Under the pieces are notes generated by a model, which saw only the letters and a program-made list of their open reading frames with translations, ran no database searches and was not told the origin of the DNA. A DNA stretch of 64,000 nucleotides from Bacteroidales bacterium. Its GTDB lineage: Bacteria > Bacteroidota > Bacteroidia > Bacteroidales > F082. The position numbers were made by a program, and so were the translations under genes. This document shows positions 1 through 64,000 of this stretch, one piece after another. Numbering within the stretch: position 1 is the stretch's first letter; each line of letters begins with the position of its first letter. The stretch covers positions 5,970 through 69,969 of the forward strand of contig JAGBQJ010000013.1 in NCBI GenBank assembly GCA_017632935.1, written 5' to 3'.

Positions 1-1328
1 CCCAATTCCAAGCTACTGAAGACCCGATCGCTTTCGTCAATTCGGGTTACAACTCCTCGAAGCGTTACGACAGCACTTGGGTGAGCAGCAACGATGTTCA
101 CGAAGTCATTGAGAAAGCCATCTTTGAAAATGGCAATGGCGTGGGCTATGTGTTTGGTCCTTATGAAGACGAGGGCGCCTTCAATTTGGTCCGCATTGTG
201 GAGATGGAAAACCGTCCCGACTCCTTGCGTGCCAGCCACATCCTGATTGGCTATAAAGGTGCTGCGATGTGCAACGATACCGTTACTACCAAAGAGCAAG
301 CTGAAGCCAAAGCCAACGACCTGTTGGCTCAGCTCAAGGCTTCCAAGAACAATGATGAACTGTTTGCCACGTTTGCTTCCGAATACAACAACGATGCCAC
401 CAAAGATAAAGGCGGCGACCTTGATTGGTTCAAGGATGGCGCTATGGTGCCTGCATTCAATCAATATGCATTGAATAACCCCGTGGGTTCGTTGGGCGTT
501 GTGGAGACTCCTTATGGCTATCATGTGGTAAAGGTTACGGGCAAGACCGAGCCTAAACCCAAAGCACGTCTGGCTTATGTGCAGCAAGAAATCACCGTTT
601 CGGAGAAGACCCGCTCACAGTATTATGCTGAAGCCAACAAGTTCGTGACGGAGAACAGAACGTACGATCAGTTCACCAAGGCTGCTGAAGATAACGGCTA
701 CACCAAGCGTACCATGGAAGGCATTGAGAAGTCGACTTACAGAATCACTGGTCTTGAGAATCCGCGTGAGATTGTCCGTTGGGCTTTCAACGAGAAGACC
801 AAGAAGGGTGACATCTCTGACAAGATCTTCGAACTTGATAACGATAGACAGTTGGTCGTGGCTGCACTGACCGGTGTCATTAACGAAGGTAATGCCCCTA
901 TGGAAGTCGTCGTCGAACGCGGCAAGTATCAACTTCTTAACAAGAAGAAGGGTGAGATGGCCGTTGAGAAGATGAAGGCTTGCGGCAACGATGTCAAGAG
1001 GATGGAGAGCGAACTGGGTGCTGAATCCACTACTGTCTCCGATGTCAACATTGAATCACGCGTGTTGGGCAACTTCGGCGTTGAGGCCGACATTGTCGGT
1101 AAGATCTTCGGTATGTCGGAAGGTGAAGAGGTCGGCCCTGTGGCTGGCAACACTACTGCCTTCATCATCAAGAACGTGAAGTTTACGGCTCCTGAAGAGA
1201 CTTCTGACTATAGCAACATCGTCAGGGAGAAGGTGAGCCAGTACACCAACCGTTCGATGAACGATGGCGTTTACAATGCGCTGAAGAAGCTGGTGAAGAT
1301 TAAGGATAACAGAAACATCATCTTCTAA
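1..1328 (+). CDS. PpiD/SurA-like periplasmic peptidyl-prolyl isomerase (parvulin domain), 5'-truncated by the window edge
   Basis: The reading frame of ORF 81..1328 is open back to nt 3. Parvulin rotamase motifs: ASHILIGYKGA, GGDLDWFKDGAMVPAF, GYHVVKV. Confidence 0.8.
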   Translation, partial: QFQATEDPIAFVNSGYNSSKRYDSTWVSSNDVHEVIEKAIFENGNGVGYVFGPYEDEGAFNLVRIVEMENRPDSLRASHILIGYKGAAMCNDTVTTKEQAEAKANDLLAQLKASKNNDELFATFASEYNNDATKDKGGDLDWFKDGAMVPAFNQYALNNPVGSLGVVETPYGYHVVKVTGKTEPKPKARLAYVQQEITVSEKTRSQYYAEANKFVTENRTYDQFTKAAEDNGYTKRTMEGIEKSTYRITGLENPREIVRWAFNEKTKKGDISDKIFELDNDRQLVVAALTGVINEGNAPMEVVVERGKYQLLNKKKGEMAVEKMKACGNDVKRMESELGAESTTVSDVNIESRVLGNFGVEADIVGKIFGMSEGEEVGPVAGNTTAFIIKNVKFTAPEETSDYSNIVREKVSQYTNRSMNDGVYNALKKLVKIKDNRNIIF

Positions 1329-1461
1329 GACTGCGTTTCGCATTTCATTATAAAAAGGTGTGTCGAGTTAGTTTCGGCACACCTTTTTCTCCTTTGCATA
1401 CTAAGCAGGCCCGATTTGCGTTATGGTCTTGAACACAATTGATTTGTATAATTCTACTCAT

Positions 1462-2892
1462 ATGAAACAACTGAAATGCTTTTTGATGATTGCAGCCATG
1501 ACCTTGGTTGTCGTGGGCTGCCGTAAAACTGTAGAGGTGTCGTTTGAAAACACCACACAAGAGTTCGATGCGCAGGGCGGCTCGATTGAATTGGCTTTGA
1601 AGTCGAATGGCGAGTGGAGCATCGAAGCCCCTGCGGAATGGGTTACCATTTCGCCTAGGTCAGGGAATGGTGACGCCACATTGACTCTTACTGCTGAGGC
1701 CAACACGACGGGTGAGGCTCGTACGGCCGAAGTCAAAGCCGTTACCAAGGACAATACCGCTAAGTTGACCCTGACGCAGGATGCCATCCTTGGGGATTAT
1801 GTCAACGTGACGCCTAAGGACATTCAGTGCGACAATGAAGGTGGTGCGTTTGTCGTCGAGTTGTCTTCCAACATCGATTGGTCTGTTTCTGCTCCCGAAT
1901 GGATTGCCTGTTCCCCAGCAGAAGGCTCTGGCAATGCGAGCATTACTTTGACGGTCAGCCCGATGACGGAAGACTTCATTGATATCAATAGCCGTGAGGC
2001 CCAAGTGCTTATCGGCAACTTGAATGTTTTCGACGAGGTGCATGTCGTCCAAACGGCAGGCACCGATCCTGATCCTGATCCCGATCCAGACCCTGATCCA
2101 CATTTCCTTGAAGCTTCTCCGTTAGAGTTTACATTCCCTAAGGAAGGCGGAGCACAGGAAATCACTATCAGTTGTGATACCGTTTGGGTGTTTGCCTTGG
2201 AATGCGATTGGCTGTCGCTTTCGCAACAATCGGGGACGGGCAATGCCACCGTGGTGTTGACAGCAGAGCCGAATTTGTTGAACGAGCCGAAATCTTGTGA
2301 GTTTCATCTCAAGTCATTGGGGTTGCATGAGAGCTTTGTTGTCCATCAAGACGCTGGCGACGATCCAATCACGGCCGCTTTCGATTCTGACACCTTGTTT
2401 GTGGCTTATTCGGGAGGATTCCGACACATTCAACTGACATCCAATACTACCTGGAATCTTCGGACTACAGGCGCATGGATAAGCTTGCCAACGGTTAGCT
2501 CGGGTGAAGGTGATGCTTCATTCGATATTTTGGTGGACATCAATTCAGGTTCCAACGATAGGGTTTGTTTTTTGAATGCCGTTCATAATGGTCGGATACT
2601 AGCCACTTTGGTTGTTGTCCAAGAGGGTAAGCCTGATCTTTTGGAGACTGATGTCACTCAATTGGATGTTCGTCCCGAAGGCGGTAGTTTTGTCATTCAA
2701 TTGACCGCCAACCAGTCGTGGACAGTCAGTGTCAACGTGGATTGGCTGCATTGCAATCCCCAGAGTGGATTTGGTAGCGGCAATATCACAGTTGTCGTGG
2801 ATGCTTTGCCTTCGTCTGAGCCTCGAACAGGATATATCAAGATAGCTGGGACGTCGGGCAAATACGTGATTATCACAGTAGACCAACATTAA
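1462..2892 (+). CDS. Surface lipoprotein with multiple BACON-like repeat domains
   Basis: The internal Met at 1462 gives the lipoprotein signal MKQLKCFLMIAAMTLVVVGC. About five ~85-aa repeats follow the pattern GG..E..L.SN..W.....W....SP.SG.GNA..TLT. A (DP)6 linker lies at 2065-2100. Confidence 0.75.
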   Translation: MKQLKCFLMIAAMTLVVVGCRKTVEVSFENTTQEFDAQGGSIELALKSNGEWSIEAPAEWVTISPRSGNGDATLTLTAEANTTGEARTAEVKAVTKDNTAKLTLTQDAILGDYVNVTPKDIQCDNEGGAFVVELSSNIDWSVSAPEWIACSPAEGSGNASITLTVSPMTEDFIDINSREAQVLIGNLNVFDEVHVVQTAGTDPDPDPDPDPDPHFLEASPLEFTFPKEGGAQEITISCDTVWVFALECDWLSLSQQSGTGNATVVLTAEPNLLNEPKSCEFHLKSLGLHESFVVHQDAGDDPITAAFDSDTLFVAYSGGFRHIQLTSNTTWNLRTTGAWISLPTVSSGEGDASFDILVDINSGSNDRVCFLNAVHNGRILATLVVVQEGKPDLLETDVTQLDVRPEGGSFVIQLTANQSWTVSVNVDWLHCNPQSGFGSGNITVVVDALPSSEPRTGYIKIAGTSGKYVIITVDQH

Positions 2893-2923
2893 AAAGAAAG
2901 GAGAGCATTGCTCTCCTTTCTTT

Positions 2924-4528
2924 TTAGAATCCCATGCCGAACCAGTACCAGAACTTGTTTTCCATTTCTTTCCAAGCTTGTCGCGTTGAGGCGGCGAAGT
3001 CGGAGGTGTATTGGTTGAGAACTTCCGTGGCTTCCTTGTTTTTGCCTTCGGCAATCAGTGCCTTGGCTTTGGCTTCGATGGCGGGAATCTCATCAAAAGC
3101 CTTTTGCTCGAAGCGGTTGGCGTTGTCCATCAAGGTCTTTTTAGTGCGGCCCCATTGCACGGTGGCCAGCTTGTTGGCTTTGCGGTAGTGCCAAATCCAG
3201 GCTTCCTCGCGATAGCGCAACTGACCGCATTTGTCGAAGCCCTCGGGTAAGGTGGTGGAGCCTGAGAAGATTGGGATGCGCGGGCTCTGTCCAGGGTTGT
3301 CGCAGGCCATCCAGCAGATAGCTCCGATTTCGTCGGGCATCCAACTGCGGCATTGGATGATGTGGTGATAGCTGCTCCAGGCCACGGCAACGGTGCGTTG
3401 GAAGTTGATGGTACCAGGGGCAAGGTAATTAATGGTGTTCATCATCGCGCTACCCACCCAAGGGTTGGCCACGGGGCTGATGATGGTGTCTTCACGTACC
3501 GAGCCGTCTTCTTGACGTTTCTTGGCGACCATCTTCACGTTGCGCGTCATGTCCATGTCGGTGCCTTCGTAGGTGCTGCGGAAGAGCTCCATTACCTTGC
3601 GCACATCAACGTTCTCGTCTGGCTTCACCGAGAAGGGCAACTCGGGCATGTCGCGGTTGAGGTTCAATGAGGGTGCCAGTTGACTGAGGATGAAGAACTC
3701 GCGGTCGCTGTAGTTCTTGCCGCCGCCGTATGAGGCGCGGAAAGCCTTCCAAAAGATGAAGTCGCCCTTGCCGTCCCACAGTCCGTATTTCTTCGCCACG
3801 GCCTCGCAGTTGTCGGAGCAATAAAAGTCCTTGCTCTTGCGTTCCAGCTTGCCAATGCGGGCGATATTGGCCGAAACGCCTACCTCGTCATCAGGGATGC
3901 GCTTGGCTGCCCACACGCCGCCGATTTTGTCGGGGCCTTCGCCCAGGATTTCCATCTGCCACACTTCGTTTTTGTCAGCGATGGTGATGCACTCGCCGCC
4001 GTCGCCGTAACCGTATTCCTTCACCAGCTTGCCGATGAGTTGGATAGCGTCGCGGGCGTTGTCGCAGCGCATCAAGGCTACGCGTTCCAGCTCTTCGATC
4101 ATGAACATACCTTTCTTGTTGACCAAGGTGTCAGGGCCAGAAAATGTGGTCTCGCCGATGGCCAGTTGTTTTTCGTTAAGGCAAGGATAGGCCGTGTTGA
4201 GGTAGGCGTAGGTGTGGGCCACTTCAGGAATCTCGCCAGCCAGTTCCACGTTGCGGTTGTCAAAGGGGTCTTCGGTGTGCATGGTGCCTTTGTAGACCTT
4301 GTACATCTCGCCTTTTTCGTGGTCGGCAGCGGCTTCCCAGCGCATCCAGGTGCGGTAGCGGCCGTCGCAGGTGTGGGAGGTAATAACGGAGCCGTCGGTG
4401 GAGGCGTTTTTGCCCACCATGATGCTGGTGCAGCAGGCGCCGACGCGTTGTTCGTTTTCGTCTTGTGCCATCATGTTGAAGCCGATGAGCAAAAGAGCAG
4501 ATAGGAGTAATGATTTGATTTTAAGCAT
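2924..4528 (-). CDS. Secreted family C69 dipeptidase
   Basis: A signal peptide is followed by the nucleophile-Cys motif GACCTSIMVGKNASTDGSVITSHTCDG. The length of 534 aa is typical of C69. Confidence 0.85.
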   Translation of the reverse strand: MLKIKSLLLSALLLIGFNMMAQDENEQRVGACCTSIMVGKNASTDGSVITSHTCDGRYRTWMRWEAAADHEKGEMYKVYKGTMHTEDPFDNRNVELAGEIPEVAHTYAYLNTAYPCLNEKQLAIGETTFSGPDTLVNKKGMFMIEELERVALMRCDNARDAIQLIGKLVKEYGYGDGGECITIADKNEVWQMEILGEGPDKIGGVWAAKRIPDDEVGVSANIARIGKLERKSKDFYCSDNCEAVAKKYGLWDGKGDFIFWKAFRASYGGGKNYSDREFFILSQLAPSLNLNRDMPELPFSVKPDENVDVRKVMELFRSTYEGTDMDMTRNVKMVAKKRQEDGSVREDTIISPVANPWVGSAMMNTINYLAPGTINFQRTVAVAWSSYHHIIQCRSWMPDEIGAICWMACDNPGQSPRIPIFSGSTTLPEGFDKCGQLRYREEAWIWHYRKANKLATVQWGRTKKTLMDNANRFEQKAFDEIPAIEAKAKALIAEGKNKEATEVLNQYTSDFAASTRQAWKEMENKFWYWFGMGF

Positions 4529-4598
4529 GATAAAGTTATTATAATTGTTGATAATTCTAGGCCCCTGAGCCTGTCGAAGGGCCGGCTATTATGGAGTC

Positions 4599-4606
4599 CA
4601 AAAATA
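4599..4606 (-). promoter_or_regulatory. Bacteroidetes -7 box (TATTTTTG) upstream of the dipeptidase gene
   Basis: The reverse complement of caaaaata matches TAnnTTTG, ~70 nt upstream of the ATG at 4528. Confidence 0.4.
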
Positions 4607-4651
4607 AGAAAGAAAACGGTAGGTTTCGAGGTTTGGGAGTAAAAATCTGCT

Positions 4652-5857
4652 TTATTCCCAAAACAATTCTTCCGCCACGCCATCGGCGAAGAGCATCTGC
4701 TGGTCGTTGAGGTAGAGGAATTCCCGTGTTTGTGATAGGCGGCCTTGGGCAATCAAAGGTTGGGCGTGTTGCTCGCAGTAGGTGGAAAAGCGTTCGCCCA
4801 TCTCGCGTTTCAACCATTTTAGGTCGATGCCCCAATGGGTGCGCAAGCGTAGCATGACGTATTCGTTGTAGTGTTGTTCAGGAGAGAGCTGTTCTTTTTC
4901 TTGAAGCGTATTGTCTGGATTGCTTCGTTCCTCGCAATGACGCAAAGCGTTACAGTATTGTTCAATATTGGCCACATTCCATTGTCGTGATCTTCCGTCA
5001 AAGGAATGCGCCGAAGGCCCAAAGCCTGCGTATGGCGTGCCGAACCAATAGCTGGCATTGTGTTTGGAGTGCATGCCCATCTTGCAGAAATTGGAGATTT
5101 CGTAATGCAGGAAGCCGTTTTCCTTGGCACGGTGGCATAGGATGTCATAGTCGCGGAGGGCGTCTTCGTCATTCACGGGCAAGGCTTTGCCCTGTTCGAT
5201 TTGTTTGGTTAGGATGGCGTTGGGCTCCAAGGTTAGGGCATAGGCCGAGAGGTGGGGGAGACCCATTTCGAAGAAGAGGTCAAGGTTGCGGTTCCATTGT
5301 TCAGCATTGGAGGAGGGCAGGCCATAAATCAGGTCGATGCTGATATTGCTGAAGCTGGCTTGTTTGGCCCATGCTATGCATTGTCGGGCATGGTTGGAGT
5401 CGTGTTTTCGGCTCAAGTATTTCAAGTCGTTGTCAAAGAAACTCTGTATGCCGATGCTGAGGCGATTAATGCCGAGTTGGCGGAGGCCTATAAGGTATTC
5501 GGGCGACAGCGTGTCGGGGTTGGCTTCGAGGGTGATTTCGGCATTGTCGGCAACAGGATAGTGCGTATTAATAAGGTGCAGAATGTCGCCGATTTCATTT
5601 ACGCTGAGCAACGAGGGTGTGCCGCCACCGAAGTAAATGGTGTGAATGTTGGGGGTGAGAGGATTGCCCTTAAGCGCAGGCCTCATTGCGGGCGAAGCCC
5701 CGCAATCTCCTGCGCTTAGGTACTCCTCCCGCCCAACGATTTCCGCCTTCAGCGCTTCCAGAAACCGTTCTTTCTGCTTCAAGGAAGGCACGGAATAGAA
5801 CCCGCAGTAGGCACACTTCGAGTTGCAGAAAGGGATATGGACGTAAATGCCAGCCAT
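4652..5857 (-). CDS. hemW: Radical-SAM HemN-like protein (heme chaperone HemW / oxygen-independent coproporphyrinogen oxidase-like)
   Basis: CxxxCxxC motif YVHIPFCNSKCAYCGFYS. The start is placed at Met 5857 (MAGIYVHIPFC) because the aqpZ terminator hairpin occupies 5871-5900. Confidence 0.85.
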   Translation of the reverse strand: MAGIYVHIPFCNSKCAYCGFYSVPSLKQKERFLEALKAEIVGREEYLSAGDCGASPAMRPALKGNPLTPNIHTIYFGGGTPSLLSVNEIGDILHLINTHYPVADNAEITLEANPDTLSPEYLIGLRQLGINRLSIGIQSFFDNDLKYLSRKHDSNHARQCIAWAKQASFSNISIDLIYGLPSSNAEQWNRNLDLFFEMGLPHLSAYALTLEPNAILTKQIEQGKALPVNDEDALRDYDILCHRAKENGFLHYEISNFCKMGMHSKHNASYWFGTPYAGFGPSAHSFDGRSRQWNVANIEQYCNALRHCEERSNPDNTLQEKEQLSPEQHYNEYVMLRLRTHWGIDLKWLKREMGERFSTYCEQHAQPLIAQGRLSQTREFLYLNDQQMLFADGVAEELFWE

Positions 5858-5870
5858 GGTGCAAAAATAA

Positions 5871-5900
5871 GAAAAGTCCTGCATTGCAATGCAGGACTTT
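5871..5900 (-). terminator. Rho-independent terminator downstream of aqpZ
   Basis: Perfect palindrome AAAAGTCCTGCATTGCAATGCAGGACTTTT, 24 nt after the aqpZ stop. Confidence 0.7.
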
Positions 5901-5923
5901 TCATTATTCAAGATGAATGATGC

Positions 5924-6634
5924 TTATTTCTCGCACTTCTTGCAGCCGCCGAGGCACTTGTAGACCAGACCGGCGAGACCAGCACCGACAAGCGGAGCCA
6001 CGATGAAGACCCACAAGTGGCTGAGGGCCGAACCACCGGCGAAGATGGCCTGTGAGATAGAACGGGCAGGGTTGACCGAGGTGTTGGTCAGCGGGATGCT
6101 GATGAGGTGGATGAGTACCAGGGTGAGACCGATAGCCAGACCACCGAACTTGCCATTGGCGTGACGGTCGTCAGTGACACCGAGGATGACCAGCAGGAAC
6201 ACGAAGGTCAGGACGGCTTCGACGATTAATGCACCATAAACATTAATGTCCCAATAGTTTTCGCCACATTTGGCAAGGTCTGGACCATAATCGTTGGCAG
6301 CAAAATTACCTGGATCGATGTTGCCACATTTCACGATGGCATAAATGAGAGCGGCAGCGCCAATGGCACCAATGATTTGAGCCACCCAATAGATGAGCAT
6401 TTCTTTGAGACTCATGCGGCCATTAGCCCACACACCGAAGCTGACGGCAGGATTAAGGTGTGCACCCGAGATGTGTCCGACACCGTAGGCCATGGCCACA
6501 ACGGTGAGACCAAAGGCGATGGCTACACCTAAAAACTTGACGTTGCCACTAGCGAAAATGGCAGTGCCACAACCGCCAAACACCAAAACGAATGTGCCGA
6601 TCAATTCGGCGAAGAATTTGTTACCTGTTTTCAT
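5924..6634 (-). CDS. aqpZ: Aquaporin Z (MIP family water channel)
   Basis: Two NPA boxes (HISGAHLNPAVS and SVNPARS), six TM segments, 236 aa. Confidence 0.9.
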   Translation of the reverse strand: MKTGNKFFAELIGTFVLVFGGCGTAIFASGNVKFLGVAIAFGLTVVAMAYGVGHISGAHLNPAVSFGVWANGRMSLKEMLIYWVAQIIGAIGAAALIYAIVKCGNIDPGNFAANDYGPDLAKCGENYWDINVYGALIVEAVLTFVFLLVILGVTDDRHANGKFGGLAIGLTLVLIHLISIPLTNTSVNPARSISQAIFAGGSALSHLWVFIVAPLVGAGLAGLVYKCLGGCKKCEK

Positions 6635-6685
6635 AATGGTTAGATTTTAAAACGTTTATAAGATTAACAAGTTGTTTTCATGACG

Positions 6686-6693
6686 CAAACGTA
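6686..6693 (-). promoter_or_regulatory. -7 box (TACGTTTG) for aqpZ
   Basis: The reverse complement of caaacgta matches TAnnTTTG, ~50 nt upstream of the ATG at 6634. Confidence 0.45.
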
Positions 6694-6801
6694 CGAAAAA
6701 AATCAATTTTCCTAATCTTCTTGGGGAAAAATATTTGTCGAATGGCACAAAAAACCTATAAAATATTATAAGGTATTTGATTTTTTGTTTCCTTTGCACC
6801 T

Positions 6802-8097
6802 ATGAAAAAAGCAATCACACTCATTTTCGCTCTACTGGCATTTTTTTCAATGAAGGCACAGGAGAGCCATTCTTACCAATTCACACTTGAGGACTGTTTG
6901 CGTTTCGCTGTGGCTAACAGTTATGAGCGCAGGTCGATGGAACTGACGGGTCAGTCGCTGGAGACCACATACGAACAGTCGAAACAGCAACGGCTGCCCA
7001 GTGTAAGTGCCTCGGTCGGACAAAACATCTCGAACAACGAGAATGGTTGGTCCACCTCGGGCAGCGTGGGCGTGGGCTCCTCAGTGACGATTTACCAAGG
7101 TGGCAACATCAACAACACCATTGAGCAGAATCGCCTCAACATGGAACGCAACACCGTGCAGCTGCAGCGTTACGACAACCAACTCGCCACACAGATTTTG
7201 CAGAGTTTTCTCACCATCCTTGGTAATCAGGAACTGATCAAATACCAACAGGAAGTGCTCAATACCAGCCGCGAACAGCTGAAACAGGGTCAGGCGCGCC
7301 ATCGCTTGGGCACCATCCTTGAGAGCGACCTGCTGTTGTTGGAATCGCAATACTATAGCGACTCGAACAACGTGGTTGACACGCGCATCAACATTGAGAA
7401 CAACTTGCTGGATTTGAAGGTGTTGCTCTCCATGAATCCGACCGATGACTTGGAAATCATCTCTCCCAATACCGACAACCTTGATGCCTTGAAGGAGAGC
7501 CTCCCGACCGAGGAAGAAGCCATCAATCTGGCCATGGAATACATGCCCGACTTACGTATCAGCGATTATGACATCCGTTTGGCCGAAAAGAGCGTCGACA
7601 TGGCGCGGGGCAACTATTTTCCGTCCATCTCCGCCAATGCCAACGTGGGCATGGGTATGTTGTCGCTTGACGGTAACGGCAACTTGAAATGGTACGGCAC
7701 ACCGACCGAGTCGGCAGGCATCTCGATGAGCATACCGATCTACAGCCGCGGTCAGACCAAGGCCAACGTGAAAAAGAGCCGCATCGCCTTGGAGCAAGCC
7801 CAACTGGACTACGAGCAGTCGACCCTTTCGGTGCGTCAGACTGTGGTGCAGGCTTATCGTAACGTGGTTTCTGCCTTCAACGCTTACAAGGTCTCGCAGG
7901 TCAAGGAGAACGCCTACAGCAAGAGTTTCAACGCTTACAACATGCAGTATCAGTATGGCAGCATCACCACGGTGGAGCTGCTGCAACAGCAGAACAATTA
8001 TCTGAACGCTTTAAATTCCTATATCCAGAATAAATATTCCCTGTTGATGAAACGGAAGATTTTAGACATCTACATGGGAAAAGCAATCGAGTTATAA
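6802..8097 (+). CDS. TolC-family outer membrane efflux protein
   Basis: Signal peptide plus two OEP-like helical repeats. It is the first gene of an efflux operon with an adaptor and an ABC pump. Confidence 0.85.
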   Translation: MKKAITLIFALLAFFSMKAQESHSYQFTLEDCLRFAVANSYERRSMELTGQSLETTYEQSKQQRLPSVSASVGQNISNNENGWSTSGSVGVGSSVTIYQGGNINNTIEQNRLNMERNTVQLQRYDNQLATQILQSFLTILGNQELIKYQQEVLNTSREQLKQGQARHRLGTILESDLLLLESQYYSDSNNVVDTRINIENNLLDLKVLLSMNPTDDLEIISPNTDNLDALKESLPTEEEAINLAMEYMPDLRISDYDIRLAEKSVDMARGNYFPSISANANVGMGMLSLDGNGNLKWYGTPTESAGISMSIPIYSRGQTKANVKKSRIALEQAQLDYEQSTLSVRQTVVQAYRNVVSAFNAYKVSQVKENAYSKSFNAYNMQYQYGSITTVELLQQQNNYLNALNSYIQNKYSLLMKRKILDIYMGKAIEL

Positions 8098-8144
8098 ATG
8101 TGAGCATTTGAATTAGAAATCCTGAAATCCTGAAATTTTGATAT

Positions 8145-9416
8145 ATGAAAAAGAAACGTAAAATATGGCTGATCATCCTGGCAGTCGTAGTTGTTGCCAT
8201 CGCCGCGATAGTGGTTGTTAAGGTTACGAAGTCGGCCAACAAGGAATTGGTGATCCGAACCCATGTGGTGGAGGAGTACACCGTTGAGAACACCGTCACT
8301 GCGACGGGTACCATCGAGCCGGTGGAGACCGTGGAAGTCGGTACGCAGGTGTCGGGCAAGGTGGAAAAAATCTACGTCGACTATAACGATGTGGTGAAGA
8401 AAGGTCAGCTGATGGCTGAGTTGGACAAGCAGACGCTCAATCAGAGCCTCAGCCGCGCCAAGGCCAGCCTTACCTCGTCTCAGAGCCAGCTCAACTACGC
8501 TAAACTTAGTTATGAGCGTACGAAACAACTCTATGAGGCGAATGCTGCCACCTTGGCCGCCTACCAAGAGGCACAAAACACCTATACGCAGGCGCAGATG
8601 AGCATGAAGAACGCTCAAGCTTCCTACGACCAGGCGCGCGTCGACTTGGCCTACGCCGAAATCTACTCTCCTATCGACGGCATCGTCCTCGACCGCGCTG
8701 TGGAGGTGGGTCAGACGGTGGCCGCCTCGTTCAGCACGCCTACGTTGTTCACCTTGGCCAACGACCTCACAAAAATGCAGGTGGAAGCCGACGTCGACGA
8801 AGCTGACATCGGGCAAGTGAAAACGGGGCAGCGGGTGACCTTCACTGTCGACGCTTACATGGACGAGACCTTCGACGGCACCGTAAACCAGATTCGCATG
8901 AAACCTACCACCACGAGCAATGTGGTGACCTATACCGTCATCATCGAGGCACCCAACCCCGACCAAAAACTCTTCCCTGGCATGACCGCCAGCGTGACTA
9001 TTGTCACGGAGGAACAAACGGGTTTGGCTGTACCCGCAGAGGCTTTCAATTTCACGCCCGACGAGCCGGTGATGAAAACCCTGCGTAAGCCTGAGAAACC
9101 CGAGGGACCGAGGCCCGAGCCTCAGCAAGGTGAGCAGCCCAAGATGGGCGGGAAGGCTTCGTCTGACCATAACATGATATGGGTGAAGAAAGACGGTGAC
9201 ATCATGCCGCGTCCCGTCAAGGTGGGCATGAGCGATGGCGCCTATAAGATTATTGAAGAAGGTGTCCAGGCCGGTGACTCGGTGGTGCTTTCGGCACAAT
9301 ATGTCGCCAAGGAGAAGGCTGTGAAAAAGGGAGATAATCCTTTCATGCCAGGCCCTCCCGGTAGGAATAGGAACAATAACAACAATAAAGGTGGCAACTC
9401 GGGTGGCCAGAGATAA
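8145..9416 (+). CDS. Efflux periplasmic adaptor subunit (HlyD/MacA-like)
   Basis: N-terminal TM anchor, coiled-coil hairpin and barrel-sandwich motifs (YSPIDGIVLDR, GMTASV). It sits between the TolC and MacB-like genes. Confidence 0.85.
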   Translation: MKKKRKIWLIILAVVVVAIAAIVVVKVTKSANKELVIRTHVVEEYTVENTVTATGTIEPVETVEVGTQVSGKVEKIYVDYNDVVKKGQLMAELDKQTLNQSLSRAKASLTSSQSQLNYAKLSYERTKQLYEANAATLAAYQEAQNTYTQAQMSMKNAQASYDQARVDLAYAEIYSPIDGIVLDRAVEVGQTVAASFSTPTLFTLANDLTKMQVEADVDEADIGQVKTGQRVTFTVDAYMDETFDGTVNQIRMKPTTTSNVVTYTVIIEAPNPDQKLFPGMTASVTIVTEEQTGLAVPAEAFNFTPDEPVMKTLRKPEKPEGPRPEPQQGEQPKMGGKASSDHNMIWVKKDGDIMPRPVKVGMSDGAYKIIEEGVQAGDSVVLSAQYVAKEKAVKKGDNPFMPGPPGRNRNNNNNKGGNSGGQR

Positions 9417-9418
9417 TC

Positions 9419-10168
9419 ATGAACGAGCGGCAATCCATCATCAAGGTTGAGAACCTCAAGCGGACTTTCATCGTCGGCAGCGAGGAGGTGCATGCCCTCA
9501 AGGGGGTGTCGTTCGACATCTGTCAGGGCGAATTCGTGAGCATCATGGGCTCCTCGGGTAGCGGCAAGTCGACCTTGCTCAACATCCTTGGCTGCCTTGA
9601 CCAACCCACCGCAGGTGAGTATTACATTGACGGCATTTCGATTAGGGAAAAGACCAAAAACGAGTTGTCGGATATCCGCAACCGCAAGATCGGCTTTGTG
9701 TTTCAGTCCTACAACCTCTTGCCGCGTACCTCGGCTTTGGAAAATGTGGAGCTGCCTTTGGTGTATAATCCCGATGTGTCGCACCGCGAGCGTCATGAGA
9801 AGGCGCAACATGCCTTGGAACTGGTGGGCTTGAAAGACCGCATGGGACACATGCCTAACCAGCTCTCTGGTGGTCAGCAGCAGCGTGTGGCCATCGCCCG
9901 TGCCTTGGTTAACGACCCCGTCATTGTGTTGGCTGACGAAGCCACAGGTAACCTCGACACCCGTACCTCATATGAAATCATGAGCCTCTTCCAGAGCCTT
10001 CACGAACAGGGCAAGACCATTGCCTTCGTGACGCATGAGTCTGACATCGCGGTATTTACCAGCCGAACGATATTCCTGCGCGACGGTCACATCCTCCGTG
10101 ATGAGCCGGTGGCGACAAAGTCGGCAGCGGAAGCATTGGCAGCATTACCCAAAGATAACGATTATTGA
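9419..10168 (+). CDS. MacB-type ABC transporter ATP-binding protein
   Basis: Walker A GSSGSGKSTLLN, signature LSGGQQQRVAIARAL, Walker B VLADE. Confidence 0.9.
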   Translation: MNERQSIIKVENLKRTFIVGSEEVHALKGVSFDICQGEFVSIMGSSGSGKSTLLNILGCLDQPTAGEYYIDGISIREKTKNELSDIRNRKIGFVFQSYNLLPRTSALENVELPLVYNPDVSHRERHEKAQHALELVGLKDRMGHMPNQLSGGQQQRVAIARALVNDPVIVLADEATGNLDTRTSYEIMSLFQSLHEQGKTIAFVTHESDIAVFTSRTIFLRDGHILRDEPVATKSAAEALAALPKDNDY

Positions 10169-10169
10169 T

Positions 10170-11390
10170 ATGGATATTCTGAACCTCATACGCATATCGG
10201 CAAAAGCCTTGTTACGTAACAAGACGCGTACGGCGCTCTCCATGCTCGGCATCGTGATTGGTATCGCCGCTGTCATCGCCGTGGTCAACTTGGGCGAAGG
10301 ACTGAAACAGGGCACAGCCGACCAACTCTCCGACATGGGTACCAACCTCATCATGGTGATGCGTGCCAACCAGAGGCGCGGCGGCGTCAGCATGGGTTCC
10401 GGCAATGTGCAGTCGCTCAAGGTGCACGACTGTGAGCTGATTGCTAAAAATGCCAAGAACGTCACTATGGTCAGCCCTGTGGTGAACAGCGGCGGCCAGT
10501 TGGTGAACGGCTCCAAAAACTGGTCGGGGACGGTCTATGGTGGCTCGCCCGATTACCTTGAAATCCGTAAATACGAAATCGCCACGGGTGTCAACTTCAC
10601 CGACGATGACGTGAAGAAATATGCCAAGGTCGGCTTGATAGGCCAGACCATCGTGAAAGAGCTGTTTGACGACGGCGAAGACCCCATTGGCAAGATTATC
10701 CGCGTGGGCAACATGCCGTTTAAGGTCATCGGCACGTTGAAGGAAAAAGGACAAAACGGCATGGGTATGGACCAGGATGACCTCGTGGTTATGCCTTATA
10801 GCACCGTGCAGAAGCGTATGTTGGGTCAGGACTTCATTCAGCAGATTGTGTGTTCGGCAGCTTCCGAGAGCGTGGCCGATGCCGCGGTGGAAGAGATAGA
10901 AAGTATCTTGAGGGTGTCGCATAAGATTCCCGAGGGGGGCGAAAATGACTTCGAGGTGCGTACCCAGCAAGAAATGCTCGAGATGATGTCGTCAATGACG
11001 GGCATGATTACTACGGTCTTGGTCGCCATCGCATTGATTTCATTGCTCGTGGGCTGTATCGGCATCATGAACATCATGTATGTCACCGTGACGGAACGCA
11101 CCAAGGAAATCGGTTTGCGTATGTCCATCGGAGCCAAGAACTCGGCCATCCTGATGCAGTTCCTCACCGAGAGTATCATTTTGAGTTTGATTGGTGGCGT
11201 CATTGGTTTGTTGTTGGGCATTGGACTGTCGTATATCGTGGCCATGGCCATGTCGATGCCGTTCATTGTCAACGTGCCGTGGATGTTCATTTCCTTTGTG
11301 TCCTGCGCCATCTTGGGCCTCATCTCGGGTTTCTTCCCCGCCTTGAAGGCCTCGCGCACCGACCCCATCAATGCTTTGCGATACGAATGA
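10170..11390 (+). CDS. ABC transporter permease (MacB/FtsX-like)
   Basis: The start is set at the ATG at 10170 (MDILNLIRISAKALLRNKTRT), 1 nt after the ATPase stop. It has a MacB periplasmic domain and a C-terminal FtsX TM bundle. Confidence 0.9.
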   Translation: MDILNLIRISAKALLRNKTRTALSMLGIVIGIAAVIAVVNLGEGLKQGTADQLSDMGTNLIMVMRANQRRGGVSMGSGNVQSLKVHDCELIAKNAKNVTMVSPVVNSGGQLVNGSKNWSGTVYGGSPDYLEIRKYEIATGVNFTDDDVKKYAKVGLIGQTIVKELFDDGEDPIGKIIRVGNMPFKVIGTLKEKGQNGMGMDQDDLVVMPYSTVQKRMLGQDFIQQIVCSAASESVADAAVEEIESILRVSHKIPEGGENDFEVRTQQEMLEMMSSMTGMITTVLVAIALISLLVGCIGIMNIMYVTVTERTKEIGLRMSIGAKNSAILMQFLTESIILSLIGGVIGLLLGIGLSYIVAMAMSMPFIVNVPWMFISFVSCAILGLISGFFPALKASRTDPINALRYE

Positions 11391-11405
11391 TTAATCATTT
11401 GTGTG

Positions 11406-12614
11406 ATGAATAAACCGACAATCAACACGGTCGACGATTACCTTTCGCTGAAACGGATTGTGATGTTGTCGTTGGCCATTACGATTGCCTATTATGCCCT
11501 GTTTGTGCTGAGTCATTATTTCGGTAGACCTTCTTTTGCCAGTTCGAGCGATCAGGAAGTGGTTGAGCCGGAGAAAGAGCATATTGTCGGGCCAAACGAA
11601 TATGCCTTTGGTGAGCTTCAAAAACAATGGCCAAGTCTCTTTTCGGCAGAGCGGTTTCAAGCGGGATACAGGTTTGTAAAGCCAAGATTTTCAACGATTT
11701 TACTGTTTAATGTTCCGTTCACCTTCCTGATGATCTTTTCTGTGTTTCTTTTGAACAGGAAGATTATGGGCAGGAGTTACAAGAGGAAACGGGATGAGTT
11801 GATGGTGAATATCGTTGGCTCATTGTTGCTTGCGGGCTTGTTGAGTTCGGCTTGTACGCTGGTGCAGTTGTATATCTGGCCATACGGTCCTGGTCCTCAG
11901 CGTTCGTTGATGGGCTATATCAGCCGTGGCATGTTGGGTGACTTCATGTTGGTGGCTATTGCGTTCGTTTTCAGTTATTTGCAGCGTTCCCTATATTATG
12001 AAAAGAGGATTGCCGTTGAGAACGAAACCCTTCGTGCCGAGAATCTCAACTCGCGTTACGAAGCTTTGAAAAACCAACTTGACCCGCATTTTCTTTTCAA
12101 TTCGTTGAACACCTTGCGCTCGCTGACCGAAGATGATACTGACAAAGCCGAGGATTTCATCCAGCAGTTGTCGGGTGTGTTGCGTTACACCTTGCAAAAC
12201 AAGGAAGTGGTGACTCTGGCCGAGGAGTTGGAATGCGTGCGTTCCTATTGTCTGATGATGAAGATGCGCTATGGCGACAACCTGGTTTTTGACCATGCCA
12301 TCGACCATGACACTTACGACCATTATTATGTCTTGCCGCTATCCATCCAAGGGCTAATCGAAAACGCCATCAAGCACAATGTCATCTCGTCGAAGCAGCA
12401 TTTGACGGTGCATATCCATACGGATGATGATAATCATTTGATAATCAGCAATAAGATTCAGCCAAAAATCGGCAAGGAAGAGGGGACAGGCATTGGTTTG
12501 GCCAATTTGGCGGAGCGGTATCGGATAAAATGGAATGAAAATGTTGAGATTTTTGACGATGGAACGAATTTTAGCGTAACTTTGCCTCTTAAACAAAACG
12601 GACAATCACTATGA
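11406..12614 (+). CDS. LytS/YehU-family sensor histidine kinase
   Basis: Membrane N-terminus, His_kinase motif LKNQLDPHFLFNSLNTLRSL, HATPase N-box ENAIKHN. Its stop overlaps the response regulator start (ATGA). Confidence 0.8.
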   Translation: MNKPTINTVDDYLSLKRIVMLSLAITIAYYALFVLSHYFGRPSFASSSDQEVVEPEKEHIVGPNEYAFGELQKQWPSLFSAERFQAGYRFVKPRFSTILLFNVPFTFLMIFSVFLLNRKIMGRSYKRKRDELMVNIVGSLLLAGLLSSACTLVQLYIWPYGPGPQRSLMGYISRGMLGDFMLVAIAFVFSYLQRSLYYEKRIAVENETLRAENLNSRYEALKNQLDPHFLFNSLNTLRSLTEDDTDKAEDFIQQLSGVLRYTLQNKEVVTLAEELECVRSYCLMMKMRYGDNLVFDHAIDHDTYDHYYVLPLSIQGLIENAIKHNVISSKQHLTVHIHTDDDNHLIISNKIQPKIGKEEGTGIGLANLAERYRIKWNENVEIFDDGTNFSVTLPLKQNGQSL

Positions 12615-13366
12615 AAGCACTGATTATTGAAGACGAAGCCATGGCTGCGAAGACGCTGAAGAAGCTTCTTGTTGAGGTCAGCCCAGGTATAGAAGTTGTT
12701 GGCGTACTTGAATCCATCGAGGATAGCGTGGATTGGATTTCGAGCCATTCCATGCCTGATTTGATGTTTATGGACATTCATTTGGCTGACGGCTCGTCGT
12801 TTGCCATCTTTGAGCGCGTCACCATCACTTGTCCGGTCATCTTCACTACGGCTTACGACGAATATGCGCTCAAGGCCTTTGAGGTGAACAGCATCGACTA
12901 TCTGCTGAAGCCCATCAGCAAGGAAGCTTTGGAGCGTGCCATAAACAAATACCATGCTTTGGTGGAGAAGCCCGTCGGCAACGATCAGATAGAAGCGCTT
13001 TTGACCCAGCTGAGCGAGAAAAAGAAATACAGAAACTATTTCTTGTTGCCCGAGCGCGACAAGTTTATCCCCTTGTCGGTCAGCAACATCGTCTACATTT
13101 ATATCGATGCCAAGACGCTGAAAATCAACACGACAGACGGGAAGGTGTTCTATATGAACCATACCTTGGACGATGTGATGAGCGAGCTCGACCCGCATGA
13201 GTTCTTCCGTGCCAACCGTCAGTTTGTCGTGGCGCGTCAGTCCATCAAGGACGTGTCGGTGTGGTTTGGCAACAAGTTGGCCATCAACCTCTTTGTCGAG
13301 ACGCCCGAGAAGATCATCGTCAGCAAGGCACGTGTGGCCGAGTTTAAGACTTGGTTTACGAAATAA
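12611..13366 (+). CDS. LytTR-family response regulator
   Basis: Receiver domain (LIIEDE, FMDIHLADG) plus a C-terminal LytTR DNA-binding domain. Confidence 0.9.
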   Translation: MKALIIEDEAMAAKTLKKLLVEVSPGIEVVGVLESIEDSVDWISSHSMPDLMFMDIHLADGSSFAIFERVTITCPVIFTTAYDEYALKAFEVNSIDYLLKPISKEALERAINKYHALVEKPVGNDQIEALLTQLSEKKKYRNYFLLPERDKFIPLSVSNIVYIYIDAKTLKINTTDGKVFYMNHTLDDVMSELDPHEFFRANRQFVVARQSIKDVSVWFGNKLAINLFVETPEKIIVSKARVAEFKTWFTK

Positions 13367-13443
13367 ATTGTTGATTTCCAAATAGTTAAAATAACTATAG
13401 AAATTTTTTCGACAAAAAGCATTGTGGGAACGAAAAAAGATTG

Positions 13444-13451
13444 TACTTTTG
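13444..13451 (+). promoter_or_regulatory. -7 box (TACTTTTG) for tRNA-Lys
   Basis: Matches TAnnTTTG, 16 nt upstream of the tRNA 5' end. Confidence 0.5.
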
Positions 13452-13466
13452 CACCCACAAAACGAT

Positions 13467-13539
13467 GCTTCCGTAGCTCAGTTGGTAGAGCACCTGACTC
13501 TTAATCAGGGTGTCCAGGGTTCGACCCCCTGCGGGAGTA
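13467..13539 (+). tRNA. tRNA-Lys (anticodon CTT)
   Basis: Hand-folded cloverleaf. Acceptor GCTTCCG/CGGGAGT (two G-U pairs); D arm GCTC-AGTTGGTA-GAGC; anticodon arm CCTGA-CTCTTAA-TCAGG; T arm CAGGG-TTCGACC-CCCTG; discriminator A. CCA is not encoded. Confidence 0.85.
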
Positions 13540-13546
13540 CTTCAAA
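13527..13546. repeat. attL: 20-bp direct repeat (tRNA 3' end plus 7 nt)
   Basis: CCCTGCGGGAGTACTTCAAA is identical to 37211-37230. Confidence 0.75.
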
Positions 13547-13552
13547 TCAGCA

Positions 13553-13588
13553 AACCCTAATTGATAATCAATCAGTTAGGGTTTTTTC
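13553..13588 (+). terminator. Hairpin plus T-run after the tRNA (element-encoded side of attL)
   Basis: AACCCTAA ... TTAGGGTT 8-bp stem followed by TTTTT. Confidence 0.5.
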
Positions 13589-13764
13589 ATATCTATTTCT
13601 GGCGTGTTTTTGGCGTGATAGCACAAAAAAACACCCTGAAACGGCTTGCTTCAGGGTGCAGTTGCAATTCAATTTCCTATGTGGAAATCTGTTGCAAAGG
13701 TAACACTTTTTCAGATACTTACAACTATACTCCCATTCTTTTTTTGAGTACGGTGTCTGACTGG

Positions 13765-13831
13765 CTGACGAAGGCTGCGGCTATAAAGCTTCCACCAAAA
13801 GGCGACAACCCCACTCCGCAGCCTTTGGCAG
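13765..13831. repeat. Long hairpin repeat, copy 1
   Basis: Arms CTGACGAAGGCTGCGG and CCGCAGCCTTTGGCAG (imperfect), ~35-nt loop. It is a paralog of the 13938-14004 element. Confidence 0.6.
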
Positions 13832-13937
13832 ACAGGCAGCCCTCCGAATCCCTTTAACTGCTAGAACGGAGATTGCGGATTTTGAGCGTGAATGAGAAAC
13901 AAGAGCGGGGAAACGCAAACCCACTTTTAGCCGAGGG

Positions 13938-14004
13938 CTGACAAAGGTTGCGGCTAATAAGCTCCCTAAAAGATGCGAAATCTGACCTCCGCAACCTTTG
14001 TCAG
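13938..14004. repeat. Long hairpin repeat, copy 2
   Basis: Perfect 16-bp arms CTGACAAAGGTTGCGG and CCGCAACCTTTGTCAG. Relative to copy 1 the stem carries a paired change (C-G to T-A). Confidence 0.6.
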
Positions 14005-14062
14005 ACATCGGATTAACAATAACACTACAATTGAACGAGAGGGCGTATTTCGCGCCCTACGA

Positions 14063-14093
14063 CAAAAAAGAAAGGCACCCATCAGGATGCCTT
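14063..14093 (-). terminator. Rho-independent terminator after the three-paralog operon
   Basis: On the minus strand: AAGGCATCC-TGAT-GGGTGCCTT followed by TCTTTTTTG, ~35 nt after the stop at 14126. Confidence 0.6.
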
Positions 14094-14125
14094 CGTGATT
14101 GCTGCCGTTGTCTGTTCGTAGGGCG

Positions 14126-14812
14126 TTACGCCTTGTTGATTTTGCGACCGACCTTTTCGGCTCTTGTCTTGATGATGAACGAGCCGAAGCCACGGAGATA
14201 GACATTCTCTCCCTTGGCGGCATAAGTCAAGTAGAAGCGAACGGCATCGCCGACTTCTGCCCAACTGCCAACAGGAACGGACACACCCATAGACGGGTCG
14301 GTTTCTTCGGTGTTGAAGATGCCGATTTTTTTCTGGGTGAGGTTGTAGGCCACGACGATGAAGTTGGCTTCGGCTGGCTTGTCGATCTGCTCTGCTGCGG
14401 CAGGCTCAGCGTAGAAGTCCTTCACATCGTTGGTGAGAGTGACCACGCTTTCGAGCATAGGTGATTCGATGCGCTCACCGCTGCCGATGCCTTCCATCAG
14501 GGAGAGGTCAACCGTCTTGACATCATCCACAATGGCGGCGGCAGCTGCCAATTGATGGACAAGCATGTTGCGACGGGTTCTGCCACTGGTGACGGATGGA
14601 TAGAGCGAGGCAAGCTGCTCAGTGGTCAACTGCCCAGCAAGCCCCTGAATCTCTCTGAAGTAGTTGCGCTGCGCCATCTGTGCAGCGGTCTTGGGGTCTT
14701 TCTGCGATTGTGGAAGGCCTTTCATGTAGGCGATGCCATTCCACGAGGCACCAATAACGGTACCAACTTTTCCCTTGAATCCGCCTAAGATTCCTTGCTT
14801 TATTTTGCCCAT
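14126..14812 (-). CDS. Hypothetical protein, paralog 3 of a tandem triplet (family not recognised with certainty)
   Basis: 228 aa. The N-terminus MGKIKQGILGGFKGKVGTVIGASWNGIAYMKGLPQSQK is shared with the two upstream genes. Confidence 0.7.
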   Translation of the reverse strand: MGKIKQGILGGFKGKVGTVIGASWNGIAYMKGLPQSQKDPKTAAQMAQRNYFREIQGLAGQLTTEQLASLYPSVTSGRTRRNMLVHQLAAAAAIVDDVKTVDLSLMEGIGSGERIESPMLESVVTLTNDVKDFYAEPAAAEQIDKPAEANFIVVAYNLTQKKIGIFNTEETDPSMGVSVPVGSWAEVGDAVRFYLTYAAKGENVYLRGFGSFIIKTRAEKVGRKINKA

Positions 14813-14836
14813 GGTTATAGTGTATTTAGGTTAGTA

Positions 14837-15595
14837 TTACGGTTGCTTATTTTGTATAGTTGGTAGGGACTTGGTAGGGAGCGGGTCAGTACCTGATTCG
14901 GGTTGTTTTTCCACTCCCATGTCCTTTTTCTTTTTGAGTGGCCGAGCGGGTCGATTGATGACACCCAAGGTGCCAAATCCGACCTTTGAGCGGTTTTGAC
15001 TGGTGACAAACATGAATCCTGAGAACTCGTCGCGGGGATTGCCGTAAGGCTTCACATTGACTTCGAAGGATTGTTTGCCAGTGCTTTTCAGCGTCACTGG
15101 AGAAGCGATGAGAAACAGCTTCTGCTGCGTGATGTTGGCAACCAAGATGACAGGATAGTCGTCTGGGTGCTGGTCGCGGTAGTAGGTCACGGCCTCCCAA
15201 GAGATTTGGAGGTCGGAACGATTGGCATTGACCGAGACCGCCGGAAGGTCGGTCGTCGGGGAATTGCCGAGAGTGGTCAGGTTGTCGAGGTCGACGGTTC
15301 TGGTCTTGTCGATGACAGCCGCATAGGAAGCCAATTGCTGAACGAGCAGATTCCTGCGAGTCATGCCCTTGGGCTTCTTTGGGTAGATGAATTCCAAATC
15401 CTCGTTGGAGAGGGACATCGAGAGAGAGACCAACTCTTTGAAATAGCCTTGCTGCATCTTCTGGTTGCCTGACCTGCTCTTCTTGTAGGACTGAGGCAAA
15501 CCTTTCATATAGAAGATGCCATTCCAACAGGAGCCGACCACAGTGCCGACTTTGCCACTAAATCCACCGAGGATGCCTTGTTTTATTTTGCCCAT
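14837..15595 (-). CDS. Hypothetical protein, paralog 2 of the tandem triplet (with an extra basic C-terminal tail)
   Basis: 252 aa. N-terminus MGKIKQGILGGFSGKVGTVVGSCWNGIFYMKGLPQSYK. The C-terminal ~40 aa are K/P-rich. Confidence 0.7.
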   Translation of the reverse strand: MGKIKQGILGGFSGKVGTVVGSCWNGIFYMKGLPQSYKKSRSGNQKMQQGYFKELVSLSMSLSNEDLEFIYPKKPKGMTRRNLLVQQLASYAAVIDKTRTVDLDNLTTLGNSPTTDLPAVSVNANRSDLQISWEAVTYYRDQHPDDYPVILVANITQQKLFLIASPVTLKSTGKQSFEVNVKPYGNPRDEFSGFMFVTSQNRSKVGFGTLGVINRPARPLKKKKDMGVEKQPESGTDPLPTKSLPTIQNKQP

Positions 15596-15670
15596 TGTGT
15601 TTCGATTTTGGTGTTTTCAAAAAAAAGCCGCCCGACTGGACGGCTTTTCAACATTCGACCCGATAAGCGA

Positions 15671-16342
15671 TTAGTCGCGCTTCTTGGGTTTGGCAGGACG
15701 CTTGGTGACGGCCATCGTGCCAAAACCAACGAGAGCAATCTTGGAGCCAGTGGCGAGCATGAAGCCGCTGAAAGTGTCTTCGGCTTCGCCGTAGGCGGCC
15801 AGACCGACATTGAACGACTGGGAACCAGTCGTGCCGATGGTGGCGGTGGAAGGCACCAGATAGACTTTCTTCTTGGTGACGTTGGCCACGAAGATGACGG
15901 GGTACTCCTCGCCGTGCTCAGCACGGAAGGCGTTGGCACCCTCCCAAGAAATGGTCAGGTTTTCGCCAGCAGCGGCGATGGTAACCTCTGGCAGGTCATC
16001 CGTCGGCGCGTTGCCGAGGGAGTTGATGTTGCCCAAGTCGACGCTCTTGGTGTCGCCATCGACGGTGGCGACAGCGGTGAGTTGCTTGACGAGGACGTTG
16101 TGACGGGTCATGCCGCTGATAGCCTCAGGGAACAAGAATTTCATCTGTTCGTCCGAGAACTGGGCGGCGATGTCCAGAACTTCCCTGAAGAAGCCGCGTT
16201 GCTTGGTCTGTGCTGCGGTCTTCGGGTTCTTGTGGGACTGGGCGAGGCCACGCATGTAGCTGATGCCGTTCCACGATGCACCGATGACGGTGCCAACCTT
16301 ACCTCTGAATCCTCCGAGGATTCCTTGCTTAATCTTTCCCAT
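15671..16342 (-). CDS. Hypothetical protein, paralog 1 of the tandem triplet
   Basis: 223 aa. N-terminus MGKIKQGILGGFRGKVGTVIGASWNGISYMRGLAQSHK. Confidence 0.7.
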   Translation of the reverse strand: MGKIKQGILGGFRGKVGTVIGASWNGISYMRGLAQSHKNPKTAAQTKQRGFFREVLDIAAQFSDEQMKFLFPEAISGMTRHNVLVKQLTAVATVDGDTKSVDLGNINSLGNAPTDDLPEVTIAAAGENLTISWEGANAFRAEHGEEYPVIFVANVTKKKVYLVPSTATIGTTGSQSFNVGLAAYGEAEDTFSGFMLATGSKIALVGFGTMAVTKRPAKPKKRD

Positions 16343-16391
16343 TGTTCTTATCTTTTTAGGGGTTAGTAATTTTGGTTAGCTATCTTTTTCG

Positions 16392-16399
16392 CAAATGTA
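16392..16399 (-). promoter_or_regulatory. -7 box (TACATTTG) for the paralog operon
   Basis: The reverse complement of caaatgta matches TAnnTTTG, ~50 nt upstream of the ATG at 16342. Confidence 0.5.
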
Positions 16400-16559
16400 T
16401 AATCTTTTTATTTACAGTAGGTTATACTGGTATTGCTTGCATTCTTTTGCGCTGGTTTGCGTAGTTTGGAGTGAAAAAAGATATTACTACACTCAAAAGA
16501 AATGAGACGATTGCGCCTTTGGACAAAAACGAGGTGGTTAAAAAAGCAAGTTCCCTAAC

Positions 16560-17690
16560 GGCAAACGGAGACCCGCGTTAGAGGGGCGTAGTTTATTTAG
16601 GGGCTTGGCTTTTTTAAGCACCGTACCCATAGAATGAGACATTAAGCGTTTACGACAAACCACTTTTCCAAATTCAGGGTGGCGGTGGGGACGATGGTGG
16701 TACGGAGCGGAGCTTTGCGGAGCGACACTTTTCCGAATACTCTACTTAGGGTGGTAGGTGGGGTAAGTGGTGGCACTTAGGAGCGAAGCGACTGCCCTTC
16801 TTTCCAAATTGTCAAAATAGGGTGGTTGGAGGGGTACGAGGTGGTACAGGAGCGGAGTTTACGAAGCGACTGTGCTTTCCAAATGCTCAAATAAGGGTGG
16901 TAGGTGGGGTTTGATGGTGGTTGGCCAGAGCGGAGCTTTAGCGGAGCGACCTGACCTGAACTTTGGGGTGGTGGCCGGGGGTGACGGCGGCACGGATGTG
17001 CGTTGGCTCAGCAGGTAAGGGGGAAAAGCGCCTGCGGCTAAGGGGCGGTGACACTCACGCAAGAATGAGAAAACCGAGCCTAAACGACTATACGAGAGTG
17101 GGATACCCTGCGCCCCGTTCGCGCCAGCGCGGCCGACCCGCCCGACAGGAGTCCGCGCACGGTTTCAATCCGAAACGGCGGCGGGCGTGCCTTTTGCGGC
17201 GGCGACCCCGAAGAGGCAGGCACCAGTATGGTCATTGCGGGCTGAGGTGGCAACGATGAGGGGACGAAACAAGATGCGCTTTAGCGCACCACAAAGGGAA
17301 CCGCCGGGCGGACGCGCAAGCAGGGGCGCAAAACAAAAGGGGCGCGGCGACCCCCGCTAATAAGTTGCGAGGTACGAGAACCGCTTGGGGGTACGGGGGG
17401 CGACAAGAAAGCCCCGAGCGAGCAAGGAGCCACGAAAGCGGTTGGCCTTGGAGCCGCAAACGCTCGCTGGAGCCGCGCCAGTGGAGCGCAGCGGAACGAG
17501 TGTCGCGGGACAGCGAAGAGCAGCGGCGGTGTTGCGCAAGGGCGGCAACCTGAAAAAGCGCACGACGTAGGAGCTCAGCATTTTTTCAGATTGACGCTCG
17601 TTATACCCTTGCGCACACCAAGGCAACCGCAAGAAGCGGCGACGAAGGGAACACCGATTTCCCCCTCCTGCTGAATTAGGTAGGTTGAGC
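16560..17690. other. ORF-free, G-rich (plus strand) non-coding block A; candidate structured RNA or repeat region
   Basis: Only short Arg/Ala/Gly/Pro-rich ORFs occur in all six frames. It is clearly GC-richer than the flanking genes and has many local GC hairpins (e.g. GTTGCgcaagggcgGCAAC, GCGCtttaGCGC). Confidence 0.5.
16663..16950. repeat. Four degenerate tandem repeats of 64-80 nt, plus a decayed fifth up to ~17010
   Basis: Unit: CTTTCCAAAT-n-AGGGTGGTAGGTGGGG-n-GGTGG-n-GGAGCGGAGCTTTRCGGAGCGAC. Unit ends are at 16726, 16792, 16870 and 16950. Confidence 0.65.
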
Positions 17691-17759
17691 GTTGGGATGA
17701 TGTGTCGTTTTTTACGTTTGTTTCGTTCTATCGTCCTTACGTCATACGTGCTTTCGACA

Positions 17760-18725
17760 CTATTTCAACCATTTTCTGTACTTGATCCAGACACGGAGCC
17801 AGATGCGGGCGATAGAGTCGATGGCATCACCAAATATCATCTTGCTGTATTTGTCGAAGTTTTGACCCCACTCGGTCTGCTCCATGAACTCTTGCATGGG
17901 CTGGGTGTTTTGGAAGGTCTCAGGAATGAGGTAGTATGAAAACAAGTAGGAGTATTGCGAAACGGCACTCATGAAATCCCATGTGTTGTCGTTATCGCCT
18001 CCCCAACCATGGGTGTATTTGCGCGTGGCCACATCGTTCTCAACATCCAAAATGAAGGGTGTAGGTTTGAGTGGCAAGGGATAACCGTCTGGATCGTAGA
18101 AGAAGCGGTTGTTGTCCTTGTCAATCTTGTAGGACTTGTTGACCTGGTCTTCCCATTTCTTCTCGATGGCTCCGTGAATGCCTTTCTCATCGGAGAATGG
18201 ACGACTGTCGCAATGCAGCGGCATGTGACAGTCGGCTATGTAGTGACTGAGGATGAAGAAACGCATGGCGATGTGGTTTCCCGTGGTAGCGATTGGACAT
18301 CCTCTGTCCTCACGGTGCAGCATCTTGAAGTTGTCGACGATGCTGTGGGATATGGACTCACATCGGTCGGCGCAGTTGCCAGCAACGCATTTGTAGGGCT
18401 TGTTGTACAACGGTGACGATTTCCGCATCAATTCATAGATGCTGTGGGTGGTAGGTAGTTTGTCGAAGGTGGTATAAGGACCGTCTTCAGTGGGCTGGTA
18501 TTTGACGATGTGGCTGGTGGACATGTCCTTGAACACCTCATCAGGGTACCAGGCACCTTGTATGACGAAGTCACGGTAGTTCTTGAACCATCTGACAAGG
18601 GCTTTTGCTTCCTTGCGGACGTCTTCGCTGACACCTTTGACAACGGCTTCGTTGTCGGTGGTGGCGATGACTTCCAATCTTTTTATGGCCATAAAGGCTA
18701 TCCATGCGTGGGAGTATTTTTTCAT
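17760..18725 (-). CDS. S1/P1 nuclease-like / zinc-dependent phospholipase C superfamily protein (putative)
   Basis: The start is set at Met 18725 (MKKYSHAWIAF) because a promoter box and a terminator occupy 18747-18788. The motif LSHYIADCHMPLHCD resembles the H-x-x-x-D-x-H-x-P-L-H metal site of S1/P1 nucleases. Confidence 0.55.
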   Translation of the reverse strand: MKKYSHAWIAFMAIKRLEVIATTDNEAVVKGVSEDVRKEAKALVRWFKNYRDFVIQGAWYPDEVFKDMSTSHIVKYQPTEDGPYTTFDKLPTTHSIYELMRKSSPLYNKPYKCVAGNCADRCESISHSIVDNFKMLHREDRGCPIATTGNHIAMRFFILSHYIADCHMPLHCDSRPFSDEKGIHGAIEKKWEDQVNKSYKIDKDNNRFFYDPDGYPLPLKPTPFILDVENDVATRKYTHGWGGDNDNTWDFMSAVSQYSYLFSYYLIPETFQNTQPMQEFMEQTEWGQNFDKYSKMIFGDAIDSIARIWLRVWIKYRKWLK

Positions 18726-18746
18726 AGTGTTGGCGTTTTGAGGCTT

Positions 18747-18754
18747 CAAAGATA
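18747..18754 (-). promoter_or_regulatory. -7 box (TATCTTTG) for the S1/P1-like gene
   Basis: The reverse complement of caaagata, 22 nt upstream of the ATG at 18725. Confidence 0.5.
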
Positions 18755-18757
18755 GTG

Positions 18758-18788
18758 AAAAAAATAGATTGCGGGTCAAGCCCGCAAT
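18758..18788 (-). terminator. Rho-independent terminator on the minus strand at the low-coordinate end of GC-rich block B
   Basis: Minus strand: ATTGCGGG-CTTGA-CCCGCAAT, then CTA, then TTTTTTT. There is no T-run on the plus-strand side. Confidence 0.6.
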
Positions 18789-18839
18789 GAGGGTTAGGCA
18801 ATGAGAGCTTTCAAGTAAGTAGATGCTTTAAGATAGCAG

Positions 18840-19870
18840 TTGAGGCAGCCGCTGGCGGGGTTTTTGCTCATCATTAAGCCCAAGCTGTGGGTAAGGCGCG
18901 ACGGCCTTTCATAAAGCTTTCTTGCAGGCGAGCCGCCTACATGCCAGATGAGGCCGCACTGGGCATGTGTCGTTTTTCTTTTCGTTGGTTTTTCGTACTA
19001 ACGTGCTTTCGTTATTCGTACTAACGAGCTGACGAAGAAGTTGGGGCTGAAAACGACTCTTGCCCAGGGCGATATAGAAGTGGAGGCAGGCCGTCGCGCG
19101 GCAGCTGGGCGGTGTTGCCGACGAACAGAGTGGCACCCGCAGGAACGAGGACGGCCACCCTGAGCGGCGGCATTACCGCACAGCATTGGGGAGGCAAGGT
19201 TGAAGCTTCCTTCTGCAAAAACCGTGACAGCGGCGGCTTGGTCGGTTAAGGCTAAAAAGAGGACTTATAGGACTGATGGGGCTTATAGAGAAGTCGGTGC
19301 TCTCATACGGGGTGCGGCTGCTGGTATTGGCCGCGTAGGTGAGCGGAACAGGCGTTTTGTGGGTGAGAGACGGCGCGACCGACTACGGCACAACAAGCTT
19401 CTTTTTATGTGTGGCTTTCCAGCGATGGTGTGGCTGGTGCGGTTGGGCGACCTGACGACGGACTGTAGCGGAGCGAGCAGACAACGGCGGAGTTTACGGA
19501 GCCATTGTCTGCCCGTCGGAGCGGAAGGTAGTTGTCAGGGCGCGAAGGGTGGGACTCTCTCGATGAAGCTGAGGGAGCATCGTTTGCGAAGGTGAAAACG
19601 CCCGTGTAGCGACCGTAGCGGCGAATGGCAGCAGCTTAGGCTTGTGCGGCTGGTTGGGATGAACACGATGTGGAGCCACCTAAGCGATGCGAGCAGGCGC
19701 AGGGGAAGGCAATGCGGAGAGGCGTTAATGGAGCGTCGGAACACAGTGAGGAACGAACCGTGTTCCGACGCGGAATGGTAGCCCGTAGCACTGACGGCCA
19801 CAAGACAAACGCTTCGCTGGGGGCGGAACACCTTGACGGGGATGGGGTGGTGATGCTATATGATAATGGT
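18840..19870. other. ORF-free, G-rich non-coding block B; candidate structured RNA
   Basis: No credible ORF in any frame. It contains a copy of the block-A repeat unit (about 19395-19512) and several strong hairpins (GCAGACAA/TTGTCTGC at 19477-19512; CGGAACAC/GTGTTCCG near 19737-19770). Confidence 0.5.
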
Positions 19871-19943
19871 CACCAAAGAGGTCATTTGCAAGCCTTGTTT
19901 TGTGATTTTTTATAATAAGGTATTTTGCCTGACAATAATTGCT

Positions 19944-19951
19944 TATATTTG
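19944..19951 (+). promoter_or_regulatory. -7 box (TATATTTG), with a TTTG -33-like element at 19924-19927; candidate promoter of the 8-gene operon
   Basis: Matches TAnnTTTG. The spacing to the upstream TTTG is 16 nt. It implies a ~300-nt AT-rich leader before 20258. Confidence 0.4.
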
Positions 19952-20257
19952 CGGCATGAATTGGCGCGAATTGTAGGCGCAAGGATTTTTGTAATAACAA
20001 TCTAAACCGTTAAGAAATAAAGAAATACACAAATACAAACATAAGACATAGCAAAGCATAACGACAACTTTCTTCTGCTTTAAAAATTGCCAATTAATCA
20101 CGAAGAAAATCTCTTGAAATTGTCAGTATGCCCACCTATAGCGTGGGACTGGACTATTTTCTGGAGATTAGGGTTACGGCAATTACCCAAAGCAGCGGGA
20201 AACGGTTAGGTTTCACGCTTTTTTATTGTCGTTCAGAAAAATACAAACAAAAAAAAG

Positions 20258-21568
20258 ATGTATATGAAAAGGCCATTTAGAATAAAAACAATAAAGAGAG
20301 CCAGAAAATGGATGAAACATCAATACGATGTGATAGCGGTGTTGGCCGTATCTTGTGTGGCTATTCTGTCTTCTTGCTCTGGTGATATAAATTCAAATTT
20401 TGATTCCCATTTTACCAATGATGGTTATTTAATACAGGATAGCACAAAACAGGATAATAAAGTACCCTTGACAAAAGCAAAGTTTTATGTTGAGGTCTCT
20501 GGAAGTATGAATGGCTTTTTTAGAGCTGGACAGCCGACAGATTTCAAAAAAGATGTTTGGCAAATACTCAGTTATTATTCACCTATTGCGCCTGGCGTGA
20601 CTATTTTGACAAATAATGGTGATGAAGGTAAAACTTATGATTTGAGTAATTTCCAGACTCAAATGAACACTGGTGCTTTTGTTTCGACCGCTTCAACGAG
20701 AGTACCTTTGATGCTTCAATCTATTATTGATAATTTGGATGCGGATAACGGGGAGGTTGCAGTACTTATTTCAGATATGAAATACAGTCCTGTTGGGCAA
20801 GCTGCGCCCAAGGTGCTGTTGACACAATACAGCACTGATGTCAGCAAGATCTTTGGACAGTACGGTAAAGCTATAAGTCTGGTTTGCGCCACATCTAATT
20901 ATCTGGACAAAAAAGGAAATTCCATTTGCGATGCTTCGCCATATTATTTTCTGATAATTGGCAACGACAGCGGTGTTGCAGAAATGCGTGATGGTATTTC
21001 CACCCTATTAACCAATGCTGGCAGGTTCGTTGACAACATTGAGAGCGGATTTAATTATGGCGGGATTAAGGAGAGTTTCGGTATTCCGAAAAAATGTTTC
21101 CAGATGGATATAAACGAGCCAACATTTGTTGAGTATGAAGAGGCTGATTCTTACGACACCTGCATCATCAATTTAAAAGTGGATTTGGCACCTTATCGTT
21201 GGATTCTGACCGATGAAAGCTATTTTGCAAGAGCTTTCAAGGCAAAAACCCTCTACGGAGCCAACCTTGTTGTAGATGACGTGAACATTGTAGTAAAAAA
21301 CATCACTGACAAGCAGTTGAAACGTACAGCAGAGGCCACGGTAAGACTAAAGCTGTTCAATATGCCCACAGATTCCGATGTCATTGAATGGACATTAGAG
21401 TTGCCTGACACGGATTACACTTTGTTTGGACAATTCTGTGGCGCGACTGCCGAAGAAGATGTTACCAAATCATATTCCATAGAAGATTTCCTTGTTGGTA
21501 TGTTCTACGGTGGTGTGGTAAATACAACGCTTAATCCCAATTACATTTTAGTTTCAAAAAATAGTTAG
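20258..21568 (+). CDS. vWA-like lipoprotein (operon gene 1)
   Basis: The alternative start at 20312 gives the lipoprotein signal MKHQYDVIAVLAVSCVAILSSC. KFYVEVSGSMNGFF is a degenerate MIDAS (E-x-S-x-S) and VAVLISDMKYS is a vWA beta-4-like strand. Confidence 0.6.
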   Translation: MYMKRPFRIKTIKRARKWMKHQYDVIAVLAVSCVAILSSCSGDINSNFDSHFTNDGYLIQDSTKQDNKVPLTKAKFYVEVSGSMNGFFRAGQPTDFKKDVWQILSYYSPIAPGVTILTNNGDEGKTYDLSNFQTQMNTGAFVSTASTRVPLMLQSIIDNLDADNGEVAVLISDMKYSPVGQAAPKVLLTQYSTDVSKIFGQYGKAISLVCATSNYLDKKGNSICDASPYYFLIIGNDSGVAEMRDGISTLLTNAGRFVDNIESGFNYGGIKESFGIPKKCFQMDINEPTFVEYEEADSYDTCIINLKVDLAPYRWILTDESYFARAFKAKTLYGANLVVDDVNIVVKNITDKQLKRTAEATVRLKLFNMPTDSDVIEWTLELPDTDYTLFGQFCGATAEEDVTKSYSIEDFLVGMFYGGVVNTTLNPNYILVSKNS

Positions 21569-21573
21569 TCGTT

Positions 21574-22017
21574 ATGAAATTACTGAAGCTGTATCAATGG
21601 ATCGCAGGAAAGTTGACCGAATTTTGCGCTCCATTCCAAAACAACGAGAGCTTGTATCAACAAGCCAGAGCCTTTTGGGGCAAGTTGGAAGGCATTTCAA
21701 CAATACTTTTAATCATCGCAGTGGTGATAGGTGTTTTGTTTGCCGTCATCTACTACAAGCCATACAACAACAAGCCAGGAAGACACTATACCCCCAAGTA
21801 TTGGGTTATTTTCCTGATTATAACATTTGTGGTGGCTTTTCTGTTGACATTGGGATTTGAATATATCTCAGTGGCACCACACTTAAAAGGCGCAATGTTG
21901 CTTGAAACTAAAATTGCACTTGGGAATGGAATCTATGCTTCAGCATTGTATTTCATTGTTTCGGTTTTGTGGTGCAACGCGCTACCGACTAACGCTTATC
22001 GATTGTTTGAATTCTAA
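21574..22017 (+). CDS. Small integral membrane protein, 3 TM (operon gene 2)
   Basis: Hydrophobic segments ISTILLIIAVVIGVLFAVIYY, YWVIFLIITFVVAFLLTLGF and IYASALYFIVSVLWCNAL. It starts 5 nt after gene 1. Confidence 0.65.
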   Translation: MKLLKLYQWIAGKLTEFCAPFQNNESLYQQARAFWGKLEGISTILLIIAVVIGVLFAVIYYKPYNNKPGRHYTPKYWVIFLIITFVVAFLLTLGFEYISVAPHLKGAMLLETKIALGNGIYASALYFIVSVLWCNALPTNAYRLFEF

Positions 22018-22029
22018 ACCCAACCCGAT

Positions 22030-23427
22030 ATGAAAAAAGTATTTGTTTTTTGCATTGGAGGTACTGGCATTCGCGTGATGAAGAGCATCACGATGCTGAT
22101 GGCAAGCGGAATGAGTACCAGCGGTTTTACCGTTGTCCCTGTTATCCTTGACCCGCACTTGGATTTAGAGGAAAAGAAGAATTTGCACTCGTTGATAGAA
22201 TCATACGAGGAAATATATCGACACTCAGTCAACAATGGGACATCAACGTTGAATTCTCTTGATGGCTTTTTCAATTCTGAAATGCTTACCATCGGAGAAC
22301 TCAATGAACAACTCAATGACACCCAACAAGCGGCTGGAAACACTGAAAAGTTCCGTTCATATATCAACGTGGCCAACCTTGGTGCAGATAATGTGAACAA
22401 CTATTTCGTACAGACGCTGTTTTCAAATAAGAATCTAAACAATCCTTTGTCGGTCGGCTTCAAGGGGAATCCCAATGTCGGTACCGTAGTGCTCGGTGAA
22501 ATGATTGAGGGAGCGGATTGGTTCAAAGCGTTTAAGACCAAATGCGAGAAAGACGACAGGGTATTTATTATTAGCTCCATCTTTGGAGGCACTGGGGCTT
22601 CAGGTTATCCGCTGCTGGAGAAAAAGATTAGAGGAGCTTCTGATAATCCAACAGTTAAAAATGCACTGATGGGAGCAGTGACTGTGTTGCCGTACTACGG
22701 GCTAAAAGATCCTACGACAACGGGCAGTGACATTGACTCGGCTAACTTCTACACTAAGACAAAAGCGGCTCTTGCCTATTACCAGAACACTGTGCAGTCG
22801 GATTATCTTTATTACGCAGGAGAAAAGACTTTGAGGCAGGTCTATGAGAATGACGAAAAGAAGCAAGAGGACACCGCTAACTTCATTGAACTGGTTGCCG
22901 CATCAGCCTTGTTTGATTTTCTAAAGAGAGAAAGACCGGACAGAAAACAATATATGACCAGGGCAATTGACGATGACGTGGAGTCATTAGACCTTGTGAC
23001 GATGGGCAGTGGCTATAAGGAAATCGTCAAGTGTGTTGCCGACTATATGATTTTGAGAACCTTTATTCAAAATCTTCCCAACGAGAAATACTTCCCTTTG
23101 AAGAAGAACAGAGGACTTGATGGAGGTTTTTACAAAGATGCAGCATTCCAATCATTGGTGCGCTTTACTGAGAAATACTATCAATGGTATTATGAACTTT
23201 CGACGAACAATCGTGCGTTTGCTCCATTGCACTACGACAGCATTAAGCAGATGGATGGATGGGTAAAAACCATCGACCTTGACGCAAAGGATGATTCATA
23301 CTATCTGCTCCGAATGATTGAGGCCAGCAATAGATACACAAAGAAGGATCATAGCAACAAATTCAGGTTCTTCCTGCAATTCGCCTATGAAGCAATAAAT
23401 GGTTACACACAGAAAATAATGAAATAA
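22030..23427 (+). CDS. Tubulin/FtsZ-superfamily-like GTPase (FtsZl-1-like, putative; operon gene 3)
   Basis: N-terminal T1-like loop VFVFCIGGTGIRV and T4-like signature SSIFGGTGASG (nt 22585-22605; compare the tubulin signature [SAG]GGTG[SA]G). No obvious FtsZ C-terminal domain. Confidence 0.55.
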   Translation: MKKVFVFCIGGTGIRVMKSITMLMASGMSTSGFTVVPVILDPHLDLEEKKNLHSLIESYEEIYRHSVNNGTSTLNSLDGFFNSEMLTIGELNEQLNDTQQAAGNTEKFRSYINVANLGADNVNNYFVQTLFSNKNLNNPLSVGFKGNPNVGTVVLGEMIEGADWFKAFKTKCEKDDRVFIISSIFGGTGASGYPLLEKKIRGASDNPTVKNALMGAVTVLPYYGLKDPTTTGSDIDSANFYTKTKAALAYYQNTVQSDYLYYAGEKTLRQVYENDEKKQEDTANFIELVAASALFDFLKRERPDRKQYMTRAIDDDVESLDLVTMGSGYKEIVKCVADYMILRTFIQNLPNEKYFPLKKNRGLDGGFYKDAAFQSLVRFTEKYYQWYYELSTNNRAFAPLHYDSIKQMDGWVKTIDLDAKDDSYYLLRMIEASNRYTKKDHSNKFRFFLQFAYEAINGYTQKIMK

Positions 23428-23430
23428 GAT

Positions 23431-26400
23431 ATGGCAAAAGTTGATTTAAATATTGTTGATAGAGGCACTAACAGTTCCGAATGGAAAGCAGAAGGAACGC
23501 CTTTGCAATCTGGCGACCTTGACAAAGTGCTTGAACAGAAGACCGACAATAGTGGTGCATTGAACTCGCTTCCCACACCTTTTGCCAGGTTTTTTGTCGC
23601 TCGCGAAGCTTTTAGAAGAGTCAATGAAGAGAAGCTGAATCCAAAGGAAGGGGCTGGCTTTGCCTATACGCAATTAGTTTCTGATATCCTTGATGTCTAT
23701 GAACTGTTGTTTAATCTGAAATACCACAAGAACAACACTTGGAAAGATGGTCAAAAGCTGGAGCTGAGAGAATGGAATAGAAAGGAGAATCTCGATTATC
23801 TCAAAGCGAAGATGCCTGTTCTATATAATTCTGTTGTAGATTACTACAAGACAGATATCCTCGAGGACAAACTGTATTTTCTCGTCTATACTGAGAATGG
23901 CAAAGAAGTGTTGTTGGCTTGCAGCTCCCCCATCACAGGCTTTGTCACACCGCCAGACATGGACAAGGCTGTTCTGAAGAAAGACAACACCGACACTATC
24001 TGTTTTACAGGTGAGCAATACCAAAACCTGCACATTAGGAGAAAATCAGGCGGGGAGTATTTCAGAGGTGATGTCAGACTGTTTGACAAGAGAGATGCTG
24101 AGTTTAAGAATTACATGTATTCAATGTTGTTTGGCACTGATACCGTTGACGAGAGATTTAAGGCCATCAAGGAATATGTGCGTAGTTTCAACAATGACCC
24201 AGAGATACGCAACGATTTTAGATTAAAGACAACTCCGGTGTTGACCGACCAGAATGACGGTTTGGTAATAAATGGGCTTTGCATACAGTCTTCAGATGAA
24301 ATTGATATCAACAGCTATTTCACTGACACCATGATTCGAGTACCTTATCGCATTTCGAGAGACACATTCAAATCGGTCGTTTATCAGAACGATGTTCAAG
24401 GTAGAAATTATGACTATTTGCTGCCTTTCAAGCCTGAAGTGATGAATCTGTTTGATGGAAAAGAACTTGACTCTGATGTACACATCAACAGAAATTCCGT
24501 AACGGTCACTTTACGCTATAATGGGAAGGAATACTCGAAAGAATACTCTCAAGACACCTTCCGTGCTGGTCAAGGTAGAATTGTTGACCTGCAAGGAGCG
24601 AAGATTAGCTTTGACCTTGGCATCTTCCCCAATATCCTATCCTATAAGGATGTCGAGAACAATTACTTCAAGGTGCTTGTGGTTGCAGCCGATGAAGATG
24701 CTGATGCCCCCAACTTCAATATCGACCAAATCAATCTTGCTTTTTTCAAGCAAGCTGAAAATGGTTGCAAGCAGATAAAAGAAGTTGTTCCTGAAGACAT
24801 GGCTGAATATGGCGTGGAGCCAGCAGCGGTACGTTCACGCCAAAAAACGGACGTAGAAGAAAGCGGCACCAAGTTCTATGAACTGTTTAACACGTCGTTT
24901 GACATGATTGAAATCAATGTCATGGGTGACACAGGTCTGTTGATGCCAGTATGGCAACACAGCCAAGCAAGCAATGAAACCTTTACCTATGCAATTGACC
25001 TTGGAACGTCCAATACATTTATGTCGCGTTGCAAGAATGACAGCCAAGGCAATCCGGACCTTAGCAGGAAGCCTGAACTCTTCAAGATGGATAAGACGAT
25101 GGTGAATTACATGCATGAGTATTCAGACGATACGCAGTATTCCATCACTCGACGCATAGAAGATTCGATTTTCAACAAGGCAAAAAAGAAAATCAAGACT
25201 GAATTTGTGCCAGCTGTCATCGATGGCAAGGACTATAGATTCCCCATCCGCACTGCTTTGTGTGGTATTCACAATAAGACCAAGAAGCCGAAATTGTTTG
25301 ACAACCACAACATCGCTTTCTTCTACGAGAAACTCATGGCGAACGACGACCAGGATGTGAACACCGACATCAAGTGGGAACAAGACGAGGACAAATTGCG
25401 CGTCTTTGTTAGAGAGCTGCTGCTCATCATCAAGTGCGATATTCTGCAAAGGAATGGCGACCTTGACAGAACCAATCTCGTTTGGTTCAGCCCATTGAGC
25501 TTTATGGGGAACACAAGAGAGGTTTATCAGAACATCTGGAACACTGAGCCAAAGAAAATACTGTTCATCCAGCCACAGCAAATCGTTCGCTATTCAGAAT
25601 CCGAGGCACCCTATTACTACTACAAGAAGATGGACTACATCAAGGATTCTGATGCCGTTACTGTCATCGATATTGGTGGTGGCTCGACTGATTTCGTGTA
25701 CTTCAAGGATAATGAGCCGCAAGTTGCCAATTCCGTCCATTTTGGATGCGATGTGCTCTGGGAAAATGGTTTCAATGCGTTTGCCAATGTTAGGGAGAAT
25801 GGTATATTCAAGAAATACGTTGACACTATTCGTTTCCAAAGGAAAGACCTTGAAGACTTGAATGAGTGCTTCAAGAATGTTGATTCCGTGAAGACCAAGG
25901 ATGTTATCAATTTCTGGCTTAGCAATGCCAAGGATTGTGACATCATCAAGTTCATGAGCCAGGACTTCAAACCCGTGTTTGCTTATCACTTAACAAGCAT
26001 CCTTTACTACATGGCCAATATGTACAAGGATAAAGGACTTGAAGCCCCGAGAACCGTGGTATTTAGCGGAAACGGCAGCAAGTACATCGACAATTTCATT
26101 TCGAGCGAAAGCAACATCCTGAAAGAAATTATTGATTTGATATTTGCGACAGTGTTTGGAGGAACGCATAATGTAAACATTAAGCTTCCTGATGAACGCA
26201 AGGAGTCGACCTGTTATGGTGGTTTGTATCGTGACAAGAACGCTCCGATAGTTAAAGATGTCGTTTACCAAGGCGATGTAACAAAGAGCTACGAAAAGGT
26301 GGGCGACATGAATAGCAACTTAGATTCGTTGAAATCTGTGCTGATGACCAAGTATAAGGATCTTGCTGCCTTATATAAGTCCGTCTTGGATTTGCTCAAA

Positions 26401-26592
26401 AAAGAGAAAATCATCGACGGGACTTCAGATACTCGTCGTTATGTCAGCAAGGCAGAGGAAGATATGGGTACACCATTCACTACCTACTACAAGACGCAAG
26501 TCAAGGAAAAGTATGGTGAAGAAGTTATCTATAACGATTCCGTGTTTTTCTTGCCCGTAATCAACAAGGTTTTTGAAATGACTAAAATCTAA
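23431..26592 (+). CDS. Large (1053 aa) protein with a C-terminal Hsp70/actin-like (ASKHA) ATPase domain (operon gene 4)
   Basis: Phosphate-1 motif YAIDLGTSNTF (nt 24991-), phosphate-2 motif VIDIGGGSTDFVYF (nt 25663-), adenosine motif VVFSGNGSKY (nt 26056-). The N-terminal ~500 aa were not recognised. Confidence 0.6.
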   Translation: MAKVDLNIVDRGTNSSEWKAEGTPLQSGDLDKVLEQKTDNSGALNSLPTPFARFFVAREAFRRVNEEKLNPKEGAGFAYTQLVSDILDVYELLFNLKYHKNNTWKDGQKLELREWNRKENLDYLKAKMPVLYNSVVDYYKTDILEDKLYFLVYTENGKEVLLACSSPITGFVTPPDMDKAVLKKDNTDTICFTGEQYQNLHIRRKSGGEYFRGDVRLFDKRDAEFKNYMYSMLFGTDTVDERFKAIKEYVRSFNNDPEIRNDFRLKTTPVLTDQNDGLVINGLCIQSSDEIDINSYFTDTMIRVPYRISRDTFKSVVYQNDVQGRNYDYLLPFKPEVMNLFDGKELDSDVHINRNSVTVTLRYNGKEYSKEYSQDTFRAGQGRIVDLQGAKISFDLGIFPNILSYKDVENNYFKVLVVAADEDADAPNFNIDQINLAFFKQAENGCKQIKEVVPEDMAEYGVEPAAVRSRQKTDVEESGTKFYELFNTSFDMIEINVMGDTGLLMPVWQHSQASNETFTYAIDLGTSNTFMSRCKNDSQGNPDLSRKPELFKMDKTMVNYMHEYSDDTQYSITRRIEDSIFNKAKKKIKTEFVPAVIDGKDYRFPIRTALCGIHNKTKKPKLFDNHNIAFFYEKLMANDDQDVNTDIKWEQDEDKLRVFVRELLLIIKCDILQRNGDLDRTNLVWFSPLSFMGNTREVYQNIWNTEPKKILFIQPQQIVRYSESEAPYYYYKKMDYIKDSDAVTVIDIGGGSTDFVYFKDNEPQVANSVHFGCDVLWENGFNAFANVRENGIFKKYVDTIRFQRKDLEDLNECFKNVDSVKTKDVINFWLSNAKDCDIIKFMSQDFKPVFAYHLTSILYYMANMYKDKGLEAPRTVVFSGNGSKYIDNFISSESNILKEIIDLIFATVFGGTHNVNIKLPDERKESTCYGGLYRDKNAPIVKDVVYQGDVTKSYEKVGDMNSNLDSLKSVLMTKYKDLAALYKSVLDLLKKEKIIDGTSDTRRYVSKAEEDMGTPFTTYYKTQVKEKYGEEVIYNDSVFFLPVINKVFEMTKI

Positions 26593-26597
26593 AGGCT

Positions 26598-28208
26598 ATG
26601 CTTGTTATTTCATTTGTAGCGTTTGGCCTTTGCCTTTGCTTTCAACTAAAGTATTTTCTTGAAACAAGGAAGCAACGAGAGTTATACTATCATTTCTTCA
26701 AAAAGAAGCAGCCATACGATGTTAGTTTAACTGAAGTTAATACAGAAGTCTATACTCAGTTAGTGCAAGTAGGTGAAGAAGGTTCAGACTTAAATCAGCT
26801 TATTGAGGAGATTAACCACTATATTCTTAAAACCAAAGGCACTACTGATTTTGCTGTCATACAAAACAAGGTAGAGCGCAAGTTGAATATGCGGTATGAC
26901 CAATCTGTTGCTAAATTGTCGTTTCCAACCCATTTCGGTCTGATGGGAACCTTCCTGGGGGTTTTTATTGGAGTTTTAATGTTTATTATTGGCTTTGATA
27001 GTACAAATGGAATAACGGACAATTCAATAAAGAACTTGCTTGAGGGCGTTCTTGTCTCTATGCTAACCAGTTTATGCGGATTGGGTCTGACCACATGGAA
27101 TAATGCCAGGGCTGGAGAAGCGAGAAAGAAGATAGAAGAAGATAAGAATGAGTTCTATGATTTTGTACAGACAGAGTTGATGCCTTCGCTGGATGTTAGT
27201 ATGGTAGCTGCTATCAGTAAATTACATCAAACAGTTGACCGTTTTGAACCAGCATTTGACAGGGTTATCAATCGTTTCCAAACCACGTTTGACAATTGCA
27301 CAAAGGCATTTGGCGATAGCTTCGAAAAGAATGTTAGGGCTGTTGCTACTGCGGTAGATGTGATGGGTAAAAACATGGATAAAATCAATGAAAATATCGA
27401 CCTTCAAGAGAGACTCCTTGCTACATTTAAGAGTGGTGAGCTGGTGCAAGGACTTGACAGATACATTGAGGCATCCAACAACTTCGTCAGTATTACCCAA
27501 TCGCTCAATAAGTTTGAAGAGGCTCGCAGGATGATGTTGGCGGCCACGCAAGAGGCCATCAATCTTCAGAACGCATATAGTGACTCGTTGCAGGTTCCTC
27601 GTGAAGTTGCCGTGCGCATCAATCAGATACTGGATAGAATTAAAGACTTCGAGGAGAATATAAATCGCATCGGAGGTCAACTTGAAAGAAGGGATATACT
27701 TGGCAATGATGTTGTGAACAAATTACAGGAACAAATCAGTGGCATATCGAAAAAGGGCAAGATTGCGGACAAGTATTTGGAAATAGCTGATGGCCGGTTG
27801 GAGGATTTATACGCTCAACAAACCAAGGTAATAAACGAGATGAACAGGCGATATAGAGAAGCACTTGAAGGACACATAGACGGCTTTGAGAAGATGATTG
27901 TGCATCAAACCGAGGAGCTTGAAAAGCGTCATGGTGACTTTATGAAGGCCATTGAAGAGCGGCTGACCATTGAAGATGTGCGCCAAGAATTTGTGAATTT
28001 GGGCAAACTGAAGGACATTGATGGAAAGATGGCCGAAGTTTCAAAGCGTGTTCCTACTTCTGACGAAATACAAAAGGCTGTTCAAAAAGCCATGCAAGAT
28101 GCAGTTCAACCAATTCAGAAGGAATTGGATGAAATGAAGAAAGACTTTAGAAAGCAAATGGAAGAATCCAAATCTGGCGTTTTCGGAGGCCTGTTTGGTA
28201 GGCGTTGA
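26598..28208 (+). CDS. MotA/ExbB/ZorA-like membrane protein with a long C-terminal coiled-coil tail (operon gene 5)
   Basis: TM1 is at the N-terminus. A MotA-type TM pair follows: FPTHFGLMGTFLGVFIGVLMFIIG and LLEGVLVSMLTSLCGLGLTTWNNA. The remaining ~360 aa are E/K/L/Q-rich and heptad-like. Confidence 0.65.
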   Translation: MLVISFVAFGLCLCFQLKYFLETRKQRELYYHFFKKKQPYDVSLTEVNTEVYTQLVQVGEEGSDLNQLIEEINHYILKTKGTTDFAVIQNKVERKLNMRYDQSVAKLSFPTHFGLMGTFLGVFIGVLMFIIGFDSTNGITDNSIKNLLEGVLVSMLTSLCGLGLTTWNNARAGEARKKIEEDKNEFYDFVQTELMPSLDVSMVAAISKLHQTVDRFEPAFDRVINRFQTTFDNCTKAFGDSFEKNVRAVATAVDVMGKNMDKINENIDLQERLLATFKSGELVQGLDRYIEASNNFVSITQSLNKFEEARRMMLAATQEAINLQNAYSDSLQVPREVAVRINQILDRIKDFEENINRIGGQLERRDILGNDVVNKLQEQISGISKKGKIADKYLEIADGRLEDLYAQQTKVINEMNRRYREALEGHIDGFEKMIVHQTEELEKRHGDFMKAIEERLTIEDVRQEFVNLGKLKDIDGKMAEVSKRVPTSDEIQKAVQKAMQDAVQPIQKELDEMKKDFRKQMEESKSGVFGGLFGRR

Positions 28209-28219
28209 TACTGAGCATT

Positions 28220-29041
28220 ATGGACGGAAACAATAATGGTTCGTTTTGGCCGAGTTACGTGGACGTTATGACAACGCTGTTTGCCATAATGCTCGTGTTG
28301 TTTGCCGTGTCTTTCAGTCGATTCAAAATCAAAGAGAAAGAATTGACAGAAAAAGTCGAAGAGCTTAGAGATACGGAAACAAGGCTTCAGGAGATTGTGG
28401 ATGAATACGACGATATTCTGAAGATTTATTCCACTGTTGGAAAAATCGACGCGACAGACTATTTCGGCTACAACAAGCCCTATCTGAAACATTTGTTCCA
28501 GATAAATGTGGAGTATCAGACGAAGGAATATGCCATCAATAAGCTGAAGCTTGATTTGACTGATGTAAACGCGGCCAACAAAAAAAGAGATAGCATCGTT
28601 GCCGCTGGTGAGTTGATAAAAAACACCATTCTTGAATTGAATAGTAGCGTTCCTGATACTATAGAGAATAACATCAAATTCCTCGTTATCATCGAGGGTC
28701 AATCTTCAAGGATTCCTTTCAACGAAGGGCCATGGAGAAACAATTACACCCTCTCCTATCTAAGGGCACAATACCTGAATGCGTTTTGGAAAGAACATGG
28801 CATTGATTTGAATAGCATTCCGAGATGTGAACTTATTATTTCTGGTAGTGGCGAGGAAGGTGTACCGAGAGAAGTGCCAGATAAAACAAGGCTCACTCAA
28901 TTATTCCCCAATAGCGTCGATTACCAAAAGCAATGGCATAAGATAGAAGAAAGGAATCAGCGTTTCTTAATAAACATCGTGCCAGTGTTGGGTAATATCG
29001 ACAGCACAAGAGAAAAGATTGAAAAGATAAAAGGCAAGTAG
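28220..29041 (+). CDS. MotB/ZorB-like protein with an OmpA-like peptidoglycan-binding domain (operon gene 6)
   Basis: FWPSYVDVMTTLFAIMLVLFAVS contains the conserved plug/TM Asp (nt 28262-28264). C-terminal FLVIIEGQSS...NNYTLSYLRAQYL is OmpA-like. A TTG at 28205 is an alternative start. Confidence 0.7.
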   Translation: MDGNNNGSFWPSYVDVMTTLFAIMLVLFAVSFSRFKIKEKELTEKVEELRDTETRLQEIVDEYDDILKIYSTVGKIDATDYFGYNKPYLKHLFQINVEYQTKEYAINKLKLDLTDVNAANKKRDSIVAAGELIKNTILELNSSVPDTIENNIKFLVIIEGQSSRIPFNEGPWRNNYTLSYLRAQYLNAFWKEHGIDLNSIPRCELIISGSGEEGVPREVPDKTRLTQLFPNSVDYQKQWHKIEERNQRFLINIVPVLGNIDSTREKIEKIKGK

Positions 29042-29042
29042 A

Positions 29043-30206
29043 ATGGGTGCGTTATGGTCTGAAGATTACGAAAAGGTGTTTGGCAAGCCAACAAAGTGGT
29101 CGCTTTTTTCGGAGGACGAAGAGGCGTATGAGGCTTTCCGTAAGACCATCATAAACTCACCTCATTACGTGTACGATAAGGATAAGCTGCCTTTTACAGG
29201 TGTGAAAGTCTATGGTTACGATTTGTATTTATTGAAGCTTACTATCGACCAGAAAAAAGCAGAGGGCAAGAAACTGTTTTATATCAAGGACGAAACACCT
29301 GGTTTAGCCAAGGTTCTTGCATTTGGCTATTTTAACAAAAACAGTCAATTGTTTTATTTGCTTGCCAACAGCTTGATAAGAAAGACGGATTTCCAACAAA
29401 AGATGAAGAAGGATTCGTCTCTTTATTGGCCAGTCTACAGGTTGCAAGCTAAAAGCGAGATAAGAAAATGCGATGCCGATACGAAGGATGAACAAGGCCG
29501 AGCCTTGCAATTAGAGTTGTTTCAACCAGAAGGCTATCGCATGATTGAGGACGTGGATTGTTCCGCATCCTTAGCTGCAGCTTATGCGCTTGGTCAGGAA
29601 GCTGATTTTACGAAGTGGAAAGGGATGGATGGCAAGACACTCGCGGAAACATATCCCTTTTATAGCGGAAGCTATTCTGAGCTTATTGATATAAAAACTA
29701 CTTGGAGCAAACTTCGTTCTCTGAAGGAAAAGCCCACACCGATTGTTGAAGAAAATGGCACAGACAAGCTATCGTTGTTTAATAAGATCATCACTCCTCT
29801 TATTCAGCACAAAGAGAAAGCAGCAGCCAAAAAAGTTGCACATAAGCGCAAGGAGTTGACCGAAATACAATGCTTTTTGATAGACGAAGGGCAAAGTGAA
29901 AAGTACAGCGCAAGGGGATGCTATTATGTGAAAGAAGAAACCATCAAAGTTTTTGCTGGTGCGGTGTTATCCACCGATGTTTCGTCTACGCTTAGGTATT
30001 CACTTGCGGACTACCAACGTAGATCTTTCATCAAGGAGCATTGCTCAACTAAGAAGTCAAAATATACACTGAAAGAAGATTATTACTTTGATTCGGCAGA
30101 CACTGCTGCACTTTATGTGATGGGACAGATTGTCGAAGGATTATCGGTGTGGATGACAATTGATGGCAAATCATTGGAGGAAAGAATCAATGAAGAAGTA
30201 TATTAG
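29043..30206 (+). CDS. Hypothetical protein with two DUF4357-like motifs (operon gene 7)
   Basis: Internal duplication: DCSASLAAAYALGQEADFTKWKGMDGKTLAE and FDSADTAALYVMGQIVEGLSVWMTIDGKSLEE. These resemble the SPSxAAxxxxGxxxNGxxxWKxxxGKxL tail of DUF4357. It starts 1 nt after gene 6. Confidence 0.5.
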   Translation: MGALWSEDYEKVFGKPTKWSLFSEDEEAYEAFRKTIINSPHYVYDKDKLPFTGVKVYGYDLYLLKLTIDQKKAEGKKLFYIKDETPGLAKVLAFGYFNKNSQLFYLLANSLIRKTDFQQKMKKDSSLYWPVYRLQAKSEIRKCDADTKDEQGRALQLELFQPEGYRMIEDVDCSASLAAAYALGQEADFTKWKGMDGKTLAETYPFYSGSYSELIDIKTTWSKLRSLKEKPTPIVEENGTDKLSLFNKIITPLIQHKEKAAAKKVAHKRKELTEIQCFLIDEGQSEKYSARGCYYVKEETIKVFAGAVLSTDVSSTLRYSLADYQRRSFIKEHCSTKKSKYTLKEDYYFDSADTAALYVMGQIVEGLSVWMTIDGKSLEERINEEVY

Positions 30207-31047
30207 TATAGCTTTGGTCTTTGTGGTTGTGCTGCTTATTATGGCTTTGATTATTCGAGGTTCGAATGATTCAGAAGAGGTGTATGATGGGTTCGTACAA
30301 CAGGTTGAACAAAACGACACGCCTTCGTCGAGCAATCCTGTTGGACAACTGCGGACAGGACTGGAAATCCCATGCTATGATTTTGTGGTAGATGAACAGA
30401 TAATGGCTAAGCGAGGATATACTGTTTCGTTTAATCCAGATACCAAGCTGCCCAACTGGGTTGCGTATGAGCTGACTGCCGATGAGACAGATGGGCCTTG
30501 GACAAGGAAAGGTTTAAGGTTCGTCCCTGACCCATATTGTAAAGGAGAACAGGCAGACAGAGAAGACTATAGAAACTCGGGGTATTCACATGGTCATTTG
30601 GCTCCTGCGGGAGATATGAAATGGGACAGCTTGGCCATGATTGAGAGTTTCTATTACACGAATTGCATACCACAAGATGCCAATTTGAATACAGGAAAAT
30701 GGCACCAGCTGGAGGAAAAAACTAGAAAACTTGCAAGAGAATATGGCAACGTCTATATCGTTACGGGGCCAGTTATTCAATATGATTCAATAGAGAGAAT
30801 TGGGAATCACGGAATACCTGTGCCTATAGCTTGTTACAAGGCTCTTATGATTCGCAACAAGGAACGCTACTCGGCTATAGGGTTCGTCATGCTCAATGGA
30901 GGCGAACAGCGATCAATGAAAGAATGTGCCTGTACTGTGGATGAGCTTGAAGCGTTGCTTGGCTTGAACATGTTTTACAATCTGCCTAATGACATAGAAG
31001 AGGGCGTTGAAAGCAAAGTAACTTGGGCCGATTGGAATCTGCGGTAG
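30190..31047 (+). CDS. Signal-anchored DNA/RNA non-specific endonuclease (NucA/EndoG beta-beta-alpha-Me family; operon gene 8)
   Basis: MKKYISIALVFVVVLLIMALII anchor. Catalytic region YSHGHLAPAGD (nt 30589-30597 = HGH) and NCIPQDANLNTGKW. It overlaps gene 7 by 17 nt. Confidence 0.75.
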   Translation: MKKYISIALVFVVVLLIMALIIRGSNDSEEVYDGFVQQVEQNDTPSSSNPVGQLRTGLEIPCYDFVVDEQIMAKRGYTVSFNPDTKLPNWVAYELTADETDGPWTRKGLRFVPDPYCKGEQADREDYRNSGYSHGHLAPAGDMKWDSLAMIESFYYTNCIPQDANLNTGKWHQLEEKTRKLAREYGNVYIVTGPVIQYDSIERIGNHGIPVPIACYKALMIRNKERYSAIGFVMLNGGEQRSMKECACTVDELEALLGLNMFYNLPNDIEEGVESKVTWADWNLR

Positions 31048-31056
31048 TTGATACTA

Positions 31057-31074
31057 ATCCAAGGTTTGTTGGAT
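31057..31074. terminator. Weak bidirectional hairpin between convergent genes
   Basis: ATCCAA-ggtttg-TTGGAT, between the stops at 31047 (+) and 31086 (-). Confidence 0.3.
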
Positions 31075-31085
31075 AGTCCCGCCTT

Positions 31086-32150
31086 TCATCGTCCATCTTC
31101 AACAAGTCCCAACTCATCAATCATGTGTTGTATGCTCGGCAGCGTTTCCATCATTAGCTGCAAATCGGTTTTCGGCTTGCCGAATAACCATTGATATTCA
31201 GCCTCTGGCTTTGGTGGGACATAACCGCCTTTCAATTCATCAATAAACACATCAGCGATGTCAATCTTGGCGGCTCGTTGCTCGGGAGACGCATGCTTCT
31301 CCAAAGCGTCTGAGACGGTTATTTTACAGAACGCGAGCGTTTCGGCTTGCTTCTTCCAAACCTCATAAGCGTCAACGTCGGGGAACAAGATAACCGTTCT
31401 ACCAGTCAAAACTTTCATTTTTTCGACTGGCATCTGTGATTTGCCTCCTGTGGCAAGCCAAAGAAATTGAGGGTGGTATGCTGCACCAATCAAGGCGGTT
31501 TTCTCGCTCTCAACGACTGCAACAACTTTGTCCTTGTTCATTGACCAATTCAGCAAGTGCTCACCAAACAAGCATTGCGTCACCTCCCAATCATCAGGCA
31601 AAAGACCGTCTTTCTTCATCTTGGCATGAACCCAATTCACACCATACCCATCTTTGGTGCGGTGGCCATCTTCGCCATACTTCATTATCTTGCCCGACCT
31701 CACTCTGCCGTTGATGTCGATTTGCCAGAAGATGACATCTCTGTCTTTGGTGGCGCCGAGTGCATACAGTTCGCCCAGCCTTTTTATTGTCGGACTGTCA
31801 AGGGTGTTTCTGTCGAACAAGCCACAGAGGAACAAGATAAAGTCGCTGTTGTAGCTTGCCGACTGAAGCACATACCTGAAGGGGATGGTGCAAAGTGGCT
31901 TGGGAGGCTTGGGCTGAGGCCGTTTCTTGGCGGTAATGTTCTTAGGGCGTTGTTCGCCTTGATGGTCTTGGAAGTATTCGCTTGGGGTGTAATGGTAACA
32001 GCAACTGCTTTCATGGTCGCATCGGCCACAAGTTGGGTCGATGGGCTGGTTGTCATCGTCAACATAGTACGTGAAAGAATGAGGGTCGTGGCAATTAGGG
32101 CACTCGTGGCGTGAGGCTCTGCCGTGGTATTTTTCAAGTTGATAGTTCAT
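31086..32150 (-). CDS. DNA primase-like protein (N-terminal zinc finger plus Toprim-like domain)
   Basis: The start is set at Met 32150 (MNYQLEKYHG). Cys/His cluster: HECPNCHD...CGRCDHESSCCYH. Toprim-like motifs: VVAVVESEKTAL and VILFPDVDAY. Confidence 0.65.
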   Translation of the reverse strand: MNYQLEKYHGRASRHECPNCHDPHSFTYYVDDDNQPIDPTCGRCDHESSCCYHYTPSEYFQDHQGEQRPKNITAKKRPQPKPPKPLCTIPFRYVLQSASYNSDFILFLCGLFDRNTLDSPTIKRLGELYALGATKDRDVIFWQIDINGRVRSGKIMKYGEDGHRTKDGYGVNWVHAKMKKDGLLPDDWEVTQCLFGEHLLNWSMNKDKVVAVVESEKTALIGAAYHPQFLWLATGGKSQMPVEKMKVLTGRTVILFPDVDAYEVWKKQAETLAFCKITVSDALEKHASPEQRAAKIDIADVFIDELKGGYVPPKPEAEYQWLFGKPKTDLQLMMETLPSIQHMIDELGLVEDGR

Positions 32151-32166
32151 TGGCTTTTCTCCTTCT

Positions 32167-32236
32167 TGTCCCGCTGTCCCATCTGTCCCACTGTCCCACG
32201 AATGGTACATTTGGGACGGTGGGACACTTGGGACAC
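32167..32236. repeat. Iteron-like array: 4x TGTCCC(A), then 3x inverted (T)GGGAC, spaced 8-9 bp
   Basis: Direct copies start at 32167, 32175, 32184 and 32192. Inverted copies start at 32213, 32221 and 32230. The array lies in the 89-nt gap between the ATPase stop and the primase start. Confidence 0.65.
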
Positions 32237-32239
32237 TTC

Positions 32240-33415
32240 TTATTTAAGTCCAAGTTTCTTGACGATACGTTGAACTGTGGACTTGCTTATGCCTAACTGC
32301 TCCGCGATTTCACGGAAAGAAAGGCCTTGGCTACGTAGTTCCATGACGGTGTTTTCAAGTTCCGAAACATCGTTTTCGGAACGCTCTTTAAGGTGTTCTC
32401 GTTCGGTTGCAAATTCCATAGGAACGAATTGCAGGAATGCGTTGATTTGCTCTAATTGACACACAATCACATTATCTGCACCATACTCAAATTCACCATA
32501 ACGGACTTTCATTTGCTTTATATAACGCAGTCCAGCATCCTTTGCACTCCTGCCGATAGAGAAGCAACTATCGAAAAAATTGAATAGTTTCTTGCTCCCC
32601 GCCACATCGTTTTGCGTTATTGGGCTTGAAAGACTGCGTTTGGGAGTGTGAGCGATGATAAGCAAGGACAAATCGTACTTCTTTTTTAATTTGATGAGTT
32701 TCATCATGAATTGCCCTGCGATATCGCCTTTCTCGCTGTTGCTGCAGATCCATGTCAGATTGTCGATGATTATCACTTTTGCTCTTGTTTGTAGCGCAAC
32801 AGCCTCTATCTGGTTAATGATGTCGTCCTCGAAGGTTTTGACATCCAACAATTCTTTATCAATATCACTTCGAAGAAAGTTATCCGAAAAATGATAAGTA
32901 TTTCCCTCCTTATCCGTGTATCGGAGTTGGAACTGCTTGTCAGAAAGCTCAAAATCGAAGTACAACACTCTTTGCATTTGCGCTATGCTTTCGGCAATCT
33001 GGACGGCATAGATGGATTTGCCCAAATTGCTGTCGGCGAACAGACAGCAGACTTCACCCTCATACCATAACGACAACCATAGTGGCTTGGGGTCAGGACG
33101 TTGCTTCGCCTCCATCAAGGTTTGGTTGGCTGACTTGATACGAAACATTCCAACAATTTCGGGAACCGCATCCTTCACGGCTTCCGACTTCTCCAAATCC
33201 TCCTCGATGGCCTTTAAGATACTCGTGTTGTTCTCCTTTTCCATGTCGTTGCTCGTGGTTGTTGTAATTGTTGAAAGAACTCTCGTTGGCGACAACGATT
33301 TTGTAACATTTACAGCAATGGATTGGGATTTATTTTGTACCTTTGCAACACCTTCATAAAGATTCATTGATTTGGCGGCTGCGCTTGGCGTGGCCGCTAT
33401 TCCTATTATTTTCAC
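32240..33415 (-). CDS. RecA-like/AAA ATPase (replicative helicase or loader-like) with a C-terminal HTH
   Basis: Walker A FADSNLGKSIYAVQIA, Walker B KVIIIDNLTW, C-terminal HTH LSFREIAEQLGISKSTVQRIVKKLG. Confidence 0.65.
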   Translation of the reverse strand: MKIIGIAATPSAAAKSMNLYEGVAKVQNKSQSIAVNVTKSLSPTRVLSTITTTTSNDMEKENNTSILKAIEEDLEKSEAVKDAVPEIVGMFRIKSANQTLMEAKQRPDPKPLWLSLWYEGEVCCLFADSNLGKSIYAVQIAESIAQMQRVLYFDFELSDKQFQLRYTDKEGNTYHFSDNFLRSDIDKELLDVKTFEDDIINQIEAVALQTRAKVIIIDNLTWICSNSEKGDIAGQFMMKLIKLKKKYDLSLLIIAHTPKRSLSSPITQNDVAGSKKLFNFFDSCFSIGRSAKDAGLRYIKQMKVRYGEFEYGADNVIVCQLEQINAFLQFVPMEFATEREHLKERSENDVSELENTVMELRSQGLSFREIAEQLGISKSTVQRIVKKLGLK

Positions 33416-33756
33416 GCCTTGCCTCCTTTCTTTGAGTAATTGTCATTGAGTAGTTGCTCGATGTCTCGTCGTCGGTAATAGATTTTGTTATTTATCCGGG
33501 TATAAGGCAGAGTGCCATTGCTTCGTAGTGTCTGCAAGGTGCGCAGACTGACGTGTAGAGCGAGCATGACATCCTGATTATCAACCCAATCCTTCAAGCC
33601 GTTTTCCTCACTGTCGCTGTCATCGATAACGAGGTCGGGATAGGCCTCCCGAAGGGCTTTAAGGCAAGGGCACTGTTCAAGTGCTTGCCTGAAGAGGTCT
33701 TTGTGGCCATTGGCAGTGTTTGCTATGCCGATGCCGACGAATTTAGAGCTGCTCAT
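33412..33756 (-). CDS. Excisionase-family/AlpA-like HTH protein
   Basis: VMLALHVSLRTLQTLRSNGTLPYTRINNKIYYRRRDIEQLL (HTH_17-like). It overlaps its neighbours by 4 nt. Confidence 0.65.
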   Translation of the reverse strand: MSSSKFVGIGIANTANGHKDLFRQALEQCPCLKALREAYPDLVIDDSDSEENGLKDWVDNQDVMLALHVSLRTLQTLRSNGTLPYTRINNKIYYRRRDIEQLLNDNYSKKGGKA

Positions 33757-34058
33757 TTGGGGCCTCCTTTCTGTAAGATGTGGTTGATGTCGCTCTGTCT
33801 GTAGCGGTCGTTGCCACCTATCCTTATTGGGACAAGGTAGCCTCTCTGCTTCCAGCGATAAAGCGTAGCCTTGGAGATTTCGAGCATCTCCATGACCTTC
33901 TCACCGGTCAGGTAGGCTTCGGCTTTGCTCTCGCTGATACTCTGCTCCAGCTCGGCTTTGGTTTCAGCAATCAACTGGGTGGCAAAGTCCTTTAATTCCG
34001 CTGCCGTGATTGTGATGTTGATTGCGGGTGCGCATTGCGCCAATTCTTGAATATTCAT
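33753..34058 (-). CDS. Excisionase-family HTH protein
   Basis: VMEMLEISKATLYRWKQRGYLVPIRIGGNDRYRQSDINHIL (HTH_17-like). Confidence 0.7.
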   Translation of the reverse strand: MNIQELAQCAPAINITITAAELKDFATQLIAETKAELEQSISESKAEAYLTGEKVMEMLEISKATLYRWKQRGYLVPIRIGGNDRYRQSDINHILQKGGPK

Positions 34059-34276
34059 ATTTCAATGAATTTTAGGTTACGCCCTCTTTTTTTTGCTTCG
34101 GGCTTTGCAGCAATCCGCATCATTGCGTTTTGCGATTTCAAAGTTAGGGTGAGGAAAGTGAGATAGGGTGTGGAAAATGAAAAAATACAACCGATTAAAT
34201 TGCTATAATTCAATCGGTTGCATTTATATTGAAACGAGAAAGTGAGAAAATTATGATAGCCTGTGAGGATGAGCTA

Positions 34277-35584
34277 TCAACCTATTCCATTATCTTTCAT
34301 TTTTTTCTTTAATGTTGTTTCGAGATCCGCTGATTTATCAGTGTTGTACTTATTCATTTCTTTTTCCGATAAACCTGCGGAATTGCAGATGGCAATATAC
34401 CATTCTTTGTTGAAGCAGGGTTGGATGCATTTGATAAACCCCTTGAACTTGGTGATTTTACGAACCCAGAGTGATTCGCCTTTTTTTAATTTGGGAACAC
34501 AGCAGCTTGTTATGTTGTTAACAAAGTCTTGTTTGGTTAAAAGCAAATTACTAACGACACCATCTTCAACAAGACAATCGTACAAATCGGGCAAGGCGTT
34601 TAAGATTTTGTCGTTTAAGATGTTGGGGCTATCCGATGTTTTTAGAGGAGGCGTTTCGAATATAGGTAAATGCTCTATCAAATCCCAGTTGTCAACTTCA
34701 AAAAACACACCCTCTGCAGGATTCCATTCCCTTCGCAAATACACTCCTGTTTTCTGTTGATATTCGTTTAAGTCGAGGCCATTCTGAATCAACACGTCAT
34801 ACAGACCTTTTGCGAATTTATTCATGTCGTTAAGCAAACCACGTAAAACACGTTCTATTGAATCTGGATCGTCTTTTCCGTGATAGCTGGTACCCGTACA
34901 AAGTAACCTGATAAACTTTTGAGATTCTTTGGTTGGGATAGGAGGTCTCAACACTTCACATAATTCCTTAAAAGGCAGCAACAACGAGCAAATATATTGG
35001 TCTGTTTCTGATGGTGTTTTGCAGCTTTCAATGTGTCTTCTTATTTCGTAGGTCAATTCTGACACTGCTGCCATATTACGATATGAATCCCTTTGTTTGA
35101 GAATAAGTTTTTGCGGCTTCGGCCTCACTTTTCTCGTACCATGCTTGAGACCAATGAAAGCTATACATTCATGTGCCAGTTCCTCAAAAGCCACAAGGGA
35201 GTCATTTACTGATGATTTAGGTTCTTTTTCCTTTACCCACTTTTGAAAGTAGTTTATTATGCCTTGGACTTGATAGGCTGCTTCGTGGATTCTAAACATT
35301 CCTCTGGTAGCACCTGTACAATACTTCCTCCATACTGGCATTAACTTTTCGAAGATTTCAACGCCAAGTACATAATCGTCTGTGTCGATAATAAGGTCAC
35401 ACAGGGTTTCAAGTGCTTTACTAAGCTTTCCCAACGCTCCATCGACATATAGTTGACACTTTATATTGTAACCCTCGTCAGTACTGATATAGGCCACATT
35501 ATCATCAATGGTTTCAAGTGCCTTGAATATGATAGGCTTCTGTTCTTCCGTTATCTTCAGTATTTGACTCTTGGTGTATTCCAT
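34277..35584 (-). CDS. Hypothetical protein (435 aa), island core
   Basis: Long ORF immediately downstream of the integrase with ordinary amino-acid composition. No motif was recognised. Confidence 0.6.
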   Translation of the reverse strand: MEYTKSQILKITEEQKPIIFKALETIDDNVAYISTDEGYNIKCQLYVDGALGKLSKALETLCDLIIDTDDYVLGVEIFEKLMPVWRKYCTGATRGMFRIHEAAYQVQGIINYFQKWVKEKEPKSSVNDSLVAFEELAHECIAFIGLKHGTRKVRPKPQKLILKQRDSYRNMAAVSELTYEIRRHIESCKTPSETDQYICSLLLPFKELCEVLRPPIPTKESQKFIRLLCTGTSYHGKDDPDSIERVLRGLLNDMNKFAKGLYDVLIQNGLDLNEYQQKTGVYLRREWNPAEGVFFEVDNWDLIEHLPIFETPPLKTSDSPNILNDKILNALPDLYDCLVEDGVVSNLLLTKQDFVNNITSCCVPKLKKGESLWVRKITKFKGFIKCIQPCFNKEWYIAICNSAGLSEKEMNKYNTDKSADLETTLKKKMKDNGIG

Positions 35585-35596
35585 AATCTTCTCCTA

Positions 35597-37006
35597 TTAG
35601 TCTAACAATGATACAAGTTCTTTCTTCATGTCCTCGTCGATGTCGCGGTAGCGGACAAATGCCCTGCTGCCTTCAACGTGACCCGACAACGAGCCGATTA
35701 GATTCGGGTCTTTGACTTTCTTATATAAGTTTCCGATGAAGGTGCGCCTTCCCATGTGGCTGCTGGCCACTTCGGAGATGGGGCGTTTTTCCTCTTCTCT
35801 TGTGGTGGGATTGAGCACCGTCACCAAACGAGTGATGCCCACGGCTTCCATGATTTTTTTGATGTCCTCATTGTATTGCTGCTGGGTGGTGAAGGGGAAA
35901 AGCTTTTCCCCTTGATAGTCCTTGTATTTCTCCAAGATTTCGGAGGCTTGTTTGTTGAGCGGGACATGAATTGTTCTGGGATTTTCGTCCTTGGTCTTGT
36001 CTGCAATATAATCGACAGCACCATTGACTATATTCTTCTTTGTCATGTCCCACAGGTCGGACACGCGGCAACCGATGCAGCATTGAAATACAAATATATC
36101 TCTTTGGGTTGCCAGAGGCTCGTAAAGTTGTGCGTTATAGATTTGGTTGCGCTCGTCTATAGTAATATAATAAGGTGTGCCGTAAATCTCTTTTGGCACG
36201 GCATAGGCGTTGAAAGGATTGTTCTGGGTGACGGGTACCACCAACTTATATTCTTTGTCGAGACCATTTGCCCACCGGACAAATGCCCTGAATCTGCGCA
36301 TCAGATCGCTGATGGCATTTCCACCTCTTGGCTCCATCTTGCGTTTAATTAAGCCTTCCTCTTTACAGATGTCAAAATAGGTATATTCCTTTTTCTCACC
36401 GTCAATGTACTCGGTTTTCATTACGGCATCTGCATAGGTATGTTCTTCTTTCAGGAAGTTCTCGAAGTCTCGGAGTGTGTCAGCAGTAAGCCCCTCAAAG
36501 GTTATGGACTTGCCTGTGTGCAACTCATAGCGATGGAGAATTCTTTCGAGCACGACATAACCTTTCTTGCGATTGGGGGCGAACTTCTTGCCGTTGATAT
36601 AGGTGGAAAAGGCTTCAAAGAAGAGATGTTGTTCATCTTCTGTTTGTTCTTCTGTGGAAGGAAGGTTGATAAACTCGTTGATGGTAGTCTTCAGCCAATC
36701 TTTGGGAAGTTCGGTTTTTCCTGCTCCTGCAGATTGGAAAGACTCCATGATGTGTTTTGATAGATTCGCAAGTTGGGTTTCGGCTGAGGTCAGCTCGGAA
36801 ACGAGTTGCTTTTGCTCATCATTCATTAGACGGAAGCGAGGGATGACTATACGCCCTTCCTTGGCGTTCCAATATTGTGCGTCAATGAAGATGTTGCTTT
36901 TGCCTCGTTGGTTGATTCTACTGCCTACAACGAAGCGGATGAGGATTTCAGATTTCCCGGTTGTCTTGTCCGCTTTTGCGGAAAGTGATAATGAAATTGT
37001 AGCCAT
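35597..37006 (-). CDS. Tyrosine site-specific integrase (Bacteroidetes type)
   Basis: Likely start at Met 37006 (MATISLSLSAKADKTTGKSEILIRF, arm-binding-type N-terminus). Catalytic residues: CRVSDLW (R), HMGRRTF (H-x-x-R), GHVEGSRAFVRYRDI (H...Y). Confidence 0.85.
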   Translation of the reverse strand: MATISLSLSAKADKTTGKSEILIRFVVGSRINQRGKSNIFIDAQYWNAKEGRIVIPRFRLMNDEQKQLVSELTSAETQLANLSKHIMESFQSAGAGKTELPKDWLKTTINEFINLPSTEEQTEDEQHLFFEAFSTYINGKKFAPNRKKGYVVLERILHRYELHTGKSITFEGLTADTLRDFENFLKEEHTYADAVMKTEYIDGEKKEYTYFDICKEEGLIKRKMEPRGGNAISDLMRRFRAFVRWANGLDKEYKLVVPVTQNNPFNAYAVPKEIYGTPYYITIDERNQIYNAQLYEPLATQRDIFVFQCCIGCRVSDLWDMTKKNIVNGAVDYIADKTKDENPRTIHVPLNKQASEILEKYKDYQGEKLFPFTTQQQYNEDIKKIMEAVGITRLVTVLNPTTREEEKRPISEVASSHMGRRTFIGNLYKKVKDPNLIGSLSGHVEGSRAFVRYRDIDEDMKKELVSLLD

Positions 37007-37210
37007 AGTGTTTGAAATTGAATTGCTCTGCAAAGATACAACAATTCTTTCAGACGTGCAAGTTTTTGGCGTGATTTTGGCGTGATAATTGAATACAAGA
37101 GATTAAAATTGATTTCGATTGATAAATGATAATCGGATAAAAGTTTGAGTATCAATTTAATAATGAAACGATAATAGCACGCCAAAATCAAAAATACTCA
37201 TTCTTCTATT

Positions 37211-37230
37211 CCCTGCGGGAGTACTTCAAA
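37211..37230. repeat. attR: second copy of the 20-bp direct repeat
   Basis: CCCTGCGGGAGTACTTCAAA is identical to 13527-13546 and lies ~180 nt from the integrase start. Confidence 0.75.
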
Positions 37231-37257
37231 AGCCGCTGATTTCAGCGGCTTTTTTTA
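37231..37257. terminator. Bidirectional rho-independent terminator (probably the ancestral tRNA-Lys terminator)
   Basis: AGCCGCTGA-tt-TCAGCGGCT, flanked by AAAA on the 5' side and TTTTTTT on the 3' side. Confidence 0.7.
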
Positions 37258-37291
37258 TTTCAATAAACCATATTGGCTTCCAACGTCTCTG

Positions 37292-37555
37292 TTAATGAAA
37301 TGGGGTGCCGCATTCGGGGCAGAATGACCAGTCATCGTTAGTGATGGCGTTGCCGCATTGTGGACACACGGGTCCCTCGGGTTTGGGTTTGGGCTGAGTG
37401 TCTTCAACCTCTTGGGGTGCCGGGGCTCCTATTGGATTTTGTCTGTTGCTTAATACATAAAAATCAGGTCCATTGGCATAGATACTATGTGAAATCGGAT
37501 CTGAGTTTTCAAACGAATCAGAGTTTTCGATTCTGGGTTCTTCATTATTTTCCAT
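37292..37555 (-). CDS. Zinc-ribbon domain protein
   Basis: C-terminal CPQCGNAITNDDWSFCPECGTPF. The start is probably the Met at 37555 (MENNEEP), 12 nt after the apbE stop. Confidence 0.6.
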   Translation of the reverse strand: MENNEEPRIENSDSFENSDPISHSIYANGPDFYVLSNRQNPIGAPAPQEVEDTQPKPKPEGPVCPQCGNAITNDDWSFCPECGTPFH

Positions 37556-37566
37556 ATTGTTATTGT

Positions 37567-38553
37567 TTATTTTAAGGTGCAAAATCCTTTTGTGGCGAAG
37601 GTCTCCAAATCGCCTTTTTCGTTGACATAGATGTAATAGGCTTCCACGCCGTCCATACTTTCGATGAGTGGCAGCGACTTCTCCATGCCCATCACCATGC
37701 AGATGGAAGCCAAAGCGTCGGCCCAGACGGAGTTTTCGGCCAACACGGTCGCGCTGAGCAGTTGGTGCTCAACGGGATAGCCTGTGTTGGGGTCAATGCA
37801 ATGGGAATAGCGTTTGCCATTGCGCTCCACATATTTGCGGGTACTGCCCGAGGTGACCAAGCCTTTGTCGCGCAAAGCCACACGGGTCTGCACCACCTGT
37901 TCCGAGTCCCAATTCTCGGCAGGTTTCTCAATGCCTACAATCCATGGATCGCCGCTAGGTTTGCAACCCCGAGCCATGATTTCGCCGCCCGTGTCGACCA
38001 AGTAGTTCTTGACGCCCCGACTGTCCAAGAAGGAGGCAATCAAATCGGAGGTGTAGCCCTGCGCTATGGCATTGAAGTCCAAAGTCATGGCGGGGTTGGC
38101 TTTGACGACTTTGCCGTTTTCTATGCTGACGTTGCGGTAGTCAACCAGTTGCTTCAGGCTGTCGATGAGTTGGGGCGTGATGCTGTCGCCGTTTTTGTAG
38201 CTGAAGCCCCAGGCAGCCACGATGGGCGAGATGGTGGGGTCGAAGTAGCCGTCCGAAAGACGAGCAGCCTCTTGGGCGATGCGGAAGTTGTCGACAAAGA
38301 TGGAGTCAAGCACAACATCTTCATTACGGTTGACTTTTGAAATGACAGAGGTGTCGACCCACAGGTTGACCGACACGTCCACGGCATGGAAGATGGAGTC
38401 GATTTCCTTTTGGAAGTTGCGGCCTTGCTCGTCGTAGTATGTGACGGCATAATAGGAGCCTTGCGCCAAGCCTTGTAATACCATCTTTTTGGGCTGTCTT
38501 CCACATGACGCAAGAATCACCAGCCCTATCATCAATAAAAGTATCTTCTTCAT
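37567..38553 (-). CDS. apbE: FAD:protein FMN transferase (ApbE family lipoprotein)
   Basis: Lipobox LVILASC. ApbE-like core: FDPTISPIVAAWGF, LVDTGGEI, VTSGSTRKY. Confidence 0.85.
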   Translation of the reverse strand: MKKILLLMIGLVILASCGRQPKKMVLQGLAQGSYYAVTYYDEQGRNFQKEIDSIFHAVDVSVNLWVDTSVISKVNRNEDVVLDSIFVDNFRIAQEAARLSDGYFDPTISPIVAAWGFSYKNGDSITPQLIDSLKQLVDYRNVSIENGKVVKANPAMTLDFNAIAQGYTSDLIASFLDSRGVKNYLVDTGGEIMARGCKPSGDPWIVGIEKPAENWDSEQVVQTRVALRDKGLVTSGSTRKYVERNGKRYSHCIDPNTGYPVEHQLLSATVLAENSVWADALASICMVMGMEKSLPLIESMDGVEAYYIYVNEKGDLETFATKGFCTLK

Positions 38554-38569
38554 AATTCTAAACTATAAA

Positions 38570-41035
38570 CTAAAAAGCGATTGAAGCACTGTATTTCCAG
38601 GCAAAGTTGTCCCAAACATTGGGTAGGCTATAGGGTCCGTAACGGTAGAACACGCCCAAGCCTAACTTGGCCACGGGATTGGCCAGAAGCCCGTCGATAA
38701 CGATGCCGCTCTCGAAGTAACCTTTTTCCATGGTCTTGAAGTTCTTGTCGGGACAGGCCTCGGCGCGCTGCATGTCGCCCCAGCCGATGTTGGTGACGAT
38801 TGAGAGCTCGGGCTTGAACACTGGTGAGTTGGTCTTCCAAAGCATGCCGCTGAAGTTGTGGCTCAGATAGACGGCAACGAAGCGGTCGCAGAAGAACTCA
38901 TCCAAGCGCATGGCGCTGAAGCTGCCAGGGGAATAGAGCCCGAAGCGCTCGTAGGTGCCCAAGATGTTGAACGTCTCCATGACAGGACAGGTCTCGGTAG
39001 CATAACCGGCCTGCAAAAGGACCTTGGCGACACCGAGATAGGGGGTGTAGAAATTCTTCGATGCCTCAAACTTGAAACGGTCGTATTCATACTCGCCACC
39101 CAATACGTTGGGGAAGGCATGTTGGTAAGACACCCAAACGATGGGGTAGAGCGTGCCCAAGGATCGGATGCCCTGCGGCGTGCTGAGGAATTTCTCGTTA
39201 TAGGCAAACCTGAGTTTGAGCTCAGCCACGGTGAAGCGGCCACCTGCCGTAGAGTCGGAGGGGCTGAGGTAGAATTGTTGGTTGTAGTGTTTGTGGCTTG
39301 TGCTAAGGTTGAGATAGGCCTTGAAATGGTGGGCGAAGCGGGTCGAGTAGGTGAGGTCGAAGCGGTCACGGCGCGTGCGGATGTTTTCGTAGAAGGTGTA
39401 TTTGTAGTTGTCGGTGGAAAGGAGCGAGCCGTTATCCTTCTCCAACATGCCGCCAAACTCGCCCATGGCTTCCGACTTGTGGCTGTATTGGAAGTCGAGT
39501 TCCATCTGTCGCTGCCGGTTGAGTTTCAACTTCAAGCCGCCGCTGTAGTCCCAGCTCTTGATGCGTGTCCAATAGCCGACCGAGCCGTTGATGCTAAACC
39601 AACGGGAGAGTCGGTCGTTGGTGCTTCCGCCTAGACCGAGATACACGCCTCTTATGCTTGAGAGGTTGATGATATGGCCAATATCGAGGTTGATGCAGCC
39701 GATGGGGAGCGCGGATTCGGTCATGAGTATGTTAGTGAGGCCCAATACACGGTCGAAGATGTCGGTGCCTTGGGTGAGGGAGTCGACGAGGATGTAGGTG
39801 GCTTTCACCCGTTCTGTCAACGAGTCGATGCGGTGTGCGTCCCAGAAGGTCTCATCGCGATAGGCAGCGTCAGGGTCCACTTTGATTTCGATGTCTGAAA
39901 AAGCCCGTTTGCTGATGTCAGGGTTGATTTCGATGTCGCTCAGGTAGCTTTTCCCGACGGCAGCCATAGGGAAGGTGGAGTCGTCCATGCTGACCACCAT
40001 GCTTGGGAAGATTAAGTTGAGATTCAGCTGTTTAGGAAACCATTGCCCATTCACTTTTTGGTACAGCTGTTGGATATCAGCCGTGAAGATGCCGCCTTGA
40101 GCGTTGGGGGCAGTTTTTACGCTTTGCAAAGCCCAGCCATCACTGTTGACGGTCATGGTGCCGCGCAGTCCGTTGAAGGCGCTGCCGCGCATGGGGTGGA
40201 ACGAAATCACATAGAGCGAGTCGCCCTGTCCGATGGGGTTGACCGCTTCTAAAGTGAAGAAATAGCGTGTCTTGCTGCCTCGGCTGATGGGGTTGACGTA
40301 GTCGGTGCCGACGATGCTGACGGTCTCATCATAGAAGCTGACGCTTTGCATGCTGTTGACCATATACATGAAAGTGGGCTCCTTCATGCCTGAGATCTTG
40401 GTGCCGAGCACGTGTTGCAGCTTGCGGTCGGGTGCCATGAACAGCACTTCCGAGGCGGTCTCCATCACCATCAGGTCGCTCTTTTTCATGATGCTGTCGA
40501 AATAGTGCAGGTTGGTCTTTTCCATGGCGGTGTCGTTGGCCACGGCTTGGCCGAAGCTGCTGCTGTCGATGGTGATGACCATCTTGTCGTAGATGTTGTA
40601 GCTATACGAATTGAGCGAGTTAGGGTTGTTGGCCTTGCGATGGGTCATCAGGCTGTCGATGATGCGGTGGGCGGGGTTTTCGCCAGCCTCCACGGTGACT
40701 TCGCCCAATTCGAAAGTCATGGGTGTCAGGGCGACATTGCATCTCTTCTGGTCAGCTTGCAGGGTGATTTCCTTGGGCTCATAGCCGATGGATGAGAACT
40801 TCACTTTCGTGATGGGCTCGTCGGCAGTGATGGTGTATTTTCCGTCAATGTCACTGATGACGCCTTGCAGCCCTTCGTTGATAACCACGTTGACGAATGC
40901 TAAGGGCTGACGGTTGCGTTCGTCTGTGATTTTGCCACTTAAGGTATGCGACTGACCGAAAAGTGTTTCAGCCGAAAAGATGAAAAAAGCGAGGAACAGG
41001 AGAGGAAGGACCCTTATGCTGAAGGAAGGCTTCAT
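38570..41035 (-). CDS. CarboxypepD_reg plus DUF5686-type outer-membrane protein
   Basis: Signal peptide, then GKITDERNRQPLAFVNVVINEGLQGVISDIDGKYTI (carboxypeptidase regulatory-like domain). The 821-aa beta-rich C-terminus ends in an aromatic residue. Confidence 0.75.
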   Translation of the reverse strand: MKPSFSIRVLPLLFLAFFIFSAETLFGQSHTLSGKITDERNRQPLAFVNVVINEGLQGVISDIDGKYTITADEPITKVKFSSIGYEPKEITLQADQKRCNVALTPMTFELGEVTVEAGENPAHRIIDSLMTHRKANNPNSLNSYSYNIYDKMVITIDSSSFGQAVANDTAMEKTNLHYFDSIMKKSDLMVMETASEVLFMAPDRKLQHVLGTKISGMKEPTFMYMVNSMQSVSFYDETVSIVGTDYVNPISRGSKTRYFFTLEAVNPIGQGDSLYVISFHPMRGSAFNGLRGTMTVNSDGWALQSVKTAPNAQGGIFTADIQQLYQKVNGQWFPKQLNLNLIFPSMVVSMDDSTFPMAAVGKSYLSDIEINPDISKRAFSDIEIKVDPDAAYRDETFWDAHRIDSLTERVKATYILVDSLTQGTDIFDRVLGLTNILMTESALPIGCINLDIGHIINLSSIRGVYLGLGGSTNDRLSRWFSINGSVGYWTRIKSWDYSGGLKLKLNRQRQMELDFQYSHKSEAMGEFGGMLEKDNGSLLSTDNYKYTFYENIRTRRDRFDLTYSTRFAHHFKAYLNLSTSHKHYNQQFYLSPSDSTAGGRFTVAELKLRFAYNEKFLSTPQGIRSLGTLYPIVWVSYQHAFPNVLGGEYEYDRFKFEASKNFYTPYLGVAKVLLQAGYATETCPVMETFNILGTYERFGLYSPGSFSAMRLDEFFCDRFVAVYLSHNFSGMLWKTNSPVFKPELSIVTNIGWGDMQRAEACPDKNFKTMEKGYFESGIVIDGLLANPVAKLGLGVFYRYGPYSLPNVWDNFAWKYSASIAF

Positions 41036-41328
41036 TCTTGTGTATCAATTAGATAGATAACTTCTTTGTCGCCCTTCATCAGATACTGTTCGCGGCCCAC
41101 TTTCTCCATGGTGGCAGTGTCAGTTTGCAAGGCTTCGAGATATTGCTTGCTTTCAGGCACCAGCTTTTCGTAATATTTGATTTGCTGCTCCTTGTCTTTC
41201 AGCGATTTCGAGAGGCTGATTTGCTCGAAGAGGTTGAAGGGGTCGATGAAGAGAATGAAAAGGAGAAACAGCAATGTGGCGTACACATAGCGGTTGTTGA
41301 ATTTGCGTATGACTTCCTTGAAGGTCAT
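41032..41328 (-). CDS. Septum formation initiator (FtsB/DivIC-like)
   Basis: Single TM (YVYATLLFLLFILFI) plus a coiled coil and the REQYLMKGDKEVIYLI tail. Start at the internal Met at 41328. Confidence 0.7.
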   Translation of the reverse strand: MTFKEVIRKFNNRYVYATLLFLLFILFIDPFNLFEQISLSKSLKDKEQQIKYYEKLVPESKQYLEALQTDTATMEKVGREQYLMKGDKEVIYLIDTQE

Positions 41329-41399
41329 GGCTGTTGGGCTTATCGGGATAACAGACTGCAAAGGTAATATATTTCGATGAACGCAACGACCTTTTTTCT

Positions 41400-41407
41400 T
41401 ATTTTTG
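41400..41407 (+). promoter_or_regulatory. -7 box (TATTTTTG) for ridA
   Basis: Matches TAnnTTTG, 50 nt upstream of the ATG at 41457. Confidence 0.5.
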
Positions 41408-41456
41408 CGCTCATAAATCCAATAAAGTTATCAACAACATTCAAAATTTTTAAATC

Positions 41457-41831
41457 ATGAAAAAAGCTATTGCAACGACAAAGGCTCCCGGAGCCATAGG
41501 TCCTTACAGTCAGGCCGTTGAGGCCAACGGAATGGTGTTCATTTCGGGACAACTTCCCATCAATCCTGCCACGGGCGAGATGCCCGAGGGCGTGAGTGCC
41601 CAGACCGAGCAGAGCATGAAAAACCTTGAGGCCATCCTCAACGAGGCAGGCTGCACCTTCGACAACGTGGTGAAGTCGACCTGCTATCTGGCCGACATGA
41701 GTTATTTTGGCGAGATGAACGCTGTGTATGCCAAGTATTTCACTGGCGACTGCCCCGCCCGCGCCGCTTTTGCCGTGAAGGAACTGCCTAAGAAGGCTTT
41801 GGTTGAAATTGAAATGATTGCCGCAAAATGA
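41457..41831 (+). CDS. ridA: RidA/YjgF-family reactive intermediate deaminase
   Basis: GPYSQAVEANGMVFISGQLPINPATGEM, ARAAFAVKELPKKALVEIEMIA; 124 aa. Confidence 0.9.
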   Translation: MKKAIATTKAPGAIGPYSQAVEANGMVFISGQLPINPATGEMPEGVSAQTEQSMKNLEAILNEAGCTFDNVVKSTCYLADMSYFGEMNAVYAKYFTGDCPARAAFAVKELPKKALVEIEMIAAK

Positions 41832-42754
41832 AAATCGTCTTTTTAGAGCCTTTGGGCTTGAAAGTTGCTCAAATTGAAGTGGCTTGCGAAGGCCTGAAGA
41901 ATGCGGGTCATGAGGTGGTCATCTATCCCGACCGCAACGAAAACCTCGATGAGCTGAAACGCCGTGCCGAGGGTGCGGAGGTCATCATCGAGAGCAACAT
42001 CCCGTTGCGCAAGGACTTTCTGGATGCCTGCCCCAACCTGAAGATGCTCTCCATCGCCTTCACGGGTTTGGATCACATCGACATGGAAGAATGCCAAAGG
42101 CGTGGCATCGTTGTGAAGAATGCGGCAGGTTACAGCACCGAGGCCGTGGCAGAGCTGGCCATCGCCATGATGATTGATGTGTACCGTAAAGTGCTTGAAA
42201 ACGATGATATTACGCGTCAATGCCAACGTAAGGGCATCCTGCCTGGACGCGAGATTGGCGGCAAGACCATCGGCATCATCGGCATGGGCAACATCGGGCA
42301 GCGCGTGGCGAGGTTGGCGAATGCTTTTGGCTGCAAGGTGTTGGCTTGGAACCGCACACCCAAACAAGTCGATGGCGTGACTTTTGTGGACAAAGAGACC
42401 CTATTGAAAGCATCCGACATCGTCACCTTGCATATCGCCTTGAATGCGGATACCCGCAATTTCATCACCGAAAAGAACTTTGCTTTGATGAAGCCGAGCG
42501 CCATATTAATCAATACGGCACGCGGTCCCGTCGTGAACGAGTTGGCTTTGGCCGATGCCTTGAAACAAGGGAAGATTGCGGGTGCGGCAACGGACGTCTA
42601 TGATACCGAGCCGCCTTTGAAGCCCGATAACCCGCTGTTCGACGCTCCCAATCTCGTCATGTTGCCGCATATCGGTTTTGCCACCGAAGAGGCTTTTGTC
42701 CTCCGGTTGGGCATCGTGGTCGAGAATGTGACGCGGTGGATAAACAAAGAATGA
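41828..42754 (+). CDS. D-isomer-specific 2-hydroxyacid dehydrogenase (NAD-binding)
   Basis: GKTIGIIGMGNIGQRVA Rossmann motif, NTARGPVVNELALADAL, GAATDVYDTEP, PHIGFAT. Confidence 0.85.
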   Translation: MKIVFLEPLGLKVAQIEVACEGLKNAGHEVVIYPDRNENLDELKRRAEGAEVIIESNIPLRKDFLDACPNLKMLSIAFTGLDHIDMEECQRRGIVVKNAAGYSTEAVAELAIAMMIDVYRKVLENDDITRQCQRKGILPGREIGGKTIGIIGMGNIGQRVARLANAFGCKVLAWNRTPKQVDGVTFVDKETLLKASDIVTLHIALNADTRNFITEKNFALMKPSAILINTARGPVVNELALADALKQGKIAGAATDVYDTEPPLKPDNPLFDAPNLVMLPHIGFATEEAFVLRLGIVVENVTRWINKE

Positions 42755-42766
42755 CGCAGATTTGCG

Positions 42767-43189
42767 TCATTCTTCTTTTTTATTCAACTCGATTCTCGGT
42801 TTGAAGATCTTGTCTTGTGTGACGAAAGCCTCCTTGAAGCGAGGCTTGACACGGCGCAGGCATTGTTCGGCTTCCACGCGGTTGCGGAAATCGCCGGCGC
42901 GCAGGCGGAAATGCGGCTCCGCGTATGACAGGTAGATGGGGATGTCGGGGAAGGCGCGCTCAAACTGGGCTTTCACCGCTCTGGCATGGTCCAAAGCCTC
43001 GTTGCCGATTTCCATGAAGATGTGGATGCGATAGCCGTTGTACGAGCTGTCCACTCTGTAAAGCGAGCGTTGCTTGGCGATGAGGCTCTCGATGCGGCTG
43101 TCCTGGTCAACATGCAGTGAGCCACGGCTTTGCGCAAAACTAAACGAGACCGACGCCATAAATATAATCAAACAAAGAATGCGTTTCAT
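42767..43189 (-). CDS. SPOR domain-containing protein
   Basis: Signal peptide plus a C-terminal SPOR-like segment YRIHIF...AVKAQFERAFPDIPIYLSYAEPHFRLRAGDFRNRVEAE. Confidence 0.7.
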   Translation of the reverse strand: MKRILCLIIFMASVSFSFAQSRGSLHVDQDSRIESLIAKQRSLYRVDSSYNGYRIHIFMEIGNEALDHARAVKAQFERAFPDIPIYLSYAEPHFRLRAGDFRNRVEAEQCLRRVKPRFKEAFVTQDKIFKPRIELNKKEE

Positions 43190-43254
43190 AACCTAAGAGT
43201 TGGGACTGCAAAGATACATTTTTTTGATGATATGCAAGTTTCCGACTAAAGTTG

Positions 43255-43262
43255 TATCTTTG
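43255..43262 (+). promoter_or_regulatory. -7 box (TATCTTTG) for ruvB
   Basis: Matches TAnnTTTG, 18 nt upstream of the ATG at 43280. Confidence 0.5.
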
Positions 43263-43279
43263 TAGCCTGAAACAAACCT

Positions 43280-44311
43280 ATGAACAGTAACCTCGACGCG
43301 AACGCTTCCCATCTCTCCAAGGCCGAGAGGGACCTTGAAAACGCCTTGCGTCCCGATATGTTTGAAAGCTTTGCGGGACAGCAGCAGGTGGTTGACAACC
43401 TGCGCGTTTTCGTGAAGGCCGCCGCCCAGCGCGGCGAAGCCCTCGACCATACTTTGTTGTATGGCCCTCCAGGCTTAGGCAAGACCACTTTGTCGTATAT
43501 CATCGCCCATGAACTCGGCGTAGGCATGAAGATGACCTCGGGTCCAGTGCTCGACAAGCCGGGCAACCTTGCAGGTTTGCTCACCAGCCTTGAGCCTAAC
43601 GATGTGCTTTTCATCGATGAGATTCACCGCCTGAGCCCTGTCGTGGAGGAGTATCTCTATTCCGCTATGGAAGACTTCCGCATCGACATTATGCTAGAGA
43701 CGGGCCCCAGCGCGCGCAGCATCCAAATCACGCTGAATCCCTTCACTTTGATTGGTGCTACCACCCGCAGCGGCATGCTGACGGCACCCTTGCGTGAGCG
43801 TTTCGGTATCAAGCAGCGCTTGGAGTATTACGACGCCAAGACCTTGTCGAAGATTGTGAAACGTTCAGCTGGCATCTTGCGTGTGCCCATCGACGATACG
43901 GCGGCTTTCGAGATTGCCCGTCGCAGCCGTGGCACGCCGCGTATCGCCAACATGTTGTTGCGTCGTGTCCGTGACTTCGCCCAGATTCAAGGCGACGGCA
44001 CCATCACCATCAATATCGCCCGCGTCGGCCTGAAAGCCCTCAACGTGGACGAGCATGGCCTCGACGACATGGACAACAGGATTCTTACGACCATCATCGA
44101 CAAGTTTAAGGGTGGTCCCGTCGGCGTGAACACCATCGCCACGGCGGTAGGAGAGGATCCAGGCACCATTGAAGAGGTCTGCGAGCCGTTCCTCATCCAG
44201 GAAGGTTTCATCATGCGCACGCCGCGAGGTCGCGAGTGCACCGATTTGGCGTACAAGCATTTGGGGAAGATGCGGATTAAGCCTTCGGGGGAGATGAGTT
44301 TGTTTGATTGA
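43280..44311 (+). CDS. ruvB: Holliday junction branch migration helicase RuvB
   Basis: [20 protein letters not shown] (Walker A), LFIDEIHRL (Walker B), [34 protein letters not shown]. Confidence 0.95.
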
Positions 44312-44966
44312 GATTTTCTTCTTCAGGTTTGTAACCAATCCGCTTGCGAGGTTGGGCTTTTGTTTCCCTTAATTGGTCAAGGGCATCATTGAGGGCTTCT
44401 ATTTGTATGGCAATTTCCAGGTTGGTCTGTTCCTGCTGCTCATTGATGTCATTTTGGTCGTGAAGTATTTCCTCAATATAGGCGTTCAACTGGTCGACTT
44501 TATGGGAAAGTTGCTCCATTTTTAGGTCGACTGACAGCATTGTTGCTATTGCCTTTCGCATTGCGATAAAAGCCCTTGTCACTATTACACTCATTTGTAC
44601 GGCACAGGGGCTGTGTAATACGGAGGCAAGCATCACAGCACCATGTTCGGTGAATACATAAGGAAGTGCTGACTTGGGACGTTTTTGTGGCGATGTCATC
44701 ACATTTTGTGACGACATATTGCTAATCCTCTCAATTTCAATCCATTCCTCTTTAGACAATTTGAACATGAAATCCTCGGGAAATCGGTCTGCATTACGTT
44801 TGACTGCTTGGTTGAGAGCTCGTGTCTCTACCCCGTAAATACTGGCGAGGTCGCGGTCTAGCATTACCTTTTGCCCCCGAATCTCATAAATCACATTCTT
44901 GACGTTTTCGATGTTTCCTGTTTGCACATCATTTGGGATGATTTTAGTGGGTTTTGGAGTTTCCAT
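44277..44966 (-). CDS. ORF6N (KilA-N-like) domain protein
   Basis: [50 protein letters not shown]. Start at Met 44966, downstream of the promoter box. Its 3' end overlaps ruvB by 35 nt (convergent). Confidence 0.75.
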
Positions 44967-44994
44967 AGCGATACTACAATTAGTTATTACGCAG

Positions 44995-45002
44995 CAAAGA
45001 TA
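44995..45002 (-). promoter_or_regulatory. -7 box (TATCTTTG) for the ORF6N gene
   Basis: The reverse complement of caaagata, 29 nt upstream of the ATG at 44966. Confidence 0.5.
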
Positions 45003-45553
45003 TGCCACCTATCAAGAGTTATCCGTTGATTAAACGTTTGTAGTCGACAGTAGTCGTTTGTTGTCGTTTGCTGTCGGATAAATAATTGTTTTTCAGTTGT
45101 TTTTGCTTTGCTGAATTCTGACAAAAGAGGAATGCAACGAGGTTGTCACAAATTGTGATAACCTACGTTCGTTGAACGGCAATGCACATAATGAATTTGT
45201 TTGAATAGGATTACTGGATTGACAACATTCAGCAAGAATTTTTCTGTAATCATCTTGTATTTCTCGTAATTTGTTTATTTTTGCTCTCGGATTTGGTGCG
45301 CCAAGTCCGTTTTATAGAAGCGTTATGCTTGTCTTGTAGATGAAAACGTAGGAACTTTTCATGAGAATACAGGATAATGGCATAATAGCTCCGCGCTATA
45401 GGCGTGGGCTGTTATCCATGTGTGTATTCTCGGGTTTCCTACGACCTTCATCTACTGCGTGGCATAGTCAGTTCCACGCTTCTTTTGTGTCAATTGAATG
45501 GAGAAGGAAGGGTTCTCCTGCGCTTTTGGGGCTGGAAGCCGAAACAAAACGAG

Positions 45554-46141
45554 ATGAAGAGATTGTTACTAATGTTATTGTTGGTTGCTTCTACCAATGT
45601 TTTTGCACAAAAAGAAGTTACGAAGTTTCTTGGAATTCCAGTTGATGGGTTTAAATCTGAAATGATTCAGAAACTGAAAGCAAAAGGGTATAAATACAAT
45701 AGTACGGCTGATTGTTTGGAAGGAGAGTTTAATGGAAAAGAAGTCCAAATAGTTGTTGTGACAAACAATAATAAAGTGTATCGCATAGCTGTGTTTGACA
45801 AAAACTACACGAGCGAGACGGATATTAAAATCAACTTCAACAAATTATGTCAGCAATTTGAACGGAATGAAAGGTATTTTTCCATCAAGGAAGACCAAAC
45901 AATACCAGAACATGAGGATATCTCATATGAGATGTTAGTAAATAATAAGCGGTATGAAGCCGTATTTTATCAAAAATTGGAGAACGAGATTGATTATAAC
46001 GATGTGGATAACGCTCTTTCTGCTTTGGAAAACATGGAAAAAAAGTCAGTTTGGTTTATGATAGATGAACGCTATGGGAAGTATAGGCTATTGATGTTTT
46101 ATGATAATGGTTACAATCAAGCTAACGGAGACGATTTGTAA
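45554..46141 (+). CDS. Secreted hypothetical protein
   Basis: The internal Met at 45554 gives the signal peptide MKRLLLMLLLVASTNVFAQ. The upstream part of the listed ORF looks non-coding. Confidence 0.6.
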   Translation: MKRLLLMLLLVASTNVFAQKEVTKFLGIPVDGFKSEMIQKLKAKGYKYNSTADCLEGEFNGKEVQIVVVTNNNKVYRIAVFDKNYTSETDIKINFNKLCQQFERNERYFSIKEDQTIPEHEDISYEMLVNNKRYEAVFYQKLENEIDYNDVDNALSALENMEKKSVWFMIDERYGKYRLLMFYDNGYNQANGDDL

Positions 46142-46273
46142 AACAAGTGCATTTTTAAGGAATTGGAGCCCCCCAAGGCCGCCTTTGTTTCACTATTACT
46201 TGAAATATTATAAAGAATTTATGAGGTATCAAAAATAATACCTGTCTTTGCGCCGTATTAAAACTAAAAAGTT

Positions 46274-46531
46274 ATGCCAGAATTATTTAGACAGTACGGT
46301 TTTATTTTCCTATTCTTTTCCCATGAACACGAACCCATCCACGTTCACGTTAGGGGACATAATGGTGATGCCAAGTTTGTTTGGGATGGCGAGGGTTTTG
46401 TTTTGGAAAGTTCCAATAACATTAAGGCCAATGATTTGAAGCGCGTTGAGCGTGCCATTCATGAAAACGCGGATATTATTATCAATCGTTGGTATGAAAT
46501 ATTCAAACCAGAAGACGATGAAGATCAATAA
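46274..46531 (+). CDS. DUF4160-family small protein
   Basis: FIFLFFSHEHEPIHVHVRG motif; 85 aa. It overlaps the following DUF2442-like gene. Confidence 0.65.
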   Translation: MPELFRQYGFIFLFFSHEHEPIHVHVRGHNGDAKFVWDGEGFVLESSNNIKANDLKRVERAIHENADIIINRWYEIFKPEDDEDQ

Positions 46532-46925
46532 AATATGGTTTGAAGGCGAGTGGCTCTATGGCCTTGGCGATGATAGAAAGACGTATCGCCAGTCGCTACT
46601 TTGGTATAAAGATTTGTATAAGGCTTCTGATTCGGAACGTGAAGAATATGAAATCAGCACAATTGGCATCCATTGGAGAAAATTGGATGTGGATGTCAGT
46701 TTTGAGAGTTTTACTTACGATGAGGCGGAACCTTCTGAGTTGCAACGCTTTTTCTTGACCCATCCGGAAATCAATGTGGGACAGTTTGCATTGAAGGCAG
46801 GGATCAATGCAGGATTGCTTCGTAACTATATCAATGGCTTTAAAAAGCCTTCCCAAGAACGAGAACAACAGATTTTGCAACAAATCCATCAATTAGGTCA
46901 AGAATTTGCGGCTGTTACATTCTAA
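46518..46925 (+). CDS. DUF2442-like protein with a C-terminal HTH
   Basis: Start at Met 46518 ([10 protein letters not shown]). [17 protein letters not shown] is DUF2442-like. C-terminal [28 protein letters not shown] is XRE-type HTH-like. Confidence 0.6.
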
Positions 46926-46932
46926 AAAACTG

Positions 46933-46940
46933 TATTTTTG
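46933..46940 (+). promoter_or_regulatory. -7 box (TATTTTTG) for leuS
   Basis: Matches TAnnTTTG, 38 nt upstream of the ATG at 46978. Confidence 0.5.
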
Positions 46941-46977
46941 CAGTTTCTTTCAAAAACAGCAAAAAACACCTCGTTAT

Positions 46978-50115
<3,138 letters not shown>

Positions 50116-51522
50116 TTACCGCGTACGCATCTCAAACACTACTGCGTGCGACATCTCGTAGTTATTCGGGAAGTCAATGCGGTAGCGACCATCAGCCTCT
50201 CTGCAAAGGGAGGCTTTTTTCTTGCTGCCCAAGACTTTGATTTTGCCTGTTTTCAGGTTCATGCCCTTGCCGTCGAACCAATAAGTATCTGGCACCGGGC
50301 TTTCTTGCTCGTCCAAGAGGAAGATGCCGTAAACCTTGTCGCCTTTTTGCGTGAAGCGGAACTTGCCGTAGGTGAAGGGATAAATCGGGCGCGTGCCATA
50401 GATGGCCTCGCCGTTCACTTGCATCCATTCTCCAATCTCCTTCATGCGGAGCAGAGCGGTATCGGGCAGGTTGCCGTCAGCATCGGGGCCTACGTTGAGG
50501 AGGAAGTTGCCGCCTTTGGCCACGATGTCGCAGAGCAGGTGGATGAGTTTGTTTGTGCTTTTATAGGTGTCGGTCGAGACATACGACCAGGAGTTGCCCA
50601 TCGACATGCAGGTCTCCCAGGGATAGGGCAGGAGCGAGTCGGGCACCTGCTGTTCGGGGGTCTGGTAGTTCTCGTATTTGCCGCCCACCGAGCGGTCGAC
50701 GATGATGAGGTCGGGATTGTTCTCGCGGGCAATGGAAGCGACTGCGGGCATATTGATGTCTTGGATGTAGCCTTGGCAGCCCAGCCAGGGACGCGTTTCG
50801 TCGTTAACGCTCCATTCGGGACGCACCCAGCCGCCGTCGAGCCAAAGGATGTCGATGTCGCCATAGTTATGGGTGAGTTCGCGTATCTGTCTGTGGGTGA
50901 ATTGTTTGTATTTCTCAAAGCGCTCGGGCAAGGCTGTCGGGTCGTAGTTGACGTTACGGTCGGGGGTGGCCCATTCGTGTGCCCAATAGTCGTCGCAGTG
51001 CCAGTCGGGTTTGGAGAAATAGAGGCCTGTCCAGAAGCCTTTGTCGCGGAAGGCTTTCACCACCTCGCCGGTGATGTCGGCCTTGGGGCTCTTGGAGAAC
51101 GGACAGCTCGGGTCGACGGTGGAGTAGGAGGTCTCCTTGGTGTCAAACATGCAGAAGCCGTCGTGGTGTTTCGTGGTGAACACGACATACTTCATGCCGG
51201 CATTCTGAGCTGCTTCTGCCCATTTCGACGGGTCGAAATGCTGTGGGTTAAAGGTTTTATTAAGGTTTTGATAATCAGTCTTGTATTGGTAATAATCTGC
51301 GCCATCGCGGTTGATCCAAGGCTCGTTGCAGATGGACCATGACTCCACCACTTCCCATTGGGCGTAGATGCCCCAATGCATCATGAAGCCGAACTTCAGG
51401 TCCTGCCATTGGCTGATGCGGTTGGTGATGACAGGGTCGGTTTCGGGGAGTTGGTTGTTGGATTGGGCGAAGGTAGTTATGCAAATGAGGCATAACAGCA
51501 TGGAGAAAAAGCAGTTTTTCAT
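50116..51522 (-). CDS. Alpha-L-fucosidase (GH29), secreted
   Basis: WQDLKFGFMMHWGIYA, TKHHDGFCMFDT, DILWLDGGW. Its stop codon abuts the leuS stop (convergent, 0-nt gap). Confidence 0.9.
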   Translation of the reverse strand: MKNCFFSMLLCLICITTFAQSNNQLPETDPVITNRISQWQDLKFGFMMHWGIYAQWEVVESWSICNEPWINRDGADYYQYKTDYQNLNKTFNPQHFDPSKWAEAAQNAGMKYVVFTTKHHDGFCMFDTKETSYSTVDPSCPFSKSPKADITGEVVKAFRDKGFWTGLYFSKPDWHCDDYWAHEWATPDRNVNYDPTALPERFEKYKQFTHRQIRELTHNYGDIDILWLDGGWVRPEWSVNDETRPWLGCQGYIQDINMPAVASIARENNPDLIIVDRSVGGKYENYQTPEQQVPDSLLPYPWETCMSMGNSWSYVSTDTYKSTNKLIHLLCDIVAKGGNFLLNVGPDADGNLPDTALLRMKEIGEWMQVNGEAIYGTRPIYPFTYGKFRFTQKGDKVYGIFLLDEQESPVPDTYWFDGKGMNLKTGKIKVLGSKKKASLCREADGRYRIDFPNNYEMSHAVVFEMRTR

Positions 51523-51544
51523 CGGAAATTCTTTTTTGTTGCCG

Positions 51545-51552
51545 CAAAGGTA
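51545..51552 (-). promoter_or_regulatory. -7 box (TACCTTTG) for the fucosidase gene
   Basis: The reverse complement of caaaggta, 23 nt upstream of the ATG at 51522. Confidence 0.5.
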
Positions 51553-51595
51553 TAAAAATTGGGTTGGAAAATTATTATCAATAATAATTTTACTG

Positions 51596-51603
51596 TATTT
51601 TTG
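51596..51603 (+). promoter_or_regulatory. -7 box (TATTTTTG) for the R-M operon
   Basis: Matches TAnnTTTG, 23 nt upstream of the ATG at 51626. Confidence 0.5.
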
Positions 51604-51625
51604 CTGAGTAAATTGGGGGAATTAT

Positions 51626-53494
51626 ATGAACGGCTATTCGCAAACACCGCAAGAGGAACGGATAAAGATGCTGCAGTCGCTTATGCCTGAGGTATTTGAC
51701 GAGGGCAAGATTGATTGGGAAAAGTTGAAAGCAACGCTTGGCGAGGAAGTGAATTTCGCCAACGAGCGTTATGTGCTGAATTGGGCTGGCAAAAGTGATG
51801 CTTTCCGTGTGATGCAGCAGCCTTCATCGGCCACTTTGGTGCCTTGCTGTGAGGAGTCTGTCGATTTTGACAACACCGAAAACATTTTCATTGAAGGTGA
51901 GAACATGGAAGTGCTAAAGGTGTTGCAAAAGAGTTATTTCGGCAAGGTGAAGATGATATACATAGACCCGCCGTATAATACTGGCAACGATTCGTTCATC
52001 TATCCCGACAAGTTTTCGGAGACCAAGGAGAAATACCTGCGCCGCGTGGGCGACAAGGACGAGGAAGGTTATATGACCCGCGAAGGCATGTTCCGCAAAA
52101 ACAGCAAGGAAAACGGACAATACCACAGCAACTGGCTCAATATGATGATGCCGCGCCTTTATTTGGCCAAAAGCCTGCTGCGTGAAGATGGTGTGATTTT
52201 CGTTTCCATTGACGACAATGAGGTGCATAACCTTCGTTTGTTGATGAATGAGATTTTCGGGGAGGAAAATTTTGTGGCTAACATAATTTGGCAGCATAGT
52301 ATACAACCCAAAGGTTATACAGATAAATTCTCTGTACATCATAATCATATTGTGTGCTATAGCAAGAGTATGGATTATGAATTATCTCCTTTACAGCGTA
52401 CCGAAGAGAACAATAAATCATATAGTAATCCTGATAATGACCCTAAAGGGCTTTGGCGTAGCGGTGATGTTCGTAATGCTTTGTATCGCCCGAATCTAAT
52501 TTATGACATAATAACGCCTTCTGGCAAGATAATAAAACCATGCGCTAACGGTTGGCGATGGAGTAAAGAAACCCTCGAAGAAAAAATAAAAACGGGTGAA
52601 ATTATCTTTAGTGTAGACGAAACGCGCATAATTAGGAAAATATATTTGTCTAATGTTGAAGGTCGTGCCCCGGAAACGATTTGGTTTGCGAAAGAAGTAG
52701 GAAGCACTCGTGATGCGATGAATGAATTAAAGGAATTATTCACCGAACCACCATTTGATACCCCCAAGCCGACTAAACTAATAACAAGAATGATGGGGTT
52801 GGCTGATGACAAGAATGCTGTTATCCTTGATTTCTTCGCTGGCAGTTGTACCACCGCTCATGCTGTGATGCAATTAAACAAAGAAGATGGAGGCCATCGA
52901 AAGTACATTTGTGTGCAGTTGCCTGAGTTGTGCGATGAAACGAGCGAGGCGTACAAGGCTGGGTATAACACCATTGCGGAAATCGGCAAGGAAAGAATTA
53001 GGAGGGCAGGAGCAAAGATCCGTACAGAAGTGGAAGCCGAACAAATCAAACAGCAAGAACAACTCCAGTTTGAGGAAGAATCCATTGAAATGCCAGACGT
53101 GGGCTTCAAAGTGTTCAAACTTTCGGAGAGCAACTTCAAACAATGGCGCGAAATAAAAGGCTCCAACAAAGAGGAATGGAAACAGCAGATGATGGACTTC
53201 CTCAATCCCGTAGCCGAAAACGCCACCACCGACAATATGGTGTATGAGTTGCTCTTAAAGAGCGGCAAGAGCCTGAACAGCACCATAGAACATCGTAACG
53301 GTTACTACGCCATCAACGGCAAGGAACTGATACTGATGCTCGAATCCGCCACGCAAGAAACGGTGGATGCCATCCTTGCCGAGCATCCACAAAAAGTTAT
53401 CGCCTTAGATAACCTGTTCGAAGGCAACGACCAATTGAAAACCAACACTGCACTTCAGATGAGAGATGCTGGGGTGGAGTTTAGGACGATATAA
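51626..53494 (+). CDS. mod: Type III R-M methyltransferase (Mod; beta-class N6-A/N4-C MTase)
   Basis: Motif IV IYIDPPYNTGND precedes motif I ILDFFAGSCTTAHA (beta-class order), with a central variable region. It lies in an operon with a Res helicase-nuclease. Confidence 0.8.
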   Translation: MNGYSQTPQEERIKMLQSLMPEVFDEGKIDWEKLKATLGEEVNFANERYVLNWAGKSDAFRVMQQPSSATLVPCCEESVDFDNTENIFIEGENMEVLKVLQKSYFGKVKMIYIDPPYNTGNDSFIYPDKFSETKEKYLRRVGDKDEEGYMTREGMFRKNSKENGQYHSNWLNMMMPRLYLAKSLLREDGVIFVSIDDNEVHNLRLLMNEIFGEENFVANIIWQHSIQPKGYTDKFSVHHNHIVCYSKSMDYELSPLQRTEENNKSYSNPDNDPKGLWRSGDVRNALYRPNLIYDIITPSGKIIKPCANGWRWSKETLEEKIKTGEIIFSVDETRIIRKIYLSNVEGRAPETIWFAKEVGSTRDAMNELKELFTEPPFDTPKPTKLITRMMGLADDKNAVILDFFAGSCTTAHAVMQLNKEDGGHRKYICVQLPELCDETSEAYKAGYNTIAEIGKERIRRAGAKIRTEVEAEQIKQQEQLQFEEESIEMPDVGFKVFKLSESNFKQWREIKGSNKEEWKQQMMDFLNPVAENATTDNMVYELLLKSGKSLNSTIEHRNGYYAINGKELILMLESATQETVDAILAEHPQKVIALDNLFEGNDQLKTNTALQMRDAGVEFRTI

Positions 53495-56400
53495 ATGGAG
53501 GTCTTTATGAACTTACAAGAAATATATACCAAGTTAAAACTGACGGAAGATGATAGCCTTATTCGGGTTTCCGAAAATAAAGAATGGCAGAAAAAGGTTG
53601 CTCTTCCCAGTCGCATTTACCGTTTGTTGGAGAAAAACGAGTTACTCAAAACATTGGATGCGTTTTTTTGTTTTGACAACAAGCCGCTTATCCTGTTTTT
53701 CAATCTTGAAGATAGCAAGAAGAAACAAAAGCTTCACAAGGCAATTTGGAATTTCAATGAATCGCCCATAGCCATTATTGTTGAGAACAATGCTGTCGAA
53801 ATCTTCAATGGTTTTTCTATTGATGAGAACACGAAATTGCTCCATTCAATAGGTGGTGTTGAAAAATTGGATGATTTCACCTATTTTAAACTGGTTACTG
53901 GAAAGACATGGGAAAAATATCAGGAAGATCTCAGCCATAAAAACAGGGTTGACTATAGATTGCTGGATAATATTGAGGCAACGCAACAAAGAATTATGGG
54001 TATGGGCTTGTCTCAAAAAGTAGCAAATGCATTAATCGGCAAGATTGTTTTTATCCGCTACCTAATTGACAGACAAGTTCATTTGCATTTTGAGGGCTTG
54101 TCTAAGACTTGGACTAATTCTGAATTGTGTGAATTGCTTAAAAGTAAGCAAAGATTTGGAAAATTTATTGAGTATTTGGAGGATCCTGAAAAAGGATTTA
54201 ATGGAGATATGTTTCGCTTGTCGCATGATGAGTTTGAAACCATATCCACGGAGGCCCTTAATGTCATTATTGACTTGTTATCAAGTGTTGAGATTAAAAC
54301 AGGTCAAAAATCTCTATTTGATTTGTACGACTTTTCCATACTTCCCGTGGAATTCATCAGTAATGTTTACGAGAAATTTATTGGCAAAGAGAATCAGAAC
54401 AAGGAAGGTGCATATTACACACCTACTTTTTTAGTTGATTACGTTGTTCAACAAACCATCGGAAAGAGATTTGAACAAAGCAATGATTATAATTGTAAAG
54501 TGCTTGATCCTGCTTGTGGGTCTGGTATTTTTTTGGTAGAATCTCTTAGACGAATTATAGATAAGTATATAGAAGTAGAGCATATAGGCGATGAGGGGAA
54601 AAAATCTGAAGAATTTCGGAAAGCACTAAAAGAATTGACATTGAGCAATATATATGGAATAGATAAAGATGAAAGTGCTATACAAGTTGCTATTTTTTCC
54701 ATTTACTTAACCTTGCTTAATTACCAAAAGCCGGCTGATATAGAAGATTTCAAATTCCCCAAATTATTGGGCAGAAATTTCATTCACAGTGATGCTTTTG
54801 ATATAAATAATCAACGGATAAAAGAATTCTCTGAGAAAGAGATCCGTTTTGATTATATCATTGGAAATCCGCCATGGATGAGAGGTCGTATTATTCGCGA
54901 TAATAATGGGAAAGTCTTAATCCCAGAATATGTTAGGTATTTAAATTTCACGGGACAAACAAAAGTGGTGGGTAATAAAGAATTAGCCCAAGCTTTTGTT
55001 TTACGCAGTATTGATTTTGCCGTTTCTGATACCCAATTTGCATTAGTACTGACTAGTAAAGTATTATATAATCTTCAAAGTCAATCATTCAGAAAGTTTA
55101 TGCTAAACAATCTGATAATTGATCAGGTTTTTGAAATGGCACCTGTTCGGAAGGAGATCTTTATTAATTCAAATGATTCCGCTATTGCTCCGGCATGTGT
55201 TTTGTTTTTTCATAAAGCAGATGACAATAATACTGATTCTAACATTATTGAGCATATTGCGCTCAAACCTAGTCGGTTCTTTTCATTGTTTAAAACTCTG
55301 GCATTAACGAAAAATGATGTTCAAAGAGTAAAGCAGTGCCTGTTAAAAGACAATGATTGGTTATGGAAGGTGTTAGTGTATGGTTCTTATTTAGACTTTA
55401 ATTTCATAAAAAGGCTTGAAAAGATACAATCACTATTTGATTATTTGAGGAAAAATGAAATTGTATTTGGACAAGGTATTACTGTAGGCGGAGGGGATAA
55501 GAATAACACGGATAGTTTGATAAACAAGCCCGTTGTAGAAGCTTCTCAAATCCATCAGTTTTACATTCAAGAGCCTTTTTCTTATTGGTCTGGAGAGTTG
55601 GTGCATAGGACAAGAAATCTTGAACTATACAAGGCTCCATTATTACTTACCACCAAAGGAGTAATGAGCAACTTAAAAGCAGAGTCTGCTATTAGCACGA
55701 AAGATGTGGTGTATAAGGATGCAGTAACAGGAATCCACTCTGATGATGTTAATCTCTTGAGAAACATTGAAGGTTTTTGGAACTCTTCTTTTTTCTCCTA
55801 TTATAATATTAATACATTTAGTTCTTCGGGAATTGAACGTGAACAGGCTTTGATAAAAGAAAAGATGTCTGTTCCATTTGTTTGTTTTGGCATTCATGAT
55901 ATTGTCAAAAAAATTGAAACTTTGGCATCCAATTATTATACTTCTACATCACGGAGTGATTATTTGTATGGTGAAATACTGAATCTGCAACAAGAAGTAG
56001 ATGAAATAATTGCTTCAAAACTATATTGTTCTCAATTAGAGAAGGATTTGATTGACTATGCGAATACTGTAACTATTCCCTTGGCTATTAAATCTGTCGG
56101 ATACGAAAAATTATTTGAGTTGATAAGAATAAACGATTCCATTCTAAAACAATATGCTCAAGTTTATATTGACCGATTTGCCAAAAGTTTCAACAGAGAC
56201 GAAAAGCGTTTTATGGTAGATATTCATTACTCTGAACAAATGATTGGTATGTTTTTCAGAGTGATTGATGAACAAGATTTTACCGAAGAAATACCTGTTC
56301 CTCAAACTAACGACACCCTGTTGGCTATGGCAACAGAATTGTCGTCTCAACGTATAACGGACCAGTTGTTTGTGCAAAAAGACATTCGTGGTTTCGAAAA

Positions 56401-56521
56401 AGATTTCTTTTACGTTATCAAGCCAAATGAAAAGCGCTTGTGGCACAAGGCTATTGCCCATTTGGATGTGAATGAGTTTGCTGATGCAATGTTAAGAGCG
56501 GGAGGAAAGAAAAATGAATAA
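53495..56521 (+). CDS. Large gamma-class N6-adenine DNA methyltransferase (Eco57I/PglX/type IIG-like, 1008 aa)
   Basis: GAYYTPTFLVDYVV, motif I VLDPACGSGIFLVE, motif IV IIGNPPWMRG, and a long C-terminal specificity-like region. It starts 1 nt after the mod stop. Confidence 0.75.
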   Translation: MEVFMNLQEIYTKLKLTEDDSLIRVSENKEWQKKVALPSRIYRLLEKNELLKTLDAFFCFDNKPLILFFNLEDSKKKQKLHKAIWNFNESPIAIIVENNAVEIFNGFSIDENTKLLHSIGGVEKLDDFTYFKLVTGKTWEKYQEDLSHKNRVDYRLLDNIEATQQRIMGMGLSQKVANALIGKIVFIRYLIDRQVHLHFEGLSKTWTNSELCELLKSKQRFGKFIEYLEDPEKGFNGDMFRLSHDEFETISTEALNVIIDLLSSVEIKTGQKSLFDLYDFSILPVEFISNVYEKFIGKENQNKEGAYYTPTFLVDYVVQQTIGKRFEQSNDYNCKVLDPACGSGIFLVESLRRIIDKYIEVEHIGDEGKKSEEFRKALKELTLSNIYGIDKDESAIQVAIFSIYLTLLNYQKPADIEDFKFPKLLGRNFIHSDAFDINNQRIKEFSEKEIRFDYIIGNPPWMRGRIIRDNNGKVLIPEYVRYLNFTGQTKVVGNKELAQAFVLRSIDFAVSDTQFALVLTSKVLYNLQSQSFRKFMLNNLIIDQVFEMAPVRKEIFINSNDSAIAPACVLFFHKADDNNTDSNIIEHIALKPSRFFSLFKTLALTKNDVQRVKQCLLKDNDWLWKVLVYGSYLDFNFIKRLEKIQSLFDYLRKNEIVFGQGITVGGGDKNNTDSLINKPVVEASQIHQFYIQEPFSYWSGELVHRTRNLELYKAPLLLTTKGVMSNLKAESAISTKDVVYKDAVTGIHSDDVNLLRNIEGFWNSSFFSYYNINTFSSSGIEREQALIKEKMSVPFVCFGIHDIVKKIETLASNYYTSTSRSDYLYGEILNLQQEVDEIIASKLYCSQLEKDLIDYANTVTIPLAIKSVGYEKLFELIRINDSILKQYAQVYIDRFAKSFNRDEKRFMVDIHYSEQMIGMFFRVIDEQDFTEEIPVPQTNDTLLAMATELSSQRITDQLFVQKDIRGFEKDFFYVIKPNEKRLWHKAIAHLDVNEFADAMLRAGGKKNE

Positions 56522-57197
56522 TCAATCCTTATCTGCATCTGCATACCAGTTCTCTAATACATTCTTTAGTTTCGAACTAGAGAGCATATTATGTGAGTGT
56601 GTTGTTATCTATAATGATATTGTTAATCAGCAAATTAAATTTCCAAATGATGAGGAAATCATTAGAGATGGATTTTTGCGATACTTAAAGGATGATAATT
56701 ATAAAAATGGACATTTTCCATTATACAATTATCATTTTGATAAAGAAGTCAAAGATGGCTTGGGGAGATTGGATATTAGAATATTACCGTTAAATCCATA
56801 TTGCGGAGACAGTGCGTTTTATTCCATCGAATGTAAACGACTTAACAATACAAATGTAAATGGTTCATCAGGCTTGAATGCAGAATACATAATGAATGGT
56901 ATATGTCGGTATGTGATTGATTATTATTCAACACATTATGACACAAATACAATGTTTGGCTTTGTGGTTGAACAAATGGATATTGATAAGAACATTAATA
57001 GTATCAATGGATTACTGCCTTATGATTATATAAATAAGCAAGGTATGACGGTCAATGCAAATGCAAAACATCCCTTACAATATTTTGACTTTGCAAACGG
57101 TTATCCGTATTCATACATATCAACTCACACCCATATTTCGGGTAAAGAGATAGTCCTGTACCATTTGATGTTTGATTTTTCCAACAGCATTATATGA
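56514..57197 (+). CDS. Small PD-(D/E)xK-like protein (putative nuclease fold)
   Basis: GRLDIRILP ... FYSIECKRL gives a D ... E-x-K arrangement. It overlaps the upstream gene by 8 nt and the downstream gene by 4 nt. Confidence 0.45.
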   Translation: MNNQSLSASAYQFSNTFFSFELESILCECVVIYNDIVNQQIKFPNDEEIIRDGFLRYLKDDNYKNGHFPLYNYHFDKEVKDGLGRLDIRILPLNPYCGDSAFYSIECKRLNNTNVNGSSGLNAEYIMNGICRYVIDYYSTHYDTNTMFGFVVEQMDIDKNINSINGLLPYDYINKQGMTVNANAKHPLQYFDFANGYPYSYISTHTHISGKEIVLYHLMFDFSNSII

Positions 57198-59845
57198 AAC
57201 TCTCCTTCGAATCCAATCTTTCCTATCAGCAGGAAGCCATTCAGTCGGTTGTCGGTCTATTTGAAGGGCAAGCGATTGAGGATTCCTTGTTCCAATATAA
57301 TCTCAACGAGCAACAGGCGAGTTTGATTGATGGCATTGGAAACAAGTTGGTTTTGTCGGAAGAACAGATTCTTGCCAATTTACAGAAAGTGCAGAATCAA
57401 AATGAGATTGCCGTATCTGAAATGCTTGACGGGATGCACTTCTCCATTGAAATGGAGACTGGAACCGGCAAGACATACGTTTACCTGCGCACCATTTACG
57501 AGTTGAACAAGATCTATGGCTTCAAAAAATTCGTCATCGTTGTTCCGTCTGTTCCAATTCGTGAGGGCGTTTTGAAGAATCTGCAAATCACGCATGAGCA
57601 TTTCCAAACGCTGTACGACAACATTCCCATTCGTTTTTATGTGTACGATCGAAACAAGATTTCTCAACTTAGGGGTTTTGCGGCAGGTGATAATATAGAG
57701 GTGCTAGTTATCAACATCGATTCGTTTGCTAAGGATGAGAATGTCATCAACAAACCAAACGACAAACTCAACGGGCAAGAACCTATCAACTTTATCAAAC
57801 AGGTTCAACCCATCGTGATTGTGGACGAACCTCAAAACATGGAATCGGAAAAACGTGCCGCGGCCATTGCCAATTTGAATCCGCTTTGCACCTTGCGCTA
57901 TTCGGCCACTCACCGAAACCGTTACAATCTTATATACAGTCTAAACCCTGTAAAGGCTTACGATTTGGGACTTGTGAAACAAATAGAGGTCGATTCTGTG
58001 TTTGAGGAAAACTCTCTGAACGGTGCTTTTGTGGCATTGGAATCGATAACCGCAAGAAAAACGAGGATTACGGCAAAAGTTTCTATTGATGTCAACGACA
58101 GAAATGGGGTGAAGCGGAAGTCTGTTTCCGTTAGGGCGGGTGATGATTTGTATTCCAAGAGTGAAGGGCGTGAGATTTATCGCAACGGTTATATTGTGGA
58201 GGAGATAGATGCCTCAAATGCATGTATCGTGTTTTCGAACGGTGATGTATTGTATCAGGGACAGCGCAAAGACGACTTAAACGATGACGTGATGAAGTTC
58301 CAAATTCGTCGTACCATTGAGGAGCATTTGCGTAAGGAACTGAAATTGAATAAACAGGGAATCAAAGTCTTATCGTTGTTTTTCATTGACAGGGTGGCAA
58401 ATTATCGTACATACGATGCCCAAGACAGTGAAGTTAAAGGAAAGTTTGCCATCTGGTTTGAGGAGATTTATTCAGAGTTGATAAAACGTCCTGAATTTCA
58501 ATTGTTGGATAAGCATCCCATCGACAAGATTCACAATGGCTACTTTTCGCAAGACAAAAAAGGACACGCCAAGGACACTTCAGGCGAAACGCAAGCTGAT
58601 GATGATACTTATAACTTGATTATGAGAGACAAGGAAACGCTGTTGGATATGAACAATCCACTTCGTTTCATCTTTTCTCACACGGCTTTGCGCGAAGGTT
58701 GGGATAACCCCAATGTCTTCCAAATCTGCACTTTGAATGAAACCAAGTCAGAAATCAAGAAACGTCAGGAAATAGGTCGAGGTTTGCGCTTGCCGGTCAA
58801 TCAAGACGGAGTGCGCTGTTATGACAGAAATGTCAACCGTTTGACTGTTATCGCCAACGAATCATACAATGACTTTGCGAAAGCCTTACAAAATGAGATG
58901 CAGGAGGATTGTGGTGTCAACTTTGGAGGTCGCATCAAGCCCAAACGTGATAGGGTTGCGGTAAAATACAAGAAAGGTTTTGAGGCCGACCCGCTTTTCC
59001 TTGCCATTTGGGAAAAACTGAAAGCCAAGACCACGTATCGGGTGAAATATGATACCGAGGCGTTGATTGAAAAGGCGGGCAAAGAAATGAAACAAATGCC
59101 CAAGATTGTGGCACCAGCTATTCGTTCCGTGAAAACGGAAGTTGTTATCACAGAAGAAGGCGTTTCAACCAATTACAAGGGAGATAAACTTTCCTTACAC
59201 ACATCCGATTATATTATACCCGATGCGTTGGGATACATACAGAATCGAACGGAGTTGACTCGTTCAACCATTTTGCGCATTTTGGAAAACTCTGGCCGGT
59301 TGGATGATTTAGCAGTTAATCCACAGTTGTTTATGGATTTGGCTGTTGATGCAATCAGGCGCGTTTTGCAGGATATGATGATCGATGGCATAGAATATCT
59401 CAAGATTGGAGACACAGAATATGAAATGCGCTTGTTTGAGGAACAGGAATTGGAAATCTATTTGAATGACTTCACTTTCAAGGTCTCTGATACCGATAAA
59501 ACCATCTACGATGAATATGTCCCTTTGGATTCTTCAGTAGAGAACAAGTTTGCCCAGGATTGCGAAACAAGCGACCAAATCAAGTATTATTTCAAGTTGC
59601 CGGATTGGTTCAAAATTCCCACTCCAATTGGCTCATACAATCCTGATTGGGCGGTGGTGTTTGAAGATGATAAGAAGGTGTATTTTGTTGCTGAAACCAA
59701 AGATACGGGAACTCCAGTGGTGGATTTGAGTAAATTACATCCAAGCGAAAGACAGAAAATCCGTTGTGGAGAGGCGCACTTCAAGCAGTTTGCAGATTTG
59801 GAATATAAGGTTGTTAGTAAGATTAGCGATTTGGTTTTGCCATAG
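57194..59845 (+). CDS. res: Type III restriction enzyme Res subunit (SF2 helicase plus C-terminal PD-(D/E)xK nuclease)
   Basis: Motif I EMETGTGKTYVY, motif II VIVDEPQNM, motif VI-like QEIGRGLRL. C-terminal YNPDWAVVF...YFVAETKD. Confidence 0.85.
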   Translation: MKLSFESNLSYQQEAIQSVVGLFEGQAIEDSLFQYNLNEQQASLIDGIGNKLVLSEEQILANLQKVQNQNEIAVSEMLDGMHFSIEMETGTGKTYVYLRTIYELNKIYGFKKFVIVVPSVPIREGVLKNLQITHEHFQTLYDNIPIRFYVYDRNKISQLRGFAAGDNIEVLVINIDSFAKDENVINKPNDKLNGQEPINFIKQVQPIVIVDEPQNMESEKRAAAIANLNPLCTLRYSATHRNRYNLIYSLNPVKAYDLGLVKQIEVDSVFEENSLNGAFVALESITARKTRITAKVSIDVNDRNGVKRKSVSVRAGDDLYSKSEGREIYRNGYIVEEIDASNACIVFSNGDVLYQGQRKDDLNDDVMKFQIRRTIEEHLRKELKLNKQGIKVLSLFFIDRVANYRTYDAQDSEVKGKFAIWFEEIYSELIKRPEFQLLDKHPIDKIHNGYFSQDKKGHAKDTSGETQADDDTYNLIMRDKETLLDMNNPLRFIFSHTALREGWDNPNVFQICTLNETKSEIKKRQEIGRGLRLPVNQDGVRCYDRNVNRLTVIANESYNDFAKALQNEMQEDCGVNFGGRIKPKRDRVAVKYKKGFEADPLFLAIWEKLKAKTTYRVKYDTEALIEKAGKEMKQMPKIVAPAIRSVKTEVVITEEGVSTNYKGDKLSLHTSDYIIPDALGYIQNRTELTRSTILRILENSGRLDDLAVNPQLFMDLAVDAIRRVLQDMMIDGIEYLKIGDTEYEMRLFEEQELEIYLNDFTFKVSDTDKTIYDEYVPLDSSVENKFAQDCETSDQIKYYFKLPDWFKIPTPIGSYNPDWAVVFEDDKKVYFVAETKDTGTPVVDLSKLHPSERQKIRCGEAHFKQFADLEYKVVSKISDLVLP

Positions 59846-59869
59846 ATTATCTGTGGCTGGATAAATACG

Positions 59870-59907
59870 AAAAAACCACGATTCGCAGCGACGGCTGCAA
59901 ATCGTGG
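59870..59907. terminator. Strong hairpin terminator between res and the minus-strand genes (better suited to the minus strand)
   Basis: AAAAAA, then CCACGATTCGCAGC-gacg-GCTGCAAATCGTGG (14-bp stem, one mismatch). Confidence 0.65.
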
Positions 59908-59932
59908 TTGAGTTCTCTATGTGATGTCGGAA

Positions 59933-60133
59933 TTATTCTTGTTCCATCATGGCTCTGACTTCCTTGGCTTTCACGGTGTAGATGTTGCCATCGGCATCGC
60001 AGAAGCAGAAGGAACCGTTGTGACGGCAGCGCATGGTCAGCAGGCGTTGCATGGAGAGGTCGAGGCCGCTCATCAATTTCTTGGTGAAGGACGAAACTTC
60101 ATTCTTCTTGGCATTCACTGTTACTGTTGTCAT
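59933..60133 (-). CDS. Possible 66-aa protein downstream of, and overlapping, the zeta-like kinase gene
   Basis: MTTVTVNAKKNEV... is the distal part of listed ORF 59933..60478. It overlaps the kinase stop by 35 nt and is followed by the terminator. No homology was recognised. Confidence 0.3.
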   Translation of the reverse strand: MTTVTVNAKKNEVSSFTKKLMSGLDLSMQRLLTMRCRHNGSFCFCDADGNIYTVKAKEVRAMMEQE

Positions 60134-60725
60134 ATTGTCTGATCTTTTTGAATTTTTCTTCGTTGTAAAACTTGATGGATTTGATACTTCCTTCGGCGAT
60201 GACTTCGGAGGGCATGATGCTGTTGTCGATGAACAGAAAGTAGTCAACGACGGGGCAGTAGAGGTGAAACAAGTTCTTGATGCCCGCTCTGTAACGTCTG
60301 CGGATGATGCTGTCGTCCACATGATGGCCGCCGTGTTGCACACGCTCTGCCACGCGCTTGATGGCCAGGTCGGGGCTCTGCAGCCAGAAATAGATGAGGC
60401 TGGCTTTGTAGCCTTCCTGACGGGCTTTGTTGATAAGGGCGTGGTAGGATTTTGCAGCCAAGGTGGTCTCGATGGCAAAGTCTTCTTTGTCAGCGATGAG
60501 TTTCTTGATGCGCGACAACATCAGGCGGCCAGCGGCGACCTTGGCACCGTCGGGGTTGAGCGGCGACAGACCCTTGGCGATTTCGTCGCAGTTGACGAAC
60601 TCCTTGCACTGCAGTGTCTCAGGCAAAACAGTCAAGGAGGCTGTGGTTTTTCCAGCTCCGTTACAACCTGATATGATATATAAGTTCGGCATCAAATAAA
60701 GTTCTGCTCGTTTTTGTGAAGGCAT
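60099..60725 (-). CDS. Zeta-toxin-like P-loop kinase (AAA/zeta toxin family)
   Basis: Start at Met 60725, the first ATG after the promoter box. Walker A YIISGCNGAGKTTASL, with a zeta-toxin-like core and DDSIIRRRYRAG. Confidence 0.65.
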   Translation of the reverse strand: MPSQKRAELYLMPNLYIISGCNGAGKTTASLTVLPETLQCKEFVNCDEIAKGLSPLNPDGAKVAAGRLMLSRIKKLIADKEDFAIETTLAAKSYHALINKARQEGYKASLIYFWLQSPDLAIKRVAERVQHGGHHVDDSIIRRRYRAGIKNLFHLYCPVVDYFLFIDNSIMPSEVIAEGSIKSIKFYNEEKFKKIRQYDNSNSECQEE

Positions 60726-60746
60726 ATTTCGTGCCAATTCACGCTG

Positions 60747-60754
60747 CAAAGATA
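60747..60754 (-). promoter_or_regulatory. -7 box (TATCTTTG) for the zeta-like kinase gene
   Basis: The reverse complement of caaagata, 22 nt upstream of the ATG at 60725. Confidence 0.5.
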
Positions 60755-60910
60755 CAATAATTGTGAATATGTCAACACTTTTCCACACTTTTCCACGATT
60801 TTTTTGAAAAAAACCTGTTAATTGGCTGAAAACCAGCTTTGCCGACCGTGTGAAAAATGTTGTGGCGGATTCCCCAAAAAGTTGTATTTTTACCGCCTCA
60901 ACTGACGACA

Positions 60911-61459
60911 ATGGAAAAACGGTATCTCATCGGACTGCTTTTTTTGGCCTTGGCGGTATGCTCCTGCCAAAAGCCTGTCGAATACCCCATTGAACCGAAA
61001 ATCACCTATGCAGGTTTCGCCTATCTGATGAATCCCGACAGCACCTTCAGCGGAGAGGGCATCATCTCATTCTCTTATACCGACGGCGACGGCGATCTTG
61101 GCCTCGACGACAGCGACACGATTTCACCTTTCGGTTTCAACGACGCACATTATTATAATATGCTGGTCGACTACCTGAAATGCGTCAACGGCGAGTTTGT
61201 GAAAACGCCCTTGTTGAGTTGGAATGCCCAGACGCAAAGCTACGACACGATCAGTTTCAACGCCCGTTTCAAACGGCTTCGCGACTCTGAAGAGCCAAAG
61301 GCCATCAGTGGCACGATGGACTATAAGCTCATGGTGCAGAATCCATTCTCGCCTGACGACACGGTGAAGTTTGAAATCCGCATCCTCGACCGTGCCTTGC
61401 ATGAAAGCAATGTGATAGAGACCGAGACCATTTACACCAATCCTATTTGGAAACAATAA
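60911..61459 (+). CDS. Hypothetical lipoprotein
   Basis: The internal Met at 60911 gives MEKRYLIGLLFLALAVCSC (lipobox). Confidence 0.6.
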   Translation: MEKRYLIGLLFLALAVCSCQKPVEYPIEPKITYAGFAYLMNPDSTFSGEGIISFSYTDGDGDLGLDDSDTISPFGFNDAHYYNMLVDYLKCVNGEFVKTPLLSWNAQTQSYDTISFNARFKRLRDSEEPKAISGTMDYKLMVQNPFSPDDTVKFEIRILDRALHESNVIETETIYTNPIWKQ

Positions 61460-61470
61460 TTACAAATACT

Positions 61471-63765
61471 ATGAAACGACTTTTCTTTTTATTAGCTTCG
61501 CTACTGATTTGGCCATTCGCACAAGCCCAAACCGCTGGTGAAGGTATCGATGTGACGCACTATGGCATTCACATCAACGAGTTGGATTTCACCAATCGTA
61601 CCTTGCAAGGTGAGACTTTCGTCGACCTTACGGCTACGGACAACGTGCAAAAGATTGTCCTCGAACTGAAAACCTTGGAGGTGACTTCGGTGACGGCTGA
61701 TGGTGCTTCGGTATCCGGTTTTTCGCAGGAAGGTGACTTCTTGACCATTAACTTGACTGCGCCTATGACTATCGGTAGCTCAGCCATTTTTGACATTGTC
61801 TATGGCGGCAACACCTTTAGCGAGACCTGGGGCGGCGTGGAATGGTGGGGCAGCGACTATGTCTACAACCTCGGCGTAGGCTTCGATAGCCAGCCGCACA
61901 ACCTCGGCAAGGCTTGGTTTCCTTGTGTCGACAATTTTACCGACAAAGCCACGTACGACGTGTTTGTCACCACAACCAACGACAAGATGGCCATCTGCGG
62001 CGGCAACCTCGTTGGCTCTGTCGACAACGGTGACGGCACATCCACTTGGTATTGGAGCACACCGCAACAGATTTCCACTTACCATATCTCGTTTGCCGTG
62101 GGCGATTATGAGGTGTGGGAAGACTATTACCATGGCGAACACTACATCCCGATCACGGTGTACGCTAAACCCAACCAGATTAATAATGTGCCGGCTTCGA
62201 TGGTGCATCTCAAGGAGATTGTGGCGTTCTTTGAAGAACATCTGGGCTCTTATCCCTTCAACCGTATCGGCTATGTTGTCACAGAAAAAGGCTGCATGGA
62301 GCATACCGACAACATCGCCATTGTGCCTTCTGTAGTGAACGGTACAACGGCAGGCGAAGAGTATGTTGCGCATGAGCTTTCTCACATGTGGTCGGGTAAT
62401 TTGGTGACTTGTGCCGATGCTGGCGACATGTGGCTCAACGAGGGCTTCGCCCAGTTCTGGGGCGCGTTTTACGAAGTCGGCATTTATGGTGAACAGACTT
62501 TCCAAAACACGATTTCGAGTAAGGTCAGTGCCATCACGGCATGGTGCAATAGTCCAGCCCATTGGATGCCGCTCAACAACATGCCGCTCGACATGACCTA
62601 CAACACCAATGCAGTGTATGAACGTGGCGCTGTCATCGTCAACACGATGATGAACTATATGGGGCGCGAGAACTTCCTCGCCGCCATGCGTGCCTATTTC
62701 CAGCAATATGCCTACAGAACGGCCACTTCTGAGCAGCTGTGCGAAGCCCTGACTCAAGCTTCGGGCATAGACATGCACGGCTTCTTCGACACATACGTCT
62801 ATTCGAGCGGCATGCCGAACCTCTATGCCTCAATCTTGTCGGTTGAGCCGGTCGGCGACCAATACGAGGTGACGCTCGACTTGCACTACCAACACATCGG
62901 CGATACCCATGTCGGGCAAAACAATGTTTGTGAATTGACCTTCATAGGCCCTGAATTCCAGATGGTTACCGAAAGGGTGAATTGGGACAATCAGCACGGC
63001 AATGCGACGGTCACCCTTAACTTTGAGCCTCTTGGCATGGTGAGCGATTTCAACAACAACTGGTTGGATGGCAAGTTGCAGAGGAATGTCATGTTGAAGT
63101 CGTCGGCCCAACAGGCGGCTGCTGATTTCAGTTTTAAGGCTACTTCATTGACGGATTCTGTGTTTGTCGCCGTTGAGGGCAATCTGGTTGGTCCATACGA
63201 TGATCCGCTGATACCTTATCTTACCCTTTCGTCCAAGCATTTCTGGACCATCAATCGTTACGACTTTGGCGAGGCTGTGGTGACAGGCACTTTTGATTAC
63301 AGCAATACCACTGATGGCGATATCATCATGTCGGCCAACGATTCTGCTACCCTGCTTTATCGTAAGGATGCTTCTGAGGCTTGGCATGAAATCGCCTATA
63401 CGCTCTATCCTGGCTCTACTTGGGACTTTGGCCGGTTTGTAGTCGAGGATTTCGCGCCGGGTGAGTACACCATTGCCGTTTGGGACAAACAGGCGCTCAG
63501 TACAGAGGAGTATGACGGGTTTGAGAAACACATGCAGCTGTTTCCTAATCCCACCAAAGGTCAGGTGCGCATGAGTTGGAGTGAGCATTGTGATGGTGCC
63601 ATACGTATCCTTAGTGTGGACGGAAAAGAGCAGAAAAACATTCCTTTTGTGCAAGCCGACAGCCTTGAACTATCCATCTCCGATATGGTGCAAGGCTGCT
63701 ATACCGTGATGCGCGTCAACAAGGAAGGCGTAGTGATGGAAACCAAGAAATTAATCGTTAAATAA
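61471..63765 (+). CDS. M1-family zinc aminopeptidase with a T9SS C-terminal sorting domain
   Basis: Signal peptide MKRLFFLLASLLIWPFAQA. HELSHMWSGNLVT plus WLNEGFAQF (HExxH-E). The C-terminal ~80 aa (LFPNPTKGQVRMS...KKLIVK) are a T9SS type-A CTD. Confidence 0.85.
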   Translation: MKRLFFLLASLLIWPFAQAQTAGEGIDVTHYGIHINELDFTNRTLQGETFVDLTATDNVQKIVLELKTLEVTSVTADGASVSGFSQEGDFLTINLTAPMTIGSSAIFDIVYGGNTFSETWGGVEWWGSDYVYNLGVGFDSQPHNLGKAWFPCVDNFTDKATYDVFVTTTNDKMAICGGNLVGSVDNGDGTSTWYWSTPQQISTYHISFAVGDYEVWEDYYHGEHYIPITVYAKPNQINNVPASMVHLKEIVAFFEEHLGSYPFNRIGYVVTEKGCMEHTDNIAIVPSVVNGTTAGEEYVAHELSHMWSGNLVTCADAGDMWLNEGFAQFWGAFYEVGIYGEQTFQNTISSKVSAITAWCNSPAHWMPLNNMPLDMTYNTNAVYERGAVIVNTMMNYMGRENFLAAMRAYFQQYAYRTATSEQLCEALTQASGIDMHGFFDTYVYSSGMPNLYASILSVEPVGDQYEVTLDLHYQHIGDTHVGQNNVCELTFIGPEFQMVTERVNWDNQHGNATVTLNFEPLGMVSDFNNNWLDGKLQRNVMLKSSAQQAAADFSFKATSLTDSVFVAVEGNLVGPYDDPLIPYLTLSSKHFWTINRYDFGEAVVTGTFDYSNTTDGDIIMSANDSATLLYRKDASEAWHEIAYTLYPGSTWDFGRFVVEDFAPGEYTIAVWDKQALSTEEYDGFEKHMQLFPNPTKGQVRMSWSEHCDGAIRILSVDGKEQKNIPFVQADSLELSISDMVQGCYTVMRVNKEGVVMETKKLIVK

Positions 63766-63773
63766 GGGATAAA

Positions 63774-64000
63774 ATGAAGAATATCAAATTTTTGCCAATT
63801 ATATTTGTGTTTGGCATCCTTTTCGTTTCATGCGAAAAACAGTCGCAAGAGAGTGAATGGAACAAGTATTACGGCTACACCAACGAGGAGATAGCTGGAA
63901 CGTATGCCTTCTCCAAGGTTGCCGATGCCTTTGACGGCTTGACCGAGAGTGCTTATTGCCATGTCTGCGAAGATGCCCAGATTGACATCACGGCGGGGTC
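63774..64000 (+). CDS. Hypothetical lipoprotein, 3'-truncated by the window edge
   Basis: The ATG at 63774 opens a frame that stays open to the window end. MKNIKFLPIIFVFGILFVSC has a lipobox. Confidence 0.55.
   Translation, partial: MKNIKFLPIIFVFGILFVSCEKQSQESEWNKYYGYTNEEIAGTYAFSKVADAFDGLTESAYCHVCEDAQIDITAG

Follow-up and report, generated by a model that had tools for sequence, protein, structure and literature searches.

A candidate large structured non-coding RNA with a tandem repeat array on mobile islands of rumen Bacteroidales

Only a handful of classes of large (>500 nt) structured RNAs are known from bacteria (examples are ROOL, GOLLD and OLE; PMC12286853). ROOL and GOLLD are large, ornate RNAs, which are often carried by prophages and located near tRNA genes (PMC5737381, PMC12286853). 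The element described here lies in a 64,000-nt stretch of Bacteroidales DNA (the window) and resembles ROOL and GOLLD in kind, but not in sequence or model score. Like these RNAs, its core, referred to as core A, falls into the 600-800-nt class and is highly conserved, multi-helical and non-coding, and its carrier is a mobile element, which is integrated at a tRNA gene and found in rumen data. Unlike ROOL and GOLLD, it has a tandem array in front of it as well as DUF6266 genes and other structured modules in its company, its host belongs to a different phylum, and neither of the two covariance models matched it even at E ≤ 10. Our Rfam 15 scan covered families including ROOL, GOLLD, HEARO, OLE, raiA, the group II intron, RNase P, tmRNA and 6S. 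At the gathering score it returned no family for the block containing the element, in line with the first-pass annotation, which had recognized no RNA family at 17010-17690; a tRNA was the only match in the window, and at E ≤ 10 the block gave only chance-level matches of 16-26 bits. BLASTN searches of plasmid and phage collections with the block found no match, and when IMG/VR was scanned for exact motifs, the only matches were two that are due to chance, both in coding DNA.

Several other described systems are similar to parts of this locus. Like ToxI arrays, the repeats are short, structured and tandem, vary in copy number and are found on mobile or defence loci. Unlike ToxI, the units measure 65-82 nt rather than 34-45 nt, the folding signal is weak, and a 750-nt non-coding domain lies downstream in place of a same-strand toxin gene. 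A type III toxin-antitoxin system of the ToxIN kind was rejected, as the array is followed by a non-coding core and the neighbouring genes are either on the opposite strand or optional. The units share with CsrB and RsmZ repeated hairpin loops with GGA motifs, but only if the G-rich strand is transcribed, and unlike these RNAs they also contain a long G-box; a Csr/Rsm-type test found one to four GGA motifs in the loops of each unit, with weak stems. Integron attC arrays, such as the Vibrio VCRs, resemble the locus in that repeated structured modules (here the module B1) separate variable cassettes, some of them with defence genes, and in that folding as a single strand is implied, but attC sites are 57-141 nt long, compared to 400-750 nt for the modules described here. 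An integron was also rejected, since the cassettes contain several genes each and occur on both strands, and since the integrase, which is encoded 16-18 kb away, is a tyrosine recombinase of the generic kind, with no IntI-type integrase beside the array. Lastly, the iteron- or centromere-like site sopC of F, whose repeats measure 43 bp, likewise consists of tandem direct repeats of tens of bp in variable number beside genes for nucleic-acid-binding proteins. In contrast to sopC, the backbone of the island lacks a ParA/TubZ partner, the arms vary between units within an array, and the array adjoins a covarying folded domain with which it shares the G-box.

The gene-free block and its tandem array

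The block occupies positions 16343-17759 of the window, a stretch without coding signal between two minus-strand genes, namely the first DUF6266 paralog of 14126-16342 (-) and a gene for a protein of 321 aa at 17760-18722 (-). Non-coding features are given below without a strand unless one is stated. The first-pass annotation had seen no credible ORF in the block, and this was borne out by each of our comparisons. The longest ORF within 16540-17760 has 98 aa, and ORF fragments of the block gave zero matches to Pfam at E ≤ 0.1. In the homolog alignment, the variable columns are distributed over the three codon phases as 88/96/87 (p=0.76), that is, with no 3-nt periodicity, and 199 of the 224 indels seen in pairwise comparisons are not multiples of 3; most indels are 1-2 nt long. 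Stop-free stretches are not conserved between homologs, and a reading of the block with alternative stop codons was dropped, as there is no conserved frame. The GC content of 0.65-0.67 at 16950-17550 exceeds that of the neighbours (0.39-0.60), again as first described; for comparison, the host has a GC content of ~0.50 and the cargo of the island one of ~0.40. No switch of the GC skew of the type found at origins was seen in the region.

The 5' part of the block is formed by a module of ~150 nt, termed pre150 (16503-16650; inverted repeat I1), which was found conserved in 24 loci. The module consists of a long hairpin (arms at 16533-16558 and 16597-16622) with an A6 and a U6 tract on opposite sides, and is flanked by GAATGAGAC direct repeats. 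Judged from its sequence, the hairpin looks like a bidirectional terminator; its consensus fold hardly varies among the loci.

The tandem array follows at 16665-16957 and consists of four units of 65-82 nt (16665-16729, 16730-16800, 16801-16875 and 16876-16957). Every unit is composed of a TTTCCRAAT box, a G-box (GGGTGGTAGGTGGGG..GGTGG) and a GGAGCGGAGYTTDCGRAGCGA segment of 13-23 nt between short arms; the purine-rich segment of 21-23 nt has no self-complementarity. All boxes and arms listed in the first-pass annotation were found again at their positions. Its count of four clear units and one decayed unit stands for the four, whereas the supposed fifth unit (16960-16993) is the conserved G-box that opens core A. 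As the units are contiguous, 70-77% alike and free of spacers, a CRISPR array was excluded. An HMM built from the four units of the window detected one to eight contiguous units directly before the core in the homologous loci, for example five in locus L002 and eight in L004; of the loci whose 5' flank is long enough, nearly all have the array in front of the core. The array is an integral part of the element, though one of variable copy number.

The short arms around the GGAGCGGAGYTTDCGRAGCGA segment differ between units. They read GGCA (16772) and TGCC (16793) in the first pair, ACAG (16846) and CTGT (16870) in the second, which can be extended to GUACAG/CUGUGC with one G.U pair, and GGCCAG (16923) and CTGACC (16951) in the third, which contains one C.A mismatch. 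A further copy in block B, the second group of modules on the island, has the arms GCAGACAA (19477-19484) and TTGTCTGC (19505-19512). When units from many loci are compared, the arms fall into three classes, GUACAG/CUGUGC, GGCCAG/CUGGCC with the variants CUGGUC, CUGGUU, CUGACC and UGUCAG, and a weak class GGUG/CACC. Among 53 unique units, the arm duplex formed with the unit's own partner has an energy of -4.10 kcal/mol, compared to -3.43 +/- 0.21 kcal/mol with permuted partners (0/500), and the block-B variant of locus L092 has fully compensated arms (CUGACGA/UCGUCAG). The GGAGCGGAGC segment is thus a loop between copy-specific arms, as had been proposed. The further claim that the covariation of the arms reflects a selected hairpin stands in part: own partners do better than permuted ones, but the covariation, while genuine, is weak, with a small effect, three arm classes and few independent events. 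In addition, the array as a whole folds no better than shuffled sequences, with z values of -0.68 and +1.33 for the two strands; on the minus strand it is C-rich and unstructured.

G-quadruplex formation by the G-boxes, the other property suggested for the repeats, turned out to be marginal, as no canonical motif (four G3+ tracts, loops of 1-7 nt) is present on either strand at 16560-17720 and only two-tetrad patterns were found, one per G-box. This potential would not matter should the C-rich strand be functional, to which the evidence from the core points. The repeats are the lesser part of the element, and the strongest evidence comes from the remainder of the block.

Conservation, fold and strand of core A

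Core A is a GC-rich structured segment of ~750 nt at 16966-17712, which nhmmer detected in 67 loci (alignments A2, A3 and A5). It opens with a 5' G-box (16966-16993), continues with a closed domain of 658 nt (17007-17664) and finishes with a G/T-rich tail ending in YTGKGCGKTGGG. Beyond the 3' boundary at ~17712, the sequences diverge into whichever cassette comes next. The homologs were assembled by three routes. The S1/P1-like protein, the 321-aa product of the adjacent gene, led to 80 genomic loci, of which only the 11 closest, all from rumen Bacteroidales MAGs, contain block A; there, identity to the window is 88-96% over the segment 16966-17700, compared to 55-74% at four-fold degenerate sites of the adjacent gene. 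The exception is L004, with ~77% for both. A metagenome scan with an invariant 18-mer gave 120 stretches, 50 of which carry the element, and it was also present in loci fetched independently via DUF6266 homologs (L202-L209). Together, these routes yielded the 67 loci, all from rumen Bacteroidales/Prevotella, in which the core is 78-99% identical while the four-fold sites of the adjacent gene are 55-78% identical. A core that is more conserved than the four-fold sites of its neighbour indicates a non-coding segment under strong constraint. Within the 36-39 unique full-length core sequences, pairwise identity falls to 77.5%, yet most columns are invariant. Using nhmmer, we found no core in the 69 more distant loci with the S1/P1-like gene, which ties the element to a narrow family of islands and not to that gene, and no second copy elsewhere in the window, block B included. 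All core sequences stem from a single narrow clade and a single habitat, and the covarying cells described below therefore represent few independent events.

The first-pass annotation had noted that the remainder of the block (17010-17690) is dense in GC hairpins and had left it at that. The segment does fold; it forms the conserved domain of ~750 nt, whose terminal helix comes in two versions. RNAalifold predicted 157 pairs from 36 core sequences, with 99.3% of the cells paired. Double-changed cells number 137, whereas shuffles yield 49 +/- 5 (0/500) and slid controls 1-16, so that compensatory changes go beyond both kinds of control, as in a structured RNA. Support for the fold comes mainly from the terminal helix P0, one long hairpin (17528-17619) and two small ones (17123-17137, 17160-17172). 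The majority of the remaining helices are invariant and carry no covariation information for or against pairing.

The strongest single structural result is P0, which the first core alignment had missed. Its 5' strand (CUCAGCAGG, 17007-17015) pairs with its 3' strand (CCUGCUGA, 17657-17664), and it comes in two unrelated but complementary versions, either CAGCAGG/CCUGCUG or AAAAAACCGA/UCGGUUUUUU. The halves are concordant in 32 of 39 sequences (Fisher p=6.9e-5), and the duplex energy is -11.7 with the own partner compared to -9.1 +/- 0.7 with permuted partners (0/1000). P0 is broken in the other seven sequences, which look like recombinants or chimeric assemblies. It stacks on helix P1, formed by 17019-17026 (GGGGGAAA) and 17648-17655 (UUUCCCCC), which RNAalifold predicts and which is invariant, precluding a covariation test; P0 stacked on P1 makes the core a closed domain of 658 nt. 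The best covariation of the core is found in the long hairpin at 17528-17619, with outer arms at 17528-17542 and 17606-17619 and inner arms at 17543-17561 and 17578-17596, where seven pairs are double-changed (e.g. CG:16/AU:12/GC:8 and UA:13/GC:12/AU:11). The hairpin CGG-UUUCAAU-CCG (17160-17172) shows a double compensatory swap to GCG...CGC; 30 sequences have CG/GC at the alignment pairs 248-260 and 249-259, and six have GC/CG there. At 17123-17137 (-), the pair types of the six-bp hairpin are CG:25/GC:11 and GU:29/GC:6. The core is thus under strong purifying selection without a coding signal, and P0 and several internal helices are kept by compensatory substitutions. The first-pass view of a non-coding block that is under selection and folds as one strand is thereby supported.

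For the core, the sequence evidence slightly favours the C-rich (minus) strand, which is co-directional with the flanking genes, as the functional one. In covariation-backed helices that are predicted on both strands, A.C exceptions, which correspond to G.U pairs on the minus strand, make up 103 cells at five positions, compared to three cells at two positions for G.U exceptions on the plus strand. The folding z value is -5.24 for the minus and -0.96 for the plus strand of the window core, and -8.07 and -3.95, respectively, for that of L096. RNAalifold (36 sequences) counted 17 double-changed pairs on the minus and 13 on the plus strand, with consensus energies of -194.8 and -191.1 kcal/mol. 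The hairpin at 17123-17137 points the same way, as it has six pairs including two G.U on the minus strand (GUCGGC[CGC]GCUGGC) and two A.C mismatches on the plus strand. On the side of the plus strand, the arms of the array units use G.U pairs on that strand, B1 folds 22 kcal/mol better on it, and the unpaired core positions are A-rich on it. The G.U and A.C exceptions of B1 are nearly balanced (56 vs 44). An earlier assignment to the plus (G-rich) strand from G.U counts on a plus-strand prediction was circular and was dropped after strand-neutral counting. No Bacteroidetes-type promoter adjoining the core was found on either strand.

The island, its cargo and the neighbouring proteins

The block is part of an integrative island of 23.7 kb (13527-37230), which is bounded by a 20-bp direct repeat (CCCTGCGGGAGTACTTCAAA) corresponding to the tRNA-Lys 3' end, with copies at 13527-13546 and 37211-37230. 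It encodes the tyrosine recombinase mentioned above as its integrase (35597-37033, -), an AAA_25 primase/helicase-like protein and a DUF6371 protein, and its cargo includes a Zorya-like ZorA/ZorB operon. Sister loci carry different cargo (AbiC-like; AAA_15/DUF3696; ImpB-like; SNase with M15 peptidase; thioredoxin lipoprotein), whereas their non-coding modules are unchanged. Block B consists of two further modules. B1 (18780-19290) is a structured element of ~400 nt with a closing stem of 23 bp (18845-18867 / 19215-19237), which is present in one to three copies per locus between cargo cassettes and always co-oriented with core A. In this module, 13 pairs (113 cells) are double-changed, compared to 14-28 cells in slid controls. 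In B2 (19300-19860), the block-B hairpin at 19477-19484 / 19505-19512 encloses a GGCGGAGUUUACGGAGC loop, which resembles the loop of the array units.

The three tandem DUF6266 paralogs (Pfam; 14126-16342, -) are the most constant protein neighbours: of 37 informative loci, 32 have DUF6266 clusters upstream of the array. Only 20 of 37 have the S1/P1-like gene, whose homologs are widespread, after the core; the 8-gene operon follows the core in three of 14 loci. Of the three neighbours about which the first-pass annotation had asked, it is thus the DUF6266 paralogs with which the element is associated, and not the S1/P1-like gene or the 8-gene operon. The element is constantly linked to the array and the DUF6266 genes and is absent from Rfam.

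The C-terminal GFG..RPAxPKK tail of DUF6266 resembles the beta-arm of HU, and the DUF6266 profile weakly matches HU chains in the beta-arm region (E=0.0016), with a Pfam match as well. This HU-arm-like tail suggests that the proteins may bind nucleic acids, although tails of this type bind RNA no more readily than DNA. A structure prediction reached a pLDDT of 66.5, and Foldseek searches of PDB and BFVD with this model gave weak Fn3/Ig-like matches only, which were uninformative. The 321-aa product of the cassette gene has a weak likeness to S1/P1 nuclease and phospholipase C, which is below the Pfam cut-off (E=0.0047), and a profile search of PDB gave no sequence match, so that the S1/P1 label is a weak one. 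PHROGs and PADLOC had no match for either DUF6266 or the S1/P1-like protein. Literature searches on DUF6266, on DUF6371 and on large RNAs in Bacteroidales or defence islands returned nothing relevant.

Possible functions of the element

In our view, the element is probably a new large structured non-coding RNA of the mobile island, in which the array makes up a variable end, either the front or the back. Block A would then be the non-coding backbone of the island, made up of a terminator-like hairpin, a variable array and a ~750-nt domain. The core domain (16966-17712) would fold, as one strand, into a closed structure of several helices and would be transcribed, with the C-rich strand as the favoured one. 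We speculate that the core RNA might work as a ribonucleoprotein together with the DUF6266 proteins of the island. Each array unit could provide a protein-binding box and a hairpin in front of the large domain, and the number of units, between one and eight, might tune the amount of protein that is recruited. We put forward this RNP or scaffold mechanism only tentatively.

Alternatively, the element might act as DNA, which we regard as rather unlikely. The array would then be a set of iteron- or centromere-like sites bound by DUF6266, and the GC-rich blocks would be single-stranded DNA sites of the sso or oriT kind, an R-loop origin or a scaffold for the recombination of cassettes. The HU-like motif of DUF6266 would suit a DNA-binding protein, the island encodes an integrase, a primase/helicase-like and a DUF6371 protein, the array varies in copy number and lacks a folding signal, and the modules are located exactly at the borders of cassettes. 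The near-balance of exceptions in B1 is also what strand-neutral selection would yield, but in the core the exceptions are one-sided (103 vs 3), indicating one folded strand, and a closed multi-helix domain of 658 nt far exceeds known sso, oriT and attC sites. Furthermore, 14 kb separate the modules from the replication genes, a ParA-type partner is missing from the backbone, and multi-gene cassettes in both orientations are unlike those of integrons.

It is improbable, in our estimation, that the modules are parts of mRNAs, i.e. structured UTRs or inter-cistronic insulators that act as terminators, RNase barriers or, in the C-rich stretch of the minus strand, as a site for Rho loading. Modules of this type would protect the cargo operons and keep each apart from the others as well as from the DUF6266 operon. 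Read on the minus strand, the S1/P1-like gene has its stop codon 35-48 nt ahead of the core, no terminator lies in this gap, and the core is followed by the C-rich, unstructured array and then by the bidirectional-terminator-like hairpin; from the sequence, a minus-strand terminator followed by a TAnnTTTG box can also be read between B1 and the start of the S1/P1-like gene. Insulation, however, would hardly need ~600 near-invariant nt and a closed terminal helix, and the modules are constant, even though their neighbours change between loci and occupy either strand.

We give very little credence to a processing of the array into small RNA modules that serve as a protein sponge or as an inhibitor similar to type III antitoxins. 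One might speculate that a neighbouring nuclease cassette could be its target. The variable copy number and the loops, which hold GGAGCGGAGC..CGGAGC with one to four GGA per unit as in CsrB and RsmZ, would agree with such a function, and there are nuclease-like cassettes in the neighbourhood, with the S1/P1-like gene as the one of the window and SNase as that of L206-L209. These cassettes are optional, though, no same-strand toxin gene follows the array, the stems are weak in an array that folds no better than shuffles, and the loops read CUCC instead of GGA if the minus strand is functional.

That the block is a decayed protein-coding gene, or a gene with a variant genetic code, is hardly credible, for although one minus-strand frame has only four stops in 407 codons and some homologs have stop-free stretches of up to 237 aa, these ORFs are not kept from homolog to homolog, their fragments match nothing in Pfam, indels are mainly of 1-2 nt, and without any periodicity all codon positions are equally conserved while the silent sites of the neighbouring gene diverge.

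Returning to the reading as a large non-coding RNA, the element offers a usable alignment, a defined closed domain, a repeat whose copy number varies naturally, DUF6266 as a candidate partner family without literature, and a place amid anti-phage cassettes that can be swapped. ROOL, GOLLD and OLE have each drawn considerable follow-up, and to our knowledge no large structured RNA class is known from mobile elements of Bacteroidales. With low confidence, one might go further and suggest that the co-oriented folded modules, that is the array, the 658-nt domain, the 400-nt B1 and B2, delimit exchangeable defence cassettes and are perhaps bound by DUF6266. This would be a previously undescribed system, either a cassette organiser that is integron-like in outcome but built from other parts, or a large RNA-protein assembly of a mobile element. 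If the modules do mark the boundaries of cassettes, they could help to explain how defence genes are exchanged between islands of rumen and gut Bacteroidales, and could serve as search handles for new cargo.

Island ends and the eight-gene operon

The 23.7-kb integrative island is delimited by 20-bp direct repeats (CCCTGCGGGAGTACTTCAAA, at 13527-13546 and 37211-37230), which are copies of the 3' end of tRNA-Lys(CTT). Close to either end lie TTTTTGGCGTGAT repeats (13600-13620 and 37062-37087), and these look like arm sites of the integrase. The cargo includes an eight-gene operon (20258-31047). Alongside ZorA- and ZorB-like proteins (26598-29041), it encodes a non-specific endonuclease and a protein similar to DUF4357/PDC-S14. 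Only three of 14 sister loci have this operon, which probably represents an anti-phage system of the Zorya type that carries additional genes.

Block B and the signals around the structured elements

Comparison with the homologous loci L092, L096, L113, L155, L164, L192 and L198 revealed that block B (18780-19860) consists of two modules. The first, B1, is approximately 400 nt long, is closed by a 23-bp stem and carries compensatory changes. Each locus carries one to three copies of B1, which separate different cargo cassettes, and in some loci B1 immediately follows the GC-rich core, with no S1/P1-like gene in between. T-rich stretches with repeated CGTACTAACG-like motifs are found past the core (17690-17760) and within B1 (18960-19035); the latter contains a 23-nt direct repeat (18985-19030), and the length of these stretches differs from locus to locus. 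On the minus strand, a hairpin with a T-run (TTGCGGGCTTGACCCGCAATCTATTTTTTT) is followed by a TATCTTTG box (18740-18790; the Bacteroidetes -7 consensus is TAnnTTTG) just upstream of the start codon of the S1/P1-like gene. This arrangement, read directly from the sequence, implies that minus-strand transcription coming through B1 would terminate here.

Upstream of the tandem array, a module of around 150 nt (16503-16650) is kept in 24 loci. It contains a stem of about 25 bp between A6 and U6 tracts, resembling a bidirectional terminator, and an inner hairpin with a variable loop, and has GAATGAGAC direct repeats on both sides. This module could be a terminator or insulator, or a small RNA.

Occurrence in other islands and variants of the core

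Loci L206-L209 come from a MAG of Prevotella sp. and from metagenomes; in them, the DUF6266 cluster, array and core adjoin a different, 500-aa integrase and occupy another chromosomal site, indicating that the RNA/DUF6266 module is common to island families with different integration modules. Many public contigs end inside the core or array, or a few hundred bases from the S1/P1-like gene (L001, L003-L005, L007, L017-L020, L028, L029, L042, L204, L207, L208 and others), as expected if the modules are repeated or common to several strains and thus break short-read assemblies.

One homolog (L092:1740-2477, A3 alignment columns 29-66) has a 36-nt insertion between the G-box and the terminal helix P0, which forms its own GC-rich hairpin (CCCCUC...GAGGGGG); this site evidently accommodates an additional stem. 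L188:1865-2277 is a natural deletion variant retaining only model positions 31-165, 278-490 and 641-701, which could help to show which sub-domains of the core are dispensable.

Follow-up and report, generated by a model that had tools for sequence, protein, structure and literature searches.

This locus raises the question of what fills a G-rich block between a weakly nuclease-like cargo gene and the next operon of an integrative island, a block for which a preliminary description had proposed an independent minus-strand RNA gene of ~1 kb. The DNA analysed, hereafter the window, is a stretch of 64,000 nucleotides from a Bacteroidales bacterium. As had been claimed, block B (18790–19900) is without credible open reading frames (ORFs), holding just short TTG- or GTG-start ORFs of at most 131 aa, and it is both G-rich (GC 0.558 and GC skew +0.254 for 19001–20000) and rich in hairpins, among which GCAGACAA...TTGTCTGC at 19477–19512 and the further strong hairpin CGGAACAC/GTGTTCCG at 19737–19767 are both present. 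The surrounding island is 23.7 kb long, is bounded by attL and attR, and contains the following features:

13529–13548, plus strand: attL, one copy of the 20-nt direct repeat CCCTGCGGGAGTACTTCAAA, lying at the tRNA-Lys 3' end
14126–16342, minus strand: three paralogous DUF6266 genes (Pfam PF19781), the constant protein-coding neighbour of the array
16525–17757: block A, the remainder of the array to which B1 and B2 belong
17763–18728, minus strand: S1/P1-like cargo cassette gene, encoding a 322-aa protein that is weakly S1/P1-nuclease- or zinc-phospholipase-C-like
18768–18788: REP-like junction hairpin GAGATTGCGGG-TCAAG-CCCGCAATGAGG, previously taken as a terminator stem
18800–19255, strand provisional, plus slightly favoured: module B1, a folded domain of ~430–460 nt
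~19290–19868: module B2, about 530–580 nt, containing the conserved hairpins 19477–19512 and 19733–19771
19944–19951, plus strand: TATATTTG box, a -7 element of Bacteroidetes type situated right of the array
35597–37033: integrase gene (Phage_integrase/SAM_5)
37213–37232: attR copy of CCCTGCGGGAGTACTTCAAA

The TATATTTG box is likely the promoter of the cargo operon. The island encodes primase-like (DUF6371 plus zinc ribbon) and AAA_25 helicase-like proteins in addition to the integrase, and with such genes in an integrase island at a tRNA gene it resembles P4-like satellites and integrative-island hotspots.

Block B is part of a conserved modular array

Comparison across loci shows that blocks A and B belong to a single array at least about 2.5 kb long, in which the order is A1, the 73-nt repeats, A2-A3, one to three copies of B1, and B2, beside two to four DUF6266 genes. 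Block B consists of modules B1 and B2 of this conserved modular non-coding array and is not a stand-alone RNA gene, and, together with the DUF6266 cluster, the array is the backbone that stays constant throughout a family of integrative islands from Bacteroidales of rumen and gut. Block A directly abuts B1 in L083, L133, L151, L168, L171, and L172, and B1 and B2 also occur separately, in differing copy numbers and with genes between them. The parts of block A in the window are:

16525–16650: A1 core hairpin, with visible covariation
16650–16960: tandem repeats of 73–75 nt
16960–17700: A2-A3
17700–17757: tail with CGTnnnnACG repeats

The number of 73-nt units varies, reaching 7.6 in L006, the only locus in which Tandem Repeats Finder detected the repeat array, while a short-word BLAST collection of the units recovered three. 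Block B had been said to contain a copy of the block A repeat unit; a match does exist, although it covers just 20–47 nt at 70–86% identity and is centred on a GCGGAG-N5-CGGAG motif. The broader proposal that block B is related to block A, conserved, and highly structured is borne out by both the homologue alignments and the covariation. At least ~45 copies of B1 and 22 of B2 were found in rumen and gut Bacteroidales contigs, a distribution to be read as a lower bound, the metagenome scan having given at least 120 rows, many of them chance matches from GC-rich soil contigs. Sensitive blastn of B1 and B2 against phage and plasmid collections gave no match, nor did the B1 core pattern in viral contigs.

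A protein-coding gene or a recent pseudogene in block B was rejected, given the absence of codon-phase bias and the predominance of 1-nt indels. Mismatches were spread over the three phases in block B (31/27/29, with further counts of 18/28/23 and 64/76/63), against 6/3/65 in the adjacent gene, which had no indels. In three of six comparisons block B diverged by 6.5–8.2% where third codon positions diverged by 18–25% (2.5–4-fold lower); in the other three (L009, L010, and L011) it diverged more than the whole gene and at approximately half to two-thirds of the third-position value, and in none of the six did it exceed third-position divergence. Across the aligned copies, stretches of 11–19 nt are invariant.

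The region 18800–19260 folds with a z-score of −5.5 on either strand, and B1 comprises the following elements:

18848–18867 with 19215–19234: closing helices
18896–18906 with 19089–19099: invariant 11-bp helix
18969–18978 with 19049–19057, and 19104–19134 with 19154–19184: covarying helices
18979–19048: variable apical hairpin, in the window in a long form with CGTnnnnACG mini-palindromes (TTCGTACTAACG twice)

In other copies the apical hairpin takes a short form, GCAGCGGAGCA...GCCC...CCGCTGC. In an alignment of 46 B1 copies, RNAalifold predicted 70 pairs, of which 17 were changed on both sides. The paired cells amounted to 98.6% (92.6% in shuffles), the covariation score was 0.209 (0.103 in shuffles, reached by 0/500), and 190 cells carried both-sided changes (66 in shuffles, again reached by 0/500), with the proviso that such shuffle tests overstate significance because the sequences are related and mosaic. 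In slid controls, 35–51% of cells were paired. The closing helices are mostly invariant and therefore provide no covariation evidence. In all, the secondary structure of B1 is conserved, with covariation, over more than 400 nt, as is characteristic of large ornate non-coding RNAs.

For B2, 23 copies (the window and 22 homologues) gave 110 predicted pairs, 16 of them with both partners changed (9.4 in shuffles, the observed value being reached by 0/300), and 35–41% of cells were paired in slid controls. The arms CGGAACAC/GTGTTCCG extend to 19733–19747 and 19757–19771 with 93% complementarity, and compensatory pairs among the homologues include 19483/19506 (GC 12, AU 10), 19487/19502 (GC 13, CG 8), and 19741/19764 (CG 10, AU 5, GC 5). 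Homology ends at ~19868 in all loci. The A2-A3 segment of block A behaved likewise, with 13 of 159 pairs changed on both sides against 8.1 in shuffles (0/300). Taken as a whole, the alignments demonstrate purifying selection on each module for a specific, predicted single-strand fold in which long-range helices are nested, substitutions compensate for one another, and purine-rich loops are invariant.

An Rfam search, proposed earlier as a check, returned tRNA-Lys only when the whole window was scanned at gathering thresholds. At E ≤ 10, the region 15500–20600 gave sub-threshold chance matches only and none that was real in blocks A or B; the sole one inside block B, to CDKN2B-AS_2, scored 17.3 bits where the threshold is 50. 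Covariance models of Rfam 15 families, including GOLLD, ROOL, OLE, HEARO, group I and II introns, and RNase P, likewise had no match.

RNA modules or folding DNA

The best reading of the array is as a putative new family of large structured RNA modules. As a whole, we favour an island-backbone array whose modules would most likely be transcribed into large structured RNA domains serving the island itself, an explanation to which we give an even chance. B1 and B2 would then most likely be read from the plus strand, because G exceeds C (0.38 against 0.21 in B2, 0.32 against 0.23 in B1), the loops are purine- and A-rich, and B1 has more G-U than A-C wobble columns. Nor do the modules look like regulators of any one cargo gene, since they persist where the cargo is exchanged. 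The caution over the sense strand that had been voiced at the outset is borne out by the wobble pairs: columns in which wobble alternates with Watson–Crick pairs number 7 for the plus and 9 for the minus strand overall, with 5 against 2 in B1 and 1 against 5 in A2-A3, and four ways of counting gave no consistent asymmetry. Such overall symmetry is unusual for a strand-specific RNA, and would fit a DNA function or modules that are read in different directions.

The RNA modules may be partners of, or scaffolds for, the DUF6266 proteins, which look like nucleic-acid-binding proteins. These have basic disordered tails and a weak similarity to the HU DNA-binding arm at the C terminus, and an AlphaFold2 model (pLDDT 71) consists of a helical part and an Ig/FN3-like sandwich. 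Foldseek searches of the model against PDB and viral structures returned no significant match, comparisons with PHROGs and PADLOC gave 0 matches, and our literature search found no paper naming the family. The putative link between DUF6266 and the array is one of co-location: the genes adjoin block A in L001, L004, L006, L007, L009, L010, L151, and L168, and the array was present in 6/6 loci fetched through DUF6266 homologues.

The wobble symmetry is also what would be expected if G-T and A-C pairs were not favoured, as in modules that are cis-acting DNA elements, folding when the island is single-stranded or replicating and needing no stable RNA. For the primase-like and AAA_25 helicase-like proteins they might then serve as an origin or auxiliary replication region, as a site of priming, or as a packaging region, with repeated motifs bound by DUF6266 or Rep proteins. 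This is possible, if rather unlikely in our estimate. Several motifs do resemble protein sites in double-stranded DNA or the features of origins and iterons, namely the direct repeats of GCGGAG-N5-CGGAG one helical turn apart, the CGTnnnnACG palindrome clusters, and the 73-nt unit, whose variable copy number recalls large-scale iterons; the island's primase-like, helicase-like, and integrase genes, the two orientations of its cassettes (see below), and the HU-arm similarity of DUF6266 point the same way. However, the modules are GC-rich (0.55–0.63) and hold no AT-rich unwinding region, they lie ~11 kb from the primase and helicase genes, and islands with the array in common carry different replication and integrase genes. 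Neither a relaxase nor a rolling-circle Rep was found among the island proteins scanned, one of which (435 aa) received no assignment. With ~2.5 kb, ~340 predicted pairs in B1, B2, and A2-A3, and invariant purine-rich loops, the array moreover goes well beyond the complexity of known origins, transfer origins, and sites of single-strand initiation. A narrower candidate, a single-stranded DNA promoter or ssi element of a conjugative leading region, was rejected on the lack of a relaxase among the scanned proteins and on the cassettes lying in both orientations.

Cargo cassettes and the junction hairpin

Transcribed or not, the modules can have cargo between them. The S1/P1-like gene, whose promoter box TATCTTTG lies at 18747–18754 on the minus strand directly after the junction hairpin, as described before, belongs to a set of at least 12 alternative cassettes of cargo, which occur in either orientation. 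Elsewhere the junction of block A with B1 is empty or holds a different cassette, and cassettes at other loci encode a T9SS-tailed protein, a Y-family polymerase, a Schlafen AlbA_2 ATPase, T5orf172, AAA_14-DUF4143, Sel1, an SNase with Peptidase_M15_4, or HTH_17; some are multi-gene. These comparisons show that module junctions tolerate insertions. The S1/P1 label itself rests on a sub-threshold Pfam match (PF02265, E = 0.0044, under the family cut-off) and on the few of 671 homologues that carry precomputed PF02265 or PF00882 matches, since a profile search against PDB sequences found nothing. The gene occurs in 255 genomic loci, most of them without the array, and no remote B1 copy came up in ~70 of these other loci with a covariance model built on the B1 3' domain.

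With B1 copies and junction hairpins separating unrelated cargo genes that follow one another in mobile DNA, the array shares with attC arrays and CALINs a folded non-coding element placed between cargo, and it could be an integron-like platform in which the modules or the REP-like hairpin act as folded recombination sites for cassettes. In L192 one cassette is flanked by a 16-nt duplication of the 3' half of the junction hairpin, CAAGTCCGCAATGAGG, and in L001 and L004 a 43-nt insert lies between two copies of CCGCAATGA. We nevertheless regard such a platform as improbable. In 12 of 13 cassette junction pairs there was no common repeat of at least 9 nt usable as a core site, and the cassettes, unlike those of attC arrays, lie in both orientations, some with several genes. 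Whereas attC sites are 57–141 nt long and conserved mainly in structure, the modules are 430–580 nt long (4–10 times longer than the elements of attC arrays, CALINs, or the DUF1874 motif) and strongly conserved in sequence. The end of the island carries the sole recombinase, a tyrosine integrase of phage type, which differs between islands sharing the array. An integron attC array was rejected on module length, on cassettes that are not co-oriented, and on a flanking duplication in 1/13, and no IntI-type integrase lies beside the array, the only recombinase being the Phage_integrase/SAM_5 protein 16 kb away at attR. A precedent for folded elements of this sort is the DUF1874 motif, which is structured, recurs in consecutive intergenic regions, and has been proposed to be attC-like (PMC5737381).

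The junction hairpin also bears on the original proposal, here extended to one minus-strand non-coding RNA of ~1.1–1.25 kb that would start near the TATGTTTG box at 20036–20043 and end, just upstream of the S1/P1-like gene promoter, at a clean terminator at 18788–18758. In the window the minus-strand hairpin (18788 to 18768) is indeed followed by a T-run, CTATTTTTTT at 18758–18767, giving a canonical hairpin plus T7, and the TATGTTTG box is of the TAnnTTTG type on the minus strand; B2 and A2-A3 are slightly richer in minus-strand wobble columns, and the L005 copy of the hairpin pairs via G-U on the minus strand only. The T-run was found only in the window and L002, though. It is absent from L001, L003, L004, L005, and L008 (CTCAACAAAT taking its place in L001, L003, and L008), and the hairpin itself is absent from L009–L011, so the terminator does not pass the conservation check that had been set for it and a single independent RNA gene of ~1 kb is not upheld. 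In cassette-free loci B1 abuts A3 with no terminator between them, and B1 and B2 are separable, with different copy numbers and genes between. Directly after B2 the sequence is unrelated between loci, and there is therefore no conserved promoter there; the alignments of loci contained no conserved promoter or terminator for any module. The RNA would also be pyrimidine-rich, with 32–38% C. On balance we consider this model quite improbable.

The supposed terminator is instead a junction hairpin of REP-like type. At least nine copies were found in other loci, some at junctions without an adjoining gene, and it recurs at A3/B1, B1/B1, and Arep/A2 junctions (L091, L137, L154, L165, L171, L173, L186, and L192) as well as once in the host chromosome (window 5686–5705), so that a short palindrome is repeated at several intergenic sites including one outside the island. 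Its stem covaries between G-C and A-T. The 21-nt hairpin, ATTGCGGG-loop-CCCGCAAT with conserved GAG and GAGG flanks, thereby resembles REP/BIME elements, a likeness that holds for this small hairpin and not for the 430–580-nt modules. In one context it is terminator-like.

Decayed coding sequence or functionless selfish repeat debris, which could account for an ORF-free block of variable copy number inside a mosaic mobile island and for the fragments that exist (B1 pieces in L154 and L180, a B2 piece in L130), is very improbable given a substitution pattern that is not protein-like, a divergence well under that of third codon positions, compensatory changes that leave 98–99% of helix cells paired, and the invariant 11–19-nt stretches.

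Relation to large non-coding RNAs and cargo hotspots

If transcribed, the array would stand closest to GOLLD, ROOL, and OLE, which share with it a length of hundreds of nucleotides, a conserved multi-junction structure supported by covariation, a location in mobile or prophage-like DNA near tRNA genes, and a G- and purine-rich sense strand, the sense strand and the transcript being putative in the case of the array (PMC5737381, PMC12286853). ROOL was, moreover, first seen in rumen metagenomes (PMC5737381, PMC12286853). The array differs from these in consisting of several distinct modules over ~2.5–3.5 kb rather than one RNA of 580–800 nt, in its variable module copy number, in the protein genes inserted between modules, in its Bacteroidales host, and in having no match to an Rfam model at any E up to 10. 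Should the modules prove to be RNAs, they would be among the largest conserved structured non-coding blocks in bacteria outside rRNA, with five module types, and they occur in an abundant, uncultured rumen lineage.

As in known cargo hotspots, a defined region holds variable, defence-type cargo (a Zorya-like operon, Schlafen, T5orf172, AAA_14-DUF4143, and nucleases); known hotspots have a framework of protein-coding genes, whereas here the framework is made of structured non-coding modules. We suggest, tentatively and with considerable doubt, that the array is an undescribed kind of mobile-element backbone, in which a multi-module folded RNA or single-stranded DNA and DUF6266 form the core machinery that organises a cargo hotspot. 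Were this so, a non-coding framework would stand in the role otherwise taken by conserved protein genes or attC sites. The conserved modules may also supply the homology through which islands exchange cargo by recombination.

The physical tie between the array and DUF6266 offers a first functional lead for both. Many assembled contigs break at the array because B1 modules are repeated, and these same repeated modules mark where the cargo genes of such islands are to be sought. A mobile island can hold a non-coding framework constant and swap the cargo between its parts, including a Zorya-like system, nucleases, Schlafen-type ATPases, and a Y-family polymerase, which bears on how defence hotspots are assembled.

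Block B and the island that carries it

The window comes from the chromosome of an uncultured Bacteroidales bacterium of the rumen. RUG-type metagenome-assembled genomes supply the closest contigs, and block B lies within a 23.7-kb integrative island bounded by a 20-nt direct repeat, CCCTGCGGGAGTACTTCAAA.

Features of the island (window coordinates)
13529-13548: direct repeat copy at the 3' end of tRNA-Lys(CTT), the site of island insertion
14126-16342, minus: three tandem DUF6266 paralogues, leftmost in the island
about 16366-17760: block A, ORF-free (A1, 73-nt repeats, A2-A3), right of the DUF6266 genes
17763-18728, minus: 322-aa gene with an S1/P1-nuclease match below threshold
18800-19255: module B1 of block B (at least about 45 full copies among the loci collected)
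about 19290-19868: module B2 of block B (at least 22 full copies among the loci collected)
20258-31047, plus: eight-gene cargo operon, right of block B
26598-28208: ZorA-like protein gene of the operon
28205-29041: ZorB-like protein gene of the operon
35597-37033: tyrosine integrase gene
37213-37232: direct repeat copy adjoining the integrase gene

The cargo operon further encodes a DUF4357/PDC-S14-like protein, an Endonuclease_NS protein, a tubulin/FtsZ-like protein (weak match) and a protein of 1053 aa that contains a Ppx/GppA (actin-fold) segment; it has the appearance of an unusual Zorya-like defence system. To its right follow a DUF6371 and zinc-ribbon primase-like gene, an AAA_25-HTH helicase-like gene and, before the integrase, a 435-aa gene without an assigned family. 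Repeats of the TTTTGGCGTGAT type close to both island ends (13601-13625, 37063-37090 and 37178-37190) look like putative integrase arm-type sites, and between tRNA-Lys and the leftmost DUF6266 gene there are two similar ~85-nt palindromes (13757-13839 and 13926-14016), whose arms (CTGACTGGCTGACGAAGGCTGCGG and related sequence) stand 35 nt apart in each.

The preliminary description of block B is largely confirmed as an observation, since all its sequence features are present: ORFs that are all short and start with TTG or GTG, a GC content of 0.56 with a GC skew of +0.25, hairpins at 19477-19512 and 19733-19771 (both among the covarying ones), a minus-strand hairpin (18788..18768) followed by CTATTTTTTT, and a minus-strand promoter box, TATCTTTG, at 18747-18754. 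The reported copy of the block-A repeat unit is a real similarity, but a short one (20-47 nt at 70-86% identity). The stretch 18800-19260 folds with z = -5.5 versus shuffled sequence on either strand. When block B was compared with six related islands, substitutions were even over the three phases (31/27/29, 18/28/23 and 64/76/63) and indels were mostly of 1 nt, while the adjoining gene gave phases of 6/3/65 and no indels. Against L001, L002 and L004, three of the six (L-numbers denote the related loci fetched), block B diverged by 6.5-8.2% versus 18-25% at third positions of codons in the adjoining gene, and in the more distant L009, L010 and L011 by 15-22% versus about 30-34%. Block B is thus more conserved than sites that evolve almost neutrally, the closest relatives showing this most clearly; it is non-coding and under constraint.

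The hairpin and minus-strand T-run at 18758-18788 had been taken for a terminator ending a block B transcript. Its stem is kept in those close relatives that have the hairpin, and that stem covaries between G-C and A-T, the hairpin having the form GAGATTGCGG(G/A)-loop-(C/T)CCGCAATGAGG. The T-run occurs in the window and L002 only, CTCAACAAAT takes its place in L001, L003 and L008, and L009-L011 are without the hairpin, the S1/P1 promoter box adjoining B1 there, which argues against a conserved terminator. Similarly, of the A1 hairpins only the window's is followed by a minus-strand T-run.

Other positions of the junction hairpin (cassette: cargo gene or genes between modules)
L091, L137, L165: cassette-free A3/B1 junctions
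L192: left of a different cassette
L154, L173: between B1 copies
L171: between the repeats and A2
window 5686-5705: host chromosome, outside the island (GAGATTGCGGGG-CTTC-GCCCGCAATGAGG)

Its presence at so many other sites indicates a small REP-like junction element that by chance precedes T7 in the window. The chromosomal copy, nested in a larger palindrome (AAGCGCAGG...CCTGCGCTT), hints that this genome has a REP-like family.

A modular array and its predicted folds

The loci were gathered through the S1/P1-like protein (80), one metagenome scan with an invariant block-B motif and two DUF6266-homologue look-ups, and BLAST with the window's blocks against them resolved block B into the separable modules B1 and B2. 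In L083, L133, L151, L168, L171 and L172, B1 follows directly on the 3' end of block A (about 17695 in the window), and blocks A and B belong together as parts of one array. Its usual order is DUF6266 genes (2-4), A1, 73-nt tandem repeats (2 to about 8 copies per locus), A2-A3, B1 (1-3), B2 and variable cargo. Identity between islands is mosaic (L010 has 97% in A3, yet 77-80% in B), which points to frequent recombination. The 73-75-nt unit is a variable-number tandem repeat, with about 4 degenerate copies at 16650-16960 and 7.6 copies at 91% identity in L006 (2537-3095), and each unit holds a G-run (GGGTGGTAGGTGGGG) and two GCGGAG(C) repeats at 11-nt spacing. Isolated fragments of B1 (window 18844-18980, in L154 and L180 at about 7436-7832) and B2 (window 19309-19390, in L130 at 11155-11234) suggest sub-modules or recombination scars.

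Block A adjoined the DUF6266 cluster in 6/6 loci reached through DUF6266 homologues. In the Prevotella-assigned contigs L201-L203, a 4-gene DUF6266 cluster adjoins a different, 500-aa integrase, so the array and DUF6266 form a unit common to islands with differing integration modules; SNase and Peptidase_M15_4 genes lie between DUF6266 and A1 there. The window's three paralogues share 40-50% identity, and the AlphaFold2 model combines a helical part with an Ig/FN3-like sandwich and has disordered, basic tails at both termini, with weak matches of the C terminus to the HU DNA-binding arm; searches for a structural match and a literature match to DUF6266 found neither.

The B1 consensus, from a 46-copy alignment, has 70 pairs, and the long hairpin and the domain at 19104-19184 hold 16/17 of those changing on both sides (for example CAGAGTG/CACCCTG to CAAAAAG/CTTTTTG).

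Main helices of B1
18848-18867 with 19215-19234: two closing helices, invariant
18896-18906 with 19089-19099: 11-bp helix, invariant
18969-18978 with 19049-19057: long hairpin, covarying
19104-19134 with 19154-19184: domain, covarying

Shuffled partners gave lower values throughout, with a significance that is overstated because the module copies are related and mosaic: in B1, 98.6% versus 92.6% of cells paired, 190 versus 66 cells with both-side changes and a covariation score of 0.209 versus 0.103 (matched by 0/500 shuffles), and 16 both-side-changing pairs versus 9.4 expected in B2 and 13 versus 8.1 in A2-A3 (0/300 shuffles each). The stronger argument for structure is the many independent pair types together with the slid controls, in which pairing fell to 35-51% with B1 partners moved by 1-3 columns and stood at 35-43% of cells in B2 and A2-A3. 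Compensatory changes were seen in the A1 core hairpin too, and the apical part of the B1 long hairpin has two unrelated forms of differing length, which is typical variable stem-loop behaviour.

Clusters of CGTnnnnACG mini-palindromes (e.g., CGTACTAACG), at the 3' end of A3 (17713-17757) and in the long-form B1 apical hairpin (18985-19040) and missing in the short form, may be protein-binding sites. The loop of B1 helix 10 (19139-19152) is GCAGGAACGAGGAC, invariant in most copies, and shares the motif AGGAACGA with a B2 hairpin loop (19748-19756; GAGGAACGAA).

Structured RNA or DNA element

Four approaches were tried to read the strand from wobble pairs. In the cleanest, with helices predicted under a ban on G-U and stacked columns alternating between Watson-Crick and wobble counted, plus and minus had 5 and 2 columns in B1, 1 and 2 in B2, and 1 and 5 in A2-A3. 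This lack of overall asymmetry agrees with the preliminary description, which had left the sense strand uncertain. Base composition (G > C), purine-rich conserved loops such as GCAGGAACGAGGAC and A-rich apical loops fit a plus-strand RNA; a hypothetical minus-strand RNA would hold 32-38% C. The alignments yielded no conserved promoter or terminator for any module.

The chance that the modules serve the island as structured RNAs is put at about even. A DNA-level cis role, e.g., as single-stranded DNA, is less likely: the symmetry of the wobble columns would suit it and some repeated motifs can be read as origin-like, but an origin would not account for the roughly 340 conserved base pairs predicted in this GC-rich sequence, and the modules lie 11 kb from the replication genes. 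A cassette platform, a minus-strand gene and junk share the remaining probability. The earlier interpretation is partly supported. Block B is non-coding and structured, but it does not hold up as an independent minus-strand gene with that terminator at its end.

Searches of Rfam gave no family match, those of phage and plasmid collections nothing similar, and the B1 core pattern was absent from the viral contigs searched. Among known kinds, the large ornate RNAs GOLLD, ROOL and OLE come nearest, and they likewise occur in mobile DNA near tRNA genes (PMC5737381, PMC12286853); each of these is a single RNA of about 580-800 nt, whereas the present array is multi-module with genes between modules.

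Cargo cassettes within the array

In many loci the modules are separated by gene cassettes of low GC (mostly 0.30-0.45), which occur in both orientations.

Contents of cassettes
Various loci: T9SS-sorting-tail protein; membrane proteins; Y-family polymerase with a small partner ORF; Schlafen AlbA_2 ATPase; T5orf172; AAA_14-DUF4143; Sel1-repeat protein; SNase with Peptidase_M15_4; HTH_17
L150 1966-9739: four-gene cargo system flanked by two B1-B2 pairs

An integron-like reading is contradicted by the size and sequence conservation of the modules, the orientation of the cassettes, the type of integrase and the rarity of core-site duplication, found at just 1/13 cassettes.

The window's S1/P1-like gene is one such cassette, placed at the A3/B1 junction in the window and its closest relatives; BLAST and a covariance model found no trace of the array in about 70 other S1/P1-like loci (Paludibacteraceae, Fibrobacter, Prevotella and others). 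Many assembled contigs stop just upstream of this gene, which lies 150-600 nt from the contig end in L007, L018-L020, L029, L044, L047, L051, L052, L066 and L071. Contigs end within B1 in L003, L005, L007, L082, L093, L116, L180 and L200, as expected of array-bearing loci in which tandem or dispersed B1 copies disrupt short-read assembly.

The region holds a conserved array of modules, made of folded non-coding sequence and linked to DUF6266 genes, which doubles as a cargo hotspot of this Bacteroidales island family.

Follow-up and report, generated by a model that had tools for sequence, protein, structure and literature searches.

Zorya, whose ZorA and ZorB proteins form an immune stator, requires ion flow, peptidoglycan binding and a tail, and its nuclease effector is recruited to the membrane upon infection (PMC11890865). 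The FtsZl1 operons of Deinococcus encode, in order, a hypothetical protein, a small hypothetical protein, FtsZl1, a MotA/TolQ/ExbB protein and an OmpA protein (PMC2875224, Additional file 5), and Makarova and Koonin interpreted them in 2010 as agents of membrane remodelling (PMC2875224). Tubulin-superfamily and HSP70/ASKHA proteins also occur, with vWA proteins, membrane parts and variable effectors that include peptidases, in the predicted DO-GTPase/GAP1-N2 conflict systems (Kaur et al. 2020, PMC7159879). The locus analysed here lies in a window of 64,000 nucleotides from a gut or rumen Bacteroidales genome and has features of each of these systems. It is composed of eight plus-strand ORFs, g1 to g8, carried by an island at a tRNA-Lys gene:

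13467..13540, + strand: tRNA-Lys (CTT), the island's integration target (ARAGORN; Rfam tRNA, 67 bits)
13520..13546: attL, direct repeat overlapping the tRNA-Lys 3' end (repeat comparison with 37204-37230)
20258..21568, + strand: g1, lipoprotein of 434-436 aa, invariant core member (lipobox and family conservation)
21574..22017, + strand: g2, small integral membrane protein, core (hydropathy, three predicted TM segments)
22030..23427, + strand: g3, cytoplasmic tubulin/FtsZ-superfamily GTPase of 465 aa, core (AF2, Foldseek, Pfam)
23431..26592, + strand: g4, actin/MreB-like ATPase of 1053 aa, core (AF2, Foldseek, Pfam, PDB profiles)
26598..28208, + strand: g5, MotA/ExbB-superfamily channel subunit, ZorA-like (PADLOC, NCBIfam, PDB profiles, TM scan)
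28205..29041, + strand: g6, MotB/ZorB-like subunit, likely start ATG 28220 (PDB profiles, PADLOC)
29043..30206, + strand: g7, variable accessory gene with a DUF4357 C-terminal region (Pfam DUF4357, 41.6 bits)
30160..31047, + strand: g8, variable accessory gene, signal-anchored DNA/RNA non-specific endonuclease (NucA/EndoG type), likely start ATG 30190
31086..34058, - strand: island backbone, with Zn-ribbon/DUF6371 primase-like, AAA_25+HTH and two HTH_17 excisionase-like genes (Pfam)
34277..37033, - strand: 435-aa protein and tyrosine integrase (integrase part 35597-37033)
37204..37230: attR, the other copy of the tRNA-Lys 3'-end repeat, just past the tyrosine integrase

The operon and its island

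The eight co-directional ORFs are separated by -17 to +12 nt, as the first-pass annotation of this DNA had stated, and the recomputed gaps from g1 to g8 are +5, +12, +3, +5, +11, +1 and -17 nt. These gaps are based on ATG starts, and those of g6 and g8 were also the starts chosen by independent gene callers on near-identical contigs. Spacing together with conserved gene order suggests that g1 to g8 form a single operon. The motifs quoted earlier (EVSGS, CIGGTG, FGGTGASG, DLGTSNT, DIGGGSTD, FSGNGS, the MotB Asp and HGH) all lie where they had been placed.

The island is 23.7 kb long, and it is real because the repeat links the 3' end of tRNA-Lys to a site just past a tyrosine integrase. The att copies are 27 nt long and 89% identical (repeat family D4), with a 20-nt exact core, CCCTGCGGGAGTACTTCAAA. 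The integrase matched Pfam Phage_integrase (4e-10) and Phage_int_SAM_5, and the adjacent 435-aa protein had no family match in Pfam. Beyond attR, the host gene apbE begins at 37567. The operon, at 20258-31047, falls between the att borders and has a GC content of 0.39-0.43 compared with about 0.52 in the flanks. The locus is thus mobile-island cargo, and the earlier claim that it is carried by a tRNA-integrated island holds.

Core proteins and their closest relatives

The g5 protein has three TM segments followed by a helical C-terminal tail of ~360 aa, while g6 has one TM segment, which carries Asp20 (nt 28262-28264), and ends in an OmpA-like peptidoglycan-binding domain. In this architecture the pair resembles the Zorya stator, and ZorA and ZorB are also the nearest solved structures. 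The g5 family profile matched ZorA (8qyk, 8qyy and 8qyh) at the TM core, and MotA, ExbB and TolQ chains were absent among the 60 PDB matches listed. The g6 family profile aligned over its full length with Shewanella type I ZorB (8vvn_B, 2.7e-12) and matched E. coli ZorB (8qyd_F) at 3.3e-7, with flagellar MotB at only 0.04. PDB profiles and the TM scan therefore bear out the first-pass assignment of g5 as ZorA-like with a long tail and of g6 as ZorB-like with a TM Asp. Pfam recovered less of these families (MotA_ExbB in 6/37 members for g5; MotB_plug in 10/33 and OmpA in 8/33 for g6). The ZorA and ZorB models were the sole PADLOC matches to g5 and g6 (ZorA1, 2.5e-8; ZorB1, 1.9e-9), in keeping with the partial hit at most that had been expected.

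As in Zorya, too, the locus belongs to the accessory, mobile gene pool and includes a nuclease gene in its operon. It differs in that its NCBIfam scores for ZorA and ZorB are far under the curated cutoffs (26.8 vs 190 bits and 19.7 vs 400 bits; ZorA_1 at 1.6e-6), and homologues of ZorC, ZorD, ZorE, ZorF and ZorG are absent according to PADLOC. The partners are instead g1 to g4 (lipoprotein, 3-TM protein, tubulin-like GTPase, actin-like ATPase), and these four can occur without any stator. Moreover, the g8 nuclease is dispensable and predicted to be extracytoplasmic. As had been proposed, no Zorya type with tubulin-like and ASKHA partners was found in PADLOC v2 or the literature consulted. With g1 to g4 covered by no PADLOC, NCBIfam or PHROGs model, and the family as a whole matched by no PADLOC model and not found described in the literature consulted, this is most likely an undescribed system.

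The tubulin-like identity of g3 stood up to structural comparison. Its AF2 model (pLDDT 90.1, pTM 0.92) matched FtsZ, CetZ, tubulin or TubZ in 50 of the 50 PDB matches listed by Foldseek (E 6.5e-5, TM 0.25-0.41), and alignment to E. coli FtsZ placed the T1 (GIGGTG), T3 (GFKGNPNVG) and T4 (GGTGASG) loops. The protein also carries an alpha-helical C-terminal domain. Among 75 family members, 67 matched Pfam Tubulin and 59 matched Tubulin_2 weakly, a likeness to FtsZl1, although g3 of the window had no Tubulin_2 match at E<=0.1. A tubulin-like gene beside MotA and OmpA genes is not wholly unprecedented, having been catalogued in 2010 (PMC2875224), and the FtsZl1 connection made in the first-pass annotation proved to be real. 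Deinococcus DR_0540 to DR_0536 share the order of a ~420-480-aa protein, a ~110-150-aa membrane protein, and tubulin-like, MotA-like and OmpA/MotB-like proteins, and the D. deserti MotA-like protein matched the g5 profile with 45.8 bits (hhalign probability 95.8%). In contrast, g3 has 465 aa and no coiled coil, versus ~1000 aa for FtsZl1; profile comparison finds no resemblance of g1, g3 and g6 to the corresponding Deinococcus proteins; and the locus lacks a P-loop GTPase or kinase and adds g4 as a separate protein.

The N-terminal ~510 aa of g4 form beta-rich domains of unassigned type. From residue ~515 the protein is an ASKHA ATPase of the actin/MreB/ParM kind, whose phosphate-1, phosphate-2 and adenosine motifs are all intact. 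Foldseek matched the AF2 model (pLDDT 87.4) to MreB (4e-9, TMt 0.51-0.59), ParM, actin and the Hsp70 NBD. PDB profile matches were to ASKHA proteins only, and Pfam returned Ppx-GppA (28.2 bits). The ASKHA fold in the C-terminal half is as had been described, but the domain is closer to MreB, ParM and actin than to Hsp70. Residues D523, G525, T526, D747, G750, D754, G880 and G882 are invariant, and one homologue (P0250) is a natural g3-g4 fusion.

The g1 protein has a single N-terminal hydrophobic segment with the lipobox ILSSC, whose Cys40 is invariant, and a MIDAS-like pattern, ExSxS...T...SD, in which EVSGS occupies aa 79-83. The conserved columns are C40, E79, S81, S83, S172 and D173. While the lipobox and EVSGS are present as first described, the vWA fold is unconfirmed: motif and spacing suggest it, but Pfam VWA matched none of 40 family members and the PDB profile search gave no match. 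The pairing of tubulin-like and ASKHA proteins with a possible vWA protein, membrane parts and variable effectors recalls the DO-GTPase/GAP1-N2 systems. In those systems, however, tubulin and HSP70 belong to separate themes reported in Firmicutes and Actinobacteria, and a MotAB-like motor is not described; conversely, the locus lacks the DO-GTPase and GAP1 genes that define them (Pfam).

Module boundaries and genomic contexts

Across 81 non-redundant Bacteroidota loci, g1 to g4 were invariant. The g1 gene was present in 66/66 loci with sufficient upstream sequence, and the g2 family was detected in 83/88 loci. For loci with >=6 kb 3' of g4, g5 was found in 45/52 and g6 in 40/52, given as about 80-87%. 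The functional unit is therefore a six-gene core, g1 to g6, with g1 to g4 as its invariant part. Since g7 and g8 are replaceable accessories, the locus is not the eight-gene system first proposed. In Spirosoma loci with enough downstream sequence g5 and g6 were not detected; Fibrella loci were just under the 6-kb cut-off and so lie outside the count. A g1-g4 version without the stator also occurs elsewhere, for example on a mobilizable cyanobacterial plasmid.

All loci with g7 belong to the close Bacteroidales clade, where identity of the protein is often 26%. In PADLOC it resembles PDC-S14, a candidate system of one gene (7e-16, and 2.4e-42 with the P. vulgatus version). Instead of the two DUF4357 motifs reported earlier, one DUF4357 lies above the Pfam threshold. 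The NucA-type assignment of g8 is borne out by Endonuclease_NS (4e-48), a TM segment at residues 14-32 and HGH at 144-146 (nt 30589-30597), and the gene is present in only 10/81 non-redundant loci. Other loci have trypsin-like or retropepsin-like peptidases in the 3' slot instead of g7 and g8, and the trypsin-like one also matches PADLOC RT-Protease_XI (3e-18). Between islands otherwise 97-100% identical, g5 residues 1-80 and g7 are replacement hot spots.

Mobile elements or defence islands accounted for 8/11 distinct annotated contexts and housekeeping flanks for 3/11. In P. vulgatus the cluster lies directly 3' of the TraM/TraN/T4CP genes of a conjugative transposon and is co-directional with them; neighbours elsewhere include type I R-M, AbiC, NERD/nSTAND3 helicases, HipAB, HepT/MNT, VapE, integrases and transposases. 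The view that the cluster is mobile and defence-linked rather than a fixed core locus agrees with most of these contexts but not with the housekeeping flanks or with Spirosoma and Fibrella (Spirosomataceae), where synteny of the cluster and its downstream flanks extends across genera and looks like stable vertical inheritance.

Possible roles of the locus

What might such a module do? We lean modestly towards a horizontally mobile conflict module, directed against phages or plasmids. A defence role is plausible by association, given the 8/11 contexts. Computation shows the fold assignments, the conservation of nucleotide-binding residues and the TM Asp, the joint occurrence of the six genes, a fusion of g3 with g4, the mobile and defence-island contexts and the variability of the 3' slot; by analogy, ion-driven rotation, 5:2 stoichiometry, polymerisation, a trigger, a target and a protective effect may be inferred. 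In the mechanism proposed here, which is modelled on Zorya, g1 would be an extracytoplasmic lipoprotein, g2 a 3-TM protein, g3 a tubulin-like GTPase and g4 a large actin/MreB-like ATPase, while g5 and g6 would form a peptidoglycan-anchored, ZorAB-like ion-driven motor of the 5:2 type with a long cytoplasmic helical tail. The 3' slot would supply effector-like enzymes, here the DUF4357/PDC-S14-like protein and the NucA nuclease and elsewhere peptidases. A local disturbance of the envelope by a phage or conjugative apparatus might be sensed by g1, g2 and the peptidoglycan-binding domain of g6, and ions passing g5/g6 would then turn or re-orient the g5 tail. This movement could recruit or trigger nucleotide-dependent assembly of g3 and g4 at the disturbed site, and the assembly may block or sequester invading DNA, or position and activate the accessory nuclease or protease. 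Against a defence role, the predicted extracytoplasmic location of g8 is not what would be expected of an effector that degrades DNA in the cytoplasm, and the first cataloguers of the related FtsZl1 operons preferred membrane remodelling (PMC2875224). The ZorA and ZorB scores under the NCBIfam cutoffs, the housekeeping flanks, the synteny in Spirosomataceae and the finding of no integrase within 10 kb in any of 80 genome loci also count against it.

It is possible, though unlikely, that the locus is such an envelope- or membrane-remodelling machine without an immune role, in which a PMF motor and tubulin- and actin-like polymers shape membrane, vesicles or surface structures and carriage benefits the host or element in some other way. 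The layout shared with Deinococcus, the related MotA-like subunits, the membrane or periplasmic nature of 4/6 core proteins and the apparent vertical stability in Spirosomataceae, with housekeeping flanks at some loci, are consistent with this, and membrane and shape processes are the classical work of tubulin and actin homologues. The patchy spread over at least 568 species matches, where the flanks differ in almost every genome, argues against it, as do repeated proximity to genes of R-M, Abi and toxin-antitoxin systems, helicases and integrases, presence within an ICE and within an integrative element, the nucleases and proteases that vary in the 3' slot, and a closest solved stator that is an immune one (for g5, among the 60 PDB matches listed). 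We regard as very unlikely a role in the maintenance or transfer of the mobile element itself, with TubZ- or ParM-type NTPases segregating or positioning its DNA, or the envelope complex serving entry exclusion or mating-pair stabilisation. TubZ and ParM, NTPases with an established role in plasmid partition, belong to the same fold classes as g3 and g4 and likewise occur on mobile elements, ParM is among the g4 fold matches, and a PHROG 'partition protein' is a weak match to g4 (3e-4); the P. vulgatus cluster immediately after tra genes and the plasmid-borne g1-g4 version point the same way. Fold searches nevertheless rank FtsZ and MreB above TubZ and ParM (for g3, among the 50 matches listed), and neither a ParR/TubR-like centromere-binding adaptor nor a centromere component is recognisable in the operon (Pfam for the adaptor), which co-encodes envelope proteins, whereas known partition systems use neither a lipoprotein nor a peptidoglycan-anchored stator. 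The window element and many hosts hold the cluster chromosomally, where partition is unneeded, and no tra, rep or integrase genes were found within 10 kb in the 80 genome loci.

A conflict role for the whole operon also has to be weighed against the quite unlikely case that a g1-g6 module adjoins two independent units, the PDC-S14-like g7 and the nuclease g8, the latter being secreted and acting in nutrient DNA or biofilm turnover. Most g1-g6 loci are without g7 and g8, near-identical islands have swapped g7, and at one locus (L010) g8 is upstream on the opposite strand; the single-gene status of PDC-S14 in PADLOC and the signal anchor of g8 would fit as well. On the other hand, g7 and g8 follow on the same strand with gaps that leave no promoter space, Endonuclease_NS recurs by the core in clades down to 58% g3 identity and also near a distant cluster (L091), and peptidases occupy the same position in other clades.

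Composition and conservation of the operon

The operon carries a real, widespread and mobile six-gene module, in which a Zorya-like motor is joined to tubulin-like and actin-like NTPases, together with two accessory genes. The first-pass annotation had treated all eight genes as one candidate defence system. Its eight plus-strand ORFs are all where it had placed them, as are the motifs that it quoted (the codon for the MotB Asp at 28262-28264 and the nuclease HGH at 30589-30597 among them), but across homologous loci the unit is six genes plus two, with g7 and g8 as accessories.

Genes of the operon
g1, 20258-21568, plus strand: lipoprotein
g2, 21574-22017, plus strand: protein with three transmembrane (TM) segments
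g3, 22030-23427, plus strand: tubulin-like protein
g4, 23431-26592, plus strand: actin-like protein
g5, 26598-28208, plus strand: ZorA-like protein
g6, 28205-29041, plus strand: ZorB-like protein
g7, 29043-30206, plus strand: DUF4357 protein
g8, 30160-31047, plus strand: nuclease

Gene callers on near-identical metagenomic contigs start g6 at the ATG at 28220 and g8 at the ATG at 30190, and with these starts the successive gaps are +5, +12, +3, +5, +11, +1 and -17 nt. A sigma-70 scan found 29 promoter sites against a shuffled mean of 24.8 (sd 5.0), which is not above background, and the Bacteroidetes-type promoter pattern gave 2 matches where 2.1 were expected. Terminator-like candidates exceeded the shuffles (25 against a mean of 9.2, sd 3.3); most lie inside coding sequence and 14 of the 25 are on the minus strand. 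None of the three scans placed a strong promoter or terminator candidate in the intergenic gaps of the operon, and they therefore neither support nor refute a single transcript.

A scan for g3 relatives, with one genome per species, found them in at least 568 species. The best 80 of these are all Bacteroidota; they include Bacteroidales of the gut and rumen as well as Pedobacter, Hymenobacter, Spirosoma, Runella and Kordia. When the genes of the g3 loci were clustered into families, g1-g2-g3-g4 occurred in the same order in essentially every locus, and g1 was present in all 66 loci with enough upstream sequence. Where at least 6 kb was available downstream of g4, g5 was found in 45 and g6 in 40 of 52 loci. 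Distant loci have one or two proteins of ~400-500 aa inserted between g4 and g5, and their operons end in a retropepsin-like aspartyl protease, a trypsin-like peptidase, or a WG-repeat or Zn-ribbon protein. g7 and g8 are limited to a close Bacteroidales clade, in which they are often very divergent (26% identity for g7), absent or relocated. This pattern of presence and absence divides the cluster into a four-gene module that is invariant, a ZorAB-like stator that usually accompanies it, and an effector-like slot of variable content at the 3' end.

Genes resembling g1, g2, g3 and g4 also occur in a cyanobacterium, on the mobilizable plasmid Cy782204 of Gloeothece verrucosa (6881-16788), where no MotAB-like pair was found. 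Two single-TM coiled-coil proteins with a common C-terminal domain take the place of that pair after the g1-g4-like genes. Two contigs with typical Bacteroidales versions of the cluster (loci L015 and L020) bear the bin labels "Lachnospiraceae bacterium" and "Escherichia coli", which most likely reflect mis-binning in those MAG sets.

The stator and the NTPase pair

Like ZorA, g5 combines a MotA/ExbB-like core of three TM segments with a long helical C-terminal tail, here of ~360 residues. It matches the PADLOC ZorA1 model at 2.5e-8, and its family profile matches ZorA in the PDB (8qyk, 1.9e-5) at the TM core. The 60 matches listed for this profile include no MotA, ExbB or TolQ chain; those other than ZorA are mainly coiled-coil or long-helix proteins. 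Like ZorB, g6 has one MotB-like TM, which carries a nearly invariant Asp20, and an OmpA-like, peptidoglycan-binding-type C-terminus. Its family profile matches Shewanella type I ZorB over the full length (8vvn_B, 2.7e-12) and E. coli ZorB at 3.3e-7, but flagellar MotB only at 0.04. In PADLOC and NCBIfam, the ZorA and ZorB models alone match g5 and g6, with weak scores that miss the curated NCBIfam cutoffs (26.8 bits versus 190 and 19.7 bits versus 400; ZorA_1/2/4, ZorB1). Pfam MotA_ExbB, MotB_plug or OmpA is reached by a minority of family members (8/33 for OmpA).

Clustered at 50%, the g3 family comprises 1590 representatives, of which 402 lie below 1e-30. The match of the window's own g3 to Pfam Tubulin is weak (E 0.003); among 75 diverse family members, 67 match Pfam Tubulin (PF00091) and 59 match Tubulin_2. 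An AF2 model built from the family alignment (pLDDT 90.1, pTM 0.92) was used in a fold search of the PDB, and all 50 matches listed belong to FtsZ, CetZ, tubulin or TubZ, the best having E 6.5e-5 with a probability of 1.0. Because the TM-scores are low (0.25-0.41), g3 is a strongly diverged member of the superfamily. Its conserved loops are T1 (GIGGTG), T3 (GFKGNPNVG) and T4 (GGTGASG). The alignment that served solely to label these loops, an hhalign comparison of the g3 family with one E. coli FtsZ sequence, is only a local T3/T4 match with a probability below 1%.

For g4, Pfam Ppx-GppA scores just above threshold (28.2 bits, cutoff 27), and the family profile retrieves ASKHA proteins only from the PDB (MreB at 4.3e-4, actin, FtsA and Ppx). 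Foldseek with the AF2 model (pLDDT 87.4) gave MreB (4e-9, target TM 0.51-0.59), ParM and actin, with Hsp70 nucleotide-binding domains (NBDs) lower down. The phosphate-1 (DxGT), phosphate-2 (DxGGGxxD) and adenosine (GxG) motifs are invariant in 78 sequences, and the N-terminal ~510 residues are beta-rich. A natural fusion in the representative library, P0250 (1611 aa), has g3 at residues 1-416 and g4 at 528-1480, which argues that the tubulin-like and actin-like proteins operate as a pair.

The lipobox Cys of g1 is invariant, and its ExSxS...T...SD pattern has MIDAS-like spacing. No match was found for the g1 family profile in the PDB, nor for VWA in a Pfam scan of 40 members. A vWA identity is suggested at the level of the motif only.

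Most identities proposed in the first-pass annotation were upheld by these comparisons: the helical tail, the TM Asp, the peptidoglycan-binding-type domain and the structure matches make g5 and g6 ZorAB-like; the PADLOC match was, as foreseen, at most a partial ZorA/ZorB one; and the fold matches and T1/T4 loops make g3 tubulin-like. The "Hsp70-like" ATPase has an ASKHA/actin fold with intact motifs, but Hsp70 ranks below MreB, ParM and actin. Similarly, the "vWA-like lipoprotein" is a lipoprotein with a MIDAS-like pattern, but neither Pfam nor the PDB profile search recovered the vWA fold. There are no models for g1-g4 in PADLOC v2, NCBIfam or PHROGs. Homologues of these four genes were not found in phage collections or PHROGs, and a phage-encoded or anti-defence origin was rejected on that ground.

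Kinship with described systems and a possible role in conflict

The Zorya motor is a 5:2 ZorAB complex that requires ion flow, peptidoglycan binding and its cytoplasmic tail, and on infection it recruits a nuclease effector to the membrane (PMC11890865). The present cluster differs in that g1-g4, g7 and g8 have no PADLOC match to ZorC, ZorD, ZorE, ZorF or ZorG; the g3 and g4 NTPases, an extracytoplasmic lipoprotein and a small membrane protein replace the soluble partners of Zorya. That no described Zorya type has such partners, as had been claimed, agrees with PADLOC v2 and with full-text literature searches, which found no description of a Zorya stator combined with a tubulin, though subscription-only papers and newer DefenseFinder/PADLOC releases may differ.

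The first-pass annotation had also pointed, accurately, to the FtsZl1 operons, which contain vWA, GTPase and OmpA-family genes and for which membrane remodelling was proposed (Makarova and Koonin, PMC2875224). In Deinococcus these operons encode, in order, a hypothetical protein of 421-478 aa, a hypothetical protein of 108-109 aa, FtsZl1 (1070 aa), a MotA/TolQ/ExbB protein (411 aa) and an OmpA protein (200 aa) (PMC2875224 Additional file 5). The cluster resembles this subtype in its MotA-like and OmpA-like neighbours, in the same order, and in the tubulin/FtsZ-type GTPase domain of g3 with T1 and T4 signature loops. The MotA-like protein of the D. deserti plasmid copy (NC_012529) matches the g5 profile more strongly than ZorA does (45.8 bits, hhalign 95.8%); the remaining components of that operon have no detectable profile similarity to the window families. 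FtsZl1 corresponds to Pfam Tubulin_2 (PMC9871819). The window's g3 has no match to this family (PF13809) at E<=0.1, and the 59 matches among 75 relatives are weak (best 1.3e-7; precomputed matches are "faint"). FtsZl1 proteins are ~900-1100 aa, with a GTPase domain, an extended coiled coil and an alpha-helical C-terminal domain, whereas g3 has 465 aa and its AF2 model consists of a GTPase and a helical C-terminal domain with no coiled coil. The candidate counterpart of the vWA partner is g1, through its MIDAS-like pattern. Canonical FtsZl1 membership was rejected on the difference in protein architecture, and g3 is best regarded as a sister of FtsZl1 that is short and divergent. On D. deserti plasmid 2 (locus L104, 3352-15201), the FtsZl1 operon is followed by genes for a repeat protein, a beta-helix protein and a PD-(D/E)XK nuclease, another nuclease adjoining a tubulin/MotAB cluster.

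Predicted conflict systems with tubulin or HSP70 and vWA proteins, which lack a stator, have been defined by one or two DO-GTPase genes plus GAP1 (Kaur et al. 2020, PMC7159879). Both defining genes are absent here, GAP1 being judged among recognisable genes only, as it has no public model. No P-loop GTPase domain was found in g1-g8, and membership was rejected. The module belongs to no named system; its kin are Zorya-type stators and FtsZl1-type operons.

The best-supported reading of the cluster is a Zorya-like, envelope-triggered conflict (defence) system, which on the combined analysis we consider probable, if guardedly so. An envelope disturbance would cause ion flow through g5/g6, the g5 tail would signal to g3-g4, and the nucleotide-dependent assembly of g3-g4 would hit the invader directly or position a variable nuclease or protease. 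More tentatively, the cluster may represent a so far unrecognised class of envelope-triggered immunity in which a Zorya-type motor is combined with a tubulin-like/actin-like pair that replaces the nuclease complex, the assembly of the pair being the effector or amplifier. These cytoskeleton homologues, fused in some lineages, might undergo nucleotide-driven assembly at the site of invasion, and g1-g4 might be an older module that can also serve different membrane partners, as it would on cyanobacterial plasmids. Few immune systems besides Zorya are thought to convert a mechanical or ion-motive signal at the envelope into a cytoplasmic response, and how its tail communicates with the effector is still debated. 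A natural variant with an NTPase effector side would offer a second, independent system for asking what the rotating tail does and, if the reading is true, the first example of NTPases from both cytoskeletal superfamilies cooperating in bacterial immunity. The "membrane remodelling" operons of 2010 would likewise gain a concrete, testable alternative function.

Genomic contexts bear on this reading. Eight of 11 distinct Pfam-annotated contexts are mobile or defence-island-like:

Mobile or defence-island-like contexts
1. tRNA-Lys element of the window
2. Phocaeicola vulgatus conjugative transposon, with the cluster directly after TraM, TraN and T4CP genes
3. island with HepT/MNT, VapE, Gp49/HTH and PIF1
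4. locus with type I R-M and GIY-YIG
5. locus with nSTAND3/AAA_11-12 helicases, ParB and another Endonuclease_NS
6. locus with HipAB, transposases and an integrase
7. locus with UvrD, DUF1016, type I R-M, AAA_13 and RhuM
8. locus with NERD helicases and two AbiC genes

The other three have housekeeping flanks. Synteny of the cluster and its downstream neighbours extends across species and genera in Fibrella and Spirosoma, an argument against a purely mobile lifestyle. In the 80 genome loci, phmmer found no integrase or tra relatives within 10 kb, and almost nothing when primase and HsdR relatives were included; linkage to mobile elements is thus not claimed for those loci, and the evidence on context is that of the 11 annotated places. 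One g3 variant occurs in 745 blocks of the assembly collection, on contigs that include P. vulgatus. Bacteroidales of the human gut and the rumen carry the family in abundance, and because it travels on conjugative and integrative elements, it may influence how phages and plasmids move through the microbiome.

A non-immune machine for membrane remodelling would agree with the FtsZl1 proposal, with the syntenic loci and with those that have housekeeping flanks; the mobile or defence-island-like company in most annotated contexts speaks for conflict, and we regard this alternative as unlikely. A role in maintenance or transfer of the element would suit the position beside the tra genes in P. vulgatus; it seems very improbable. 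It is also possible, and distinctly unlikely in our judgement, that g7 and g8 are independent units that merely adjoin the module, a view compatible with the defence reading for g1-g6. g8 is, as first annotated, a NucA-type signal-anchored nuclease (Endonuclease_NS, PF01223, 164.4 bits against a cutoff of 23; HGH at residues 144-146; predicted signal anchor). With that anchor it does not fit well as a cytoplasmic effector, and it may instead act on periplasmic DNA or be an independent passenger. The C-terminal region of g7 is DUF4357 and resembles the PADLOC candidate PDC-S14, whose models match the window protein at residues 257-381 only (7e-16) and the P. vulgatus homologue in three stretches (2.4e-42). 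Between islands with 97-100% identity elsewhere, g5 is only 45-52% identical over its first 80 residues and g7 only 64% identical, local replacement of the kind expected of conflict-type selection or cassette exchange. Against the homologous loci L005/L007 and L006/L008, the exchange hot spots lie at 26606-26781 (the g4/g5 junction) and 29751-29916 (within g7).

The tRNA-Lys element

The first-pass annotation had placed the operon in a tRNA-integrated island, correctly so because direct repeats at tRNA-Lys bound a 23.7-kb element that carries an integrase. The repeats, at 13520-13546 and 37204-37230, have a 20-nt exact core, and the copy at 13520-13546 overlaps the tRNA-Lys 3' end. The GC content of the operon is 39-43%, versus ~52% around it.

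Element genes recognised with Pfam, all on the minus strand (attR, the repeat at 37204-37230)
adjoining attR: tyrosine integrase
attR side of the element: two HTH_17 excisionase-like genes
attR side of the element: AAA_25-HTH gene
attR side of the element: Zn-ribbon/DUF6371 primase-like gene

A 435-aa ORF (34277-35584, minus strand), which separates the excisionase-like genes from the integrase, has no match in Pfam or PHROGs. A second direct repeat, TTTyTGGCGTGnTTTTGGCGTGATA (13596-13620 and 37063-37087, 92% identical), lies just inside both island ends and may be an arm-type binding site of the integrase. Three tandem DUF6266 paralogues occupy the tRNA-proximal end (14126-16366), and the Hanamia caeni cluster likewise has a DUF6266 gene a few kb downstream (locus L090, 19026-19751). 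Apart from the tRNA, the whole window has no Rfam families. At 16660-16960, within a 3.8-kb stretch of the island that is poor in long ORFs, there are about four G-rich units of 71-75 nt, TTTCCnAAT...AGGGTGGTnGGnGGGGT...GGAGCGnAGC, with no Rfam match. Elsewhere in the window, further low-GC stretches at 44000-46000 and 52000-60000 (0.34-0.42 versus ~0.52) may, judged by composition, be other acquired segments.
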